64,000 nucleotides of DNA from Dehalococcoidia bacterium (lineage in GTDB: Bacteria > Chloroflexota > Dehalococcoidia > Bin125). Where the stretch lies: NCBI GenBank assembly GCA_965215375.1, contig CBDCDO010000001.1:893567-957566 (forward strand), given 5' to 3'. A program made the position numbers and the translations under genes. Below are positions 1 to 64,000 of the stretch, one piece after another; positions within the stretch are counted from its first letter, which is position 1; every line of letters begins with the position of its first letter. The notes below the pieces were generated by a model. The model was not told where the DNA came from. It ran no database searches and was given only the letters and a program-made list of their open reading frames with translations.

Positions 1-519
1 CGACACGACGAAAGTCGAACCGCTGACAACGACTGAGAATCGTCGGCTTGAGCGCCTCAGGATCGGTCGTCGCGAGAATGAACACGACGTGTGGTGGCGG
101 TTCTTCGAGCGTCTTCAGCAGCGCATCCGCCGCTGCGCCCGTCAACTGATGCACCTCGTCGATCAGGTACACCTTGAACCTGGCAGAACCCGGTCGATAG
201 TTCGCACGTTCCCGGAGCTCGCGGATGTCATCGATTCCCCGATTCGACGCTGCGTCAATCTCGACCAGGTCGAATCCCAGATCATCGGCCTCGCCCAGCG
301 CAGTCGCGCCGCCCGAGGCGGTACGTCCATTGATCGCGCGCGCCAAGATTCGCGCCGTCGTCGTCTTGCCAGTCCCGCGCGGCCCGCAAAACAGATAAGC
401 ATGCGAGATCTTGTCCTGCGCGACCGCATTCTTCAGAGTGCGGACGACCGTCTCCTGTCCGACCACTTCGTCGAAGTCGCCAGGCCGCCACTTGCGATAA
501 AGAACCGTCCCGCTCACAA
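1..519 (-). CDS. dnaX: DNA polymerase III subunit gamma/tau, N-terminal part (continues beyond window start)
   Basis: Reverse-strand translation gives VSGTVLYRKWRPGDFDEVVGQETVV...CGPRGTGKTTTARILAR...KVYLIDEVHQLT...LKTLEEPPPHVVFILATTDP...ILSRCQRFDFRR, the classic clamp-loader AAA+ motifs. GTG start near 517-519. Not in the ORF track because it runs off the window. Confidence 0.8.
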
Positions 520-577
520 CGAACCTCCGCCTACATTCCGTCCGATGATGTGATGATAGAACATGTAAGCGAGTTTA

Positions 578-1090
578 TCAAGTCCTCGCGGCCGACGGCA
601 ACCCCGCCCGAGTCAGCGCAACCCGCTCGAGCGCTTTCATCTCGATCTCCTCCAACGGCTCCTCATGATCGAAACCGAGCAGATGCAGCGTGCCATGTAC
701 GGCGAGCAATGCGAGCTCCTCCGCCAAGGTCACGCCTCGCGACTTCGCCCCCCGCGAGGCGACCGGCAGCGCGATCACGATTTCACCCAGCTCGGCCCTG
801 CCGTCAGGACGACGCAGCCCATCGAAATCGGTGTTGAACGAGAGCACATCCGTCGCCGAGTCCTCCCCGCGATATCGCCCATTGAGCCGCCGGACCGTGC
901 GCGAGTCGGTCACGCGCAACGAGACGACACGTCCAATCCGTAGTTTGCGCGATTCGAGGGTCGCTTGCACGCAGCGCTCAAGAGCATCCACATCCACACG
1001 GTGGACAAAGGCGGAATCGACGTGGATTTCGACGAGGTGCGCGGCGCTCACATCAGGAGAATATGGCCGCGACGGCGGCCTCGGCGGCAT
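578..1090 (-). CDS. ybeY: rRNA maturation endoribonuclease YbeY
   Basis: HGTLHLLGFDHE zinc-binding motif and ~150-170 aa size. The ATG at 1088-1090 overlaps the nuoN stop by 38 nt in another frame; the true start may be internal. Confidence 0.75.
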   Translation of the reverse strand: MPPRPPSRPYSPDVSAAHLVEIHVDSAFVHRVDVDALERCVQATLESRKLRIGRVVSLRVTDSRTVRRLNGRYRGEDSATDVLSFNTDFDGLRRPDGRAELGEIVIALPVASRGAKSRGVTLAEELALLAVHGTLHLLGFDHEEPLEEIEMKALERVALTRAGLPSAART

Positions 1091-2525
1091 TGATCAACAG
1101 TCCAGGATGCAGACCGATCACGAGCACGCCGGCCGTCACAATACCCATCGTGGCGAGCACGCTGGTGGCTGGTCGCGGCATCGCGGCTGGTTCATCGTCG
1201 TCCTCGGCGGAGTCGATGAACATCGCCTTGACCGGTCGCAGATAGTACGCAGCCGAGATCAGGGTGTTCACTGTCCCAATGACCGCCAGCCACGCTAGGC
1301 CGCTCTGGACCGCGGTCTCAAACAGATAGATCTTGCCGAAGAACACAGCGGTCGGCGGCAACCCGATCAGCGAAATCAGCGCGAACGCCAACACCATCGC
1401 TAGCCACGGCGATCGCTTGCCCAAGCCGACGTACTTGCGAATGTCGTAGCTGCCGCCATGCTGATTGGCGACCAGGATGATCACTGTGAACGCAGCCAGG
1501 TTGGTCACGGTGTAGCCGGCGAGGTAGAACAGAATCCCGCTCGCGCCGAGCAGCTCGCTGCGGTCCGCGGAGATCGCCGCCAGACCAATCATCAGCGTGC
1601 CTGCCTGGGCAACCGATGAGTACGCCAGCATCCGCTTGATGTTGTCCTGCCGTAGTGCGAGGAAGTTGCCGACGAACATCGAGATCGTGGCAAGCACAGC
1701 GAAAATCGTCTTCCAGTGCTCGGCCAACAAGTCGTCGCCGAGCGCCTCAAAGAACACTCGGATCAAGATCGCAAACGCCGCAGCTTTGGACGCCACCGAG
1801 AGATATGCAGCAATCGGGGTCGGAGCGCCGGTGTAGGCGTCGGGCGCCCACATCTGGAAGGGCGCTACCGCGGCCTTGAACCCAAATCCAGCGATCAGGA
1901 ATGTTGCCGCGAGCAGCAGCGCCTCTTCCTTGCCGTCCCCTTGGAGCGCGATGTACGACGCAATCTCGGAAAGGTTCGTCGACCCGGTCAAGCCGAGCAG
2001 AATCGCCATCCCATAGAGCAGCACGGCCGACGCAACAGCGCCAGTCAACAGGTACTTGAGTCCGCCCTCGGAACCCCATCGGTCCTTGTGGAATCCAACG
2101 AGGATGTACTGCGAGATTGACGTCAGCTCCAGCGCAATGAAGACCATGATCAGGTCTCGCGATCCGGCCAGCAGTTGCAGTCCGGCGGTCGAGAACAGAA
2201 TCAGGGCGAGATACTCGCCTCGCCGCGACGGCGTGCGCTGCAGCGTCTCCGTCGACATTAGGACGGCGGCCATCGCCGCGCCGGCGAGCAAAATCTGGAA
2301 GAAGATCGCGAACTTGTCAACGACCAGGACTCCGCCAAAACCCTGCTCTCCCACATGACCCTCGGTCAGCAGCACGGCGGAGTAGAGGATCGAACCCAAC
2401 AGCGCCGCAACAGCAACGCCCATCAGCACGCGTCGATCCTTGAGGAAGAGATCGGCAATCAGCAGGAATCCGCCGATCACCAGGAGGACGAGCTCAGGCC
2501 CAAGCAGGTTGACGTCGCTTAGCAT
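1053..2525 (-). CDS. nuoN: NADH-quinone oxidoreductase subunit N
   Basis: 490-aa polytopic membrane protein with the NuoN/ND2 antiporter-like pattern. Last gene of the nuo cluster; 1-nt overlap with nuoM. Confidence 0.9.
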   Translation of the reverse strand: MLSDVNLLGPELVLLVIGGFLLIADLFLKDRRVLMGVAVAALLGSILYSAVLLTEGHVGEQGFGGVLVVDKFAIFFQILLAGAAMAAVLMSTETLQRTPSRRGEYLALILFSTAGLQLLAGSRDLIMVFIALELTSISQYILVGFHKDRWGSEGGLKYLLTGAVASAVLLYGMAILLGLTGSTNLSEIASYIALQGDGKEEALLLAATFLIAGFGFKAAVAPFQMWAPDAYTGAPTPIAAYLSVASKAAAFAILIRVFFEALGDDLLAEHWKTIFAVLATISMFVGNFLALRQDNIKRMLAYSSVAQAGTLMIGLAAISADRSELLGASGILFYLAGYTVTNLAAFTVIILVANQHGGSYDIRKYVGLGKRSPWLAMVLAFALISLIGLPPTAVFFGKIYLFETAVQSGLAWLAVIGTVNTLISAAYYLRPVKAMFIDSAEDDDEPAAMPRPATSVLATMGIVTAGVLVIGLHPGLLINAAEAAVAAIFS

Positions 2526-4090
2526 CAGCCGCCTCCTGCATTGGCCGAGACGACCGTCTCAATACTCTCGACGATCGGCTCGACGCCCATTTCCAACAGA
2601 TCCATGACAATCGCTGGGTACACGCCCAAGAGCACGATCAACGCCATCAACGAGCCAATGATCGTGAATTCACTCCAGTGGTTGGCATCCGGCAATTTCG
2701 ACCACTTCTCATCTTTCGGCCCGAAGAACGTCCGTTGGAGCGCCCAGAGAATGTAGGCCGCAGCCAAGAGGACACCCAACAGCGCGACCGATACCGGCGC
2801 AGTCTGCGAACCGAATGCTCCGAGGAAGATTGTGATCTCGGCGACGAAGCCAGCCAGCGCGGGCAAGCCGAGGCCCGCTAAACCGGCGAACACCATACCG
2901 ATTCCCAGCAACGGCACGTAGTGCGCGAGCCCTCGCATGTCCGCGATTTGTCGGGTGTGGGTGCGGTCGTAGACGAGGCCGACCATCACAAACAACATGC
3001 CCGTGATCAGCCCGTGCGTGACGAGCTGCATCGCGGCGCCGCTCATTCCAGTCACTCCGAGCGCGGACACACCTAACAGCACAAATCCCATATGTGACAC
3101 CGACGAATACGCGATCAGCCGCTTCAAGTCAGTCTGTCGAATCGTCACAATCGCGCCGTAGACAATTGAGACCGCGCCGATGATCGCCAGTGCCAAGTCC
3201 GCGTCCGCTCCGACTTCGGGCATCAGCGTGAATAGCAGTCGAAGAATCCCGTACCCACCCATCTTCAGCAGCACCCCAGCGAGGATCACCGAGACCGCGG
3301 TCGGCGCGTCGGTGTGCGCGTCGGGGAGCCAGGTATGCAGCGGGACGACGGGCAGCTTGATCGAGAACGCAATCAGGATGAAGGCGAAAATCACTGGCGC
3401 CGGGAGGAATGCAGCCGCGAGCGCGTCCTGGCGAATTTCGCGGATGTCAAACGTGTCCGCGGCGACCCCCATCGCCAGGAATCCAGCCAGCATGAACGCT
3501 GACCCGAAGATCGTATACAGCACAAACTTGAGCGCCGAGTAGTTCCGGTTGCCGCTCCCCCAGATGGAGATCAAGAGGAACATCGGGATCAGCTCGAGCT
3601 CCCAGAAGAGGAAGAAGAAGATCAAATCCAATGAAGTAAACACGCCGAGTACTGACGTCTCAAGCACGAGCAGCCAAGCGAAGTACTCTTTCGTCCGCAG
3701 GTCGACCCTCCACGAGACCAGCACCCCAACCACCGTCAAGAACGCCGTCAGGAAGACCAGCGGCATCGACAATCCGTCGACGCCGAAGGCATACGTGACA
3801 TTGAATCCGACCGCCTCGGCGGAAATCCAGTCGAACTCGTCGACGAACTGGAATCCCGACACCGAGCGGTCGAAGATGATGAACATCACCAGCGCGATGA
3901 CCAGCGTCCCGAGCGAAATTCCCAACGCGATCCACTTCGGGTAGTCGGATGCGCCGTGCTCGGAGTATCCCGGCGCGTTCTGCACGAGCCACTCAGTCCT
4001 CGTGTGCTTGCCGGGCAGGAGCGCGATCAGCAACACACCCAGGAGGGGCAGGAAGATCAGTAATGAAAGGACGGGGAATCCCGGGTCCAT
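2525..4090 (-). CDS. nuoM: NADH-quinone oxidoreductase subunit M
   Basis: 521 aa with NuoM/ND4 antiporter-like motifs (WLPDAHTDAPT, GYGILR). Confidence 0.9.
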   Translation of the reverse strand: MDPGFPVLSLLIFLPLLGVLLIALLPGKHTRTEWLVQNAPGYSEHGASDYPKWIALGISLGTLVIALVMFIIFDRSVSGFQFVDEFDWISAEAVGFNVTYAFGVDGLSMPLVFLTAFLTVVGVLVSWRVDLRTKEYFAWLLVLETSVLGVFTSLDLIFFFLFWELELIPMFLLISIWGSGNRNYSALKFVLYTIFGSAFMLAGFLAMGVAADTFDIREIRQDALAAAFLPAPVIFAFILIAFSIKLPVVPLHTWLPDAHTDAPTAVSVILAGVLLKMGGYGILRLLFTLMPEVGADADLALAIIGAVSIVYGAIVTIRQTDLKRLIAYSSVSHMGFVLLGVSALGVTGMSGAAMQLVTHGLITGMLFVMVGLVYDRTHTRQIADMRGLAHYVPLLGIGMVFAGLAGLGLPALAGFVAEITIFLGAFGSQTAPVSVALLGVLLAAAYILWALQRTFFGPKDEKWSKLPDANHWSEFTIIGSLMALIVLLGVYPAIVMDLLEMGVEPIVESIETVVSANAGGG

Positions 4091-4099
4091 CTACCGCTC

Positions 4100-6115
4100 C
4101 TAGAACAACACGACGGCGATCCAGATGATCATGCCGCCGAGTCCGATTGAAATCGTTCCCGCCTGCACCCAGCCGTTCTGCACGAACCGAGCAGCGTTCG
4201 AGACCGCGAGTCCCTCGCGCCAGGCGTGATTGACAATCCCGTCGACCACGGTCGCGTCGAACCAAGCCGACGAACGCGCGATCCAGCCATAGAAGACACG
4301 TCGCGCGAGAACATTCTCGGCCAGTGCGTCGAGATAGAACAGATTCGTGGCGAAGCCTTGCAGCTCCGGAATCGGCCAAATCTTACCGAATCCGCGCGCC
4401 CGAATCTGCTCGCGATGATGCATGAACACATACGCGGCGAAACCAGCACCAAGCGCGAGCGCTGTCGACCCAAGGAAGACGCCCCAGCTCCAGTGGAACT
4501 TGCCGTCGTGCGGCTCCGGCAGCGCTCCGTAGACCCAGGTCTGGAACTCGCCGCCGAACGTCAGGAATCCAGATACCACCGAAATCACCGCGAGAATCAC
4601 CAGCGGCGTTGTCATGCTGCGCGGAGACTCATGCGGATGCGACGGATCCTCGTTGCCATGCTCGCCCGGTGCGACCTGTTCGCCGCCTCGATACTCGCCG
4701 AAGAATGTCATGTAGACCGCACGCACCATGTACGCCGCGGTCATTCCCGCCGCCAGGAGTCCAAGGACAAACACGCCCTTGTTGTTGTCCCACGCCTCAA
4801 TCAGAATCTCATCCTTCGACCAGAATCCCGAGAGGGGAACGATTCCCGCGAGCGCCAACGTGCCGATCACAAATGTCACGAACGTAATCGGCATCGTGTG
4901 TCGCAGACCGCCCATCTTGCGCATGTCGAACGTGTTGGTCGAGTGATTCACCGACCCAGATCCAAGGAACAGCATCGCCTTGAAGAAGGCGTGCGTCATC
5001 AAATGGAACACGGCCGCTGCATATCCACCGACGCCGATCGCGAACATCATGTACGCCAACTGTGAGATCGTCGAATACGCCAGCACTCGTTTGATGTCGA
5101 CCTGGACCATCGCCAGGACCGCCGCCCCGAGCGCCGTGCCCGCGCCGATCCATGCAATCATGTCGGATGCCGTGGACGACGCATGAATCACCGGGAAGAA
5201 TCGCGCCAACAGGTAAACGCCCGCAGCGACCATCGTGGCCGAGTGCACCAGCGCTGAGACCGGCGTCGGGCCTTCCATCGCGTCGGGCAACCAAATGTGT
5301 AGTGGGAACTGCGCCGACTTGCCGACCGCGCCAGCGATCAGCCCCAGACCGAATAGCGTCAACGCGGTCTGGCTGATCATCAGTCCGTTCAGAGCGAACA
5401 TCCCCGCTTCGGCGCCATGGTCGGCGAGCGCATTGATCTCTGCGATGTCTAGCGTCCCTGTGCGGCTGTAGATCAGAATCATCGCCGCGAGCATGCCGAG
5501 GTCGCCGAGTCTGGTGACCAGGAACGCCTTCTTCGCCGCCGCGGCCGCCGCCGGACGGTGGAACCAGAATCCGATCAACAGATACGAGGTCAGACCGACC
5601 AGCTCCCAGAATGCGAAGAGCATTAGCAAGTTGTCGGCCAGAATCAAGCCGAGCATCGACGTCGTGAACAAGGCCATGAACGCGAAATAGCGCCGATACC
5701 CGTGATCGCCGTCCATGTACCCGGTCGAGTACACCTGTACCAGCAGCGACACCCCAGTGACCACAACCAGCATCACCGACGTGAGGCCGTCGATCCGCAC
5801 GCCGAGATTGACCACCAACTCGCCAGCAGTGAAGAGCTCGTGCGTGCCGATCTCTAGGGGCAGACCGCGTACACCAATGGTGTCGATCAGGTTGATCACG
5901 GCGAGCACAAACGCGACGGCCAGCGCGATGATCAGCGGCGTCGATGCCAATCGCGGGCCGCAGAATTGGTCGGCGATCGGCTTCCACGAGCGCGGGTACT
6001 TGGGGTCCCACTCAGGAATCTGACGCTGCAAATTCTGGTTGAGCGCCGAAATCCCAGCCAGCACGAATGCCGTCAGCGGCAGAAACAGAATCGTCCAGAA
6101 GATGGTCTCGGACAC
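4100..6115 (-). CDS. nuoL: NADH-quinone oxidoreductase subunit L
   Basis: NuoL/ND5 pattern (WLPDAMEGPTPVSALVHSATMVAAGVYL). The track ORF extends to 6220, but the first 35 codons are Arg-rich junk. GTG at 6113-6115 gives the native N-terminus VSETIFWTILFLPL. Confidence 0.9.
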   Translation of the reverse strand: MSETIFWTILFLPLTAFVLAGISALNQNLQRQIPEWDPKYPRSWKPIADQFCGPRLASTPLIIALAVAFVLAVINLIDTIGVRGLPLEIGTHELFTAGELVVNLGVRIDGLTSVMLVVVTGVSLLVQVYSTGYMDGDHGYRRYFAFMALFTTSMLGLILADNLLMLFAFWELVGLTSYLLIGFWFHRPAAAAAAKKAFLVTRLGDLGMLAAMILIYSRTGTLDIAEINALADHGAEAGMFALNGLMISQTALTLFGLGLIAGAVGKSAQFPLHIWLPDAMEGPTPVSALVHSATMVAAGVYLLARFFPVIHASSTASDMIAWIGAGTALGAAVLAMVQVDIKRVLAYSTISQLAYMMFAIGVGGYAAAVFHLMTHAFFKAMLFLGSGSVNHSTNTFDMRKMGGLRHTMPITFVTFVIGTLALAGIVPLSGFWSKDEILIEAWDNNKGVFVLGLLAAGMTAAYMVRAVYMTFFGEYRGGEQVAPGEHGNEDPSHPHESPRSMTTPLVILAVISVVSGFLTFGGEFQTWVYGALPEPHDGKFHWSWGVFLGSTALALGAGFAAYVFMHHREQIRARGFGKIWPIPELQGFATNLFYLDALAENVLARRVFYGWIARSSAWFDATVVDGIVNHAWREGLAVSNAARFVQNGWVQAGTISIGLGGMIIWIAVVLF

Positions 6116-6119
6116 GCCG

Positions 6120-6314
6120 TTACACCTTCCCCAGGATTTCCCGCGCGACGTGCGTCTTCGAGTCCGGCACGTACAGCATGACCGGCGCGAAGTCGCCTTC
6201 GTCCTTGCGATCGGGATCAATCACGAATCGCACGGAGACCCCTTCCGCGTAGAGCAGCTCGCGTAACGTCTCGGCGACGTAGCGGTTCGGTGCGGTCATC
6301 AGTGGTGCCCACAT
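6120..6314 (-). CDS. small conserved-looking protein (59-64 aa) inserted between nuoK and nuoL; possible DUF2007-like fold
   Basis: Tightly packed: the nuoK stop is at 6322-6324, this ORF spans 6314 to 6120, and the nuoL GTG sits 4 nt later. Sequence MTAPNRYVAETLRELLYAEGVSVRFVIDPDRKDEGDFAPVMLYVPDSKTHVAREILGKV is not a GC-skew artefact (balanced composition). Confidence 0.45.
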   Translation of the reverse strand: MWAPLMTAPNRYVAETLRELLYAEGVSVRFVIDPDRKDEGDFAPVMLYVPDSKTHVAREILGKV

Positions 6315-6321
6315 CCCGTCG

Positions 6322-6636
6322 TCAGCCCTTCAATAAGGTCGTGCGATCGACCGAGATCGTCTGTCGGTTGCGATACACCACCAACGCCAGCGCCAGACCG
6401 ACCGCCACTTCGGCGGCAGCAACGGCGATGATGAAGACAACAAACACCTGCGTCGAGAGCGCCACCTCAGCCGATCCGAACCTCGAGAAGGCGATCAGCG
6501 TCAGATTGACCGCATTGAGCATCAGCTCGACGCCGATCAACACCCCAACAGCGTTCTTTTTCGACAACGCGATGAAGAAGCCGATGCAGAACAGCAGCGC
6601 CCCAAGCGCGAGGTAGTGTTCGAGTCCGATCATCAT
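6322..6636 (-). CDS. nuoK: NADH-quinone oxidoreductase subunit K
   Basis: 104-aa three-helix NuoK/ND4L pattern (LGALLFCIGFFIAL...GVELMLNAVNL). Confidence 0.9.
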   Translation of the reverse strand: MMIGLEHYLALGALLFCIGFFIALSKKNAVGVLIGVELMLNAVNLTLIAFSRFGSAEVALSTQVFVVFIIAVAAAEVAVGLALALVVYRNRQTISVDRTTLLKG

Positions 6637-7250
6637 GAGGACGCCTCGGAATCTGAGGCGCTCGTGACGATCGGAGGATCGACCACGTCAACCGGATCTG
6701 TGCTTCCGTCGCCATCGAGTTCCATCTGAAGCGACGCAGCGTGGACGGCGACGTCTTCGTCGTCCTGTCGCGCAAGCGCGATCGCGCCCACGAGCGCCGC
6801 CGTGAGCAGCACCGCGCCGATCTCAAACGGGAGGATGTAATGCTTAATCAAACTCTCGCCGATCAGCCGTGCCTGATCGGTCAGCGCCGCCTCTCGGACT
6901 GCGCCCCAATCGGTATCCACCGCGACCCACATCGTCGCAATCAAGACCATTCCCGCAACGATCCCCGCCGGCACTGCCGCGCGCGTTTGCGAGTTATCCC
7001 GCTCCGCCCGCGGAGTCAGCATGATCGCGAACAGCATCAACACCGAGATCGCGCCGACGTAGATCAGGACTTGTACCACGGCGATGAAGTCGGCCGAGAG
7101 CGTCAGATACAGCCCGGCGATGCCGAGCATTGACAGCACCAACCAAACCACCGCATGGATCAGGTTGCGACTGATCATGATCATCGACGCGCCACCGATC
7201 GTCATCGCAGCGAGCGACCAGAAGGCGAGATGGAAGCCGAAATCACTCAT
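6633..7250 (-). CDS. nuoJ: NADH-quinone oxidoreductase subunit J (with acidic C-terminal tail)
   Basis: NuoJ/ND6-like membrane protein; 4-nt overlap with nuoK. Confidence 0.85.
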   Translation of the reverse strand: MSDFGFHLAFWSLAAMTIGGASMIMISRNLIHAVVWLVLSMLGIAGLYLTLSADFIAVVQVLIYVGAISVLMLFAIMLTPRAERDNSQTRAAVPAGIVAGMVLIATMWVAVDTDWGAVREAALTDQARLIGESLIKHYILPFEIGAVLLTAALVGAIALARQDDEDVAVHAASLQMELDGDGSTDPVDVVDPPIVTSASDSEASS

Positions 7251-7265
7251 GGATTCCTCCAGCCA

Positions 7266-8570
7266 TCAGTCACCGCCCACCTGAAACTGCGGCTCCTCAC
7301 GTCGCGAAGCGACCTCACGCGCGGCCCGCAACCCACCGATGTCAGAACCCGCCATCCGAATCCGCGCCGGACGTCGGAGCGACTCCGATCGCGACACGCG
7401 AGCAAAGAGCATAACCGCTCCAAGCGTCAACGCGATATTGATGACAGCCATAATCGGCAGCGCGATCGTCGTGTCCCAGCCTTCGGAGATCAGCAGCGTG
7501 CGTTCCACAAATGCCACAACCACGAACAGCAGCGTCGCCGGCACGAGCGCCTTCCAACAGAAGCTCATCAGCTGATCGACACGTAGTCGAGGCAGCGTCC
7601 CACGTGTCCAAATCAGGAGGAAGTACACCGCGCCCGTCTTTGCGAGCAAAATCATCCAACTCGGCACCCACTGGTCGAGTCCCCAGAGCCACCATCCGCC
7701 GAGGAAGAATGTCGCGATAAACGCCGACACCACCAGCGTGTTGCCCAACTCGACCGCATAAAACAGCCCAAATCGCATCCCCGAATACTCAGTGTGATAC
7801 CCCGCGACGATCTCGGACTCCGCCTCGGAGATGTCGGCCGGGGTGCGGTTCAACTCAGCCGACGAGGCGAAGAAGAACGCAATCGCCGACAGTGGGAAGA
7901 GCAGGATGAAAATCACATCTTCTTGCTGCTGCCACTCCACGATCCCGTTGATCGACATCGTGCCGGAGAACACAACCAGCGTGAGCAGTGCCAGCACCAT
8001 CGGTACCTCATACGAGATCGACATCGCCACCGCGCGCATCGCCCCGAACAGCGCGTACTTGTTGTTGGACGACCAGCCAGCCATGAAAATCACTAGCACG
8101 GCCGTCCCCGAGACCGCCAAGAGGAACAGCACGCCGACATTGAGATCAGCAACCGACATCCGCGGCCCAAACGGGAGCACGCCCCAGATCAGGATGCCAG
8201 GGATGAAGATCAGCACCGGCGGCAGGAAGAAAATCAACTTGTCGGCTGCGCGCGGCGCGAGCTGCTCCTTGAGAATCAGCTTCACAGCATCAGCGACCGG
8301 CTGCAGCAGCCCACGAGGACCGACGCGATTCGGGCCATAGCGCTGCTGGAATCGGGCGATCACCTTGCGCTCAACCCAGATCAGGATGAGCAGCGTCGGA
8401 CCAATCACGCCCAGTACGCCCAGCGCTCCGAGCAAGCCGGTCACGATCGACGCCAACCAGTCCGGGCCCCAGTCGGCAATCCACTCGGTGATCAGCCGCT
8501 GCAGATTGTTCAGGTCGCGGAAGTCGTACCACGCGCCCAACACGCTCGAGAGGCCAGCGAGGTCGCTCAT
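7266..8570 (-). CDS. nuoH: NADH-quinone oxidoreductase subunit H (with ~90-aa C-terminal extension)
   Basis: NuoH/ND1 motifs (ERKVIARFQQRYGPNRVGP, GWSSNNKYALFGAMRAVAMSISYEVP). 434 aa versus the usual ~330-350. Confidence 0.9.
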   Translation of the reverse strand: MSDLAGLSSVLGAWYDFRDLNNLQRLITEWIADWGPDWLASIVTGLLGALGVLGVIGPTLLILIWVERKVIARFQQRYGPNRVGPRGLLQPVADAVKLILKEQLAPRAADKLIFFLPPVLIFIPGILIWGVLPFGPRMSVADLNVGVLFLLAVSGTAVLVIFMAGWSSNNKYALFGAMRAVAMSISYEVPMVLALLTLVVFSGTMSINGIVEWQQQEDVIFILLFPLSAIAFFFASSAELNRTPADISEAESEIVAGYHTEYSGMRFGLFYAVELGNTLVVSAFIATFFLGGWWLWGLDQWVPSWMILLAKTGAVYFLLIWTRGTLPRLRVDQLMSFCWKALVPATLLFVVVAFVERTLLISEGWDTTIALPIMAVINIALTLGAVMLFARVSRSESLRRPARIRMAGSDIGGLRAAREVASRREEPQFQVGGD

Positions 8571-9748
8571 CGATCGATCTCCCCCACCACGATGTCAATC
8601 GATCCCAATGTCACGATCGCGTCAGCTAGGGTACCGCCAATCGACATGTCCTTCAGCGCCGTGAGATTAATCAACGAGGGCGGTCGGCAGTGGAACCGGT
8701 ACGGCGCCGGACCACCGTCCGACACGAGGTAGAAACCCAGCTCGCCGCGCGGAGATTCCACCCGCGCATACGACTCGCCCGGCTCAGGCCGAGCATGCAA
8801 CGGCACATCAGCGAGATATGGTCCGTCCGGCAGCGTGTCCACGACCTGCCGCAGAATCTTGAGGCTCTCTTTGACCTCAGCCATGCGGACCAGGAAGCGG
8901 TCAAAGCAGTCACCCTTCTCGCCGACCGGGACGTCAAATTCGTAGTCCTCATAGCCGCAGTAGGGATTGGCCTTGCGAAGGTCCCAGGGCACACCGGTCG
9001 AACGGAGCACCGGCCCGGAGAGCGAGGAGTTAACCGCCATCTCTGGCGAGATCACGCCGATCCCGCGAGCCCGCGCGTGCAGAATCTCGTTCTCGAGCAG
9101 CAACGCCTCGTAATTGGCGATGTTCTCTGGCATGTCCGCCAAGAACTGCTCCAAGGTCGGCAGGAGCTCATCAGGCAGATCGAACGCGACCCCGCCGATC
9201 CGCATGTAGTTCGTCGTCAGCCGCGCGCCACAGGTCATCTCGAACATGTCGAGCACCCGCTCGCGGTCACGGAACATATGGAAGAGCGGCGTATGCCACG
9301 CGCCGCAGTCGTTGATGAACGTGCCATTCGCCATCGCGTGCGAGGCCACGCGCTGCAGCTCCGCGAACATCACGCGGATCGCGTTCGCGCGAGGCGGGAC
9401 TTCGACGCCCAGCAATTCCTCGGCCGCCAGACAGTACGCGAGATTGTTCGACATCGCCGCCAGATAGTCGATCCGGTCGGTGAACGGAATGTTCTGCGTG
9501 TACGTGCGCTCTTCCGCCAGCTTCTCCATCGACCGATGCAGATAGCCGATCCGCATCTCCGCATCCTGCACGATCTCCCCATCGAGCGTCACCTTGAGTC
9601 GGAAGACGCCATGCGTCGACGGATGCTGCGGACCCAGGTTGACGACAACTGGCTCAGAGCCCTCGCCCGAGGCGAGCGCCTCGATCGTGCCCTGCAACGC
9701 CAAGCGCGAGTCGTCCATCATCGGGCGAGTGTCGTCTGCGGTGGTCAC
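8567..9748 (-). CDS. nuoD: NADH-quinone oxidoreductase subunit D (49 kDa)
   Basis: NuoD pattern (NLGPQHPSTHGVFRL...RIGYLHRSMEKLAE...ESPRGELGFYLVSDG). Confidence 0.9.
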   Translation of the reverse strand: MTTADDTRPMMDDSRLALQGTIEALASGEGSEPVVVNLGPQHPSTHGVFRLKVTLDGEIVQDAEMRIGYLHRSMEKLAEERTYTQNIPFTDRIDYLAAMSNNLAYCLAAEELLGVEVPPRANAIRVMFAELQRVASHAMANGTFINDCGAWHTPLFHMFRDRERVLDMFEMTCGARLTTNYMRIGGVAFDLPDELLPTLEQFLADMPENIANYEALLLENEILHARARGIGVISPEMAVNSSLSGPVLRSTGVPWDLRKANPYCGYEDYEFDVPVGEKGDCFDRFLVRMAEVKESLKILRQVVDTLPDGPYLADVPLHARPEPGESYARVESPRGELGFYLVSDGGPAPYRFHCRPPSLINLTALKDMSIGGTLADAIVTLGSIDIVVGEIDR

Positions 9749-10380
9749 GCTGAACCCTCGCTCTCATCAGCCACGACCAACTCACTGTCCGTCGCAGGAA
9801 AGTTGGGATGGACGGGTCGCTGCGGCACGCTACCCGGCACCGGCCAGGCGTTCTCTTCGCTCTCGTGTGGGAATCCAGGCAACCCCGCCCGCACTTGGCC
9901 AGGCATTTGCAGGAAATCCTTGCGCAACGGATACCCCGGGAAGCCCTCCCAAAGGAACATCCGACGCAAGTCAGGGTGACCCTCGAAGCGAATCCCAAAC
10001 AGATCAAACACCTCGCGCTCCTGCAGATGCGCGCCGTAATACAGCCCCGTCAACGACGGCAGCGACGGATCTTCGCGATCGGTCAGCCGCGCCTTGACCT
10101 GAATGATGTGGTTGTGGTCCAGCGATTGCAGGTGATAGACCACTTCGAAGTAGCGCTCCTGGTCGACAGCGGTCAAGTTGCAGAGGAACACCAGATCGCT
10201 CTCGTCCGAGTCACGCAGCGCGCGCATCGACTCGACCAGTCGCTCTGGCTCGAGGAAGAGCACGCCGTCGTCGACACACGCCGATTCACTCGCGCACGCG
10301 TTGGCGATCTCCATCGCTGCGGTCGGGTCGTATGCGGTCGTCACGTTAGCGCCACTCCAGCGCCTGTCGGCGCCATTCAT
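9745..10380 (-). CDS. nuoC: NADH-quinone oxidoreductase subunit C (30 kDa)
   Basis: NuoC pattern (DLFGIRFEGHPDLRRMFLWEGFPGYPLRKDF). The likely true start is an internal Met, because the ORF overlaps nuoA by 35 nt. There is no nuoB between A and C. Confidence 0.85.
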   Translation of the reverse strand: MNGADRRWSGANVTTAYDPTAAMEIANACASESACVDDGVLFLEPERLVESMRALRDSDESDLVFLCNLTAVDQERYFEVVYHLQSLDHNHIIQVKARLTDREDPSLPSLTGLYYGAHLQEREVFDLFGIRFEGHPDLRRMFLWEGFPGYPLRKDFLQMPGQVRAGLPGFPHESEENAWPVPGSVPQRPVHPNFPATDSELVVADESEGSA

Positions 10381-10726
10381 AGACCAGCCCGAGGAAGAGT
10401 ACGCCGATGAAAATCAGCGCCGCGACCAGACCGGTCACCACCACCGAGTCAAGCGCCACGGCGAGCGGGAACAGGAAAATCACCTCAACGTCAAACAGCA
10501 CAAAGATCAGCGCGACCAGGTAGTAGCGGAAGTTGAACTGCACCCACGTCGGACCCTCAGTCTCGACCCCACACTCGTACGTGTCCGACTTGACCGCGTT
10601 CGGCAGCCTCGGCCGTAGGCCGAACTTGAACATCGCCCACGACGCAATCAACGGGATCGACGGAAACACCGCCGCGAAGATCAGCAGGATGCCGAGATGG
10701 CTGTACTGCTCGAGGACATTGTCCAT
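10346..10726 (-). CDS. nuoA: NADH-quinone oxidoreductase subunit A
   Basis: 126-aa NuoA/ND3 pattern (YECGVE...FRYYLVALIFVLFDVEVIFLFPLA). Confidence 0.85.
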   Translation of the reverse strand: MDNVLEQYSHLGILLIFAAVFPSIPLIASWAMFKFGLRPRLPNAVKSDTYECGVETEGPTWVQFNFRYYLVALIFVLFDVEVIFLFPLAVALDSVVVTGLVAALIFIGVLFLGLVYEWRRQALEWR

Positions 10727-10784
10727 CTGACCCGACCTCGCTCCGAATCATCCACTCGCCGACTGTGGCGAGCGACTCTGTGGG

Positions 10785-10813
10785 AGTATATGCACCAGTG
10801 CCGACTCACTCAA
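10785..10813 (-). promoter_or_regulatory. candidate sigma-70-like promoter for the nuo cluster (TTGAGT-17 nt-TATACT on the minus strand)
   Basis: Minus strand reads cgaTTGAGTgagtcggcactggtgcaTATACTccc, ~60 nt upstream of the nuoA start. Confidence 0.35.
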
Positions 10814-10849
10814 TCGCCAACCCCCTCGCGCGCTCCCGAAGCCTCATAA

Positions 10850-10858
10850 GAACAGATG
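10850..10858 (+). promoter_or_regulatory. candidate extended -10 element TGGTACAAT for the PHP gene
   Basis: tggtacaat lies 64 nt upstream of the ATG at 10922, in the nuo/PHP divergent region. Confidence 0.3.
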
Positions 10859-10921
10859 GTACAATGAGCCGCGAGGGCTGACCGCCCCACTCACACGCCA
10901 GCGCACCAGTTAGATGACCGC

Positions 10922-11629
10922 ATGCTGATCGACCTTCACAATCACACGTGGCCGCGTTCACACGATTCCGTGCTCGACCCGCGAGACCTCGCCACACGAG
11001 CCAAGGCCGCCGGTCTGGACGCCATCTCCTTTACTGAGCATGACGCACTCTGGCCCCACGACGAAGTCCAGAAGATTGCCGAAGAGGTCGGAATCACGAT
11101 CATTCCCGGCTGCGAGGTCTCAACCGACCCAGGACACATCCTTGCCTGGGGCATGGAGAAGTACGTCTTCGGCATGCACCGCGTCGAGCGCCTTGCGAAG
11201 CACGTCTACGAGCGGGGTGGCGCACTCGTCTTCGCCCATCCCTACCGACGCCAGATCGCCTGGAAAGACAACCCCGAGGACTGGGAAGTGGCCGTCCAAC
11301 GCGCCGCCGCCAACAATGCGATGGACCACGTAATCGCGCTCGAAATCCTCAACGGTCGAGGCAAAGAACGCGAGAACCGGTTCTCCGCCGACCTCGCCGC
11401 CGAGTCCGGCATGAACGGCACCGCCGGCACCGATTCCCACGCCGTGCACGACATCGGCAAGGTCGCCACGTGGTTCGAGACCGATTCCATCGAAACCTGG
11501 CAAGACCTCGTGCGGGAGCTCAAAGCCGGCAACTTCTGCGCGGTCGATATGGCCACCGGCGAAGAATTCGCCATCCCCTCACGACCGCCCAAATTCCGCA
11601 TCGCGGGAGTCAGCGTCGCCGGCAGCTAG
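10922..11629 (+). CDS. PHP-domain metal-dependent phosphoesterase
   Basis: MLIDLHNHT...ISFTEHD...GCEVS...AHP...GTDSH pattern of His/Asp metal ligands typical of the PHP family. Confidence 0.75.
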   Translation: MLIDLHNHTWPRSHDSVLDPRDLATRAKAAGLDAISFTEHDALWPHDEVQKIAEEVGITIIPGCEVSTDPGHILAWGMEKYVFGMHRVERLAKHVYERGGALVFAHPYRRQIAWKDNPEDWEVAVQRAAANNAMDHVIALEILNGRGKERENRFSADLAAESGMNGTAGTDSHAVHDIGKVATWFETDSIETWQDLVRELKAGNFCAVDMATGEEFAIPSRPPKFRIAGVSVAGS

Positions 11630-11716
11630 ACTGCAACTCGCAGTCGTCCCATAGACTGCTACGCGACGGTATCCACCTACCAAACAACACCGCTCAGCAA
11701 GCAAGGGAGGAGCCAT

Positions 11717-12235
11717 ATGGCAGATCAAGAGTTTGAGTCGGCCATCACCGACGAGATGCGCGCCCTGATCGGCGTCAAAGGCCCAGAGACGGTCAGCGAA
11801 CTAACGACCACCAGCGTGCGCATGTTCGCCCGCTCGGTCGGTTATGTCGACCCGGCCTTCTACGACGAAGCAGTTGCGCAAGAGCGCGGCTTCCGCAGCC
11901 TGCCGGCGCCTCCAGGCTATCTCGGCACCCCGATCTACAACCCAGCCGACTCCGACCCCACCTTCGGTGGTCGACGCGGCGGCGGCGGGTTCCGTTCGCC
12001 GTATCCGTTGGTCCTCAACGGCGGTACAGACATCGAATACACCGGCGAGCAAATCTGCGCCGGCGACACGCTCACCTCAGCGACCGCGCTCGCGTCGTTG
12101 AACGAGCGCTGGAGCGGCGCCCTCGGCGTGCCAATGCTGATTCAGGTGTCGGAAACCACCTACACCAACCAGGACGGCAGAGTCGTCGCGATCTCACGCG
12201 GAACGGGCATCTCATACCCCCGACCGGGCGACTAA
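11717..12235 (+). CDS. MaoC-like / FAS1-type hot-dog dehydratase, non-catalytic N-type subunit (HadA-like)
   Basis: 172 aa with hot-dog fold hallmarks and no hydratase-2 motif; immediately upstream of a catalytic MaoC-like partner. Confidence 0.65.
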   Translation: MADQEFESAITDEMRALIGVKGPETVSELTTTSVRMFARSVGYVDPAFYDEAVAQERGFRSLPAPPGYLGTPIYNPADSDPTFGGRRGGGGFRSPYPLVLNGGTDIEYTGEQICAGDTLTSATALASLNERWSGALGVPMLIQVSETTYTNQDGRVVAISRGTGISYPRPGD

Positions 12236-12303
12236 CCGAGAACATCAGACCACGAAGCCGACACATCGGCTAGACTGCGCACAGATCGACGAAGGAGAAT
12301 TAC

Positions 12304-12771
12304 ATGTCAGACGCAGTGCCAGACCAGATCTACTTCGAAGACATCGAAGTTGGCGACAGCATCCCAGAACTCGAGAAGAGCCCGACCAGTCAGCAGCTCG
12401 TCCAGTGGGCCGCCGGCTCTGGCGACTTCTACCAGATCCATTACGACACAAGCTACGCGCAGGACACGGGCCTCGACGACATCATCGTCCACGGCGCCCT
12501 CAAGCACGCCTTCCTCGGCGAGCTCCTCTGGCGCTTCGCTGGTCCCGAGGGCCAGGTCAAGCGTGTGCAGTGCTCGTACCGCGGCATGGACCCTGCCGCC
12601 CAAGGCCGCGAGTCGGCGGAGGAGAAGAAGTTCACCCTACGTGGCAGCGTGACCCGCAAGTACACCGAGGGCGAGCGAAACTTCGTCGAGCTCCAGATCG
12701 AAGGCGTCCGCGCCGACGATTCCGTGAGCACCCCAGGCACCGGCGTCGTCATCCTCCCGAGCCGCGGCTAG
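12304..12771 (+). CDS. MaoC-like (R)-specific enoyl-CoA hydratase / hydroxyacyl dehydratase catalytic subunit (HadB-like)
   Basis: Hydratase-2-like motif AAGSGDFYQIHYD and IIVHGALKHAFLGE; 155 aa. Confidence 0.75.
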   Translation: MSDAVPDQIYFEDIEVGDSIPELEKSPTSQQLVQWAAGSGDFYQIHYDTSYAQDTGLDDIIVHGALKHAFLGELLWRFAGPEGQVKRVQCSYRGMDPAAQGRESAEEKKFTLRGSVTRKYTEGERNFVELQIEGVRADDSVSTPGTGVVILPSRG

Positions 12772-12802
12772 CCGCTCGCTCAACCCAGACGTCGCAGCCA
12801 GC

Positions 12803-12838
12803 AAACACCGCGTCTACGGACGCGGTGTTTGTCGTGTC
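12803..12838 (+). terminator. intrinsic terminator hairpin shared by convergent hot-dog and GNAT genes
   Basis: Perfect stem aaacaccgcgtc / gacgcggtgttt with a tacg loop, followed by gtcgtgtctc. It lies between the gene ends at 12771 (+) and 12855 (-). Confidence 0.5.
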
Positions 12839-12854
12839 TCCCGATTCTGACGAT

Positions 12855-13427
12855 CTACCGATTCCCCGCGCCGCGGCGCTGATAGTCACGGTCCCAAAAC
12901 CACTCCCGCAGGACATGCATCTGGTGGAAACGGTCCGGACCGCGGCGCACCCGACCGCAATCGCGAAATCCCGCCGCCGAGAACGCACGCTGAGCCCGAA
13001 CGTTCCAGTCCAGCGTGTGCAGATACACACGCGTCAGCGACGTGTGCGCGAAAATGTGATCGATCAGCAGCGCGACCGCTTCTCGGCCATATCCGCCGTT
13101 CCAAGTCGTTCGGTCGCCGAGCAGAATCCCAAGCTCAGTCTCCCGACGTTGGAAGTCCGTGTTGTAGTACATCACGTTGCCAATGTGGCGCGGTTCCTCG
13201 ACCGTCTCGACGGCGAACGTCGAGCGATACACCGGCGTCGATCGAAGCTGCCAGGCGTACTGGTTGCGGTACTGCTCGAACGTCAACTGCGTGATCGGCG
13301 CGGCGTCCAGCTCGGCCAACTCGACATCGGTTCGCCAAATCCAGTCCAGCTTCGCATCGTCGAGCCGCTTGCGTCGCAACAACACCATCTCGCCCGCCGC
13401 GACAACATCAGCCGGACTCGTTACCAC
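12855..13427 (-). CDS. GNAT family N-acetyltransferase (RimL/RimJ-like)
   Basis: Pattern NVMYYNTDFQRRETELGILLGDRTTWNGGYGREAVALLIDHIF...RVYLHTLDWNVRAQRAFSAAGF. Confidence 0.75.
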   Translation of the reverse strand: MVTSPADVVAAGEMVLLRRKRLDDAKLDWIWRTDVELAELDAAPITQLTFEQYRNQYAWQLRSTPVYRSTFAVETVEEPRHIGNVMYYNTDFQRRETELGILLGDRTTWNGGYGREAVALLIDHIFAHTSLTRVYLHTLDWNVRAQRAFSAAGFRDCGRVRRGPDRFHQMHVLREWFWDRDYQRRGAGNR

Positions 13428-13483
13428 AGCGTGACTCCCAATTCAGTCAGATCGCGAATCGATCCGGGCGGCTTCGACCCCGC

Positions 13484-14020
13484 TCAGCTCGACGGAATCC
13501 CGACGCGACGATCAAGCAGCGCCGCGGCATCCTCCAGCAGCGACGCCGTATTGCGATAACTCACCATCCGCATCGCCTCGCCCATTCGGACCCAGCGCAC
13601 GTCGATGTGCTCGTCGTCGTGATTCTCAAACGAGCCGCCGGTCGGTTGCATCAGCCAGAAGTGCACAGCCTTCTCGATGCGCGCCTCCTCGCCGGTGAAT
13701 GAGTACCGCATCACGCCGATCTTCTCATCCAACGCCACCGATAACCCCGTCTCCTCCGACACCTCACGCAGCGCGGCCTCATCAAGTTTCTCGCCGTTTT
13801 CCGGCGTGCCCTTGGGCAGCGACCAGCGTCGCGCGGGGGTCTGCACGAGCACGATCTCAACATCGCCGCGCTGCCGTCGTTCGCGCCAGACAACCCCGCC
13901 GGCGCTCACGGCGATCCCTTTGCGAATCGATTTCGATGACTTGGTGGTTCGCCGCATTCCGTCTCTCCGCTGGCGCTCGTTGCTACGACGCACGCCAGAT
14001 CTCCACATCAGATTCCACAA
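13484..14020 (-). CDS. NUDIX hydrolase
   Basis: Nudix box LPKGTPENGEKLDEAALREVSEETG. The start is probably the internal Met near 13957. Confidence 0.7.
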   Translation of the reverse strand: MWNLMWRSGVRRSNERQRRDGMRRTTKSSKSIRKGIAVSAGGVVWRERRQRGDVEIVLVQTPARRWSLPKGTPENGEKLDEAALREVSEETGLSVALDEKIGVMRYSFTGEEARIEKAVHFWLMQPTGGSFENHDDEHIDVRWVRMGEAMRMVSYRNTASLLEDAAALLDRRVGIPSS

Positions 14021-14115
14021 CCCAAACGATGAAACTCAATCTATCAGAGGCCCCAACGAACCCTCGCCGCCGACTCGGCCGTTTCCTAGAACAAACACCT
14101 CACCAAACACGCAGA

Positions 14116-15144
14116 TCACTCGTCGCGCCAGCCCTCGGGCAAGCCAGCTCCAGCCAGATCACCGAAGTCGTCGAGGTCCTCAAACGAGTCCAGCATCGTC
14201 GCCTCCTCGATCGCTGACTGCACCACCGACCTCACCGTTGGGTCAGGGTGTGTCCGTAGCTGCTGCAGTTCCTCGACGGCCTCCTCGCCGCCGATCTCAC
14301 CCAGAGCCGCCACCGCCGCCTGAAGCTGCGCCTCCGACGCCGACGCGTCATCAAACAACTCCAGCAGCATCGGCGTGCCATCTTCCGAGCCAATCTCGCC
14401 GATCGCCTGAATCGCCGCGAGCCGCTCATCCTCGTCCTCGGCGACCAAGAGACCCTCAAGAACTGTTAACCACGACACATCCGCGCTCCGGCCCATCGCC
14501 TGCACCGCGCCGAGATGCAGCGCCGCATCATCGCTCTGGAACGCGTCTTCGATCAGTTCTCGAACCCACGCTGCCTCAAACACACCGACCCCAGAAACCG
14601 CCACCGCCCGAATCTGCTCGTCCTCGAGCGGATCCTCCGCGAGCGTACGGAGCTCATCGATGACGCCATCAGCGCCCTCGCCCGACGCCCAGCCCAGTTC
14701 CACCCGCATCGCCACGTCGCCCAGAGCGATCACCGCTTCACGCCGAACTTCTGTCGTCTCTTCCTCGGACTTGGCCACCGACACCAGTGTCTCCGTCGCC
14801 TTGGCCGTCTCGCACATCGCCAGGCCGTTCACCGCGAGCGATCGGACCGCGTCATCCTCGTCCGACGCCATCGTGGCCAGAATTGTCGTGAAGTCATAGC
14901 CACCAGATTCGGAACCGATCTGCACAAATCGCTCCAGCAAGGCAAACCGACCCGCCGAATCCAACGCCGCGAGCAACTCACGGACGACCGGTTCCGCGTC
15001 GGCCGACAGCCGCGAGACCGCATGCACATCCTCGGGATCCAGGTCGAACTGCCCCGAGGAAATCACCGTGACGACGCGCCGAAGCCCGTCAATGGGATCG
15101 GACACATCCTGATGCCCCGCCGACTGTCCAGGTGAATCGCTCAT
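14116..15144 (-). CDS. HEAT / PBS-lyase repeat protein
   Basis: Acidic 342-aa protein with repeated A-x-x-A-L-G-x-I-G HEAT-like units (AVIALGDV, AVQAMGR, AIQAIGEIG, AVAALGEIG). Stop/start overlap with gpsA. Confidence 0.65.
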   Translation of the reverse strand: MSDSPGQSAGHQDVSDPIDGLRRVVTVISSGQFDLDPEDVHAVSRLSADAEPVVRELLAALDSAGRFALLERFVQIGSESGGYDFTTILATMASDEDDAVRSLAVNGLAMCETAKATETLVSVAKSEEETTEVRREAVIALGDVAMRVELGWASGEGADGVIDELRTLAEDPLEDEQIRAVAVSGVGVFEAAWVRELIEDAFQSDDAALHLGAVQAMGRSADVSWLTVLEGLLVAEDEDERLAAIQAIGEIGSEDGTPMLLELFDDASASEAQLQAAVAALGEIGGEEAVEELQQLRTHPDPTVRSVVQSAIEEATMLDSFEDLDDFGDLAGAGLPEGWRDE

Positions 15145-16142
15145 CAGCCCTCCACCGTCGGAGCGCGTTCCATCAGCACGCGGATCGCATCGCTCGGATT
15201 CAGACCTTCGAACAGCACTTGCGCGACCGCCTCGGCGATCGGCATATCGACGCCCAGATTCTCCGCAACCTCAAGCACGACGCGCGTCGTCTCGACACCC
15301 TCAACGACGTGCGGATTTCCCGCCATCGCCTCTTCGAGCGACAACCCACTGCCGATCCGCTCACCCAGCGTTCGATTTCGAGAACGCGGACTACTCGCCG
15401 TCGCCAGCAGATCGCCCAGCCCCGCCAAGCCGGCGAACGTCGACGGCGACGCCCCCAGCGCCACACCCAATCGAGCCATCTCGGACAATCCCCGAGTGAT
15501 CAGCGCGGCCCGTGCGTTGTCGCCGACGTTCAGACCGACCGCCGTTCCCACCGCGATCGCAATCACATTCTTCAACGAGCCGCCCAGTTCGACGCCCACG
15601 AGGTCGCTGTTGGTGTACACGCGAAACGTCGACGAGTTCAACGCCTGCTGCAATCGCTCGGAATCGCGCTCCGAGCTCGACGCCACCACCGTCGTCGCCG
15701 GCAGTCCGTCGGCGATCTCCCGAGCAATATTCGGGCCAGAGATGGATCCCACCCGCGGCTCCCGACCGCTGAGCACCAGTTCTTGATCGAGAACCTCCGA
15801 CATTCGCAAGTGCGAACCTTGCTCAAGTCCCTTCGCCGCCGACGCATGGACCGTGTCGCCCGGAGTCAGACGGGGAAGCACGGCCCGCAAGTTCTCCCGC
15901 AAACGCTGCGACGGTGTCGCCCAGATCACCACTGCAGGCGGAGCACCGCTCGGGTCGGAAGTGAATGTCAGGGCCTCTGGCAAAGCAACGCCGGGAAGCA
16001 ATCGGCGATGCTCGCGCGTGGCCGAGAGCTCTGTGGCCTCCGACTCAGTCCGACAGAGCACCACAGACTCGTTCCCCGCCCGATCAACGCACGACGCCAG
16101 CGTGCATCCCCACGACGTCGCCCCAACCACCATCACCCTCAT
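15144..16142 (-). CDS. gpsA: NAD(P)H-dependent glycerol-3-phosphate dehydrogenase
   Basis: MRVMVVGATSWG Rossmann N-terminus plus the NVIAIAVGTAVGLNVGDNARAALITRGLSEM GpsA core. The track ORF starts 30 codons earlier and overlaps plsY. Confidence 0.85.
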   Translation of the reverse strand: MRVMVVGATSWGCTLASCVDRAGNESVVLCRTESEATELSATREHRRLLPGVALPEALTFTSDPSGAPPAVVIWATPSQRLRENLRAVLPRLTPGDTVHASAAKGLEQGSHLRMSEVLDQELVLSGREPRVGSISGPNIAREIADGLPATTVVASSSERDSERLQQALNSSTFRVYTNSDLVGVELGGSLKNVIAIAVGTAVGLNVGDNARAALITRGLSEMARLGVALGASPSTFAGLAGLGDLLATASSPRSRNRTLGERIGSGLSLEEAMAGNPHVVEGVETTRVVLEVAENLGVDMPIAEAVAQVLFEGLNPSDAIRVLMERAPTVEG

Positions 16143-16771
16143 GCGTTCGACCTCCCCATCGAGAGCACACGCTCGGTGCCTGCCGCAATCCGCCCAATGT
16201 TGTCGCGATGCCCCACGACCACCAGCGTCCACGTCCCGACCGCGTACGCGATGTACGCATCAGGCGCATGGCCAGCGACCGCCAGCAGGGAAATCCCAAT
16301 CGCCGCCGATGTCGCTCCCATCAGCGTCGCCAGCGACATCACCCGAATCCGCCAGAGAATCGGAATCGCCGTTCCCAACGCGAAGAGTGCGCCCATCGGC
16401 ATGATCGCGATCATCCCGCCGAGAGCCGTTGCCGCACCCCGTCCACCACGAAATCCGGCATACAACGGAAACTGATGTCCCACGACCGCAGCGAGTCCAC
16501 CGACCACCTCACCTGTCGGACTGTCCCAGACCGCCATCACAATCAAGATCGGCAGCGCCCCTTTGACCGCGTCGAGCACCAATACCGTGACTGACCAGCG
16601 CAGACCCAACGCGCGGAATGTGTTCGTCGCGCCAGTCCGACCGCTCCCCGACGCGCGGATATCCTCGCCGCCGCGCCACTGGCCGATCCAAAGCCCCGTC
16701 GGAACGGATCCCAGCAGGTACCCAATCGCCCCACCGACAATCCAAGCCTCAACCACGACGCTGGCCTCCAC
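16139..16771 (-). CDS. plsY: glycerol-3-phosphate acyltransferase PlsY
   Basis: PlsY motifs (GSGRTGATNTFRALG...GHQFPLYAGFRGGRGAAT). Confidence 0.85.
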   Translation of the reverse strand: MEASVVVEAWIVGGAIGYLLGSVPTGLWIGQWRGGEDIRASGSGRTGATNTFRALGLRWSVTVLVLDAVKGALPILIVMAVWDSPTGEVVGGLAAVVGHQFPLYAGFRGGRGAATALGGMIAIMPMGALFALGTAIPILWRIRVMSLATLMGATSAAIGISLLAVAGHAPDAYIAYAVGTWTLVVVGHRDNIGRIAAGTERVLSMGRSNA

Positions 16772-18170
16772 CGTCCGACTCCTGGGGCTCGCGACCGCGC
16801 AGAATGCAGCGCAACGGCGTGCCCTCGTATCCGAACGCCCGCCGAATTCGACCCATCAGATATCGCTCGTACGAGAAATGCACCGCCTCGGGATAGTTGA
16901 CAAAAAACGTAAACGCCGGCGGAGCCGCATCAGTTTGGACCCCGTAGTAGAAGCGGATGCGCTTGCCCCGATGCGTCGCCGGTGGTCGCTCGACCTGCGC
17001 CTGGCGCAACAACGCATTCAGCCGAGGCGTGGGAATCTGCTGCCGACGCGCCGTCGCGACATGCAGCGCCGCCGCGACCACGCTGTCCACCGCGTCGCCG
17101 TTCAGCGCCGATATCCACACGATCGGCGCCCAGTTGACGAACCGCGCCCGACCCGCAAGCTGTCGCTCTCGACTGTTCCGCAATCCATCTTCCGCATCCA
17201 CGAGATCGGACTTGTTCATCACAATCACGATTCCCGCCCCGTCATCCAACGCCATTCCGAGCACATGCAAATCCTGCGAGGTCACACCCTCATGTGCATC
17301 GATCACTACCGCCGAGACATCGGCCCGTCGGACCGCCGCTCCCGCCCGTCTCACCGACGCCCGCTCAATCCCCGGCTCCACACGTCCACGACGACGGATG
17401 CCCGCTGTATCGACCAACGAGACCCGTTTGCCGTCAAAACTAAGCAGCGTGTCCACCGCGTCACGCGTTGTGCCAGGCACCTCCGACACAATCATCCGCT
17501 CGTCCCGCAGAATCGCGTTTACCAACGACGACTTCCCAACGTTCGGCCGCCCCACGATCGCGAGTCGGCAGGCCACCTCGTCCGTCTCCATCGGTTCCGC
17601 GACGGCCAAGTTTTCAGTCACACGATCCAGCAGATCATCGATCCACCGACCATGATGCGCCGAAATCGCCACCGGCTCGCCAAGCCCAAGCCCGAAGAAC
17701 TGCGACGCCTCCGCCGCCAAGACATCGTTGTCCGCCTTGTTCGCGCAGACGGTCACGGGCTGCGACGCTTCTCTCAGCAGCGCGGCGACATCCTCGTCGG
17801 CCGGCAACGGACCGACCTGCACATCGACCACCAGCACGATCGCGTCCGCCTCAGACAGCGCCTGCTCAACCTGTTCCGCGACCGAGTCAGCGAACGGACC
17901 ACTGAGCTGCTCGCCCAGCAGACCACCTGTATCAATCACGGAGAAATGTTGTCCACGCCACTCGGTCGTGGCGTAGTTTCTGTCGCGCGTCGTCCCTGGC
18001 TCGCCCCGCACGATCGCCTGCCTGCGTCGCACCAACCGATTGAACAGCGTGGACTTGCCCACGTTCGGTCGGCCCACGATCGCCACCGTGGGCAACACAT
18101 TGGCAGGAATTGCCCGCACATCCACCTGTGGCATTTCTGTCTGGATCGTCCCCTCGTCACTCACGCGCAT
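16749..18170 (-). CDS. der: ribosome-associated GTPase Der (EngA)
   Basis: Two G-domains (AIVGRPNVGKSTLFNRL and IAIVGRPNVGKSSLVNAIL) plus a KH-like C-terminus. ATG at 18168-18170 with GAGGAGG upstream; an alternative GTG lies 6 nt further in. Confidence 0.85.
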   Translation of the reverse strand: MRVSDEGTIQTEMPQVDVRAIPANVLPTVAIVGRPNVGKSTLFNRLVRRRQAIVRGEPGTTRDRNYATTEWRGQHFSVIDTGGLLGEQLSGPFADSVAEQVEQALSEADAIVLVVDVQVGPLPADEDVAALLREASQPVTVCANKADNDVLAAEASQFFGLGLGEPVAISAHHGRWIDDLLDRVTENLAVAEPMETDEVACRLAIVGRPNVGKSSLVNAILRDERMIVSEVPGTTRDAVDTLLSFDGKRVSLVDTAGIRRRGRVEPGIERASVRRAGAAVRRADVSAVVIDAHEGVTSQDLHVLGMALDDGAGIVIVMNKSDLVDAEDGLRNSRERQLAGRARFVNWAPIVWISALNGDAVDSVVAAALHVATARRQQIPTPRLNALLRQAQVERPPATHRGKRIRFYYGVQTDAAPPAFTFFVNYPEAVHFSYERYLMGRIRRAFGYEGTPLRCILRGREPQESDGGGQRRG

Positions 18171-19455
18171 CCTCCTCAGGTGCCGACGGTTCGTCGGAAG
18201 CCTCACCACTCTCAATTTCAGGAATGTCCTCGTCGACCGATTCAGGCTCAACCACATTCGTCAAGGTGACGATGAACGTGTCCGGCAACAGCGAGACCAG
18301 GTTGATGCCCGCCGGTGGCGTCCAGTTCAGCTCGATTCGGTGTTGACCGGACGCGTATCCGTTCAGGTTGACACGGATCGGGCTCAATGGCCCTTCCAAT
18401 TCTGACACTACCGCAACTGGACCGTGCAACGTCGCGCGAACCGTCAGCGGCGACGCAAACACAAGCTCCAGCCCAGGACGCAGCGCGAACGCCTCAACCC
18501 GGATCGGAAGCGTGACCGAGGTCATCACAGGCTCGATCGCAACCAGCACCGTCGTCGTGACATCAGCGTCGCCAGCCGGAGCCGCGCCATCGGCGAACAC
18601 GAGCTCCACTCGACTCAAGATGTCCGTCACACGACCACCCACGTCGATCGGCTCGGTCGACACCTCCATCTCAGCATCCAGATCATCAACCGCGACCAAC
18701 ACATCAACCGTCGCCGGCGATGCTTGGATCACACGAACGCGATACCCGTCAGATGGCACGCCGACCACGTTCGGCAAAATCGACGCCGTGCGCCTGAACA
18801 GCTCTTGCTCAATCGGAACCCGCACCTGTGCGAATCGCGGATTGACCAGCACTTGCGTCACCGCCCCGCCTGCCGCGGTCCGAGCCTCTAGTGTCACCTC
18901 ACGCTCGATCGTGGCCGTCGCGCCGCCCAAGTCCAAGCGAGCCACCACCGTCTCCACCGCCTCGACCTCGGCCGCAATGCCCGAGACGGTTGCCACGTCG
19001 GGCAGCGCCTCGGCCGATCCGATCTGAAATCCCAATGGCGGCAAGTTGAATGGCTCGACCACGACCGGCACCTGTCGCTCGACCGATTCCTGCAACAGGA
19101 CAACCGCGGTCTCAGGCAGGACCGCGCGGACACGGACATTGCCCTCGAGCGTTTCCACGCGCACCGGCAGACTGTGCCGACCCGCCACGCGATTGCGCAA
19201 CGACACGGTCGCGTGGAAATGGTCGGGTCGCGCCGACTCTACATCCGCCTCGCGTCCCACCACCGTCACGGTCACCGGCAACGGATCCCCAGCTACGACC
19301 AAGTCTGACCCCAACTCTTCCACTTCCACATTCAAACTGAATCCCAGGCGCGCCTCGATCTCCTGATTCTCCGTATCCGCAATCACAAACCAGACGATGA
19401 ACGCCAACACCGCCACGGTCAGCAGCAGCGTCGCCTCTTGGACCACTCGTCGCAC
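18157..19455 (-). CDS. YbbR-like domain protein (CdaR, regulator of diadenylate cyclase)
   Basis: N-terminal TM helix followed by repeated beta-rich YbbR-like modules; immediately downstream of cdaA, as in cdaA-cdaR operons. Confidence 0.65.
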   Translation of the reverse strand: MRRVVQEATLLLTVAVLAFIVWFVIADTENQEIEARLGFSLNVEVEELGSDLVVAGDPLPVTVTVVGREADVESARPDHFHATVSLRNRVAGRHSLPVRVETLEGNVRVRAVLPETAVVLLQESVERQVPVVVEPFNLPPLGFQIGSAEALPDVATVSGIAAEVEAVETVVARLDLGGATATIEREVTLEARTAAGGAVTQVLVNPRFAQVRVPIEQELFRRTASILPNVVGVPSDGYRVRVIQASPATVDVLVAVDDLDAEMEVSTEPIDVGGRVTDILSRVELVFADGAAPAGDADVTTTVLVAIEPVMTSVTLPIRVEAFALRPGLELVFASPLTVRATLHGPVAVVSELEGPLSPIRVNLNGYASGQHRIELNWTPPAGINLVSLLPDTFIVTLTNVVEPESVDEDIPEIESGEASDEPSAPEEDARE

Positions 19456-20397
19456 TTACGGTCCTGTCGCGTCTCCGCCGGCGGTCGACGGAGCTCGGCC
19501 ATGCCGACCTAACGAGCGGTCCAGCAGCGGTACGTTTAGCCGGTCGCCCCAACGTCGCGTGTTCAACAGCCTGGTCAACTCTCTCTCCAGCTCGGTCCTC
19601 GAAAGCGGCGACGTCAACATCCCTCCTGCTGCCACGGTGATATGACCCGTCTCCTCCGACACCACCACAGCGATCGCATCCGTTTCTTCAGAAACGGTCA
19701 GCGCGGCCCGGTGTCGAGTACCGAGATGCACTCCTGACCTTCCGCTGCCAGAACCGCGAACACCGAACTCGGCAGCCGGCGTGGGAATGAACACCCCCGC
19801 CGCGACGACCTCCGACGGTCGAAGCAGCACCGCGCCGTCGTGCAGCGGCGACCCGCGCCAGAAGATGCTCTCCAACAGCTCAAACGTTGGTTCCGCACCG
19901 AGCCGAACGCCCGAGTCCGCGAGCTCCTCCAGGCCCGTATTGCGCTCGAAGACAAACAATCCACCTACGCGCTTCTCCGACATCTGGCCCGCGGTCAACG
20001 CCATTAGCGGAATCAGCATCTGATACGGCTGTCGCAGACTGCCCCAATTCCGCATTCCACCAGCGCGACCAACATGCTCGAACGCCCGTCGGAACTCGGG
20101 CTGAAACACCAACAACACCACAATCAACAACACCGCGAGCGCATTCTCAACGATCCAATCCAGGACAATCGAGTCAATCAAGCGGCCGATAATCAGAATC
20201 GCCAACACGACTAGGACCATGCCGCGAATCACCGACATCGCCGTCGTCCCACGCAACAGACGCAGACCCGCATAGAAGACCACCGTGATCACGGTCACCT
20301 CAAGTGCGTTCATCCAACTGAAATCACCAAACGTGATCTCAATGTCGGTGATCAGATCGCCCACGCCGACAGCCTCAGTTCCGCGAGCCCCAAACAA
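19456..20397 (-). CDS. cdaA: diadenylate cyclase CdaA (c-di-AMP synthase), with C-terminal extension
   Basis: Three N-terminal TM helices plus a DisA_N domain (GAVLLRPSE...HLGTRHRAALTVSEETDAIAVVVSEETGHITV). Confidence 0.8.
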   Translation of the reverse strand: MFGARGTEAVGVGDLITDIEITFGDFSWMNALEVTVITVVFYAGLRLLRGTTAMSVIRGMVLVVLAILIIGRLIDSIVLDWIVENALAVLLIVVLLVFQPEFRRAFEHVGRAGGMRNWGSLRQPYQMLIPLMALTAGQMSEKRVGGLFVFERNTGLEELADSGVRLGAEPTFELLESIFWRGSPLHDGAVLLRPSEVVAAGVFIPTPAAEFGVRGSGSGRSGVHLGTRHRAALTVSEETDAIAVVVSEETGHITVAAGGMLTSPLSRTELERELTRLLNTRRWGDRLNVPLLDRSLGRHGRAPSTAGGDATGP

Positions 20398-20459
20398 CCA
20401 TCATGCGAACCATCGTGCCAACATCGGCGCCCACCGGCGCCCACCGGCGGCGAGCATTA

Positions 20460-20486
20460 GGTAAACGTCACCGAAAGTGACACAGG
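20460..20486 (-). terminator. possible terminator hairpin after argF
   Basis: Minus strand forms a GUGUCAC-UUUCG-GUGACGU hairpin followed by UUUACC, between the argF stop (20518) and the cdaA start. Confidence 0.3.
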
Positions 20487-20517
20487 GCAATGTTAAGCGA
20501 AAGGCCGCCTACTCACC

Positions 20518-21432
20518 TTACGCGTCGAACATCCACCCCAACAGCGCCTGCTGCGCGTGCAGCCGATTCTCCGCCTGATCCAACACCACTGACTGCGGAC
20601 CGTCGAGCACATCATCGGTGATTTCCTCGCCCCGATGCGCAGGCAAGCAGTGCATCACCAGCGCATCTGGGGACGCGCTCGCGAGCAGACTCGCGTTCAC
20701 CTGATAGTCAGCGAACGCCTCCAGTCGGACGCGCGCCTCTGCTTCCTGTCCCATCGACGTCCAGGTGTCCGTGTACACCACATCCGCGCCGCTCACCGCT
20801 TCCGCTGGATCGTTCGAGGTCCGCACCGAACCACCAGCCATATCGCCACGCTTGGTCGCTTCAACCAGACTCCCAGAATCGAGCTCATACCCCTCAGGCG
20901 CTGCAACTCGGACGTGCATGCCTTCACCTGCCGCCGCGATGATCAACGACCGAGCCACATTGTTGCCGTCGCCGACATACGCAAGCGTCCGACCGCTCGT
21001 GCCGCCGTGCTCGCGGATCGTCAGCATGTCCGCAAGCGCCTGACATGGATGCTCCCAGTCGCTCAGCGCATTCACAATCGGCACACCCGCCGCCGCCGCC
21101 AGACGGTCAAGATTGTCCTGGTCAAACGTCCGACAAACAATCAGGTCGCAGTACCGACCGGCGACACCACCCACGTCCTCGGGCGACTCGCGCTCACCAA
21201 GCCCCACTTCAGGCGGCGACAGATACAGCGGCCGACCTCCAAGATTCGAGACCGCCAGCTCAAACGACACCCGAGTCCGCAGCGACGGCTTCTGGAAAAT
21301 CAGCAGCGCCACCTTCCCCGCAAGCTCCGTACCACCAGGACGACCCCGCCGCTGTGCCACCTGCGCACGGTCAAGCACCGTCGCAATCTCATCAACCGCC
21401 AGATCACCAATCGTCAACACAGAACGGGTCAT
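20518..21432 (-). CDS. argF: ornithine carbamoyltransferase
   Basis: Motifs SLRTR (carbamoyl-phosphate), HPCQALAD and [10 protein letters not shown]. Confidence 0.85.
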
Positions 21433-21585
21433 AAGTCGTCACCTCTCCACCCCACTCTATTCCGTCCCACCCCACCCGAACCCAAACACCCATCACTCCA
21501 GCCTCATCTCCCACAGTCACTCCCGCCCCGACACCGCCGTCATTCTCGACGCCCAAAATCCGTCATACCCGCGCTCCGCCGGAGA

Positions 21586-21768
21586 CCATTGAATTACCCC
21601 TCAACCGCCCCCGCCTCTGACCGGGGGCCTGCTCCTTCCCTGCCCTTTTGCCGGCGGCCATGTTTGTCGCCGGTATCTGGTCAACCGGGACCTATCCGAG
21701 CAGCCTGGGCTTTGCCAAAGCGGGTCCCCGCTCGGGGGCGGGGACGGGAAACTGAGTTACTCAAAGGC
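21586..21768. mobile_element. MITE-like 183-bp element, copy A, with ~12-bp terminal inverted repeats and an internal GTCCCCGC...GCGGGGAC hairpin
   Basis: About 90% identical to the reverse complement of 41353-41533. Ends are CCATTGAATTAC... and ...GTTACTCAAAGG. Confidence 0.6.
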
Positions 21769-21866
21769 CTCCGCAGGCGGGAATCCATCCATGACAGCGT
21801 CACTGCGCCAACCAAAGTCTCGTCACGACCTACTCACAGCCATAGACACGAGACCAGAGGCACTCC

Positions 21867-22355
21867 ATGCCTCCAAACACCACAGCCGATACGTTTGACA
21901 CACCCACCCCACTCACCCCATCCAGACCCATGCCCATCAGCCTCGAAATCCGCCCGCCCCGACCACCAACCAGTGTCGCATCCGACCGTCGGCACTCGCT
22001 CACCCGACTCCGACACGCCTCCGGCTGGCTCCCCGCTGGCGCATCAATCATCCTCGCCCTGACCGCGATGCTCGTGCTCATCGAGCAACACTCCGCCTCC
22101 GCGCCGTCCCCGACCGTTCGCCAGTCAGCCCCGCCGACAGAGGCCCGCGACACCCGCATCGATATCAACACCGCGACCGCCACAGAGCTCCAGACCCTGC
22201 CAGGAATTGGCACATCGCGAGCCCAAGCGATCATCCGTCTCCGAGCCCAACAACCCTTCCGCTCGCTCGCCGAGCTCACCGACCGCGGAGTCCTCACGGC
22301 CACGGAAGTCCGCAGAATCTCCGAACTTGCAACGGCTTATGTCACCCTCGATTAG
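21867..22355 (+). CDS. comEA: competence protein ComEA (helix-hairpin-helix DNA-binding)
   Basis: TM helix plus C-terminal DINTATATELQTLPGIGTSRAQAIIRLR HhH motif. Confidence 0.8.
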   Translation: MPPNTTADTFDTPTPLTPSRPMPISLEIRPPRPPTSVASDRRHSLTRLRHASGWLPAGASIILALTAMLVLIEQHSASAPSPTVRQSAPPTEARDTRIDINTATATELQTLPGIGTSRAQAIIRLRAQQPFRSLAELTDRGVLTATEVRRISELATAYVTLD

Positions 22356-24903
22356 CCCAACGAGGCTCCTGCATCACGCCCGCAGATGGCCCAACCTGCC
22401 TCGACCGTCCTACCACGCACCACTCCTCCACTGGTCACTTGCATTGACCATCGGAGCCGCACTCTCACTCACCGACTCCCAACCATGGATCGTGGCCGCA
22501 GCATGCGCCGTGGTCACCCTATTCGCCGTCACCTCCGCAGCAGGCATGAGCGCACGCACGTCGCTGCGCCGACTCAACCTCACACTCATCCTGCTCACTC
22601 CCATCATGATCGGCATCGGCTTCTGGCGAGCGGAAGCCACACAGCTCGAACCAGAGCGCCTCGGCTGGACCGAACTCAGCGGACAAACCGTCCACCTGAC
22701 CGGCGTCGTCATCGCCGATCCCGAGCTCCGCAGCACCGGCCTCCGCTTGCTCCTCGACGCAGAGTCAATCACGCTCGGCGACGAACACATCAAGATCGAC
22801 GACCAGATCCTGCTCAATATCCCCGAGCCGCTCGCAGTCGAATACGGCGATCGCGTCTCTGTGGAAACCCAGCTCACTCCGACCCTGCCCGCCACCGACG
22901 ACTACCTGCAGTGGCTCGCCGATCAGCGCATCGCCGCAAGTGGACTCGCCCGCTCCGGCAGCCTGGACATCATCGACCAGGCGGACATCCCATGGTGGCA
23001 ATCACTCGCCGCTAATGCCCGCCGAGAACTCAACCACAGCCTCAGAAGCGCGCTGCCGCCGCCACTCTCGGGCATCGCCCAAGGAATGATCACCGGCCGC
23101 CGAGACGCCATCGATCCCGAGCTCCGACAGGATCTCAACGACACCTCCCTCTCGCACCTCATCGTCATCTCTGGCAGCAATCTCACCCTGATCACGACGC
23201 TCGTCATGGCTGCGTCAGCCTGGCTGATCGGCCGACGCCCAGCCGCAATCCTGGCCATCCTCGCCGCGCTCTCCTACGGAACCCTGATCGGTCCCGACCC
23301 GCCAGTCCAGCGCGCCATGTGGATGGCGATCGTCTTCGCCACCGCGCATCTCTTGGGCCGAGGCGCATCCGCCCTCTACGCCATCGTCGCCACGATCGCG
23401 CTCATGGTCGCGATTGAGCCGCACATCATGCTCGACCTCTCGTTCCAGCTCACCGTGGCCGGCACGCTCGGCATCATCCTGCTCATGCCATCGCTCTACC
23501 AAGACTTCCTCAGCGGACAGAGCGGCATCATCGGCTCCCTCAAAGAGGTCGCCGTGGTCACGCTCGTCGCCACGATCGCCACGATGCCACTGATCATCCT
23601 CCATTTCGGACGCTCCGCCCTGATCGGCATCCCCGCCAACGTCCTCGTCGCGCCCCTCTTCCCCTGGATGCTGCTTGGCTCGGCCGCAACCGCGGTGCTC
23701 GGCATAATCTCGGAAAGCCTCGCCTCTGCACTCGGATGGTTCCTTTCCTGGCTCCCACTCCGATGGCTCTACCTCATTGCCGTGGAAGGAGCACAACTGC
23801 CAGGAGCCGGCGACCCCGTCCGAGGATTCGGACACCTCCACCTCCTGCTGATCTACGCAGCAATGCTGCTCGCCTCATGGCGACCGTATCGCGAGCGAAT
23901 AGCCCGCTGGACCCGAGCCCATCCCGTCACCGACCAATCCGCTTCGCAGCGATTCCCACACCTCAGAAACCCACTAAACCAAGTCGGACTCGACTTCATC
24001 CCCAATCTCCGTGCCCACCTCAGCCCGATGCTCCTCAGCGGCATCGGAGCCGCCGTCGCTGGCGCCCTCTGGCTGTCGGCGTGCAGTCCATCTTCTCCGA
24101 CCCTCAGCGTCCACTTCATCGATGTCGGACAAGGCGACGCCGCCCTCATCGTCACACCCGACGATCACACCATCCTGATCGACACCGGTGAGCGCTCCGC
24201 CGACATCCTCGCCGCGCTCCGAACTCACTTGCCAGACAACACCCGCAAGATCGACTTCGTCGTGATCACACATCCACAGTCCGATCACGGAGAAGCCCTC
24301 TGGGCAATCCTCGACGACTACGACATCGACCAAGTGCTGCTCAGTGCGTACGTCGAGACCACACCCTTCGGCCAGCGACTCGTCGAACACCTCAACCACC
24401 AAAAGATCGACACAATCGAAGCGCAACCAGGTCAACAGATCGTGTTCGACGGCGAGACCCCGCTCACCCTCGACATCCTCTGGCCACCAACCGATCGCCT
24501 CACTCCCGAGCAGCTCGCAGACCCAAACGCCGCCTCAATCGTGCTTCGCGCTCGATACGGCGATGCGGCCTTCCTCTTCACCGGCGACATCAACGTTGAG
24601 CAAGAGCTCGAACTCGTGCGCGCGCCCTGTCCCGGCTCCTCGGAACCGTGCGAGCTCCGTGCCGACGTCCTCAAGGTCGCGCATCAAGGCAGCCGATACT
24701 CCTCCGCCATGCGCTTCCTCGAATCCGTCCGACCCTCCCTCGCAATCCTCAGTGCCAGCGCCGGCAATCCATACGGTCACCCGCACGTAGAAGTCCTTCA
24801 ATCGCTCCGTCACGTCGGATCAAGGCCGCTCCTGACCGCGGAGCACGGCGACATCACGGCTACGACCGACGGCAACACCATCGCGCTCACGACTGACCGA
24901 TGA
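22339..24903 (+). CDS. comEC: DNA internalization competence protein ComEC/Rec2 with C-terminal metallo-beta-lactamase domain
   Basis: Polytopic competence domain, then HFIDVGQGDA...ITHPQSDHGEA...HQGSRYSS...HPH MBL motifs. The track ORF starts earlier (22207), overlapping comEA. Confidence 0.85.
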   Translation: MSPSISPTRLLHHARRWPNLPRPSYHAPLLHWSLALTIGAALSLTDSQPWIVAAACAVVTLFAVTSAAGMSARTSLRRLNLTLILLTPIMIGIGFWRAEATQLEPERLGWTELSGQTVHLTGVVIADPELRSTGLRLLLDAESITLGDEHIKIDDQILLNIPEPLAVEYGDRVSVETQLTPTLPATDDYLQWLADQRIAASGLARSGSLDIIDQADIPWWQSLAANARRELNHSLRSALPPPLSGIAQGMITGRRDAIDPELRQDLNDTSLSHLIVISGSNLTLITTLVMAASAWLIGRRPAAILAILAALSYGTLIGPDPPVQRAMWMAIVFATAHLLGRGASALYAIVATIALMVAIEPHIMLDLSFQLTVAGTLGIILLMPSLYQDFLSGQSGIIGSLKEVAVVTLVATIATMPLIILHFGRSALIGIPANVLVAPLFPWMLLGSAATAVLGIISESLASALGWFLSWLPLRWLYLIAVEGAQLPGAGDPVRGFGHLHLLLIYAAMLLASWRPYRERIARWTRAHPVTDQSASQRFPHLRNPLNQVGLDFIPNLRAHLSPMLLSGIGAAVAGALWLSACSPSSPTLSVHFIDVGQGDAALIVTPDDHTILIDTGERSADILAALRTHLPDNTRKIDFVVITHPQSDHGEALWAILDDYDIDQVLLSAYVETTPFGQRLVEHLNHQKIDTIEAQPGQQIVFDGETPLTLDILWPPTDRLTPEQLADPNAASIVLRARYGDAAFLFTGDINVEQELELVRAPCPGSSEPCELRADVLKVAHQGSRYSSAMRFLESVRPSLAILSASAGNPYGHPHVEVLQSLRHVGSRPLLTAEHGDITATTDGNTIALTTDR

Positions 24904-24936
24904 TCTGTCCGATATCGTTGACATAGAGATCACTGA

Positions 24937-25022
24937 GCCGGGATGGCGGAATTGGCAGACGCGGCGGACTTAAAATCCGCTGGCCTTAGGCCGTGTGGGT
25001 TCGAGCCCCTCTCCCGGTACCA
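24937..25022 (+). tRNA. tRNA-Leu (anticodon TAA), type II with long variable arm, CCA encoded
   Basis: GCCGGGA acceptor, anticodon loop CTTAAAA, long extra arm TGGCCTTAGGCCGTG, GGTTCGAGCCC T-arm, 3' TCCCGGT-A-CCA. Confidence 0.85.
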
Positions 25023-25121
25023 AATCACCTGCTGCACAAAGCACTCGGAACGTCCTAGACTGCGCAACGTAACGGCGCGCCTACGCCAATGTCATGCGCT
25101 GTGCCCAGAAAGGATGCCCCG

Positions 25122-26207
25122 ATGAAAGCTGCAGTCTTCCACGGACCAAACCAAGACCTCACGATCGAAGACGTCGACGTTTCCAAACCCGGCCCGCGAG
25201 AGGTGCTCGTCAAGACCGCCGCTTCGGGCGTCTGCCACTCCGACCTCCACTTCGTCGAGGGACTCTACCCATTCCAGGCGCCTGGCATCCTCGGACACGA
25301 AGCCGCAGGCGTCGTCGAGGAAGTCGGCGATCTCGTTCAGCAGTTCAAAGCTGGCGACCACGTGATCATGTGCCTCTCCGTCTTCTGCGGCAACTGCTCC
25401 TACTGCCTCAGCGGCCGACCCGCCCTCTGCCGAAGCCCAGAGACCCAGCGCCGCCCCGACGAAGACCCGCGCCTCTCCTGGAACGGCAACCCAGTCGCCC
25501 AGTTCGCCAACCTCTCGACCTACGCCGAGTACACACTCGTCCACGAGAACGCGCTCGTCTACGTTGACGACGAAATGCCGCTCGAGCAAGCAGCCCTAAT
25601 CGGTTGCGGCGTGATGACCGGCGCCGGCGCCGCGCTCAACACCGCCAAGGTCCACCACGGCAGCACCGTCGCCGTCTTCGGAGCCGGTGGCGTCGGACTC
25701 TCCGCGATCCAAGGTGCCCGAATCGCTGGCGCAAAGCAGATCATCGCCGTCGACCTCCACGAGCACAAGCTCGCCCTCGCCCGCGAGCTCGGCGCCACTC
25801 ACTCGGTCGACGCCTCCACAGGAGACCCCGTCGCCCAAATCCGCGACATGACCGAGGGTGAAGGCGTCGACTTCTCCTTCGAGGCGATCGGCCTCAAGAC
25901 CGTCGCCGAGCAGTGCTTCGCCGCAATCAAGCGCGGCGGCGTCGCCACAATCATCGGCATGGTCCCGCTCGGACAGAAACTCGAAATCCCCGCTCACGAA
26001 CTCCTTTCCGAAAAGGTGCTCCAGGGCTCCAGCATGGGCAGCAACCGCTTCCGCACCGACATGCCCAACCTGGTCGAGTACTACCGACAGGGCCGTCTCA
26101 TGCTCGACGAAATGGTCACCATCACCGCACCGCTCGAGGACATCAACGAAGCCTTCCGAGCCATGAAAGCCGGAGAAGTCGCCCGAACCGTCCTCACCAG
26201 CTTCTAA
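25122..26207 (+). CDS. zinc-dependent alcohol dehydrogenase (MDR family)
   Basis: MKAAVFHGPNQDL...GVCHSDLH...GHEAAGVVEEVG...CGNCSYCLSGRPALC...VFGAGGVGLSA. Confidence 0.85.
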   Translation: MKAAVFHGPNQDLTIEDVDVSKPGPREVLVKTAASGVCHSDLHFVEGLYPFQAPGILGHEAAGVVEEVGDLVQQFKAGDHVIMCLSVFCGNCSYCLSGRPALCRSPETQRRPDEDPRLSWNGNPVAQFANLSTYAEYTLVHENALVYVDDEMPLEQAALIGCGVMTGAGAALNTAKVHHGSTVAVFGAGGVGLSAIQGARIAGAKQIIAVDLHEHKLALARELGATHSVDASTGDPVAQIRDMTEGEGVDFSFEAIGLKTVAEQCFAAIKRGGVATIIGMVPLGQKLEIPAHELLSEKVLQGSSMGSNRFRTDMPNLVEYYRQGRLMLDEMVTITAPLEDINEAFRAMKAGEVARTVLTSF

Positions 26208-26250
26208 ACCCTCTCGTCCCAGCGAGCAAGCCAAGTCAAAACACCTCAAA

Positions 26251-26270
26251 GCCCCCGCAAAAGCGGGGGC
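26251..26270 (+). terminator. possible terminator stem-loop after the alcohol dehydrogenase gene (no U-tract)
   Basis: gcccccgc-aaaa-gcgggggc perfect 8-bp GC stem. Confidence 0.25.
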
Positions 26271-26465
26271 CCGCTCGCCGAAACGATCCCGCGCCCAAAC
26301 CACAAGCCAAACCCGCGCCTTCCGCGGGTACCTCGCCGATCCCAGCACCATCAGTCGACACGACCGCCAAGAACCAGATCAACGAAAATCGAGCGACCTC
26401 CAACACCCCCAACAAACGATCCCCAAGTTGGAGCCGAGCAAGATGTTCGCTACGCTAAAGCCAAC

Positions 26466-26555
26466 GGAGGGGTGGCCGAGCGGACGAAGGCGGCGGTCTT
26501 GAAAACCGTTAGGCGTGCAAGCGTCTCGGGGGTTCGAATCCCTCCCCCTCCGCCA
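26466..26555 (+). tRNA. tRNA-Ser (anticodon TGA), type II, CCA encoded
   Basis: GGAGGGG acceptor, anticodon loop CTTGAAA, long variable arm, GGTTCGAATCC T-arm, 3' CCCCTCC-G-CCA. Confidence 0.85.
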
Positions 26556-26558
26556 GAC

Positions 26559-27191
26559 CTACGAACCCGTCGTCAGCTCACGAGCCACCGACAGCAACGC
26601 TTCCAGCGCCGTCGGATTCGGCAACGCCGCACCGTACTGATGCACCGCCACCCGCATCCATTTGCCCTGCGGCACAATCTCAAACTGACCGCTCGACCCT
26701 TCTCGCAACAGACCGAGCACCCGCCGATTGACCCGATCATTCCGATCCAGCCGACGCGCCGCCTCAACCGCTGCGCTGTCCGTAGCGTCTGACGCCTGCC
26801 ACTCAAACGTCCGCACCGGACCGAGCTCCTGCTCCGACCGCGACGGCATCGCTCGGAGCGCCGCTCCCCAATCGGCCGACCAGTCCTCGCCCAGCTTCTC
26901 CCGCTCCAACAGCAAATGAGCGCCCACCGCCCGCAACCGACCGCTGTGCGCGGCTCCCTGACCCTCAATCCGACTCAGCAGCGCATATTCAATTTCAGCA
27001 TCCGATACATCCACGGCGGCGACCAGCCGCGCCCCGCCCACAACCACACCCGAGCGCGACAACTCCCGAAACGTCTCCTCCGACGCCGCAGTCGCCGGCA
27101 CCGAATACCGACCCAGCGAGTCAATCAGCGACTCCGTCGCCGCACGATCCGCCCCTCGTCGCAGTCTTCGCCTCAAGCGTCGCAATATCAT
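26559..27191 (-). CDS. hypothetical protein (210 aa)
   Basis: ORF with non-skewed composition; no motif recognised. Ends 4 nt after tRNA-Ser. Confidence 0.45.
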   Translation of the reverse strand: MILRRLRRRLRRGADRAATESLIDSLGRYSVPATAASEETFRELSRSGVVVGGARLVAAVDVSDAEIEYALLSRIEGQGAAHSGRLRAVGAHLLLEREKLGEDWSADWGAALRAMPSRSEQELGPVRTFEWQASDATDSAAVEAARRLDRNDRVNRRVLGLLREGSSGQFEIVPQGKWMRVAVHQYGAALPNPTALEALLSVARELTTGS

Positions 27192-27223
27192 GCAGCAAAT
27201 CTACACCGTCTCAGGAGGCGAAC

Positions 27224-27625
27224 ATGCTCGTCGTCATGCGCAGATTCTGGATCCAAAAGGACTCGTTCGACGAGTTCGAACGACTCAGCAGAGAGGAAAT
27301 CTGGCCGCCGATCGAAGCCGCCGGTGCCCGCATACTCGGCATGTTCCGTGCCGACGAACCTCATCCCAACGACGAGGTGACCGAGCCCTGTGACATGGTC
27401 GTCCTGCTCACCCAATACGTCGACCGTGACCACTGGCACGCCACCCGAGCTCGCCAAGACACCTGGCGAGGACCAGAAGACGTCCGCCAGAAGCTCGCCA
27501 CCGGCGGACGAGCCCGTCACCAACTCGTCCTAACCACACATCCCACCTTCACCGAACCCGTCCACGTCAAGGTCGGAGGCCCCTTCTTCACCTGGAAAGA
27601 AGAACCCATGGGAACCGTCGAATAA
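27224..27625 (+). CDS. NIPSNAP / Dabb-like alpha+beta barrel protein
   Basis: 133 aa with EFERLSREEIWPPIEAAGARILGMF..., the pattern of the ferredoxin-like NIPSNAP family. Weak call. Confidence 0.45.
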   Translation: MLVVMRRFWIQKDSFDEFERLSREEIWPPIEAAGARILGMFRADEPHPNDEVTEPCDMVVLLTQYVDRDHWHATRARQDTWRGPEDVRQKLATGGRARHQLVLTTHPTFTEPVHVKVGGPFFTWKEEPMGTVE

Positions 27626-27673
27626 CCGCCACCCACACTGCCTCCCCAGTTCCGTAACTCCCGCGCCGCGCGC

Positions 27674-27795
27674 GTGAATCTCGATCCACCCAAGACGCCG
27701 TCACCTCACCCATTCACTTCGACGCGCTGCGCCAGTGAATCTCGACCCGTCCGCGACGTTCGTTATGTCACCCAATCACTTCGACGCCCGCAGCG
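27674..27795. repeat. imperfect ~58-bp tandem duplication (GTGAATCTCGAyCC...TCACCCAwTCACTTCGACGC), x2
   Basis: Two adjacent units at 27674-27731 and 27735-27795. The second overlaps the 3' end of the methyltransferase gene. Confidence 0.5.
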
Positions 27796-28621
27796 AGAAC
27801 ATCAGCGGCAATCGACGATCCGCCAACCCCAACACCTCAGGCATCCTCCACACTCCCGACTCCGTCTCCACTAGCCACGGCAATGCCGGATACACCGTCC
27901 AATCCTGCTCGTGCAGGAACTCAATCGTCAGACCAGCATCAATCAACGCGCTGACAATCTCGCCCAAACTGTGATTCCACTCATACGTCACCTGATGCTC
28001 GAAGGTCGCCGACGAGTCCGCGTAGTCCTCGTCGCCACTCCACCGCAGCGGCTCGACCGTCTCAAAGTACGGATAGCGCAGGCGCAACTCACCCGGCGAC
28101 GCTTCATCGTCCAACGTGAACGCGATCGGATGCACATCGCGCACGTACAACACGCCGCCGTCCTTGAGGAATCCAGCGCAAACCTCGGCCCAACCCGCGA
28201 TATCAGGAAGCCAACACAGAGCCCCCAAGTTCACATAGACCACATCAAACGTCGCCAGCCGCTCCGCCAGCACCCCCGGCGACGCATACAACTCTGACTC
28301 CACAAACTCCGCGCGCCCCGCAGACAGTCCCAGTTCCTCCGCGATACGCCGCGCCGTCGCAATCGCTGACGGTGCAAAATCGACACCCACGACACGCGCG
28401 CCCGACCGAGCCCACGACAGTGTGTCGAGCCCGAAGTGACACTGCAGATGCAGCAGCGACTTCCCCGACACCTCGCCGACCTCATCCAGGTCGAGCTGGA
28501 GCAGCGTCGACTCGCCCGCCAGAAAGCGGTCGACCCCATAGAACTCGGACGACGCGTGCACCGAGACCGACTCGTCCCAGCGCCGTCGATTCGCCTCCAG
28601 ATACTCGTCAAGCGATGACAC
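27776..28621 (-). CDS. class I SAM-dependent methyltransferase
   Basis: Motif I VVGVDFAPSAIATARRIAEELG and motif II/post-I DVVYVNLGALCWL. Confidence 0.7.
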   Translation of the reverse strand: MSSLDEYLEANRRRWDESVSVHASSEFYGVDRFLAGESTLLQLDLDEVGEVSGKSLLHLQCHFGLDTLSWARSGARVVGVDFAPSAIATARRIAEELGLSAGRAEFVESELYASPGVLAERLATFDVVYVNLGALCWLPDIAGWAEVCAGFLKDGGVLYVRDVHPIAFTLDDEASPGELRLRYPYFETVEPLRWSGDEDYADSSATFEHQVTYEWNHSLGEIVSALIDAGLTIEFLHEQDWTVYPALPWLVETESGVWRMPEVLGLADRRLPLMFSLRASK

Positions 28622-29870
28622 GAGAGCCCATTCGCGATGCCAGCGCCTCAGGCAAGATCACCGACCCGTCCGCTTGCTGTCCGTTCTCCAGCAACGCCGC
28701 AATCGTGCGCGGCAATGCCAACCCCGACCCGTTCAGCGTGTGGACGAACTGCGTACCCTTCCGCTCAGCCGGTCGATAGCGGACATTCGCCCGTCGAGCC
28801 TGGAAATCGGTGCAGTTCGACACACTCGAGACCTCAAGCCACTCCTGAGCGCCAGGCGCCCAAATCTCGAGGTCATAGCTCACCGACGCGTTGAACCCAA
28901 TGTCACCGCTACAGATCTGCAGCACCCGATACTCCAGCTCCAACCCCTGCAACAACGCCTCCGCCGAGGCCAACATCTCACCCAACGCCGACTCAGAAGT
29001 CTCCGGCGTGGTGAACTGATACATCTCCACTTTCTCAAACTGATGTACCCGCTTGATTCCGCGCACATCCCGACCAGCGCTCGTCTTCTCCCGACGGAAA
29101 CACGGCGTATGCGCCGCATAGCGGATCGGCAGGTCGGCCTCATCCAGGATTTCGTCCGCATGCATGTTGGTCAGCGGCACCTCAGCCGTTGGGACGAAGT
29201 AGTAGTCCTCCTCCTCATCCCGATACAGATTGTCGCGGAACTTGGGCAACTGCCCCGAGGCGCGCATCGCGTCCTCACGGACCATCGCCGGGACATAGCA
29301 CTCCTCGTACCCCGACGCCCCGTGCGCATCGAGAAACCAGCCGATCAACGCTCGCTGCAGCCGTGCACCAGCCCCTCGAAGCGCATACATCCTCGATCCC
29401 GACATCGCCGCCGCGCGCTCAATGTCGATAATCCCCAGCCGCTCACCGATCTCCCAATGCGGCATCGGCTCGAAGTCAAACACCCGACGCTCACCCCAGC
29501 TCCGCACGACGACGTTGTCTTCTTCATCCACGCCGTCGGGCGTGATCTCGCCAACGACATTCGGAATCTCCTGCAACAACCCATCCAGCGACGCCTCAAG
29601 CTCCCGCAATCGCTCCTCAAGCGCATCAATCCGCGACGCCGACGCACGCTGCTCAGCGATCAGCCGCTGGCGCTCCTCATTGTCCTTCGCCTTGCCGATC
29701 GCACGCCCAGCCGAGTTCCGCGCCGCGCGAAGCTCTTCCAGTTCGACCAGCACCGAGCGCCGCTCCTCATCGACCCCAATCGCCTCATCCAACGGTGCCA
29801 CAGCACCGCGACGAGCGAGCGAGCGTCGGATCACCTCTGGCCGCTCACGAATCATCTGCGCAGATATCAC
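28608..29870 (-). CDS. serS: serine--tRNA ligase
   Basis: N-terminal coiled-coil arm plus class II core (RREKTSAGRD...FEKVEMYQF...GSGLALPRTIAALLEN). Confidence 0.9.
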   Translation of the reverse strand: MISAQMIRERPEVIRRSLARRGAVAPLDEAIGVDEERRSVLVELEELRAARNSAGRAIGKAKDNEERQRLIAEQRASASRIDALEERLRELEASLDGLLQEIPNVVGEITPDGVDEEDNVVVRSWGERRVFDFEPMPHWEIGERLGIIDIERAAAMSGSRMYALRGAGARLQRALIGWFLDAHGASGYEECYVPAMVREDAMRASGQLPKFRDNLYRDEEEDYYFVPTAEVPLTNMHADEILDEADLPIRYAAHTPCFRREKTSAGRDVRGIKRVHQFEKVEMYQFTTPETSESALGEMLASAEALLQGLELEYRVLQICSGDIGFNASVSYDLEIWAPGAQEWLEVSSVSNCTDFQARRANVRYRPAERKGTQFVHTLNGSGLALPRTIAALLENGQQADGSVILPEALASRMGSRVIA

Positions 29871-29875
29871 GCTGT

Positions 29876-30415
29876 CTACTCCTCACACCGCGCGACATGG
29901 TCAATCGCTGCAATTCCCAAAATCCGGACATCCTCCGACACCGGCGCCGAGACACCAGCAAACTCCATCGACACATTCTCCGACAGCTCACGCCGAGTCA
30001 CCCAACGCCACGACTCACCGGGCGCCGGCGGCCGACCTTCTGCGCTCGGACGGGAAAAATAGATCATATCGATGTGATGATGAGCGTCCTCGCCGCCGAA
30101 CGAGCGAATCGGCTCAACCATGATCGTCGCCGGCGCGACCAACTGCGGTGGATCACGATAATCAAACCGCTCCGAAGTCGGCAAAATCTCAACCACGATG
30201 CCCGTTTCCTCCAACGCCTCACGGATCGCCGCCTGCGGCGGATCCTCATTAGGCTCAATATGACCGCCCGGAGGAAGCCACAGACCGACTTTACGATGCC
30301 AATGCAACAGTGTCGCACCATCCGTTGCGACAAATGTCGATACTGTGAAGTGTCGGATATCGTCCACGGGGTTTACCGTATCGCACATGGAACTCATCTC
30401 TGCCCATAACGGCAT
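29876..30415 (-). CDS. NUDIX hydrolase
   Basis: Nudix box GGHIEPNEDPPQAAIREALEETG. The track ORF extends to 30463; an internal Met start avoids overlap with the divergent gene. Confidence 0.65.
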   Translation of the reverse strand: MPLWAEMSSMCDTVNPVDDIRHFTVSTFVATDGATLLHWHRKVGLWLPPGGHIEPNEDPPQAAIREALEETGIVVEILPTSERFDYRDPPQLVAPATIMVEPIRSFGGEDAHHHIDMIYFSRPSAEGRPPAPGESWRWVTRRELSENVSMEFAGVSAPVSEDVRILGIAAIDHVARCEE

Positions 30416-31139
30416 GTCCCCAACATGGTCGCCCGACGGCCAGTCAATCGCATTCCTCAGCAATCGCGCAGAAGGCTGGGACCTCTACACCATGCCCGTC
30501 GACGGCGGCGAGGCAACCCGCCTCACCCGAGGCGCCACCGCCGACGACCCAGCCTGGTCGCCCGACGGCAACTGGATTGCTGTCGGGCGCAATCATGGGA
30601 TCGATTTGATCTCGCCCGACGCCAGCGAACACACAATTGTGATCGAAGATGCGAGCGATCCCACTTGGTCACCAATCGGAGACCTCGCATTCACCCGCAA
30701 CCAAGATCTCTACACGCTCGACTTCGAAGGCGAACCAGAACTCCAATTGCCAGACGCGCAGCAACCGCATTGGTCCCCTGACGGCAAGTCCATCGCCTTC
30801 GTCCGACACGGAATCTGGGTGCTCGACCTCGAGGTCGGTCGGGCATTTCAGCGAACCGAAAATCCAGCCGACGAGTCACCCTGCATCTGCGCCGATGGCG
30901 ACATTCTGTTCATCCGCAATGCGCAACTGATGATCCTCCACGAAGATGGATCAATGAGCGACCTTTCACACCTGCCCTCGCCAGCCGGCGCGCCAGCGGT
31001 GCATCCACATGACCTCGACACGGTCGCCTACCACCTGCACGACGGCGGCAACTGGGATATCGTCACCGCCTCCCTCGAGCGTGGCGACGCCAAAAGGCTC
31101 ACCCGCGCAACTTGGACCTCCTGGAACGCTCGCCTGTAA
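30387..31139 (+). CDS. TolB-like PD40/WD40 beta-propeller repeat protein
   Basis: Repeated WSPDG units (SPTWSPDGQSIAF, DPAWSPDGNWIAV, DPTWSPIGDLAF, QPHWSPDGKSIAF). Confidence 0.65.
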   Translation: MELISAHNGMSPTWSPDGQSIAFLSNRAEGWDLYTMPVDGGEATRLTRGATADDPAWSPDGNWIAVGRNHGIDLISPDASEHTIVIEDASDPTWSPIGDLAFTRNQDLYTLDFEGEPELQLPDAQQPHWSPDGKSIAFVRHGIWVLDLEVGRAFQRTENPADESPCICADGDILFIRNAQLMILHEDGSMSDLSHLPSPAGAPAVHPHDLDTVAYHLHDGGNWDIVTASLERGDAKRLTRATWTSWNARL

Positions 31140-31173
31140 CCGACTGTCAACTGCGATTCAGTATCGTGATCCC

Positions 31174-31647
31174 ATGTCGCATTTCCTCCTCCGCCAAGCC
31201 GCCAAGGTGATCGCCGGCTCCGCCGGACCCCAGATCGCCTCACAAATCGCCCAACGACTGACCACACCCGCAACCCGCGACGAAGATCGTCGGAAATTCC
31301 TCATCTGGCTCGCCGGACCATTCAAGCAATCGAACCCGCAGGCATACGATCAACTCTGGCCACGCCTCCACAACAACGACGAAGTGATCAACGCCCTCAC
31401 CGGCGTGTTCCTCGAGCTCCAGTCCGCAGGCCCAAGTGCGACGACCAACTGGTTCAGCCAACTCGCGGAATCCGATCAACAACACTTCGACGAGCTCATC
31501 CTCGCAATCCAGCCAAAACAACCCGACACCCAGCGGCTCATGAAGCAAGCCTCCAAAGAGGCGGAATCAACCTTCCGAGGCGCCGCACGATTCCTCGGTC
31601 GCACCTATCGCAAAACGAGTCGTGAAGCACGCAACAGAAAGCGCTGA
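31174..31647 (+). CDS. hypothetical protein (157 aa)
   Basis: Internal Met start MSHFLLRQAAK...; no recognised motif. Confidence 0.4.
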   Translation: MSHFLLRQAAKVIAGSAGPQIASQIAQRLTTPATRDEDRRKFLIWLAGPFKQSNPQAYDQLWPRLHNNDEVINALTGVFLELQSAGPSATTNWFSQLAESDQQHFDELILAIQPKQPDTQRLMKQASKEAESTFRGAARFLGRTYRKTSREARNRKR

Positions 31648-31651
31648 CCAG

Positions 31652-32146
31652 ATGCCTATGATCGACCACATCACCGACGAGCAGACCGACCTGATCAACG
31701 GCGCGAAAGTCTTCTTCGTCGCCTCCGCCGACCCCACCATGGGCGACGGACCAGACGGCCAAGGCGCCGTCAACCTCTCCCCCAAAGGCGCCGCCGACCT
31801 CCAAATCATCGACCGCCACACCCTCGCCTACTTCGACTATCGAGGCAGCGGAAACGAAACCGCCCGACACACCGCCGCCGGCGGACCGATCACGGTGATG
31901 GTCACCTCATTCGACGAAGACGCCGCCATCGTCCGCCTCTACGGTCACGCCGTTGCCAAGCCGCTCGAAGAATCCGTCCTCGCCGAGCAAGCAGAAAAGC
32001 TCCGCGCCGTCGAAATGCCCACACCCGAGCGCCAAGTCATCGAAATCAGCGTCGAGAAAACCCAAACCTCCTGCGGCTACGGAGTACCCGTCTACAAGTA
32101 CCAAGGAGACCGGTCCCAAAAGCAAAGAGGCCGCCGCTACAAGTAA
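31652..32146 (+). CDS. pyridoxamine 5'-phosphate oxidase-family FMN/F420-binding protein
   Basis: KVFFVASADPTMGDGPDGQGAVNLSPKG...IVRLYGHA split-barrel pattern. Confidence 0.6.
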   Translation: MPMIDHITDEQTDLINGAKVFFVASADPTMGDGPDGQGAVNLSPKGAADLQIIDRHTLAYFDYRGSGNETARHTAAGGPITVMVTSFDEDAAIVRLYGHAVAKPLEESVLAEQAEKLRAVEMPTPERQVIEISVEKTQTSCGYGVPVYKYQGDRSQKQRGRRYK

Positions 32147-32149
32147 CCC

Positions 32150-32390
32150 AAGCCCCCTCCCTCCTCTGATCCCCACTCCCAGGGAGTAGGCTACCAACTC
32201 CCATTCTGATCCCCTCTCCCTCTGGGAGGGGGTTAGGGTGAGGCTCCCCCTTCCCCAAGGAAGAGCAACACCACCTCCACCCCACTCCCAAAGAGAGGAG
32301 CACCACCAGTGATCCCACTCTCCGAGGAAGGGGAACACCGTTTCCGATCCCCTCTCCCAGAGGGAGAGGGGTAGGCCCCCTACCCAATCA
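32150..32390. repeat. cluster of REP-like palindromic units (CCCCTCTCCC...GGGAGAGGGG family) in a convergent intergenic region
   Basis: Units at ~32196-32245 (CATTCTGATCCCCTCTCCCTCTGGGAGGGGGTTAGGGTGAGG) and ~32340-32385. The first unit is near-identical to 53235-53285. Confidence 0.55.
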
Positions 32391-33216
32391 ACCCAGCCAA
32401 CCGATCCAGCTCCGGAACCACCTCATCCGCCCCAGCATGAGGCAGACGGAAGATGCACCGATCCACACCCATCCGCTCATACTCCGCGATCCCATCCTCG
32501 ACCGCGCCGAACACATTGATCGAGATCTCGTCAAAGTCCCGACCAGCCTCGTGCGCCCGCGACTGGATGTCCTGAATCCCCCGCTCGACGAACCCAGGCG
32601 CCGTGATGTTCGGCAGCCAACCGTCCGCCCAGTCAACCACTCGCTGACGAGCCCACTTGCTACCCGCGCCGATCAACACCGGCGGATGCGGCGTCTGCGT
32701 CGGCTTGGGAATCACCTCGGTCAACGGAATGTCCACGAACTCCGAGTGGAACTCGGACTCCTCCGTTGTCCACATCTCCTTCATCGCCGCAATCCGCTCC
32801 GTCGTGACCTTCCAGCGATCCTGGTAATTCACACCGAGCGGCTCCATCTCTTCGGCCAGCCAGCCCGCACCGATCCCAAAATCGAACCGACCTCCGGAAA
32901 TCATGTCCAGCGACGCAATCTGCTTGGCCAACGCGATCGGCTCATGCTCGGTCACCAGACAAATCCCAGTGCCCAGCCGAATCTCCGAGGTCGCACCCGC
33001 CGCCGCAGCCAGCGCCACAAACGGATCATGAATCCGCCGATACTCAATCGGCAATGAACCGTCCTCGCTGCGCGGGAACCGTGTCTCCCGATTGACCGGC
33101 ATGTGGACATGCTCGGGCACAAAGAGCGACTCGAACCCGCGCTCTTCCGCCGCGACCGCAAGCTCCACAGGGTCCATGGCCATGTCCGTCGCGAAAATAA
33201 ACACACCAAACTTCAT
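32380..33216 (-). CDS. LLM-class (luciferase-like) F420/flavin-dependent oxidoreductase
   Basis: MKFGVFIFATDMAMDPVELAVAAEERGFESLFVPEHVHMP...GIGAGW pattern typical of the TIM-barrel LLM family. Confidence 0.8.
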   Translation of the reverse strand: MKFGVFIFATDMAMDPVELAVAAEERGFESLFVPEHVHMPVNRETRFPRSEDGSLPIEYRRIHDPFVALAAAAGATSEIRLGTGICLVTEHEPIALAKQIASLDMISGGRFDFGIGAGWLAEEMEPLGVNYQDRWKVTTERIAAMKEMWTTEESEFHSEFVDIPLTEVIPKPTQTPHPPVLIGAGSKWARQRVVDWADGWLPNITAPGFVERGIQDIQSRAHEAGRDFDEISINVFGAVEDGIAEYERMGVDRCIFRLPHAGADEVVPELDRLAGLIG

Positions 33217-33285
33217 CGTCAGAACCTTTCTGTCTGTTCAGATACCCACAGCCTACGACCTCCTGCCGACGTCTACCCTGCCAGA

Positions 33286-34230
33286 ATGCAACATCACACG
33301 CTCAACCCGCCGACGCCGCCAAATCGCGTCCCGATGGTGCTCGACACCGACACCGCCAATGAAATCGACGACCAGTTCGCCGTCGTCCACGCGCTCCTGT
33401 CCCAAGACCGACTCCAACTCGAAGCAATCTACGCCGTCCCCTTCGCCCGACTCAGCGCTCACCAGGGCCATTCCCCCGCCGCCGGCGTCGCCGAGTCCGA
33501 AGCGGAAATCCACCGACTGCTCGATCGCCTCAATGTCGGCGACCGCAGCCGCGTCTTCCGCGGTGCCGACCAGTTCCTCTCCGACGACAAGCACGCGGTC
33601 CAGAACGCCGCCTCAGACGACCTCATCCGACGAGCCCTCGAGCCTCGCGATGAACCGCTCTGGGTCGCCGCAATCGGTGCCCTCACGAACGTCGCTTCAG
33701 CGCTCCACGAAGCACCGGAAATCGCCGCGCGAATCCGCATCGTCTGGCTCGGCGGACAAGCCCAACACGCGGTCGACGCCCGAGAGTTCAACCTCTACCA
33801 AGACCCCATCGCCGCCCGCATCGTCTTCGATAGCGGCGCCCCACTCGTGCACATCCCCTGCTACGGAGCCGCGTCGCACCTGCTCACCACCACCGCCGAG
33901 CTCGATGCCTACGTTCGCCCCCAAGGCGACATCGGCGAGTACCTGGCGGACATCTTCCGCGATCACAACGACCAGCACCCCGGCCGCTCGAAAGAGATCT
34001 GGGACCTCTCCGCCACGGGTTACCTGATCGACGACAACTGGGTCCCCAAGCGCAGCCTCGAGCGCCCCTCACTTTCTCAGGATATGCGCTGGATCCGCCA
34101 ACCCGACGACACTCCGTCAGCACCCTTCGCCGAAGCCCACTACATCCGCCGAGACCCCATTTTCCAAGACCTCTTCGCCAAACTCGGCGAGTTTCAATCC
34201 GGGAACCGCAACGCAGGATTCGCAACCTAA
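33286..34230 (+). CDS. nucleoside hydrolase (inosine-uridine preferring family)
   Basis: N-terminal VLDTDTANEIDDQFAV (DxDxxxDD Ca-binding motif). The track ORF starts earlier (33103) and overlaps the LLM gene on the other strand. Confidence 0.75.
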   Translation: MQHHTLNPPTPPNRVPMVLDTDTANEIDDQFAVVHALLSQDRLQLEAIYAVPFARLSAHQGHSPAAGVAESEAEIHRLLDRLNVGDRSRVFRGADQFLSDDKHAVQNAASDDLIRRALEPRDEPLWVAAIGALTNVASALHEAPEIAARIRIVWLGGQAQHAVDAREFNLYQDPIAARIVFDSGAPLVHIPCYGAASHLLTTTAELDAYVRPQGDIGEYLADIFRDHNDQHPGRSKEIWDLSATGYLIDDNWVPKRSLERPSLSQDMRWIRQPDDTPSAPFAEAHYIRRDPIFQDLFAKLGEFQSGNRNAGFAT

Positions 34231-34236
34231 CGCCGC

Positions 34237-35295
34237 TCAGAGCCCCACCGTCACCGGACGCGTCATCCCGCCGAATGTCGGCATCCAGCACGAATGCTTG
34301 CCCGGCCCTCCAGCGACGATGATGTGAATCTCCTCAGGCCGATCCGAGATCGGCAGCCACTCATCCGAGCTATGCGTCGGCAACACGCCGCCCGCCATAC
34401 GGATGTTCACCGACTCCAGAAATTCCTCGCTCAGCTTGCTCGCCGGATACCGAGCGTTCTCCCACAGATACTCCTGCACCGACTCTCGCGTCCAACCCTC
34501 CGACGCGACCGTCTCTGCGTGTTCTGGACCAAACGCCAGCACAGGTTCGCCCTTGCCCAGAATGTTGTTCGATCCTGCCTGACCCATCGCCCCAGCGACC
34601 GTCTGCAGGATCCCCGCCGCCGTGTTACTGCCGTGATCCTGAATGTTGTGCGGACCCTCGCACGCCCAGGTCGTCACACAGCTGTCCTCTGCATTGAGCC
34701 CGCGCGTCGTCTGGAACGGCGGCCACGGCGACGCATCCTCACGCTCGGTTGCGCAAAATGCGAACTTGGCCGGCGTGCCCTGCGTCGCGCGATCGCCCCG
34801 ACCAGGTGTCGCTCCGGCGACATTCAGTTGCACCAGTCGCACCGCTCGCCCGATCGTCGCGTTGGACGGAAATGTCGGCCCGAAACAGCCCGATCCGCCG
34901 TGAATGCCAGCCGCTCGCGCCGCCGGACCCGACGCCAGGACAAACACCGCGCACGGATGCGTCGTCGCATTGATTCCGTCGAGATTGAACGGCGGCTGCG
35001 CAATCGCTTCGACCGCCGCCAGCACGATCGGGAACTGCTGCGGCCGACAACCCGCCATCACCGCGTTAATCGCGACCGCCTGCACCGTCGCCTCGCCTTG
35101 ACGAGGCGACAACACACCCAACACCTCCATCGGATCGCGACCCGCAGCCTCGACCATCGCCGCAACGCGCTCCGCCGTCGGCGGAATCAGCGGCAGGCCG
35201 TCGGACCACCCACGACGTTGGCACTCCTGCGAGAACTCGAACGCGTCGGCCGGCAGCGAGAATCGCTCGGCCTCTCGACCTCGAGCCGCCGTCAC
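34237..35295 (-). CDS. conserved hypothetical protein (352 aa), translationally coupled to the upstream selenoprotein gene
   Basis: GTG start overlaps the TGA stop of the upstream gene (GTGA at 35292-35295). Balanced composition; contains GWSDGLPLIPPT...AINAVMAGCRPQQFPIVLAAVEAIA. No family recognised. Confidence 0.55.
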   Translation of the reverse strand: MTAARGREAERFSLPADAFEFSQECQRRGWSDGLPLIPPTAERVAAMVEAAGRDPMEVLGVLSPRQGEATVQAVAINAVMAGCRPQQFPIVLAAVEAIAQPPFNLDGINATTHPCAVFVLASGPAARAAGIHGGSGCFGPTFPSNATIGRAVRLVQLNVAGATPGRGDRATQGTPAKFAFCATEREDASPWPPFQTTRGLNAEDSCVTTWACEGPHNIQDHGSNTAAGILQTVAGAMGQAGSNNILGKGEPVLAFGPEHAETVASEGWTRESVQEYLWENARYPASKLSEEFLESVNIRMAGGVLPTHSSDEWLPISDRPEEIHIIVAGGPGKHSCWMPTFGGMTRPVTVGL

Positions 35296-35837
35296 GATGT
35301 CCCCGCCTCACCAAGCAGCGCCGCCTCAAGACGATCAACTACACCATCATCGACCCGTCCGCGCACGCGCTCAGGTCGCAGCCCACCAAGCGGATGCGGC
35401 ACAATCAAGCGGTCCAACTCGGGCAACCCGCGCTGCTCCGCTTCGAGTTGCAGCAAATCCGTAAACGCCGACGTCCCAACCGTCACCGTCGGAATTCCCA
35501 TCTCTTCAAACAGCACTGAGGCGTGGACACTCCACGTCGTGCAGCTTCCTCAATCGCAGCTCCCAATGAGCAGGAAATCGGCCCCGTTCCGCAGCGCGTC
35601 AATCGTCGAGTCTGACGGCGGCCCACCAACCGGCTTGCTGCCAACGACCACGTCGCCCAACCGATGCCGTTCGCCCAACCGCTCGACCATCGTTTCCATC
35701 AGCAAACGGGCATTCGCCTTCCGATTCTCCAGAATCCCAGGTCGAAGCCCGTCCAACGACGTCGGTCGAGGCGCCGCCGTCGCCTCATGAATCGCCACAT
35801 GAGCCAACGGACTCAAAATCTCAATCGTCTCCGGCAT
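35292..35837 (-). CDS. UGSC-type selenoprotein with in-frame TGA (Sec) at 35550-35552
   Basis: Track ORFs 35550..35885 and 35292..35516 are in the same frame (offset 258 nt) and separated only by TGA. Read-through gives ...ADFLLIGSCD-U-GSCTTWSVHASVLFEEMGIPTV... A GC-rich hairpin sits 11 nt after the UGA. Best RBS is GGAGG-6 nt-ATG at 35837. Confidence 0.6.
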
Positions 35838-35872
35838 CGCAATCCTCCAGTCACCTGCCATCTCCAAACAGC

Positions 35873-37537
35873 CTAAGGCTTCCAATCCTCCGGCTCGACG
35901 ACGATGATCTCGATGTACCCCAACACACGACGTTCCTCCAGGGTGGCGCCCGGGTCACCTTGGGTACCGGCTGGGCATCGTGTCGTCACCTCAACTAGCA
36001 CCCGTCCAAGCTGGGTAGGAGTGCCCCGCAACAGCATCTCGGCTCCGATGATGCCGCCATCATCGTCGTATGTCGTGATACTCGTAGGCGCAATCAACCC
36101 ATTCCAAGCTTCAACGAGTTGATCTTCATTCGACAGATTACCACTGAAGTAGTGACCCTGTTGCTGGTAAGATTCGTCCGGGCTCGGCCGCCCTTGGATC
36201 CAACAAAAGGCATCCGAAAACTCTTGTGTTGATGTCAACACTACCCGATCGTACCAGTGGTACGGACGACCAAGTTCCACGAACACCGTACGGATCAGGT
36301 CATCCGGCCCCACAGTTGTCCTGTCTGACGGATCCGACGGTAAATTGGCAAACAGTTGCTTTTGTATCTGGACTGTGCGCTCCGAAGGTGGTTCGAACGA
36401 TATTGGATTCCCGGCATAGACGAAGCGAAAGTTGGCATTCCGACGCGCTTCAGCGGACCGAAAGTGAGGAATGTAGCGTTCCCAAACCGCCAACATCGTC
36501 GCGACAAACTCCGGACCGAAAAACTCATCAGGATCGGTGATAGCCCGTACGTAGTCTACCAGTAAATCAGCAAATGTGTCTGATTGATCAGCTTCGATAA
36601 CTCGACCCTCTACCGGAATCATCGCTCGCGACTCAACGCCATTGATGAACACTGGAACGTCCGATGCTCGATCTCCAAACAGGTCAACGTTGATCAAGTC
36701 GAACAACCGATTGATCTGATACCAATACGTCCCCCAATCAGGGCGCCAAGTCGATTCCACATCGACGACGTAGTCGGGCAGGAAGTAGTCATTGACATGC
36801 CTGGCCCAGTCCACAGCGTCGCCAAAGTGGTGACCATCAACGCCAGTTAGAGGCCCTGAAGTAATGGACAGCCCCAGCCGAGGTTTGTAGTATATTACCG
36901 ACGAGTTCCAAATGCCGTGTCCTGTGGTTTCTAGGAATAGCACGGTACGAGGTGTATCATCACCTCTATTTCCCGTGCCGTCGTAGCCAGTGTGATACCA
37001 GCCTTGTTCACCATGGATGATCACTTTTCGGTCAAGAGCGTAGATGATAAAATCAGGATCAGTGACCCGCAGGTCTGTTGCGAAAAGCTCTGCTCTTGAT
37101 AGGCACCCTGGTGTTCCAGATGAAATACCAAGCGCATCGAGCTCAATCTGAAACTCCGCAGAGCAGTCGGCGAGGAAGCTCATGCGATCTTGATACACGT
37201 CGATGGTGAGGAATGACCACTGATTTGGTCGACCTTGCCAGAGCAGTGTCACCTCTCCAAGATCGAGCAATGCACCATGCTCGAAACGTTGACCTGGGAT
37301 GGCGAAGCCTTCACCGCGCTCCGCGGCGTCGGCGAAACAGTCCGTAATCGCATCTCGTGATGCGCTGCCAGGGATTTCTTCGGCATACTTCAGCCATTGT
37401 GTTCCGTTATAGCACCATGCTGGGAGGTCGGCGCGATTTGCCTCAACTGTGGCGTTCCAAGCGAAGAGGCTTGCGCTGATCGCGAACGCGAGGATGGCGA
37501 ATCCAACCCAAGGTCGATGTGCGCGCCTACGTCTCAT
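35873..37537 (-). CDS. secreted / membrane-anchored hypothetical protein (~555 aa), lower GC than its neighbours
   Basis: N-terminal MRRRRAHRPWVGFAILAFAISASLFAWNA signal/anchor, many Trp/Tyr, no recognised catalytic motif. Local GC is ~52% versus ~65% in the flanks. The track ORF extends to 37579. Confidence 0.55.
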   Translation of the reverse strand: MRRRRAHRPWVGFAILAFAISASLFAWNATVEANRADLPAWCYNGTQWLKYAEEIPGSASRDAITDCFADAAERGEGFAIPGQRFEHGALLDLGEVTLLWQGRPNQWSFLTIDVYQDRMSFLADCSAEFQIELDALGISSGTPGCLSRAELFATDLRVTDPDFIIYALDRKVIIHGEQGWYHTGYDGTGNRGDDTPRTVLFLETTGHGIWNSSVIYYKPRLGLSITSGPLTGVDGHHFGDAVDWARHVNDYFLPDYVVDVESTWRPDWGTYWYQINRLFDLINVDLFGDRASDVPVFINGVESRAMIPVEGRVIEADQSDTFADLLVDYVRAITDPDEFFGPEFVATMLAVWERYIPHFRSAEARRNANFRFVYAGNPISFEPPSERTVQIQKQLFANLPSDPSDRTTVGPDDLIRTVFVELGRPYHWYDRVVLTSTQEFSDAFCWIQGRPSPDESYQQQGHYFSGNLSNEDQLVEAWNGLIAPTSITTYDDDGGIIGAEMLLRGTPTQLGRVLVEVTTRCPAGTQGDPGATLEERRVLGYIEIIVVEPEDWKP

Positions 37538-37562
37538 ATAGTGCACAAGTGGACAAGCATCC

Positions 37563-37814
37563 TTACTCCAGATACCCATAGACGAGCTCCCGTAACTCGT
37601 CCATGTCCGGGAACCGACCCATCGCCGCCTTGCTAAACACGAGTTCGCCGTTCACCGACCACTCGAACAGGCCCTTCGTGTCCGGCACCAACCGCACGTC
37701 GCTGACGAGATGCTGGATGTCCGCCATCAGCTCGCCAAGCATCCACGACGTGCGCGGCCAGTACCCACAGTCGGCGCAGTAGACCACCTCTATCGCGATT
37801 TGCGCTTCTGACAT
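37563..37814 (-). CDS. Rdx-family (SelW/SelT/SelH-like) thioredoxin-fold protein, Cys form (CxxC)
   Basis: IAIEVVYCADCGYWPRTSWMLGELM matches the I-x-YC-x-x-C-x-W-x-R-x-x-W pattern of the Rdx family, where selenoprotein homologues carry CxxU. 83 aa. Confidence 0.65.
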   Translation of the reverse strand: MSEAQIAIEVVYCADCGYWPRTSWMLGELMADIQHLVSDVRLVPDTKGLFEWSVNGELVFSKAAMGRFPDMDELRELVYGYLE

Positions 37815-37823
37815 CGTGCGCCC

Positions 37824-38834
37824 CTATCCCCCCAGATACTGTTCCAGCCGCCTGCCGACCTCCGACGGCGTGCCCGACGGTAGTGGAATCATCTGCAAGT
37901 CAGCACCAGCGTCCGACCGAGACTGCAACTGCTCCGAGACCGTTTCAATCGGCCCGATCACCTGAATCTCCCGAACCATGTGCTCCGAGAACGCCATTAG
38001 CGCGGCCTCAGAGTCTCGGTCGGCCCAGGCTGTGCGCGATTCCTTGATCTCAGACTCAAAGCCCGACCGCGAAAGCATCTGCCAGTAGAACGAACCCATC
38101 CGGTTCGTGTAATGAAACAGTGGCTGTCGAGCATTGCGCCACGTCTGCTCGTCATCTCCTTCGCCGGTCACGTACACATTCGTGAACGGCGCCACCGTGA
38201 CTGAGTCCTCGGGCCGACCAGCATCGCGCGACGCCCCCGCAAGCTGTCGCTTCAGCGACTCAAACGACCGCTTCGGCCAGTGAATCGGATAGATCCCGTC
38301 CGCGATCTCACCAGTCTGCTGAATTGACCGAGGCGTAATCGCCGCAATCCAGACCGGAATGTCTTCCCGCACCGGCTCATATCCAAGCAGACGGAAACCC
38401 CGCTGGAGCGTGTAAATCTCGCCCTCATACATCAGCCGTTGTCCACTGAGGAGCATCTTGATGATCTCCGTGTACTCACGGATGCGTCGCAGCGGTCGAT
38501 CGAAACCGACCCCGTGGAATCCCTCAATTACCAAGTTCCCCGATGATCCCAGCCCGCAGACCATGCGCCCGCCCGAGATCGTCTCGAGCGTTGCAAACTC
38601 CTGCGCGATCACCGCCGGTGTCCGCGAGAACGTGTTGAGAATCCCTGTCCCAATCTGGATCTTCTCCGTGTTCGCAGCAATCACCGTCAGCCACGGCAAC
38701 ACCGAGTGCCCCCAGGCCTCGCCCGTCGACACCATCTCGTAACCGAGGTCCTCAGCGATTTTCACCTTCTCCAAGGTGTCTCGCCAGTTCGTGTCGAATC
38801 CTGCCAAAATGCCCAGTCGCATTGTCGTGCTCAT
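37824..38834 (-). CDS. LLM-class F420/flavin-dependent oxidoreductase
   Basis: RLGILAGFDTNWRDTLEKVKIAEDLGYEMVSTGEAWGHSVLPWLTV...GLGSSG TIM-barrel LLM pattern. Confidence 0.8.
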   Translation of the reverse strand: MSTTMRLGILAGFDTNWRDTLEKVKIAEDLGYEMVSTGEAWGHSVLPWLTVIAANTEKIQIGTGILNTFSRTPAVIAQEFATLETISGGRMVCGLGSSGNLVIEGFHGVGFDRPLRRIREYTEIIKMLLSGQRLMYEGEIYTLQRGFRLLGYEPVREDIPVWIAAITPRSIQQTGEIADGIYPIHWPKRSFESLKRQLAGASRDAGRPEDSVTVAPFTNVYVTGEGDDEQTWRNARQPLFHYTNRMGSFYWQMLSRSGFESEIKESRTAWADRDSEAALMAFSEHMVREIQVIGPIETVSEQLQSRSDAGADLQMIPLPSGTPSEVGRRLEQYLGG

Positions 38835-38844
38835 CGGTTCGCTC

Positions 38845-39306
38845 CTATTCGATTTCGACGATCATTTCGATTTCCACAGCCATGCCCACCGGCAACGACT
38901 GCATGCCGACCGCGGAACGCGCGTGACGGCCACTCTCGCCAAACAGCTCGACCAACAAGTCGGACGCGCCATTGGCGACGCCAGGGTGGTTACCAAACTC
39001 CGGCGTGCAGTTGACCATGCAGAGCAACTTCACAATCCGCGAGACGCGGTCCAGCGAGCCGATCTCGGCCCGCAGCGAGCCCAGCAATTGCACCATCACC
39101 GCCCGAGCAGCATCGTAGCCCGCGTCGACATCCATGTCGGCGCCCAGCTTGCCTCGAATCAACTCGCCGTCCTTGAACGGACCGTGTCCCGAGAGAAACA
39201 CGAGATTACCCGTCCGCACCGCAGGCACATAGTTGGCCAGCGGCGGATTCGTCGAAAGATCGAGCCCCATCTCCAACGCCTTCGCGTCGGCGTTATGTGC
39301 AGACAT
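38845..39306 (-). CDS. RidA/YjgF/RutC family protein
   Basis: VRTGNLVFLSGHGP...NCTPEFGNHPGVANGASDLLVELFGESGRHARSAVGMQSLPVGMAVEIEMIVE. Confidence 0.8.
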   Translation of the reverse strand: MSAHNADAKALEMGLDLSTNPPLANYVPAVRTGNLVFLSGHGPFKDGELIRGKLGADMDVDAGYDAARAVMVQLLGSLRAEIGSLDRVSRIVKLLCMVNCTPEFGNHPGVANGASDLLVELFGESGRHARSAVGMQSLPVGMAVEIEMIVEIE

Positions 39307-39367
39307 CGAGAGCTCCTTCCGCTTCGTGCGCTCGTCGCGAACCCGTTCCGTCCACGAGTTCCGAGAG

Positions 39368-39763
39368 TCAGCCTACCGCAGACCGATACGCCCGCAGTTC
39401 AATCTCATTGCCATCCGGATCGGCGATGTACAACCCATCGGCCATCCCGCGAGCACCGAACAGCTCGAAATCAGGATCACGCACAATCCTAAACCGTCCC
39501 GACGTGCGAACCTCATCCATGCTCTCCGCGCTCACAACCATGCAGAAGTGGTCAAGATTCCGACGCACCTGGTCCACCTCACCCTCGATCAGATCGATGA
39601 TCGTCCCCTCAGAAATCCGCACCGACGGAAACGGACACTCCTCAGCCTGCCATTCTTCGACCCGCACGGGCTCAAGTCCCAACTCGTTCGCATACCAGTC
39701 CAACGACCGTTTCACATCGGAAACCCGCAGGACGATATGGTCCATCGCCACAACTCGAACCAT
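39368..39763 (-). CDS. VOC family (glyoxalase/bleomycin-resistance/dioxygenase fold) protein
   Basis: MDHIVLRVSDVKRSLDWYANELGLEP...YIADPDGNEIEL. Confidence 0.7.
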   Translation of the reverse strand: MVRVVAMDHIVLRVSDVKRSLDWYANELGLEPVRVEEWQAEECPFPSVRISEGTIIDLIEGEVDQVRRNLDHFCMVVSAESMDEVRTSGRFRIVRDPDFELFGARGMADGLYIADPDGNEIELRAYRSAVG

Positions 39764-39849
39764 CGTGCATGTCCCTTCAGTCCGACTCGCGGCCACCCGC
39801 GGAAGTGCGGTAAACCGTCCGACACAACGAGCATAACATCAAACACTCG

Positions 39850-39858
39850 TGCTATGAT
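39850..39858 (+). promoter_or_regulatory. candidate extended -10 (TGCTATGAT) for the MoaD-like/BNR gene
   Basis: tgctatgat lies 25 nt upstream of the ATG at 39883, in a divergent intergenic region. Confidence 0.3.
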
Positions 39859-39882
39859 AGCGGGGCGCGAAGGAAAAGCAAG

Positions 39883-41271
39883 ATGAGCGTCGAAATTCGT
39901 ATGGCCCGCGGACTCCGAGTCCACCTCGAAGTGCCCGAGCGCGCCCATGTCGACGGCGCGACCGCCCGCGAGGCGATCGACGCCCTGATCGCGCTCCATC
40001 CCGGGCTCCGCCAATTCGTCCTCGACGACGCCCGCCGACTGCGCCAGCACGTCAATCTCTACATCAACGACGAGCTCATCCGCGATCGCCAGGAGCTCTC
40101 CGACCCCGTCTCAGACGGCGACACAATCTATATCCTCCCCGCCGTCTCTGGTGGCGCCGACACCACTCGCAACCCTGAGGAGAACAGCATGAGCGAATCA
40201 CAGTCAGAAGTCGGCCTCCTGGTCAGCACCCGCAAAGGCCTACTCATCGGACGCAGCTCCAACGGACGCCAACAGTGGGAATGGTCCGACCTCCAGCGCT
40301 CCGGCTGGATCGTCGACTACACAACGTTGGACGCCAGAACCAACAAGATCTGGTGCTCCGCGAGCCACTGGCAGTGGGGACCGCGACTGCACTACTCGAC
40401 CGATTTCGGCGGAACATGGGTCGAGGCTGGCACGCCCGCATTCGACGACGGCGAACGCTCGGTCGAGGCGATCTGGATGATCGAGCCCGGCGGCCACGAG
40501 GGTCGACTGTTCGCCGGGATCATGCCAGCCGCGCTGTTCCGCTCCGACGACGACGGCGCCTCGTGGCGCGAGGTCACCTCGCTGACCGAGCATCCGTACA
40601 GCAAGTACTGGGAGCCCGGCGCCGCCGGCTTGGTCATCCATCACATCTCCGTCGATCCGCAAGACGCTGACCGAATCGTCGTCGGAGGCTCCGCCACCGG
40701 AGTCTTCGTCTCCTACGACGGCGGCGATACCTGGATGGCACGCAATCGTGGCATCCGCTCCGATCACATGCCGCCCGACCTGCAGGAGCTCGCGCCGTGC
40801 GTGCACTCGCTCTTCGCTCACCCGTCGGAGCCCGGCCGACTTTGGCAACAGAATCACTTCGGACAGTACCGCTCCGACGACGATGGCGAGTCCTGGATCC
40901 AAGTCGGCGAGAACCTGCCTGGCCTGTTCGGATTTCCAACCGCCATCGACCCACGCAATCCCGATGCCTGCTACTTCGTCCCGCACGACTCCGACCAAGC
41001 GCGTATGCCATACAACGGCTCTCTCGCCGTGTTCCGCACTCGCGACGCCGGCCAAACATGGGATCGTCTCGATAACGGACTGCCACAGGTCGACTTCTTC
41101 CACACCGTCTATCGACACGCCCTCGGACAAGACGCCTGTGATCCGCTCGGCCTCTACTTCGGTTCCAGCGGAGGCGAACTCTACGGCTCCATCGACGGCG
41201 GAGACAGCTGGGCCCTCCTCCGAGAGCACCTCGCCCCAATCACTGCCGTCCGAGCCTGGCAAATGGAGTAA
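39883..41271 (+). CDS. MoaD/ThiS-like beta-grasp sulfur-carrier-type domain (ends VSGG at residues 90-93) fused in frame to a BNR/Asp-box beta-propeller protein
   Basis: N-terminus MSVEIRMARGLRVHLEV...HVNLYINDELI...SDGDTIYILPAVSGG. The ORF then continues without a stop through a linker into STDFGGTW / SDDDGASW / SYDGGDTW / SDDDGESW / TRDAGQTW / SIDGGDSW Asp-box repeats. An internal GAGGAG-6 nt-ATG (MSESQ, ~40189) could also start the propeller alone. Confidence 0.7.
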   Translation: MSVEIRMARGLRVHLEVPERAHVDGATAREAIDALIALHPGLRQFVLDDARRLRQHVNLYINDELIRDRQELSDPVSDGDTIYILPAVSGGADTTRNPEENSMSESQSEVGLLVSTRKGLLIGRSSNGRQQWEWSDLQRSGWIVDYTTLDARTNKIWCSASHWQWGPRLHYSTDFGGTWVEAGTPAFDDGERSVEAIWMIEPGGHEGRLFAGIMPAALFRSDDDGASWREVTSLTEHPYSKYWEPGAAGLVIHHISVDPQDADRIVVGGSATGVFVSYDGGDTWMARNRGIRSDHMPPDLQELAPCVHSLFAHPSEPGRLWQQNHFGQYRSDDDGESWIQVGENLPGLFGFPTAIDPRNPDACYFVPHDSDQARMPYNGSLAVFRTRDAGQTWDRLDNGLPQVDFFHTVYRHALGQDACDPLGLYFGSSGGELYGSIDGGDSWALLREHLAPITAVRAWQME

Positions 41272-41352
41272 GCCAAGCTCCGCACCGAAGCACTCGTCAA
41301 ACCCGCATGGCACGCTCGACCTACAGACCGGCACACCCGCGCTTGACGGAGA

Positions 41353-41533
41353 CCTTTGAATAACTCAATTTCCCGTCCCCGCTCCCGAGCGGGGACCCGC
41401 TTTGTCAAAGCCCAGGCTGCTCGGATAGGTCCCGGTTGAGCAGATACCGGCGACATACATGGCGGCCGGTAAGAAGCCAGGGAAGGAGCAGGCCCCCGCT
41501 CGGAGGCGGGGGCGGTTGAGGGGTGATTCAAAG
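41353..41533. mobile_element. MITE-like 181-bp element, copy B (inverted relative to copy A)
   Basis: The reverse complement aligns at ~90% identity with 21586-21768. Ends are CCTTTGAATAAC... and ...GGTGATTCAAAGG. Confidence 0.6.
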
Positions 41534-41626
41534 GTCTTCGCTTGACGCGGGTATCTCGCCCCACGCTGCACCCTCCGAAACGGACCACCAATGCTCAAGA
41601 CCGCCCTCACAGTTAGGGTGAGAGGC

Positions 41627-42571
41627 ATGGCAGCGAGGCCAACTGAAGAAACCGTTCCAGCACAAGCAGCGGTCACGCTGGACGGCCGCCGACCGCTCTC
41701 GCTCCGCGGCGGCGCCTTCGCGATGCTCCTCGTCCTCCTCTGGGGCGGACAGCCATCAGCGATCAAAGCAGGCCTCGACGAAGGCGCTGGCCCGTTCGCA
41801 CTGAGCGCCGTCCGCATGGCCCTCGGCGGTGTCGTCGTGATCGGCTACGCGATCGTCACGCGGACACCGCTCTGGCCGTCACGCAACGAGTATCGCGCGT
41901 TGGTCGGCCTGGGCATCCTCTTCGTCGTCCAGACAATGCTGATGTACGTCGGCGCCGACAACACCAGCTCCGGCCACGCGTCCGTCCTGATCTTCTCGTT
42001 CCCGCTCTGGACCGCCGTGCTCGGACACTTCTTCGTGCCCGGCGACCGAATGTCCGCGCGACGCACCCTAGGCCTGCTCGTCGCCTATGCCGGAGTGATC
42101 ACTGTCTTCGTCGGAGGCTTCAGCGCTCCCGGCGCGACAATCTGGGGCGACCTCATGACCGTTACCTCCGCCCTGTTGCTCGCCGCCCGACAGGTCTACC
42201 TCTCGCACTTCTCGCAGAGCATCCATCCCGCCCGACTCCTCATGACCCAATCGGTCGCAGCCGTCCTCATCTTCGGTGCGGCGAGCCTCCTGTTCGAGTC
42301 CGGCGGGCTCACCTGGACCACTGAGTTCGTCATCGCTCTGCTCTACCAAGGCGTCGTGATCGGCGGATTCGGATTCATCGGCAACACCTTCCTCGTCCAG
42401 AGATTCTTCCCATCACAGGTCGCCGCGACCATGCTCTTCGCACCGATCTTCGGCGTCATCTTCAGCTGGCTGATCCTCGGAGAATCGCTCGGCTACGAAG
42501 TGCTCGTCGGCGTCGTGCTGCTGGTCATCGGCAGTTCAGTCGTCCAACTCCGACGACAACCGACCACCTAG
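41627..42571 (+). CDS. DMT superfamily (EamA-like) transporter
   Basis: Ten predicted TM helices in two EamA repeats. The track ORF starts at 41591. Confidence 0.75.
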   Translation: MAARPTEETVPAQAAVTLDGRRPLSLRGGAFAMLLVLLWGGQPSAIKAGLDEGAGPFALSAVRMALGGVVVIGYAIVTRTPLWPSRNEYRALVGLGILFVVQTMLMYVGADNTSSGHASVLIFSFPLWTAVLGHFFVPGDRMSARRTLGLLVAYAGVITVFVGGFSAPGATIWGDLMTVTSALLLAARQVYLSHFSQSIHPARLLMTQSVAAVLIFGAASLLFESGGLTWTTEFVIALLYQGVVIGGFGFIGNTFLVQRFFPSQVAATMLFAPIFGVIFSWLILGESLGYEVLVGVVLLVIGSSVVQLRRQPTT

Positions 42572-43437
42572 TCCCAGTCGTCCATCCCCAGCAACCGACG
42601 ACCCAGCGGCGTCAGCTCAGCAGGCGCCGACTCAGCCTCTTTGCGTCTTGGATCGCCAGGAAACGCTCGAGCATTCTGGAAAGTCGGATGCGCGCGGTCG
42701 CGCCACGACGCAATCCGAGCCTCACGCAACTCCTCATTCGACGGCTCAGCGGGGAACATACGGACATACTGCGCCAGACGAGGCTTATCCGAGAAGTTGC
42801 GACTGTTCCCGTGCGGAAGCGCCGAGTGCCAGATGATGAAGTCGCCTGCATCTGCCTCAACCTCGATCGGCGGACCCATCCGCTCAGGAAATCGCTTATG
42901 AAGCTGTTGGTGTCGCAGATCATCGTCACTGATCCCCGCCGAGATCTCAGCCGCCCGACGATGCGCGCCCGGCACGCACTGGAATCCGCCCTCGCCCGCT
43001 CGCGTATCGACCAGATACAACACACCCTGCACCAGAAACGGCGTCGGCGTCTCACGGACATCCATGTCCCAGTGCACCATGCCATGGTGATCGTATTCCG
43101 GATACGCATCATTCGGCGGAGGCTTCAGATTGGCGCGGTCGATAAAGACCCACAAGTCGTCGCGACCAAACAGCTCCCGAAACAGCTCATACACCCGAGG
43201 ATTCTGCCGAACGTCCCACAGCGCCTGGTGGTGATACATCTCGACCATGCCATTGACGCGATGCGGCTCCCGATACCAGTCCGACGGATCATTACAGTCA
43301 AACTCGAGAAAGTCCCAAATCGCATCCACGACCGCCGTCACCTGCTCCCGAGGGATCAGCTGACGCACCACGAGGTAGCCCTGCTGGTCAAAGAACGCGC
43401 GATCCGCATCCGTGAGCATCGCAGCCTCCATGATCAA
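42568..43437 (-). CDS. phytanoyl-CoA dioxygenase (PhyH) family Fe(II)/2OG oxygenase
   Basis: HWDMD...HSALPHGNSRN His/Asp...His facial-triad spacing typical of PhyH. Confidence 0.7.
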   Translation of the reverse strand: MIMEAAMLTDADRAFFDQQGYLVVRQLIPREQVTAVVDAIWDFLEFDCNDPSDWYREPHRVNGMVEMYHHQALWDVRQNPRVYELFRELFGRDDLWVFIDRANLKPPPNDAYPEYDHHGMVHWDMDVRETPTPFLVQGVLYLVDTRAGEGGFQCVPGAHRRAAEISAGISDDDLRHQQLHKRFPERMGPPIEVEADAGDFIIWHSALPHGNSRNFSDKPRLAQYVRMFPAEPSNEELREARIASWRDRAHPTFQNARAFPGDPRRKEAESAPAELTPLGRRLLGMDDWD

Positions 43438-44033
43438 TCCGCGAACGGAGCATCAATACCCGGCGGCATCGCCACGTTGAATGTGTTCAGACCGATCGAC
43501 ACCAACGCGTAGTAACCCATCACCGAGGCGACCTCAAAGACGCCGCTCTCGCCCAAAATGTCATTGAGCGCGCTATACGTCTCATCCGACACACGCTGGT
43601 TCTCAATCAGTTCGCGACCAAACTGATAGACCGCCTGCTGCCGCTCATCGCCGAAGTACGGTTGCTCACCATCGCGGATCGCGTCGATCGCACCCTCCGA
43701 CACACCAGCGTTAACCGCCATCCTCGCGTGCGCCCAAAACTCGAAGTTCGCGCGCCAGTGACCGCCCATCGTGCAAATCGCGACCTCCAACAAGTCACTC
43801 GGAAGCGACGTCTGATAGCGAATTGCGGCACCCAGCTTCTGGATCGCATCGCCGAGTTCAGGCGACAGGAACAGCGCGTTGAACGGACCGATCAGCGCGC
43901 CATCGGCACCAGCCAATCCACCATGCTCGCGCTCAGGGTTTCCTCGCGGGCCGGTCGTGATGTTCTCCCAGAGCACTCGCTGATCATCGTTCAGCGAATC
44001 AAATGTTTGTGGTCCAAGTCGCGGCATGGTCAT
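43434..44033 (-). CDS. carboxymuconolactone decarboxylase (CMD/AhpD-like) family protein
   Basis: All-alpha 199-aa protein with the AICTMGGHWRANFEFWAH pattern. Confidence 0.65.
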   Translation of the reverse strand: MTMPRLGPQTFDSLNDDQRVLWENITTGPRGNPEREHGGLAGADGALIGPFNALFLSPELGDAIQKLGAAIRYQTSLPSDLLEVAICTMGGHWRANFEFWAHARMAVNAGVSEGAIDAIRDGEQPYFGDERQQAVYQFGRELIENQRVSDETYSALNDILGESGVFEVASVMGYYALVSIGLNTFNVAMPPGIDAPFAD

Positions 44034-46648
44034 TCCTCCTGTGTTCGAGCGGCTACTGTCCGACCGTGCAGATGCCTCGGCAGCAGGTGCTCTGGATAGG
44101 CAGTGCCGACCAGGCCCTTCGCCACCAGCTCCGCCAGCTCAGCCTCCGAATAGCCGAGCAGGTCGCGATAGATCTCCTCATTATGTTCACCCAGCTTGGC
44201 CGGCGGCGTCCGCAGCTGGTTCGGCGTCCGACCCATCGAGAAACTCAGTCCCGGATATCGATGCGTGCCGACATCGTCCATCGTCAGCGGCTCAAAGAAC
44301 CCGACCTCTCGCAAATGCCGATCCGACAATGCGTCAAACGGATCATTGAGCGGCGCCGCGCAAATCCCGGCCGCCTGCAACTTGTGGAACAGATCCTCCT
44401 TGTTCCACACCCGCGTCTCTTGAGCAATCAACTCGTCAAGCACGACCGCATTCTGCCTCCGAGACTCCGCGTGCGAGAACCGCGTGTCGAGCGGCGCATG
44501 CGCTAACTCCGACTGCACCGATGCCTCACCAGGACCCGCCGCTAGCGCGTCGCACAACGTCACAAACTCAGCGTCAGAGCTGATATCGATTGCAATCCAC
44601 TGGTCCTCACCCCGACACGGATACACACCATACGGTGCGTGATACTTGTGACTGTTCCCCTGCGACGGCGGATTCACACCATTCATCGAGTACTCAAACA
44701 AGTACTCAGCGAGCGTCGGGATGAACCCCTCGTTCAGTGGCATTTCGATCAGCTGACCCTCACCCGTCCGCTCGCGATGACGCAATGCCATCATCACCGC
44801 TACCGCTCCTTGCACTCCCGACATACCATCGCTCGCGAGCGTCTCGCCAATCCCTTCAGGACTGCGATCAGGATATCCACGCAAATGCGTATGGCCGACC
44901 ATCGCCTCGACATGCAAGCCAAACGCCCGATACGACGAGTACGGACCTTCAAGCCCAAACGCCGGCATCCGTAACATAATCAATCGCGGATTCACCGCTC
45001 GTAACTCATCCCAACCGATGCCCGCCTTGTCGATCGTCGTCGGAACATTGTTCTCGACCAGGACATCGCACTGTTCAATCAAGCGGAAGAACGCCGCTTT
45101 CCCCTCCGGCGACATGATGTCGCAAGTCATCGATCGCTTATTCCGCGCATGAGAGTTAAACGACGCAGACCGATTCCACGGATCATCACCCAGCTCCGAG
45201 TCGGGATACTGCGGCTGCACTCCAATCGCCGCGCCGCGATCCATCGTCTCCTTGCTCTGAGCGTTCTCAACCCCCCGTGTATACGGCTGAATCCGATTGA
45301 CCGGCTCCACATTGACCACATCAGCGCCCCACTCGCCCAAGAGCTGCGCCACATGCGGACCCGCCCAGACCACCGTCACCGCCGCGACTCGAAGGCCCTC
45401 AAGTGGCAAATGCAGCGCACTCATCGGACCGTCAGGCAGCGGATGACGCAGATCCTCTATCGGATCAGGCGGCGTGAAGTCAAGCACGACGCGTGAATGC
45501 TCACCCAGTCGAGGCGAACGCTTCGGTCGCGGCGGCTGCGACTCACTCATTCGGAACGGGAACCCCGGATACGGCAGAGCCGTCCCATGCCAATGCGCAA
45601 TCTGATGCCACCAGTCGCGAGCCGCGAGCTGCGGATCATCCAGCACATCAGCGACTGTCATCACGGCGCCCGCAAGCAACCGGTTCGACTGAGCCTCCGC
45701 CACCGCGTCGATTTTGTTCATCCCCGACAGGTACGACTCCACGGCCTCATCGACGCGAGCGCCAAACCCCGATCCCGGCCGCGGACCTCGCAGAAAATCC
45801 TCATCCTCGAGCAGATCCTCCCGACCGATCCAGCGCATCATCCGCGGCATCCGCGATCCGGTGCCGACAATGTTCACAAACCCATCGGCGCAGGGATACA
45901 TCCCAAATCCAACCTGCCGACGTCGCGGCTGCGCCCGCCCCGGCGCAATCCCGCTGTACTCAGCCGCGACGAGCTGAATCGTCCGTCGATCCCGACACGC
46001 CACTTGGCATCGATAGATCGAGATGTCAATCCAATCCCCAGCCTGCGCATCGCTCTCTACCCGCTTCAGCGCCAGCAGGATCGCAAACGCCGCCGTCGCT
46101 CCCGCGTGATAGCTCGCATAGTGCCCAGCCAACTTGATCGGCTCACGATCCGCCGCGCCCGTCGCATGCAACGGACCACCGATCGCCTGCATCGTCAACT
46201 CCGAGCCGCGGTAATCCCGATACGGCCCGCTCTGTCCATACGCCGTAATCGAGCACATGATCAGCTTGGCATTGATCGAATGAAGCACACTCCAGCCCCA
46301 GCCTGCCTCCTGCGCCTCGCCCGGCCTCAGATCCTCAATCACTACATCCACCATCTGAGCCAGCCGACGCACCGTCGCCGCGCCATCGTCCGTCTGCGGG
46401 TCGAGCACGATCGACTGCTTGTTCGTGTTCAGGTGCATGAACAGCCCTGACGCCTCAGGATTCTGCTCTCCACCAGGAAACGGACCAAACGTTCGCGACG
46501 GGTCGCCCCCCCGAGGTTCCGCCTTGATCACCCGCGCGCCATAGTCGGCGAGCAGCTTCGTCGCATAGGGACCCGCGACCACGGTGGTCAAGTCCAGAAC
46601 CGTGATGCCTTCCAGCGGACCAGCCATGTGCGCTCCCGTTGCCGTCAA
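44030..46648 (-). CDS. tandem-fused family III CoA-transferase (two CaiB/BaiF-like modules, 872 aa)
   Basis: Both halves start with the family signature: GITVLDLTTVVAGPYATKLLADYGARVIKAEP, and again LRVAAVTVVWAGPHVAQLLGEWGADVVNVEP. Confidence 0.8.
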   Translation of the reverse strand: MTATGAHMAGPLEGITVLDLTTVVAGPYATKLLADYGARVIKAEPRGGDPSRTFGPFPGGEQNPEASGLFMHLNTNKQSIVLDPQTDDGAATVRRLAQMVDVVIEDLRPGEAQEAGWGWSVLHSINAKLIMCSITAYGQSGPYRDYRGSELTMQAIGGPLHATGAADREPIKLAGHYASYHAGATAAFAILLALKRVESDAQAGDWIDISIYRCQVACRDRRTIQLVAAEYSGIAPGRAQPRRRQVGFGMYPCADGFVNIVGTGSRMPRMMRWIGREDLLEDEDFLRGPRPGSGFGARVDEAVESYLSGMNKIDAVAEAQSNRLLAGAVMTVADVLDDPQLAARDWWHQIAHWHGTALPYPGFPFRMSESQPPRPKRSPRLGEHSRVVLDFTPPDPIEDLRHPLPDGPMSALHLPLEGLRVAAVTVVWAGPHVAQLLGEWGADVVNVEPVNRIQPYTRGVENAQSKETMDRGAAIGVQPQYPDSELGDDPWNRSASFNSHARNKRSMTCDIMSPEGKAAFFRLIEQCDVLVENNVPTTIDKAGIGWDELRAVNPRLIMLRMPAFGLEGPYSSYRAFGLHVEAMVGHTHLRGYPDRSPEGIGETLASDGMSGVQGAVAVMMALRHRERTGEGQLIEMPLNEGFIPTLAEYLFEYSMNGVNPPSQGNSHKYHAPYGVYPCRGEDQWIAIDISSDAEFVTLCDALAAGPGEASVQSELAHAPLDTRFSHAESRRQNAVVLDELIAQETRVWNKEDLFHKLQAAGICAAPLNDPFDALSDRHLREVGFFEPLTMDDVGTHRYPGLSFSMGRTPNQLRTPPAKLGEHNEEIYRDLLGYSEAELAELVAKGLVGTAYPEHLLPRHLHGRTVAARTQEE

Positions 46649-47497
46649 GTCACCCGTAGGCTAACGGCCCTCGCCGATCTCCCCAAATCCGCACCAAATC
46701 AGCAATCGAGATCGGGCTCAGGGTCTCCTGCGCCACAGTTTCGGTCACAGCCGCCAGAATCCCTTCAAGCCCAATATCGCCGCCCTACAGTGAACGAACG
46801 AAGAGCCACCAAGAGAGAAAGCAACAGTCAAGCCCCCACAAATCGTCCGAGACCAGTTGGAACAAGGAGAGCCACGATGAGACTCACGCCAACGCTTCCA
46901 CACCGACCCGGCTCGCGACGATTGCGGTGAACATTCTTCTAGGCGCCGCCGCCGCCACGTTCCTCGTTGACAAGGCCGAGGCAATCCCACACCTCCCTTC
47001 CGCGGAGGCCACATCGCACTCCTGTGAAGGGTTGCCCAGCATCAACCTCACAACACTTGGGACGGTCGCGCAAGTTTCAATGTCTGGAGTTTGTTGCAAC
47101 CTGCACGTAGCGACCAGAATTGCTCTCGACACCGACAGGGTCAGACGAGCCTTGTCTTTAGTCCCATCAGAAGCAGCTCGGCTTACAGCGGCGACAGGTA
47201 CATCAATAGCGCGTGCTCGGCTCGGCGTCTACGAATCACGCTCGGCGGGCAGATCACATCCGACGTGCGAGGCGTGTGGAGGCACACTGAAGAGTCAGTC
47301 AGCCTGTCAACTATCACCTACCCAACGGTGAGCACGGTGGGATGGCTCACCGCGGGTTCGCCTGTGCGCTCCACAACCTATGGTGTCGCGCCATCGATAG
47401 AAGCCAGCAACTACATTCCGTGGTTAGACAGCTTTGGAGACGAGAGGCTAAACACTAGGTCGCTCGGTGATGTCAACATCAGAGGAGAGTGTTTTCT

Positions 47498-47863
47498 ATG
47501 GGTTGGAACAAACCGACCGACGGAATCATTCGAGGAACGGGAATCACGATGATGAACCGAATCACCGCAATACTGCGCCGCATCGGCCCACGTGACACCT
47601 ACCACCTCGGCACCGGCTTAATCTTGCTCGGTCTGGCGGCGATCACGTTGTCAGGAATGAATCCCTACTTTGCGATCGGCTATTGGCAGTTGCAATTGCA
47701 AGTCGTCTGTGCCGGCGGTCTGCTGATTTTGGCTGGCGCATACACCCTTCCGGCCACGAGTCGCAAATGGCAAGCGGCCAAGCTCCTAATCGCCGCTGCC
47801 GCGATCCATTGGATGTTCATCCTCCCTATTGTCCGATACTGGGACCGCTGGGACAACTTCTAA
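47498..47863 (+). CDS. small 3-TM membrane protein (121 aa), low-GC islet
   Basis: AGGAGAG-8 nt-ATG, then MGWNKPTDG...three hydrophobic helices...YWDRWDNF. Confidence 0.45.
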   Translation: MGWNKPTDGIIRGTGITMMNRITAILRRIGPRDTYHLGTGLILLGLAAITLSGMNPYFAIGYWQLQLQVVCAGGLLILAGAYTLPATSRKWQAAKLLIAAAAIHWMFILPIVRYWDRWDNF

Positions 47864-47889
47864 GCAGCGTATCCAGAAAAGTCTGAACA

Positions 47890-48211
47890 ATGTCAATGCA
47901 GAAATGGATCAGCAATAACATCAGATTCCTGATCGGCGCGTCCGTGACAGGTTTTGGCGCGATCGCCTGGTACAACACCATGTGGTACAAGCTGTCGCCA
48001 GGCTCGGACATTTTACGGAGTGCGGTTTCAAGCATTACTCTGGTTGTGGCCCATGTGCATCGTCGTCATCCTCCTCGGACTCGTCACATTGCCACCTGGC
48101 CGTGGACGAACCACTGCATGGACCTGCTTCGTCGTCTTAGCAATCGGCACCGCAGCACACGCCTGGTTCAATGGCTACAGCTTCGACGACCGACTCCTAT
48201 GGAATTGGTAG
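47890..48211 (+). pseudogene. paralogue of the 47498 membrane protein, apparently frameshifted (frame 1 then frame 2 near 48005-48020)
   Basis: Frame 1 gives MSMQKWISNNIRFLIGASVTGFGAIAWYNTMWYKLSPGSDILRS. Frame 2 continues as FQALLWLWPMCIVVILLGLVTLPP...AHAWFNGYSFDDRLLWNW. The helix pattern mirrors the upstream paralogue; a tttt run sits at the junction. Confidence 0.35.
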
Positions 48212-48236
48212 TCTCCCGGAATCGACCACTGCCACC

Positions 48237-49397
48237 TCACCGCCGAGCACGTGTCTCCATCCCCAATAGCGGTCGGACGCCAGCATCGAAGTTCCACTCC
48301 AGCGCCGCCCCATGCTGCCGCGCGGTCTGCAGATCCCGCCACCGACGCTCCAGTGTCCAGCTACGCCGCGCCGCATTCGTTCCACCAGCGCGAAACAGTC
48401 GTTCAACCGCGTCGACACAGGCATGCACCGCGTGGACATTCGCCAACCGACATCGCCCCAACAGCTTGAGATCGGGCTCGCCCGACTCCACCGATGGCCA
48501 CGCCCTCGTCCATGCCTCCTGGACGAACGCCCGCGCGGACGAAACCTCAGCCTGCGCTCGAGCAAACGCCAACCGAAACGGCTCTCGATCCCGCAGCGCC
48601 GCCGAATCGCCCGTCGTCGACTCCGATGCCGCCCGCGCTAAGTCATCGAGCGCCCCTTGCGCCGTCCCAATCGCGTGCCCGGCATTGGCAATCCAAGCAA
48701 CCAACGAGCGGTCAGGAATCCGCCACTGCGGACCCTCGGCGTAAATCGGACCCAACGCCGCCCACGTATGCGCGTCCTGGACGAACGCACCGTTCAGCTC
48801 CCAATCGTGGCTGCCCGTGCCCCGCAAACCCATCGCGTCCCACGTTGGAATCACCTTCCCCGCACGCTGAGGCAACAGAGCGAAACGGACCTGATGCTCA
48901 AAGTCAACAAACGTCGCCACGACATGCGTCGCATGCTCGACACCGCTGACAAAGTTCAACCGACCCGACAGCCGATACCCCGAGATGTCCGGCTCCGCAG
49001 TCGTCATCACCCGCGACGATCCCACAATCCGACAGCTCGGACCACCCGGCTCCTCGCCACCGATCATCTGGCTCAACACCGAATTCGGCAGATACGCCGC
49101 CAGCAGCGATACCTCCGTCGATATCATCACCACCCACGCCGTCGACGCATCCGCATGAGCCAACGCCTCAATCGCATGAAACACCACCAACGGATGCGCC
49201 TGCTCGCCGTAGCTCCGAGCAGGAATGTTCATCCGAAACAGCCCTCGCTGGGTAATCGCGCGAATCAACTCAGCAGGGACGCTGCCCGATTCTTCAATCT
49301 CCGACGCGCAGGCCCGAATCTCCGATTGCAGCTCACGCGCCGCCGCGACGAGCGGATGCTCCTCATACTCATCAAATGGGTGGCGAGCGGTCGACAT
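48237..49397 (-). CDS. acyl-CoA dehydrogenase-family protein (type 2 / flavin-dependent monooxygenase-like)
   Basis: 386 aa with an ACAD-like three-domain pattern; there is no catalytic-Glu consensus at the C-terminus, so it may be the DszC/SfnB-like group. Confidence 0.65.
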   Translation of the reverse strand: MSTARHPFDEYEEHPLVAAARELQSEIRACASEIEESGSVPAELIRAITQRGLFRMNIPARSYGEQAHPLVVFHAIEALAHADASTAWVVMISTEVSLLAAYLPNSVLSQMIGGEEPGGPSCRIVGSSRVMTTAEPDISGYRLSGRLNFVSGVEHATHVVATFVDFEHQVRFALLPQRAGKVIPTWDAMGLRGTGSHDWELNGAFVQDAHTWAALGPIYAEGPQWRIPDRSLVAWIANAGHAIGTAQGALDDLARAASESTTGDSAALRDREPFRLAFARAQAEVSSARAFVQEAWTRAWPSVESGEPDLKLLGRCRLANVHAVHACVDAVERLFRAGGTNAARRSWTLERRWRDLQTARQHGAALEWNFDAGVRPLLGMETRARR

Positions 49398-49483
49398 GCC
49401 ACAAGGGTAGAGGTGCGGCGTGCACCTCTAGACTGCATCGCAGGACAATCTCCCAGACGGGTTCCACGCGATTGAGGGACAGC

Positions 49484-50737
49484 ATGAACGCCGAACGACC
49501 ACGATCCGCAGACGCCGCCTTGCGCGAACGCGCCCGGCAAGTAATCCCCAACGGCATGTATGGACACCAAAACGCCTCGTACCTGCCCGAGAACTTCCCC
49601 CAGTTCTTCGAACGCGGCGAAGGCGCCCACCTCTGGGACGTCGATGGCAACAGGTACATCGACTACATGTGCGCCTACGGACCAATTCTGCTCGGCTACC
49701 AGCATCCCGCCGTCGATCAGGCCGTCGCCGAGGCACAGGACGCCGGAGACTGCTTCAACGGTCCCTCCGCCAAGATGGTCGAGCTCGCCGAGCTACTCGT
49801 CGAAATCACGCCATGGGCCGACTGGGCCTGGATGGCCAAGAACGGCACCGACGCAACCGTCTTCGCCGCCTCCATCTCACAAACCGCCACCGGCCGACAG
49901 ACCATCCTCCGCGCACACGGCGCCTATCACGGCGCCTCGCCGACCTGGATCACCGCTGGCGACATGGCGCGCCCGGCTGATGGCACGCTCGAGTACGAGT
50001 TCAACGACCTCGCCTCCGTCCAATCAGCAATCGACGCGGCCGACGGCGACGCAGCCGCAATCATCGTCTCCGCCTTCCGCCACGACGTCGGCTACGACCA
50101 AGAGCTGCCCACTCCCGAGTTCGCGCGCGGCCTGCGAGAACTCTGCGATGCCCACGGCATCGTCCTGATCCTCGACGACGTGCGCGGCGGATTCCGCATT
50201 GACATGGCCGGCAGCTGGGCGCCGCTAGGCGTCGATCCCGACCTCAGCGCCTACTGCAAGGCGATCGGCAACGGTCACCCCATCTCAGCCCTCATGGGTC
50301 GAGACAGCCTCAACGAAGCCGTCGCCAAAACCATGGCCACAGGCTCCTACTGGTTCACCAGCGCCCCGATGGCAGCCGCGCAAGCCACGATTGAGACGAT
50401 GTTGGAAACGGACGGTGTTTCCCATCTCGAACGGATCGGCAGCGCCCTCCGAGCCGGCTGGCAGAAAGCCGCCGATGCCCACGACGTCGGCATCCGCCAA
50501 ACCGGTCCCGTTTCAATCCCACTGATGACGTTCGACGGCGACGATATGTCAACTCGCACCGTCCCTCGCGCCTACAAGTTCGCCGCCGAGCTCGCGGAAC
50601 GAGGCGTCTACCTGCACCCAATCCACAACGGATTCCTCTCAACCGCCCTCAGCGACGAAGACATCGCCCACACCCTCGAGGCATCAGAAGAAGCCTTCGC
50701 CGTCATCGCCGCCGAATTCGGAGACCAAACCAGCTAA
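49484..50737 (+). CDS. class III aminotransferase (glutamate-1-semialdehyde aminomutase-like)
   Basis: MNAERPRSADAALRERARQVIPNGMYGH...HLWDVDGNRYIDYMCAYGPILLGYQHP...ILILDDVRGGFR. Confidence 0.8.
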   Translation: MNAERPRSADAALRERARQVIPNGMYGHQNASYLPENFPQFFERGEGAHLWDVDGNRYIDYMCAYGPILLGYQHPAVDQAVAEAQDAGDCFNGPSAKMVELAELLVEITPWADWAWMAKNGTDATVFAASISQTATGRQTILRAHGAYHGASPTWITAGDMARPADGTLEYEFNDLASVQSAIDAADGDAAAIIVSAFRHDVGYDQELPTPEFARGLRELCDAHGIVLILDDVRGGFRIDMAGSWAPLGVDPDLSAYCKAIGNGHPISALMGRDSLNEAVAKTMATGSYWFTSAPMAAAQATIETMLETDGVSHLERIGSALRAGWQKAADAHDVGIRQTGPVSIPLMTFDGDDMSTRTVPRAYKFAAELAERGVYLHPIHNGFLSTALSDEDIAHTLEASEEAFAVIAAEFGDQTS

Positions 50738-50807
50738 CCAACCTCAGCTCCCGAACCATCAAAAGCAATATCGCAAAGACCGCCGCCAGAGTCCCAATCG
50801 GGAAGAG

Positions 50808-50842
50808 CTCCCCCTCTGGGGGAGCTGTCGCGAAGAGACTGA
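50808..50842. repeat. REP-like palindromic unit CTCCCCCTCTGGGGGAGCTGTCGCGAAGAGACTGA
   Basis: Second copy at 63146-63182 (CTCCCCCTCGCAGGGGGAGCTGTCGCGGAGCGACTGA). Confidence 0.5.
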
Positions 50843-51070
50843 AGGGGCCCGCCGGAGCTGCGACCAAAACGACCCCGCCAGAAACACTCCCTCCCGAACC
50901 GCCTACAGCCAGCGGCGAGGGCCTCTCAATCCCACTCCTACCGGTCTCGCACCCGAGCAGGTCCAAGCACGATCCACCAACCCCGTCACTCCCGCACTCC
51001 GCAGCGGGAATGACGGATCATTCAAGACCACCGGACGCAGGGGACTTGAATCTGGTCAAACCGAACATGG

Positions 51071-52567
51071 CTAACTCCCTTGCGAATCCGTCGGACCGCT
51101 TGGCTCTGCGTCCAGCCCGGATTCAGCACCAACCTCAGACAAGGTGTCGTCACGCACCAAAATGAAGCTGGTGAATTGATCCGTCCCAGCACAAACCATC
51201 TGCTCCTCGTCCGACGCCACAGACGGCAACACCCGCCAGCTCAGCTCCGACCGATCCCAGACCGCGATCCGGGACAAGCCATCATCCGACCGACGTCGAT
51301 CAGGCAAGCAAATCACAAACTCCTCGGACAACCGCGCGCGTCGCCCAAGCGCCTCCACCGTGTTCAGATCAGACTCAACCCGCCGCCTGATCAACCACAC
51401 AGAGATATCGATGATGCGCTGAGACCGGACCACCTCATAACGTTGCTCCTCATCACCGACCACAACGTACAAATCACTCGACGCACCGCCGCGGAATCGA
51501 CTGCGATAATCATCAATCGAATGCAACTGCGTCGTAATGTAAACACCACGCTGCAACCGCAACTGATCATCGTCCAACGCATCCCCAAGACCCGACAGAT
51601 CCAACATTCCCGAACCAGAGCAAGGTCTCAGGCTAGGTACTTCCGATCCATGCGTCGGAAACGCCTGCCCAACCGGCTCGAGGACATCCTGCACAGTTCC
51701 CCGACAAAAGCCCGGCGGATCCTGATACACATACGATGTACGCCTCGTCGGCGTCGGCGCTGGACTCGGATTTGTTCCGCCGCTGTCATCCTCGTCATCG
51801 TCATCTTCGTCAGGTTCGCTGCCATCGGTGATCGTAAAGTTGGAACCACTCGTCATACCGTCATACCCACCGCCCGATGCAGCAGTCGTTACTCTCACCG
51901 TCTGGCCGACTAACGCCGCGTCATCCGCCGCCAACAACGTCACCGACTGGAATTGGTTCCAAAGATTGCTGCCGCTTGGATTGAATGTCACACTCGTCGG
52001 CTGCGCTGTGACACCTTCATTGTCCACAGTGACCGACACCGTCACAGTACCGGTCGGCTTCGACACCAGCTTGAAGGAGTGCGTAGCACTGTCACCCACA
52101 ACGATGTTTCCCGATGGCCGCCTGAAATCCATAGCCTTGATTTCATTATCCTCGATGTTCAGCTGATATTGATCATCATCGCCGACAGTGTAACCAGTAC
52201 CTGCGCTCAAGCTGAGGAGTACCGTTTCCCGAAAGTCCTCGAGTACGGGATCGTCAACCAACGTTACCGAGATCGACGCACTCGTAGCGTTCGCCCCGAC
52301 ACTCACCGTGCCACTATTGCTTGTCACTCCGCTAATGGAATAGTCAGTATCCCGAGTCGCCGTCCCCGACAGCGTATAGCCAACGCTCATGGTCCCCGTC
52401 GGCGCCGGGCTCACGTTCAGCGCGATACTGACGCTGCCCAGATCCTCGTAGGCATTCATTGACGACGACGCAAAGGACACCACCGGCGTCGAAGACTGAC
52501 CCTCGGCCACGCGCAGCGGCATCGCCAACAGCACCGCCCCAACAACGAGGCTCGACAAGGCCAACAT
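51071..52567 (-). CDS. secreted protein with two Calx-beta-like domains and a ~250-aa C-terminal domain of unknown function
   Basis: Signal peptide MLALSSLVVGAVLLAMPL, Calx-beta-like segments (VSVGYTLSGTATRDTDYS...VLLSLSAG), an acidic PDEDDDDEDDSGG linker, then an uncharacterised C-terminal domain. The track ORF extends to 52735. Confidence 0.55.
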   Translation of the reverse strand: MLALSSLVVGAVLLAMPLRVAEGQSSTPVVSFASSSMNAYEDLGSVSIALNVSPAPTGTMSVGYTLSGTATRDTDYSISGVTSNSGTVSVGANATSASISVTLVDDPVLEDFRETVLLSLSAGTGYTVGDDDQYQLNIEDNEIKAMDFRRPSGNIVVGDSATHSFKLVSKPTGTVTVSVTVDNEGVTAQPTSVTFNPSGSNLWNQFQSVTLLAADDAALVGQTVRVTTAASGGGYDGMTSGSNFTITDGSEPDEDDDDEDDSGGTNPSPAPTPTRRTSYVYQDPPGFCRGTVQDVLEPVGQAFPTHGSEVPSLRPCSGSGMLDLSGLGDALDDDQLRLQRGVYITTQLHSIDDYRSRFRGGASSDLYVVVGDEEQRYEVVRSQRIIDISVWLIRRRVESDLNTVEALGRRARLSEEFVICLPDRRRSDDGLSRIAVWDRSELSWRVLPSVASDEEQMVCAGTDQFTSFILVRDDTLSEVGAESGLDAEPSGPTDSQGS

Positions 52568-52848
52568 CGCACGCAATCGGCGCGGTCCGCCGCCACCGAC
52601 CCTCGTGCCACTATGGCCCAACGTCGTTCCCGTCCCATGCTCGGGACTCCGCACCCGCCGCGCTGTTATGTCACGCCACCGTGAGCCAATCCGCCTGCCG
52701 ATACCCGCTGCGGAGTGATGCCGCCAAATGTCCATATCACCGTCCTCACGCGTGTGAACTCATGTCGGTTGGATCGCAGTCGCCACTGCGTCGAAACATG
52801 TATAACCACAAGTGCAGCTAAGCGCTAACGAGAACAGGGGGTGATCTC

Positions 52849-52868
52849 GATAGCAAACGATTGCTATC
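52849..52868. promoter_or_regulatory. perfect 8-4-8 palindrome GATAGCAA-ACGA-TTGCTATC in an A-rich low-GC intergenic region (candidate operator)
   Basis: Lies ~115-280 nt upstream of the Calx-beta gene start candidates on the minus strand. Confidence 0.3.
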
Positions 52869-53119
52869 AAAAACGCCAAAAGTGCGCTACAAAGAACGTG
52901 CGCAACAGTACAACACCAACCATTCGAGAAAGGGAACAGAGATTCTCGACCACCAAGACCCAAAATCCACCCAAATCCCCCAACCCACCCAGCCGAGACG
53001 CCAAAGAAACTCAACCCCAGAGTGCACCCAGCCCTCGCCAAAACACGAGAAAAATACCCACTGAGACTGTCTCAAAAGTCCCGTGGGTCTTCAGATGTTC
53101 CTCAAGCACGGCCAGGCAA

Positions 53120-53290
53120 TGCTCAAGGACCGTCATTCCCGCCCTCATGATCCCCGTCCCCGCCCCTGAGCGGGGACCCGCTCGGGCCCCAAACACAACA
53201 AGAGGCGGGGTCGAGAGACCCCGCCTCTGTTGTCCTCTTGGGGCTTCTCCCCCTCCCCATTCTGATCCCCTCTCCCCGAGGGAGAGGGTT
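53120..53290. repeat. composite REP-like repeat block (GTCATTCCCGC unit, CCGTCCCCGC...GCGGGGACCCGCT hairpin, CATTCTGATCCCCTCTCCC...GGGAGAGGG unit)
   Basis: Each sub-unit recurs elsewhere in the window (21722-21745, 41375-41400, 32196-32245, 62071-62098). Confidence 0.55.
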
Positions 53291-53322
53291 AGGGTGAGGG
53301 CCCTCCGGAGATGACAGTCCAA

Positions 53323-53952
53323 CTACGTCCGACTGCGCACCCGACGAACACCAATCCCAGCGATCGCCGCTGCACCAAGAGCAATCAGCAGACCAACCAG
53401 GCCCGCCGACACGCCACTGTCGCTAGCAAGACCACCAGAACCCGTCGCCGGATACCCATTGTCAGCCATCGAGTCATCCATGTGGCCGTCGTCCATCGAG
53501 TCCTCGTCCATCATGGAGTCATCGTCCGACATCTCGCCGTCCTCCTCCATCATGGTTTCGTCGTCTTCGGACATCTCACCGTCATCGCCCTCGTCCATCA
53601 TGGAGTCGTCCTCCATGGCCTTGGGCGTAACCGTGACGGCCGACTGTCCGCCACCTGTTGACGAGACCTCAGAGTCGGCGACGGCACCGTTGATTGAGAA
53701 CACAACGTCCTCAGCCTCATCGCGGTCAACGTCGATGTACCACGAACCATCATTAGCAACCATCGCAGATGCGATGAGCGTCAGCTCATCATCATTCATG
53801 TGGACACCAATAGTGTCACCGGCAGTAGCACCATGTCCGTAGAACCTATGCGGAGGCTCTTGCTGCGCGCTGGCAAGACTCAACGTTGCAATCGCAACAG
53901 CAAGCCCGAGTACCAACGCTCCAACCCTCGACATCAGTCTGTGCTGTTTCAT
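53323..53952 (-). CDS. secreted acidic Met/Asp/Glu-rich protein with C-terminal hydrophobic anchor and basic tail
   Basis: Signal peptide, then the DDSMMDEGDDGEMSEDDETMMEEDGEMSDDDSMMDEDSMDDGHMDDSMADNG low-complexity block, then YPATGSGG followed by a TM helix and RRVRSRT. Confidence 0.6.
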   Translation of the reverse strand: MKQHRLMSRVGALVLGLAVAIATLSLASAQQEPPHRFYGHGATAGDTIGVHMNDDELTLIASAMVANDGSWYIDVDRDEAEDVVFSINGAVADSEVSSTGGGQSAVTVTPKAMEDDSMMDEGDDGEMSEDDETMMEEDGEMSDDDSMMDEDSMDDGHMDDSMADNGYPATGSGGLASDSGVSAGLVGLLIALGAAAIAGIGVRRVRSRT

Positions 53953-54046
53953 CTCAGCATCCTTTCGTTCCCAGTCCCCGACTTGATCGGGGACCCGCTT
54001 GGGGTCGCCGCTCCCCTCGTCTGTCGAGGGGAGCGGACGCTAGTCC

Positions 54047-56155
54047 CTAGTTGCTGATGTAGAGGATGTCGTCCTCGTTGACCGTAAAGTCACTCGAGCC
54101 CGGCACCGTCGTACCATCGACGACCGAGTAGCGTACCCACGACATGGAGATCGTGCTCCACAGGTGAATCGCCGTCGCGCCTTCAGGCTGGACCAGTGCA
54201 AAGACCTCAGAGGCCATAGCCTCAACACCACAAGTCCAGGTAGCAAAGCCACCACGGTCATTGATGCAGTGATTGCCGACCATCTCCGGCTCAGGCATCG
54301 CTTCCTCTTCGGCACCAATGGTCAAAGAGACCTTGTCCGGCTCGGCATCAGTATCGCGGGTAGTCACCAGAATGGATGTCACACCGGATCCTCGCGATAC
54401 GTAGAACAACGCCTTGGCCACACCGTCTTTGGTCTTGGCATCGGTTGCCGTCGAGTTCGAGTCGGAAATGGCGTTCACTGCTACGACGGTGGCCGTCCCA
54501 GCAGCGGTGAACCGCACAACGACGTCGTCTGCAACCGGGTTCCCGTCGGCATCAGTAACTTCTGCCTCTACCTCTACGAAGTCACCGACCATCGGGGTCG
54601 TGTTGTCAGATGACGCAACGATCGTGGCGGCTTTGCCAGAGACAGTTACAGAGGCGGATACCTTCGAGTTCGCAACGCTCGGCAGCGAGACGTCAACGGT
54701 GTAAGTGCCCGGCGCCGGAGCCGATGCGCCACTGCCAGCTGTGACCAATACTGCTACCGCATTCGGGTTGTCGTCAGCCGTTGTTTCGGTACTTGCGCCG
54801 ACAGTGCTCTTCTCCGCCTTCAGCGTTGAGGATGAAACACCCTTGCCTTCCGAGTCCATCACGACGATCGACAACTGCGAAATCTCAGCGGCGTTGCCAC
54901 CTGCGTCCATTGCCTTGACCGAGAACTCGGTCTTGCCTCCGGAGGCAAGAGCCTTCGGCTCACCCAGTTCAAGCGAGGAGCTAGGACCGCTGAAGATCAA
55001 GGTCCGTTCCTCTGATCGCGGCGCGCCGTCGGCACCAATCACGAGGGTGTAAACGGTGACCTGACCGGGCTTGGAATCGGTCTTTTCGACCTTGAGGAAC
55101 ATCGTCGCGGCCGCAGACTTGCCTTCTGCCAAGGTGGCACTGTTTTGGGCATTTCCAGCACTGATGAGAACTGGCGCGTTGCCTTCACCTAGAGGCATAC
55201 CGGCATAGTCAACGACCTTGCCGCCTGCAGCTGGAGCAGCTGTGTAGAGGTTGAACTTCCCGCCTGCTCCGATGACCGTGACGCCGTTCACCTTGTTGGA
55301 CGCGCCACCAAGGGAATTCTTGGCCTCGATCTTGAGCCAGATTTCGCCACCACGGGCAGGTGCAGTACCAGACTCAGTCTTTTGCTCGTTAGCTGAACTG
55401 AGGGGGCTGTCCTCTCTCTCATTGCCGAGTGTTAGCGAGACAGATGCCAGATCCGTGCCAGCGTCTCCAACAGTGATCTCACGGCTAGCCGTGAGGGCAA
55501 TCGTGGCCGTTGCCTCATCGCCGGAATCGTCGTCGTGGTCAAACTTCTCAGTCGCGGCGGAAATGGTGTATGTTCCAGCTGGAGTACCGGCGGGAATTGG
55601 CACACTCACCATTTCAGTAAGCTGCTTACAGGTATCTGTGTTATCACATTCACCTGTGCTCGCGTCCACCCCACCGGTAAAGCTGTGCAGTGACGTTGCG
55701 CCCTGGACATACAATGATGCCAATTTGGGAGCTTCGACGTTCGTGAACCCGTTGCGGTACGCCAGAGAGATGTTGAGCGCTGAACCAGCTTTGAAGATGC
55801 CGTCTGAGTCGCCGACACTCGCAATGACGAGAGCTGGTTGAAGTCCTTCAATCAGCGGGGTCACAGTTCCGTTCGGTGTCACTTTGACCGCTTGACCATC
55901 CCTAATGGCGGTACCTGCACCACATGCCGCAATGTTGGCTTTGGTTGGACCGGTATCTCCAACCTTGGCAACAGTGGTCACCATGATCGGATTTTCACCG
56001 GCGTCGTTGATCGTAGCGGTGGCACAAACACCCGAAGTGGCAGTGACGTCCCCAACTGCGTCCCCCGGAGCCGCACTTGCCGACCCCATGGCTACGAACA
56101 TCGCGCCCAGCAGCGCGACGATCGTCGCCACCGCCGCCAAGTGAGACAGTCTCAT
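54047..56155 (-). CDS. large secreted Ig-like (Big-type) repeat surface protein
   Basis: Signal peptide, then ~700 aa of beta-rich T/S/A/G/V repeats with Big-like segments. Lower GC. Confidence 0.6.
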   Translation of the reverse strand: MRLSHLAAVATIVALLGAMFVAMGSASAAPGDAVGDVTATSGVCATATINDAGENPIMVTTVAKVGDTGPTKANIAACGAGTAIRDGQAVKVTPNGTVTPLIEGLQPALVIASVGDSDGIFKAGSALNISLAYRNGFTNVEAPKLASLYVQGATSLHSFTGGVDASTGECDNTDTCKQLTEMVSVPIPAGTPAGTYTISAATEKFDHDDDSGDEATATIALTASREITVGDAGTDLASVSLTLGNEREDSPLSSANEQKTESGTAPARGGEIWLKIEAKNSLGGASNKVNGVTVIGAGGKFNLYTAAPAAGGKVVDYAGMPLGEGNAPVLISAGNAQNSATLAEGKSAAATMFLKVEKTDSKPGQVTVYTLVIGADGAPRSEERTLIFSGPSSSLELGEPKALASGGKTEFSVKAMDAGGNAAEISQLSIVVMDSEGKGVSSSTLKAEKSTVGASTETTADDNPNAVAVLVTAGSGASAPAPGTYTVDVSLPSVANSKVSASVTVSGKAATIVASSDNTTPMVGDFVEVEAEVTDADGNPVADDVVVRFTAAGTATVVAVNAISDSNSTATDAKTKDGVAKALFYVSRGSGVTSILVTTRDTDAEPDKVSLTIGAEEEAMPEPEMVGNHCINDRGGFATWTCGVEAMASEVFALVQPEGATAIHLWSTISMSWVRYSVVDGTTVPGSSDFTVNEDDILYISN

Positions 56156-56339
56156 AGGGCGCGCTTGAGGCCAATTTCACCCGTCGAGAGCCCCGAGCAG
56201 CCCCCCGATCAAGTCGGGGGATAGAGAAAGGAAGGCCAAGCAGACCCCCGCGTGACGCGGTGGATGGGGAAGCGCCAACCGTTCCTCCGTCTCAGGACGG
56301 GACCGAGAGCGACCCCGTCGTATCCTGAGGCAGCCCACT

Positions 56340-57737
56340 ATGCCCAACCAACCCGACTCCCACGAGCGATTCGACCTGCCCCCGCATCGCCCGTTGGCCG
56401 CCCGGCTGTTGCCAGCTCGCTTCTATTACGGATGGGCCATCGTCTTTGCCTGCGCCGCGCTGCTCTTCGTCTCCGTCGGCGTTGGCTACTACGGCATCGC
56501 TGTATACCTCGGCCCGCTCCGCGACCTCCACGGCTGGTCCAACAGCGACGTTTCGCTTGCGACCGGCATGTACTTCGTCTTCTCGGGCATCACGTCGGCG
56601 CTCGTCGGCCCGCTGATCGACCGACACGGCGCCCGTCGCTGGATGACTCCAGGCCTGCTCCTCCTGATTGTGGCCGCGGCCGGCATCGGACACGTCCGCG
56701 AGCTCTGGCAGCTTTACCTCGCGTACATCGTGATGGCACTCGGCTCAGGGATGAGCGCCGGCGTCGCCGTCAACGCCACCCTGGCCAGGTGGTTCCTCCA
56801 CCGACGTGCCTGGGCAATGGCGATTTCGTCCACCGGCGTCTCGTTAGGCGGCGTGGTGTTGTCGCCCGTGAACGGCATCCTAATCGAGCAGTTCGGACTC
56901 GGGGTCGCCACGCCCGTCATGGCCGGATTGATCTGCATCATCGGACTCCCGATCGTGCTGTTCGTCCTCGTCTGGGACCCGCGCCAGATGGGACTGCCAC
57001 AAGACGGCCTCGAGCCCATGGTGCCGCAACGGACCAACCTCGCGCGGTCCGCTGCGAATCAGACGCGCCGGTGGTCGATCAAACGCGCGACGCGGACGAT
57101 GCCCTTCTGGGCGATCATGATCAGCTTCGTCATCGTCCTGCTCGCCCAGACGGGATTCATTCTCCACCAAACCGCGTTCCTCCAGGAACGGGTCGGTTCG
57201 CTCACCGCGGCGACCTCCAGCCTCTCAATCATCGCCTTCGGAAGCATCGTCGCACGACTGATTGTGGGCCGCTTCTTCGCCGACCGGGTCGATCTCCGCG
57301 TGCTCACGGTGATCATGTTCCTCGTCCAAGGCACCGCGGCGATCGTCGTGATCCAGGTCGACCACATCGCGGTGACATACGTCGCCATTCTGATATTCGG
57401 ATTCACGATCGGCAACGTGTACATGCTCCAGTCGCTACTCACGTCGGACGTGTTTGGTTACGTCAGTTTTGGAGCGGTCTACGGCCTGATCGCGATGGCG
57501 ACGCAGATCGCCAGCGGCTTCGGTCCGTGGATGATCGGCTGGCTGGAGGATGTGACTGGGTCGTATCAGGTTCCATTGACGGTGGTCGCGATCCTGACCT
57601 ACGCGGCGCTCATCCCGATCTACTTCGCCAAACCGCCGAAGGTCGTACTCGGGAGAGCCATCAGCCCAATGCTCACTCGCCCCGCCCCACAACGGTCCGC
57701 AGGCGGTGATATCCTAAATCAGCGGGAAAACGCGTAG
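56340..57737 (+). CDS. MFS transporter (OFA-like)
   Basis: Twelve TM helices with MFS loop motifs (GPLIDRHGARRW). Confidence 0.8.
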   Translation: MPNQPDSHERFDLPPHRPLAARLLPARFYYGWAIVFACAALLFVSVGVGYYGIAVYLGPLRDLHGWSNSDVSLATGMYFVFSGITSALVGPLIDRHGARRWMTPGLLLLIVAAAGIGHVRELWQLYLAYIVMALGSGMSAGVAVNATLARWFLHRRAWAMAISSTGVSLGGVVLSPVNGILIEQFGLGVATPVMAGLICIIGLPIVLFVLVWDPRQMGLPQDGLEPMVPQRTNLARSAANQTRRWSIKRATRTMPFWAIMISFVIVLLAQTGFILHQTAFLQERVGSLTAATSSLSIIAFGSIVARLIVGRFFADRVDLRVLTVIMFLVQGTAAIVVIQVDHIAVTYVAILIFGFTIGNVYMLQSLLTSDVFGYVSFGAVYGLIAMATQIASGFGPWMIGWLEDVTGSYQVPLTVVAILTYAALIPIYFAKPPKVVLGRAISPMLTRPAPQRSAGGDILNQRENA

Positions 57738-57878
57738 GGAGCAGACAATGAGTGCTGCACAAGAGTCACACTCAGCCAACACCAACGAGCCTAAGTCGCC
57801 ATCGGCCGAACCTCAACCGACTCGAAAGCCAACACCTCCTCCACCCGGTAGTCCTCTTCGTGTTACGAAGAGAAGCGT

Positions 57879-58421
57879 CTAGTTACAGCAAGAGGAAAGC
57901 GTCAGCGTTCCGATCAGCGCGACAAACTCGAACGCCAAACCCGTCGACGCCACCTGAAACGCACGGGTGCGCTTCTGTAAGACGGACGCGTTGAGTGAGG
58001 CTCCATGGATGAGGGCAGCCAAGCTTTGGGCCTTGAGCGTCTTGGTTTCTGGTACCTCCCATTTCACATACCAATCCCAATTCGATCCTGCTGCCCAGTC
58101 TCTCGGCCATAATGCATAGATTCCGGCAGCTACTACAGTGAGCGCTCCGACGATGACGAGGATGGCTGAAATGCCCCTCGCCGAAAGATCGATGTCGAGA
58201 CTTCCAGCAACGAGCAACGTGCCGACTCCGACTATGGCCCACCCCACGGTCGCAACAACTCTCGAGTCGAGCGCCGAAAAACTCTGCTGGTCGGAGGCTA
58301 GATCTCGCTGTGCCTCGCTGAGGAGGTAATCCAGTTCGCGCTCACCGAGTGAATCGGTCCACTCCGTGAGTTTGGTAGGTAAGGAAAGGCCATTCACAAG
58401 ACAAACTCGATCTTCGACCAC
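57879..58421 (-). CDS. hypothetical 2-TM membrane protein, low GC
   Basis: ~45-aa cytoplasmic N-terminus, two adjacent TM helices, C-terminal coil ending SSCCN. Overlaps the ATP-grasp gene end by 28 nt. Confidence 0.4.
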   Translation of the reverse strand: MVEDRVCLVNGLSLPTKLTEWTDSLGERELDYLLSEAQRDLASDQQSFSALDSRVVATVGWAIVGVGTLLVAGSLDIDLSARGISAILVIVGALTVVAAGIYALWPRDWAAGSNWDWYVKWEVPETKTLKAQSLAALIHGASLNASVLQKRTRAFQVASTGLAFEFVALIGTLTLSSCCN

Positions 58422-59623
58422 GCCTCCCTCAATGCTGACTCCACCTCTGCTGGATCGTCGCCCCTCGCGAAGATGAAGCCGGGATAATCAGCCCCCTCAG
58501 GCAGCGGAATCAGCATGTCGCCGACCCGTGCCTCCATCTCGATGTCCTCGACGAGCGGTACCGCCGCCGCCGCATCCAGACCGAGGATCGCCCGAATCCT
58601 CCCCCGACCGACGATCGGCATCATCATCACACCAGCCGCCTGCGACTCCCGATTCAGCGTCTCCAGCGGCGCATTGATCGCGTGTCGCAGAACGATCTCC
58701 TCCAACGACATCCCAGCTCCGAACCGCAGCGTCCGAGCACACAGCCCGCCGATCGTGCGAGCCGCGACGTCCACCGGCCACGCGCCTTGATCGTTCAGTC
58801 GCAGTTCGGCGTGCAGCGGACCGTCGCGCAGCCCCAGCGCCTCGGCCGATCGACGAGTCGTCTCCACCACTTCCGACAGCTGCTCGTCCGACAGCCTTGA
58901 CGGCGTCACGTAGATCGTCTCCTCGAAGTAAGGGCCGTCCAGCGGATCGGGCTTGTCGAACACGGCTAATGTGTGAAGCTCACCGTCTCGGAGCAGACCC
59001 TCCAACGCCACCTCGACGCCAGGAATGAAGCCTTCAACCAGGTAGCAGTCTGCCAGCTCGCCGCACTCTTCCCGCGCCGATTTCGAGCTCAGCAGCCGCC
59101 TCAGACGCGCCACAACCTGGTCGAATGACCGTGGATTGTTCGCACGCATCACGCCTCGCGAGCCGTTCAATCCCAACGGCTTCACAACCACCGGATACTC
59201 CAACTCGGGCGCAGGCGACGGATCATCGAACCGATACACCTGCCAAGGCGGCGATAGCACGTCATGCGCGTCCAACGCGTGTCTCAGTGCGGATTTGTCT
59301 CTCGTGCCGGTTACCGATTCCGGCGTGTTACCGGTGAGCTGGAGCTCCGCACTCGCATACGCGGCGAGCATCGTGCCCGGATCGTCCACCGCCACGACCG
59401 CGTCGAGCGGAAACCGATCCGCGTACCGTGCGACCGCTTGCGCACCGCGCTCGATGTCGTGGTACGGCAACGTCAGCCAGCGACCCGGATACATGTCCGC
59501 CAACGGCTGGTCGACATCGGACGCGACTACCACGTCGAGCCCCAGCTTGTCCGCCGCCGACATGAAGTCAGGCGCGCGATATGACGCAGTCGGAATCAGA
59601 AGCATCACGCGAGACATGGCCAC
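58394..59623 (-). CDS. ATP-grasp domain protein (carboxylate-amine ligase-like)
   Basis: Pre-ATP-grasp N-domain then ATP-grasp core (YPVVVKPLGLNGSRGV...CYLVEGFIPGVEVALEGL...LAVFDK...HAELRL). Confidence 0.7.
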   Translation of the reverse strand: MAMSRVMLLIPTASYRAPDFMSAADKLGLDVVVASDVDQPLADMYPGRWLTLPYHDIERGAQAVARYADRFPLDAVVAVDDPGTMLAAYASAELQLTGNTPESVTGTRDKSALRHALDAHDVLSPPWQVYRFDDPSPAPELEYPVVVKPLGLNGSRGVMRANNPRSFDQVVARLRRLLSSKSAREECGELADCYLVEGFIPGVEVALEGLLRDGELHTLAVFDKPDPLDGPYFEETIYVTPSRLSDEQLSEVVETTRRSAEALGLRDGPLHAELRLNDQGAWPVDVAARTIGGLCARTLRFGAGMSLEEIVLRHAINAPLETLNRESQAAGVMMMPIVGRGRIRAILGLDAAAAVPLVEDIEMEARVGDMLIPLPEGADYPGFIFARGDDPAEVESALREAWSKIEFVL

Positions 59624-59661
59624 AGCCTACTCGCACTCGTACCGACACATATGCTGTATCC

Positions 59662-61941
59662 ATGACCGCAGCGACCGCACATCGGTCCGACACCGAAACT
59701 CAGACCCTCCGCATCGATGGCATGCACTGTGCGGCCTGCGTGCGTCGAGTCGAGCGCGCACTCGTCAAAATCGACGGCGTCGCAGAAGCTTCTGCCGACT
59801 TTATCGCCGGCCGAGCGATCATCCAAACCGATCGCCCCGTCGAGGCACCCACGCTGAGCGCCGCAATCAGCCGCGTCGGCTACGAACTCGTTGAATCTCC
59901 GGATGCGGAGATCGACGACGGCTCAAGTGCCATCCGACCGTCCCTGAACAGAGCCGTCCCGACACTCCTGCTGGGCTGGGGCATCTTCTTCGCAATGCAG
60001 GCGAACCGCTGGGGCGAGCTCGGCTGGGACACCGACCTCTTCTTTCCCATCCTCTTCGCCATCTCCACGCCGATGCTCGCCTGGAGCCTCTGGCCAATGC
60101 TCCGCCGAGCGGCGCTCGCCGCATCCCGACGCACCACCGACATGGACACGCTGATCGTCCTCGGCGTGACCGCTGCCTGGTCATACAGCACCGTCAGCGC
60201 GCTTTTCCCTGGAGCGCTGGAAAGCGCCGACGCTTCGCGCGATGTCTTTTTCGACACCGCGCTGATCATCGTCGGATTCGTCAGTCTCGGCCGAGCGCTC
60301 GAGGCGCGAGTCAAGCTCAGGGCGACCGCTGCACTGGCTAACCTGCTGGAACTCACTCCGCAGACTGCCCGAGTCATGAGAGACGGTCTCCCGCAAGACA
60401 TTCCCGCGTCCGAAGTCCGCGTCGGCGACACCCTACAAGTGCGCCCAGGCGAGCAAATTCCCGTCGATGGAACCATCAATGCCGGATCAAGCTCAATCGA
60501 CGAATCCATGCTCACCGGCGAGAGCATGCCGGTCTCAAAGGCCCCAGGCGAGCAGGTGTTCGCCGGCACAATTAACATCGACGGCGCGTTCAGCTATCAG
60601 GCCACCCAGGTCGGCGCCGAGACGGCGCTCGCTCGCATCACCTCTGCGGTCGAGCGAGCCCAGTCAAGCAAGGCCCCAGTCCAGCGCCTCGCCGACACCA
60701 TCGCCAGCGTCTTCGTGCCCACCGTCACCGCAATCGCCGTACTCACGTTCATCGTCTGGGCAGTCGTCGGCGACGACGGCAACTGGACCTCTGCCGTCCT
60801 GAGCGCAGTCGCCGTGCTCGTGGTCGCCTGTCCCTGCGCTCTAGGACTTGCCACACCGGCAGCGATCGCCGCTGGATCAGGACGCGCCGCGCGACTCGGA
60901 GTGCTCTACCGCGACGCCGAAGCGCTCGAGACCGCGGGCCAAATCGAGACCGTCGTCTGGGACAAAACTGGCACCCTCACCACTGGCCGCCACAAAGTAA
61001 GCAACATCAACGCGTTCGATCGCACGCCGGAGGAGCTCGTCCGACTCGCCGCTGCAGTCGAGCAACACTCCGAGCACCCGTTGGGCGTTGCCATCGTCGC
61101 CTGCGCCGAAGACCTCGGGATCAACCCCACCACCGACGCCGGTGAAGTCCAGAACTTCCGCGCAATTCCAGGAGCAGGAGCCGTCGCGACGGTCGGAACA
61201 ACAGAGATCGCCGTCGGCAACGCTGCGCTGATGTCCGACGTCGGAGCCACCCATTCCACGGAGCAAGTCGCCACAGACGCCGATACCCCCGTCTACGTCG
61301 CGGCCGACGGCGAACTCATCGGCGTGCTCCTCCTCGCCGACACGATCAAACCCGGTGCCCACGAGGCGATTGAGCTACTCAAACGACACCGCGTCGACTC
61401 CGTGCTCCTCAGCGGAGACACCGAGCCCGTGGTTCGCTCCGTCGCCGAAACGGTCGGTATCGCGACGGTACACGCGCGGACGCTCCCTTCCGAGAAGGCG
61501 GGTGTCATTGCAGACATCCAATCGACGAATCGCCGCGTCGCCATGGTCGGCGACGGCATCAACGACGCACCAGCACTTGCGCAAGCAAACCTCGGATTGG
61601 CAATGCGCACCGGCTCCGACATCGCGCTCGAGGCGGCACAGGTCGGACTAATGCAGCCAAGCCCGCTGCGCGCATCAGAAGCCATCCTGCTCGCTCGATC
61701 AACTCGCAAGGTCATCAGGCAGAATCTCACGTTCGCATTCGCCTACAACGTCCTCCTGATCCCACTCGCCGGCGGCCTCGCGGTGCCGATATTCGACGCC
61801 GTCGGGGGAGTCCCCGGCGGCCTGGAGTGGCTCTTCGGAGAACGAGGACAGTTCGAACCAATCGCCGCCGGTCTGGCGATGGTCGCCAGCTCCCTCACCG
61901 TGCTCACCAACGCCCTACGCCTCAACCGCTGGAGAGTCTAA
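59662..61941 (+). CDS. copA: copper-translocating P-type ATPase
   Basis: N-terminal HMA domain with GMHCAACV, CPC motif (VVACPCALGLATP), DKTGTLT phosphorylation site, GDGINDAPAL hinge. Confidence 0.9.
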   Translation: MTAATAHRSDTETQTLRIDGMHCAACVRRVERALVKIDGVAEASADFIAGRAIIQTDRPVEAPTLSAAISRVGYELVESPDAEIDDGSSAIRPSLNRAVPTLLLGWGIFFAMQANRWGELGWDTDLFFPILFAISTPMLAWSLWPMLRRAALAASRRTTDMDTLIVLGVTAAWSYSTVSALFPGALESADASRDVFFDTALIIVGFVSLGRALEARVKLRATAALANLLELTPQTARVMRDGLPQDIPASEVRVGDTLQVRPGEQIPVDGTINAGSSSIDESMLTGESMPVSKAPGEQVFAGTINIDGAFSYQATQVGAETALARITSAVERAQSSKAPVQRLADTIASVFVPTVTAIAVLTFIVWAVVGDDGNWTSAVLSAVAVLVVACPCALGLATPAAIAAGSGRAARLGVLYRDAEALETAGQIETVVWDKTGTLTTGRHKVSNINAFDRTPEELVRLAAAVEQHSEHPLGVAIVACAEDLGINPTTDAGEVQNFRAIPGAGAVATVGTTEIAVGNAALMSDVGATHSTEQVATDADTPVYVAADGELIGVLLLADTIKPGAHEAIELLKRHRVDSVLLSGDTEPVVRSVAETVGIATVHARTLPSEKAGVIADIQSTNRRVAMVGDGINDAPALAQANLGLAMRTGSDIALEAAQVGLMQPSPLRASEAILLARSTRKVIRQNLTFAFAYNVLLIPLAGGLAVPIFDAVGGVPGGLEWLFGERGQFEPIAAGLAMVASSLTVLTNALRLNRWRV

Positions 61942-62070
61942 CCAACCCACCACGTCAACCCCCAAACCCCAACCACGCCCACACCCAACCCGACTCCAGC
62001 CCCCAATCCGTCACTCCCACTCCCCTCCCGTTACTCCAACGCCCCACCTGTCGTTCCCGCCCCCTTCCCG

Positions 62071-62104
62071 TCATTCCCGCGCAGGCGGGAATCCATCCAG
62101 TGAG
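62071..62104. repeat. REP-like hairpin GTCATTCCCGC-GCAGG-CGGGAATCCATCCA
   Basis: The CGCAGGCGGGAATCCATCCA part recurs at 21774-21797; GTCATTCCCGC recurs at 53127-53137 and, inverted, near 51005-51030. Confidence 0.5.
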
Positions 62105-62193
62105 AAAGTCACAAGGGTCAAGCAGCTCACAAATCACCGTCCAACCAACCAGCGAGACCGACCGCACAGCCATGATGCAACGCCCAACCTAGG

Positions 62194-63075
62194 GAGTCAC
62201 TCTAGTCGGGGCTTGTGTCAGAGTTAGGGAACGGTCTGGCGGCCGGGCCAATGGGAATATGCAACTCAGCGATGCACAGTGGGCGCGGATCGCGCCGCTC
62301 ATGCCGACACCGCGCGGAAACTGCAAGCTGCCCACACGGCAGGTGCTGGAGGGTTGGCTGTTCGTGACCAAGGAGGGGTGTCGCTGGCGTGCCTTGCCCG
62401 AGCGGTTCGGTCCCTGGCACACGGTCTACTTGCGCGGACGCCGCTGGATAGACAAAGGCGTGCTGGAGCGCGTCTTCGCCGAGCTGCAGCGGGTCGAACT
62501 GGAGACGCAGCTCGAGCAACGTGAGCCAGACCGACCGCTGCGAATGTCGATCGACAGCACGAGCGTGAAGGTCCATCAGGACGGGACGGGGGCACCACCA
62601 AAAGGGGCGCCAGGCGATCGGACGCTCGCGTAGCCTGTCCCCGGCTTGACCGGGGAGAGGTCTGACGACGAAGCTGCACGCCATCGTGCTGGAAGACCGC
62701 CTCCCGTTGATCATGACCCTGACGCCGGGCCACTGGAGCGACGCGCCCTGGGGACGCTGGCTGCTGGAGCGGCTCGGCCCCGTATCTGGTCAGCCGCAAC
62801 TGCTCGCCGACCGCGCCTACGAGGGCGACGCGATGCGCGCGCTGACCGCCGAACTCGGCTGGGAGTTAGTCACGCCGCCAAAGTCGAATCGCCGCAAGCC
62901 CTGGCCACTGAAGCGTGCGGCCTACCGCGCGCGTAATGGAATCGAACGTTACTTTGGCCGCATCAAGCGATTCCGCGGCATCGCCGATCGCTATCACAAA
63001 CTCGCCCATGTCTACTTCAACCAAATCCTCCTCGCCTGTATCCACTTCATCACGAAATAGAGTGAACAGGCACTA
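62194..63075 (+). mobile_element. IS5-family (IS427-group) insertion sequence, ~880 bp, two-ORF transposase
   Basis: orfA 62259-62633 is a DUF4096-type HTH protein (LSDAQWARIAPLMP). orfB 62686-63060 is DDE_Tnp_1 (TTKLHAIVLEDRLPLIM...ADRAYEGDAMR...RNGIERYFGRIKRFRGIA), in the +1 frame with an AAAAGGGG run in the overlap. Imperfect terminal repeats GAGTCACTCTAG / TAGAGTGAAC. Confidence 0.7.
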
Positions 63076-63198
63076 GAACAACTCGTCAGGCCCGCGCCCA
63101 ACAATTCGTCATACCCGCGATTGCCGGAGGCCTTGGATTCATTTGCTCCCCCTCGCAGGGGGAGCTGTCGCGGAGCGACTGAGCAACTGTCTTGGAAG

Positions 63199-64000
<802 letters not shown>

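Follow-up and report, generated by a model that had tools for sequence, protein, structure and literature searches.

The window, the whole stretch of DNA analysed here, comprises 64,000 nucleotides from a Dehalococcoidia bacterium. On its plus strand, one open reading frame joins a carrier-like β-grasp domain, a linker and an Asp-box β-propeller. The features of the locus are as follows.

39368-39796, minus strand: VOC gene, the upstream neighbour, divergent from the fused gene.
39797..39882, no strand: divergent intergenic region of 86 nt from the VOC gene to the fused gene.
39883..41271, plus strand: fused open reading frame, 462 amino acids plus stop (carrier-like β-grasp, linker, Asp-box propeller); from ORF and translation, Pfam and NCBIfam profiles and a fused orthologue.
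39883..40155, plus strand: ThiS/MoaD-family β-grasp domain, residues 1-91, C-terminal ILPAVSGG; from PF02597, the SAMP1 model, PDB profile matches and AF2.
40150..40155, plus strand: Gly90-Gly91 codons GGT GGC; from the sequence and the alignment of fused proteins.
40156..40188, plus strand: linker ADTTRNPEENS, residues 92-102 (11 residues); from alignments and AF2 pLDDT.
40177..40182, plus strand: Shine-Dalgarno-like GAGGAG, followed by 6 nt and an internal ATG; from the sequence and split relatives.
40184..40186, plus strand: site of a 1-nt deletion, GAGAACCA to GAGAACA against the split relative L094; from alignment.
40189..40191, plus strand: internal ATG, Met103, aligned to the start codons of stand-alone propeller genes.
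40189..41268, plus strand: seven-bladed Asp-box β-propeller of the 3B7F / YP_299179.1 family, residues 103-462; from profiles and Foldseek.
40396-40419, 40543-40566, 40711-40734, 40873-40896, 41038-41061 and 41188-41211, plus strand: Asp-boxes 1-6, residues 172-179, 221-228, 277-284, 331-338, 386-393 and 436-443.
40639..41178, plus strand: propeller stretch with the conserved non-Asp-box residues; from alignments.

Read directly from the sequence, the frame stays open after the Gly-Gly and passes through ADTTRNPEENS into the propeller without a stop, as the original prediction had described. The 86-nt intergenic region contained no sigma-70 consensus, and a search around the fused gene yielded neither an Rfam family nor a notable sigma-70 or terminator consensus.

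The N-terminal domain belongs to the ThiS/MoaD family. Pfam ThiS (PF02597, cut-off 22.5) matched the whole protein with 43.6 bits and the domain alone with 48 bits, aligning residues 24-91 to profile positions 20-76 of 76, so that the profile ended at the second glycine. Among curated NCBIfam models the best was the SAMP1 equivalog (NF041918), a full-length match (positions 21-91 of 91, up to the Gly-Gly) that stayed below its cut-off of 60, scoring 58.6 bits with the isolated domain and 54.0 with the whole protein. The models for MoaD (TIGR01682, 19.1 bits against 66.15), archaeal-type MoaD (TIGR01687, 37 bits against 49.5) and ThiS (TIGR01683, 15 bits against 37.45) also scored below their cut-offs. 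In a PDB profile search, CysO (4N6E_B, 4e-12; 3DWG_C, 5e-10), SAMP1 and MoaD covered the whole domain, and the CysO structures were the best solved matches. In the AF2 model, residues 1-87 reached a pLDDT of about 80-95 and showed a mixed pattern of strands and helices. The β-grasp fold, on which the original prediction had staked its case, is thus supported by both the model and the profile matches. That prediction had the domain right and its end slightly wrong: the two glycines are residues 90 and 91 rather than 92 and 93.

The C-terminal part matched BNR (PF02012) and Sortilin-Vps10 (PF15902) above the Pfam cut-offs. Its homology to 3B7F was evident from a profile match with an E value of 6.9e-88 over positions 91-456 (36 % identity) and from Foldseek (E 2e-33, target-normalised TM 0.89). 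3B7F has been classed as a seven-bladed Asp-box propeller (PMC2716378). The six Asp-boxes counted originally are all present, and the blades number seven, six of them bearing an Asp-box. Outside these boxes, H253, C306, H308, Q323, H325, the F349-G-F351 segment, P367, R374, R411, G427 and G431 were conserved. H253, C306, H308, Q323, H325, R374 and R411 reached at least 95 % across the aligned propellers, including those without a linked ThiS gene. By the rule for blade topology (PMC2716378), these residues map to the face opposite the Asp-boxes, which would make this face a putative ligand or active site. Lys118, within a TRKGL motif of the propeller, was invariant in the alignment. The propeller protein carries no N-terminal signal-like segment; it starts 3-10 residues before its first strand, leaving no room for a signal peptide. 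Judged from the sequence, the propeller is cytoplasmic.

Databases give such proteins names like exo-alpha-sialidase or glycosyl hydrolase BNR repeat. If these names were correct, the propeller would be a sialidase or other glycoside hydrolase and the β-grasp an accessory, solubility or binding domain, with no sulfur or ubiquitin-like chemistry involved. The GH74 xyloglucanases, the nearest folds after 3B7F in Foldseek, speak for this reading. However, the sialidase-like BNR_2 profile of Pfam scored 18.4 bits against a cut-off of 31.4, the propeller sequence contained no [FY]RIP or RIP motif, and the blade number of seven instead of six, together with the missing signal segment, does not fit a GH33 sialidase. 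GH74 enzymes are defined by two tandem seven-bladed propellers that form the catalytic cleft. The single propeller here has about 360 residues, and its low-TM matches to solved GH74 chains, which are twice as long at about 700-790 residues, covered only one propeller. The F510_1955 family glycosylhydrolase model (NF045728) gave 61.7 to 64.2 bits against a cut-off of 175. The names themselves were assigned automatically from the Asp-box repeats, and 3B7F, deposited by structural genomics, is described as 'putative' only. We therefore consider a glycosidase highly improbable. In the literature searched we found no functional data, biochemical or genetic, on the pairing, on 3B7F/Reut_B4987, on COG4447 or on the presumed P. 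aeruginosa locus tags. A BNR protein from a mutant-fitness study proved to belong to a different, Ycf48-like family tied to an RND exporter, and matches on haloarchaeal plasmids were distant and partial, directed to other Asp-box propellers and not to orthologues.

We then compared 94 sampled loci from Chloroflexota, Actinomycetota, Acidobacteriota, Gemmatimonadota, Proteobacteria, Eisenbacteria and Dormibacterota. The carrier was fused to the propeller in 55 loci and encoded by a separate gene directly upstream in 26. An HMM re-scan placed the carrier directly downstream in two more, an inversion of gene order (L066 and L075), and classed L019 and L052 as fused. No carrier was adjacent in the remaining 11, so the propeller does not strictly depend on a neighbouring carrier gene. 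On the propeller tree, at least 10 changes of state were needed, and fusion was the majority architecture in a large clade of Actinomycetota and Acidobacteriota. Fusion and fission have thus recurred, and the carrier and propeller constitute a widespread two-part module. The original prediction called the domain combination unusual; given these counts it is not, and public databases already list fused proteins, with names such as 'MoaD/ThiS family protein' and 'molybdopterin converting factor small subunit / PSII assembly factor-like'. An exact-sequence look-up of the window protein itself yielded no record. The arrangement is of the MoaX type: the carrier lies N-terminal to its partner, the Gly-Gly is at the junction, and orthologues occur as split genes. 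The 55 fused, 26 upstream and two downstream carriers suggest that carrier and propeller are functionally coupled.

Within the Chloroflexota clade of the window, the two genes are separate and overlapping. Fusion was confined there to the window and a 97 %-identical relative (L003, in P0001), which is nested in the all-split clade. Compared with the closest split relative, L094, both sequences lack a single C of a CC dinucleotide, and this 1-nt deletion brings the carrier frame into register with the propeller frame. The internal Shine-Dalgarno and ATG near 40189, noted originally as a possible start of the propeller alone, are present, and the ATG matches the start codons of the relatives; at the position of GAGGAG, split relatives carry sites of the AGGAG or GGAGG type. 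By this comparison, the signals at 40177-40191 are the retained start of the ancestral separate propeller gene, and the fusion in this lineage is a recent 1-nt merge of two overlapping genes, not an ancient design. Since the whole fusion hangs on that one missing C, a sequencing or assembly indel might have joined genes that are really separate, as in the relatives. The independently assembled L003, with about 3 % of its residues different, has an identical junction, which makes an assembly error unlikely as the source. P0001 moreover represents 12 member sequences, and fused versions are common elsewhere. An artefact is the least probable of the explanations considered here.

The junction was variable everywhere except at the Gly-Gly. 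In the window protein the Gly-Gly is internal, with 371 residues after it. G90 and G91 were invariant and S89 nearly so in 37 aligned fused proteins, down to 40 % identity, and the Gly-Gly was found in every ThiS-positive locus checked. The separate homologues that the original prediction had proposed to look for were indeed found: 15 carriers, including those of P. aeruginosa, Ralstonia solanacearum and Mitsuaria, have their stop exactly after SGG. Both observations indicate that the Gly-Gly is the functional end of the carrier. Beyond it, little was retained. The linkers of the fusions ranged from 2-5 residues in some to about 30 amino acids and were not conserved in the alignment. All 66 free carriers in the clade of the window had a tail of 1-34 amino acids after the Gly-Gly, likewise not conserved, and began it with Ala, Ser or Thr in 61 cases. 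Residues 92-102 of the window protein correspond to this tail. AF2 gave a pLDDT below 50 at residues 88-105, predicting disorder, and in the models of one long-linker and one short-linker fusion, SGG and the linker formed the sole low-confidence stretch between the domains. Because of this variability and low confidence, the junction looks disposable. We also noted that linkers of 2-5 residues before the first propeller strand could hinder a peptidase, which counts against release.

The original prediction asked whether the carrier is released by a protease or acts as a fused ubiquitin-like module. This was the right question. In the second case the β-grasp would never be released and would serve, for example, as a docking, regulatory or substrate-presenting module, with the Gly-Gly as a flexible hinge. 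Such a permanent domain would suit the large clade in which fusion is the majority state, the shortest linkers, the lack of any linked peptidase gene and the confident folding of both domains in one chain by AF2. However, an invariant SGG is more than a hinge would require. Integral UBL domains of eukaryotes generally lose the Gly-Gly, which is kept here. The 15 free orthologous carriers that end at a Gly-Gly stop, and the two carriers encoded downstream of the propeller, show an architecture typical of carriers activated at the C-terminus. In MoaX (MoaD-MoaE), a fused carrier of this kind, cleavage between Gly82 and Ser83 is required for activity (PMC4326299), and a JAMM peptidase cuts the MoaD-MoaE fusion of D. 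radiodurans (PMC8832034). These precedents favour release, and we regard a permanent domain as unlikely.

A block of VOC / RidA / LLM / Rdx / UGSC genes lies divergently to the fused gene. The original prediction was correct about this selenoprotein/Rdx neighbourhood, but the adjacency was not conserved outside the clade of the window and is local synteny only. All-against-all clustering of ORFs within 7 kb at 88 loci found no conserved neighbours beyond local synteny. EamA/RhtA/RarD exporters, VOC/glyoxalase and RidA genes recurred anecdotally (window, L007, Ralstonia, Mitsuaria and P. aeruginosa). Iterative profiles revealed no enrichment of EamA, VOC or RidA up to 3 kb compared with 5-10 kb outside the clade of the window, in a search of limited sensitivity that missed the annotated RarD of L091 and RidA of L007; this recurrence was therefore dropped as evidence. 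Pfam scans of 50 ORFs found no E1-like (ThiF-family) or JAMM/JAB gene in the 64-kb window, and none was seen near the other loci in Pfam or annotation listings. A tblastn search of all loci with MoeB-like probes and a regular expression for JAMM, run with no positive control, returned nothing credible. Both the activating enzyme and the processing peptidase are thus postulated.

Two further readings assign other roles to the propeller. In one, the carrier would be a modifier of the SAMP/TtuB/Urm1 type and the propeller its main target or a substrate adaptor. SAMP1 as the best curated model and one of the best PDB matches, the invariant Lys118, and structural neighbours among Asp-box propellers that bind peptides (Ycf48-D1, the DAIP-thermolysin fragment, sortilin-neurotensin) agree with conjugation. 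Against this, the SAMP1 cut-off was not reached, CysO-type sulfur carriers matched as well or better, no E1, E2 or JAMM gene was linked, and the conserved Cys/His/Arg face resembles a catalytic or ligand site more than a modification target. Conjugation is quite improbable on this balance. In the other, the propeller itself would be the Gly-Gly-specific peptidase, freeing or trimming the carrier through its conserved Cys and His residues; the invariant C306, H308 and H325 and the missing linked peptidase gene could be explained in this way. The propeller matched no peptidase family, and these three residues were equally conserved where the carrier ends at a Gly-Gly stop or none is adjacent, so processing is not their main role. 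We consider self-processing very unlikely.

The explanation we prefer, with a probability of roughly 0.55, is that a dedicated carrier and its cognate propeller partner form one module, in which the fused or tailed carrier is released after the Gly-Gly and then used at the propeller. The normal state in this clade would be separate, overlapping and translationally coupled genes, the carrier bearing a short disposable tail after the Gly-Gly. In the lineage of the window, loss of 1 nt within the overlap joined the two frames, so that the carrier's 'tail' now runs into the propeller. The 462-residue fusion would be translated first, and free propeller probably also arises from the retained Shine-Dalgarno and ATG. 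The steps that follow, like the type of chemistry, are inferred. A peptidase specific for Gly-Gly, with its gene elsewhere, would cut after Gly91; the same activity must also trim the 1-34-residue tails in the split relatives. Release by cleavage after the Gly-Gly is thus the probable fate of fused and tailed carriers alike. A housekeeping E1 of the MoeB/MoeZ/ThiF type would adenylate the exposed Gly-Gly, probably followed by thiocarboxylation. The carrier would finally dock on the propeller and hand its C-terminal group to a substrate at the Cys/His/Arg-rich face. The propeller is most likely an enzyme that uses the activated carrier C-terminus, like MoaE, ThiG and CysM. More tentatively, the carrier and the 3B7F-family propeller may form an unrecognised protein-thiocarboxylate-dependent system, with the propeller as a new type of sulfur-transfer 'synthase', built on a β-propeller fold with a Cys/His/Arg active face, for an unknown thio-metabolite or modification. 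If so, several hundred bacterial species or more would possess such a system, P. aeruginosa and Ralstonia solanacearum among them, and the carrier would often be a pro-protein or fusion that needs a Gly-Gly cut, like ubiquitin precursors.

Sulfur-carrier and ubiquitin-like β-grasp proteins usually lie next to, or are fused with, the enzyme that uses them, and this adjacency rule has repeatedly led to new pathways, among them those of cysteine, methionine, thioquinolobactin and 2-thiosugar biosynthesis. The cytoplasmic Asp-box propeller studied here is called a sialidase in databases, and the 3B7F crystal structure has stood without a function since 2007. The link to a carrier would provide the first concrete functional hypothesis for this orphan family, and P. 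aeruginosa, Ralstonia and Cupriavidus are genetically tractable hosts of the pair. With so many carriers tailed or fused, a processing step specific for Gly-Gly is implied for bacteria, and it has so far been poorly mapped, as illustrated by the MoaX protease, unidentified in a 2015 study. For the window itself the message is modest: a one-base merge of frames, with the fusion in itself unremarkable.

The module may be analogous to MoaD-MoaE or ThiS-ThiG; ThiS and MoaD typically occur as fusions with their partner enzymes (PMC1779556). Like MoaX of M. tuberculosis and the D. radiodurans MoaD-MoaE, it has an N-terminal Gly-Gly carrier fused to a partner, with split orthologues, and a small residue follows the Gly-Gly (Ser in MoaX; Ala, Ser or Thr here). 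It differs from MoaX in that the partner is a seven-bladed Asp-box propeller instead of MoaE, the N-domain fails the MoaD equivalog model, and cleavage is predicted. Residues 103-462 are homologous to 3B7F (Reut_B4987 / YP_299179.1, Ralstonia eutropha JMP134, 'putative glycosyl hydrolase with BNR repeats'), which, unlike the fused gene product, is a propeller alone, solved by structural genomics; a related Ralstonia solanacearum gene has a ThiS neighbour. The N-domain resembles SAMP1 of Haloferax volcanii (related to TtuB and Urm1), its best curated model, although the score is below cut-off, no conjugation machinery was found, and the hosts are bacterial rather than archaeal. Its best solved matches are to CysO of the M. 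tuberculosis CysO-CysM-Mec+ system. In contrast to that system, the carrier here has no linked gene for a cysteine synthase, JAMM or E1, and is paired with the propeller as its conserved partner. HcyS and QbsE are synthesised with a stretch beyond the Gly-Gly that a JAMM peptidase takes off, and the tailed carriers in the clade of the window look like them.

The ORF at 39883-41271 (+) extended without interruption over 462 codons. Its N-terminal domain matched the Pfam profile PF02597 (ThiS) at residues 24-91 with 43.6-48 bits, against a cut-off of 22.5, and the second Gly of the ILPAVSGG motif occupied the last position of the profile. These results confirmed the original prediction of a ThiS/MoaD-like N-terminal domain that is followed, with no stop after its Gly-Gly (GG), by an in-frame propeller. 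The SAMP1 model of NCBIfam matched over its full length with 58.6 bits, slightly below the cut-off of 60, and the MoaD and ThiS equivalog models both stayed clearly below theirs. The closest solved structures in a profile search were CysO-type sulfur carriers (4N6E_B, 3DWG_C), SAMP1 and MoaD.

The rest of the ORF was matched by the BNR/Asp-box and Sortilin-Vps10 profiles of Pfam. The predicted six-Asp-box propeller stood, with canonical boxes at residues 172-179, 221-228, 277-284, 331-338, 386-393 and 436-443; the GG had to be relocated to residues 90-91, and the blades number seven, six of them with an Asp-box. A profile built from fused homologues matched PDB 3B7F (Reut_B4987 of Ralstonia eutropha) at E 7e-88, and the AlphaFold model of the window protein (mean pLDDT 86.9) gave a target-normalised TM of 0.89 against it. 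3B7F is the type of the seven-bladed "YP_299179.1 family", listed without function in a published survey (PMC2716378); its entry name is "putative glycosyl hydrolase with BNR repeats". That the protein is a true glycosidase is very improbable, every family test applied having failed. The sialidase profile BNR_2 scored 18.4 against a cut-off of 31.4, the F510_1955 glycosylhydrolase model scored 62 against 175, and no FRIP/RIP motif occurred in the window protein. GH74 was rejected because there is one propeller here and the matched solved GH74 enzymes (about 700-790 residues) are twice as long. In stand-alone family members the first strand begins 3-10 residues after the start, which leaves no signal peptide, so the propeller protein is predicted to be cytoplasmic.

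In the genome scan, the window's relatives were Chloroflexota/Dehalococcoidia MAGs, and separate, overlapping carrier and propeller genes are the norm in this clade. The closest split relative, L094, has a carrier 92 % identical to that of the window. At the junction L094 reads GAGGAGAACCAACATGAGTGA, while the window and the fused relative L003 read GAGGAGAACAGCATGAGCGA and are short of one C, which brings the carrier frame into register with the propeller frame. The window and L003 were nested within an all-split clade of the propeller tree, indicating that the fusion is recent and secondary. An assembly artefact is very unlikely, since L003 shows the same junction in an independent assembly with about 3 % of residues different. 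The start signals once used by the separate propeller gene, a Shine-Dalgarno sequence and an ATG, were intact (GAGGAG at 40177-40182, 6 nt, ATG at 40189, as originally described), and the propeller may therefore still be translated on its own.

Between the propeller gene and the EamA gene, we noted a 199-nt insertion (about 41340-41538, within 41335-41552) that is missing from L003. It has terminal inverted repeats and GCTTGACG duplicated at its ends, and forms a single long hairpin (-145.5 kcal/mol, z -4.1). A second copy of one arm lies at 21738-21769 (-), with 3 mismatches. The insertion matched no Rfam family and looks like a MITE. At the window edge, 63199-63984 (-), is an IS110-family transposase (DEDD_Tnp_IS110 and Transposase_20). 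The block divergent from the fused ORF (34237-39796, -) keeps its synteny across the window's clade and contains the following genes.

39368-39796 (-), VOC/glyoxalase
38845-39306 (-), RidA/YjgF
37824-38834 (-), luciferase-like monooxygenase
within the block (-), small Rdx-family protein
35873-37579 (-), 568-aa protein with no Pfam match
within the block (-), two small UGSC-family ORFs
34237-35295 (-), 352-aa protein with no Pfam match

The conserved downstream block (42568-46648, -) encodes a PhyH-type dioxygenase, a 199-aa weakly CMD-like protein and an 872-aa protein matched by CoA-transferase family III in two stretches; it is followed by an acyl-CoA dehydrogenase-like gene and a class-III aminotransferase (48237-50734). 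Further long ORFs (384-568 aa) had no Pfam match (8690-9976, 12405-13556, 15132-16472, 16563-18266, 20635-22059, 51071-52732 and 56252-57706). In several of them GC at the third codon position was below that of the genes nearby; the set may therefore mix wrong-strand shadows with uncharacterised genes.

RidA, VOC/HppD-type, EamA/RhtA/RarD exporter and peroxiredoxin/thioredoxin genes recurred near the carrier-propeller pair in unrelated genomes (Ralstonia solanacearum L089, Mitsuaria L091, a P. aeruginosa record L092, locus L007 and the window). RidA/VOC/EamA-type neighbours showed no statistical enrichment beyond the clade of the window in a near-versus-far control, a search that overlooked some annotated cases. 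In Rhodobacter sp. CZR27 (L090, 4583-8110), a single case, a carrier-less propeller homologue is adjacent to, and divergent from, the ergothioneine genes egtB and egtD.

The database search returned 1234 homologues, many of them proteins of 440-470 aa with PF02597 and a propeller from Actinomycetota and Acidobacteriota. They already bear names such as "MoaD/ThiS family protein" and [quoted passage not shown]; public databases thus already contain hundreds of proteins with this architecture. We classified 94 loci, by tblastn first and an N-domain HMM second. The carrier was fused to the propeller in 55 and encoded directly upstream in 26, and 11 propellers had no adjacent carrier (seven Verrucomicrobiota, Streptomyces, two Rhodobacterales and one short contig). 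In the remaining two, MAGs of Eisenbacteria (L066, 10732-11571) and Dormibacterota (L075, 10894-11379), a partly overlapping ThiS-like gene ending in VSGG-stop lies directly downstream of the propeller gene, the inverse of the order at all other loci. The combination had been called unusual, which the 55 fusions and relatives in at least 588 species-representative genomes contradict. The expected separate genes with a stop after GG were found: 15 carriers terminate precisely at SGG-stop, including annotated pairs of R. solanacearum, Mitsuaria and a P. aeruginosa record. On the propeller tree the architectures required at least ten state changes, and no further conserved gene was found beside the pair among the sampled loci. 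Such repeated joining, splitting and reordering of the two genes, with no other neighbour conserved, is the signature of two cooperating proteins, suggesting that carrier and propeller work together.

In an alignment of 37 fused proteins that reached down to 40 % identity, G90 and G91 were invariant and S89 nearly so, and GG was present in all ThiS-positive loci checked. The segment after GG showed no conservation and ranged in length from a few residues to about 30. In AlphaFold models of two fusions, confidence between the two well-predicted domains was low across SGG plus linker and nowhere else (residues 88-105 in the window protein, with its 11-residue linker, and 81-87 in the short-linker fusion P0068). 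Sequence comparison thus indicates that GG matters and the linker does not. In all 66 free carriers recovered from the window's clade, ILPAVSGG was extended by a hydrophilic tail that showed no conservation. This tail was 1-34 residues long (mode 12) and began with A, S or T in 61 of the carriers; no carrier ended at GG.

The best-supported reading is that the module would comprise a carrier and its partner enzyme. Alternatives are kept open by the very short linkers of some fusions and by the propellers that lack an adjacent carrier. A permanent ubiquitin-like domain with GG merely as a hinge is unlikely, given the GG-stop carriers and downstream-gene variants, and SAMP-like conjugation, in which the propeller would serve as target or adaptor, is quite doubtful. 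The propeller has a conserved polar set (H253, C306, H308, Q323, H325, R374 and R411), together with F349-G-F351, P367, G427 and G431, at least 95 % conserved across aligned propellers with or without an adjacent carrier gene. There is little probability that the propeller processes the fusion itself, because this site is kept where processing is not needed. In the model, these residues appear to lie at inner-strand starts or strand 2-to-3 loops, on the propeller face that lies across from the Asp-boxes; in Asp-box propellers it is generally this face that carries the function (PMC2716378). Under the partner-enzyme reading, a released, E1-activated carrier would dock its GG tail at this face; we infer cleavage, activation, thiocarboxylate formation and acceptor chemistry. 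Pfam scans of 50 ORFs found no ThiF-type E1 or JAB/JAMM gene in the 64-kb window, and none was seen near the other loci in Pfam/annotation listings or in a motif and tblastn scan run without a positive control, so key enzymes of the carrier reading remain unseen. An unlinked E1 is normal where E1s are shared housekeeping enzymes.

In the window itself the fusion amounts to a trivial merging of frames, but the underlying module offers a reasonable lead towards a carrier-dependent pathway not yet characterised. An orphan 3B7F-type propeller as carrier partner appears undescribed in the searchable literature. Fusion of a carrier to its partner, with cleavage at GG, is an established principle. 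ThiS/MoaD-type carriers are typically found joined to the enzymes they serve, among them ThiG, MoaE, sulfite reductase and AOR (PMC1779556). MoaX is cleaved between Gly82 and Ser83, its activity requires this cleavage, and Gly81 is required for recognition by a protease unidentified in that study (PMC4326299); a JAMM peptidase cleaves D. radiodurans MoaD-MoaE (PMC8832034). Exposing GG would require tail removal from every carrier of the window's clade, so the fusion is mechanistically nothing new: one and the same cut would remove the tails and separate carrier and propeller. The window protein resembles MoaX and D. radiodurans MoaD-MoaE, for both of which cleavage is shown, in having a carrier fused with GG at the junction.
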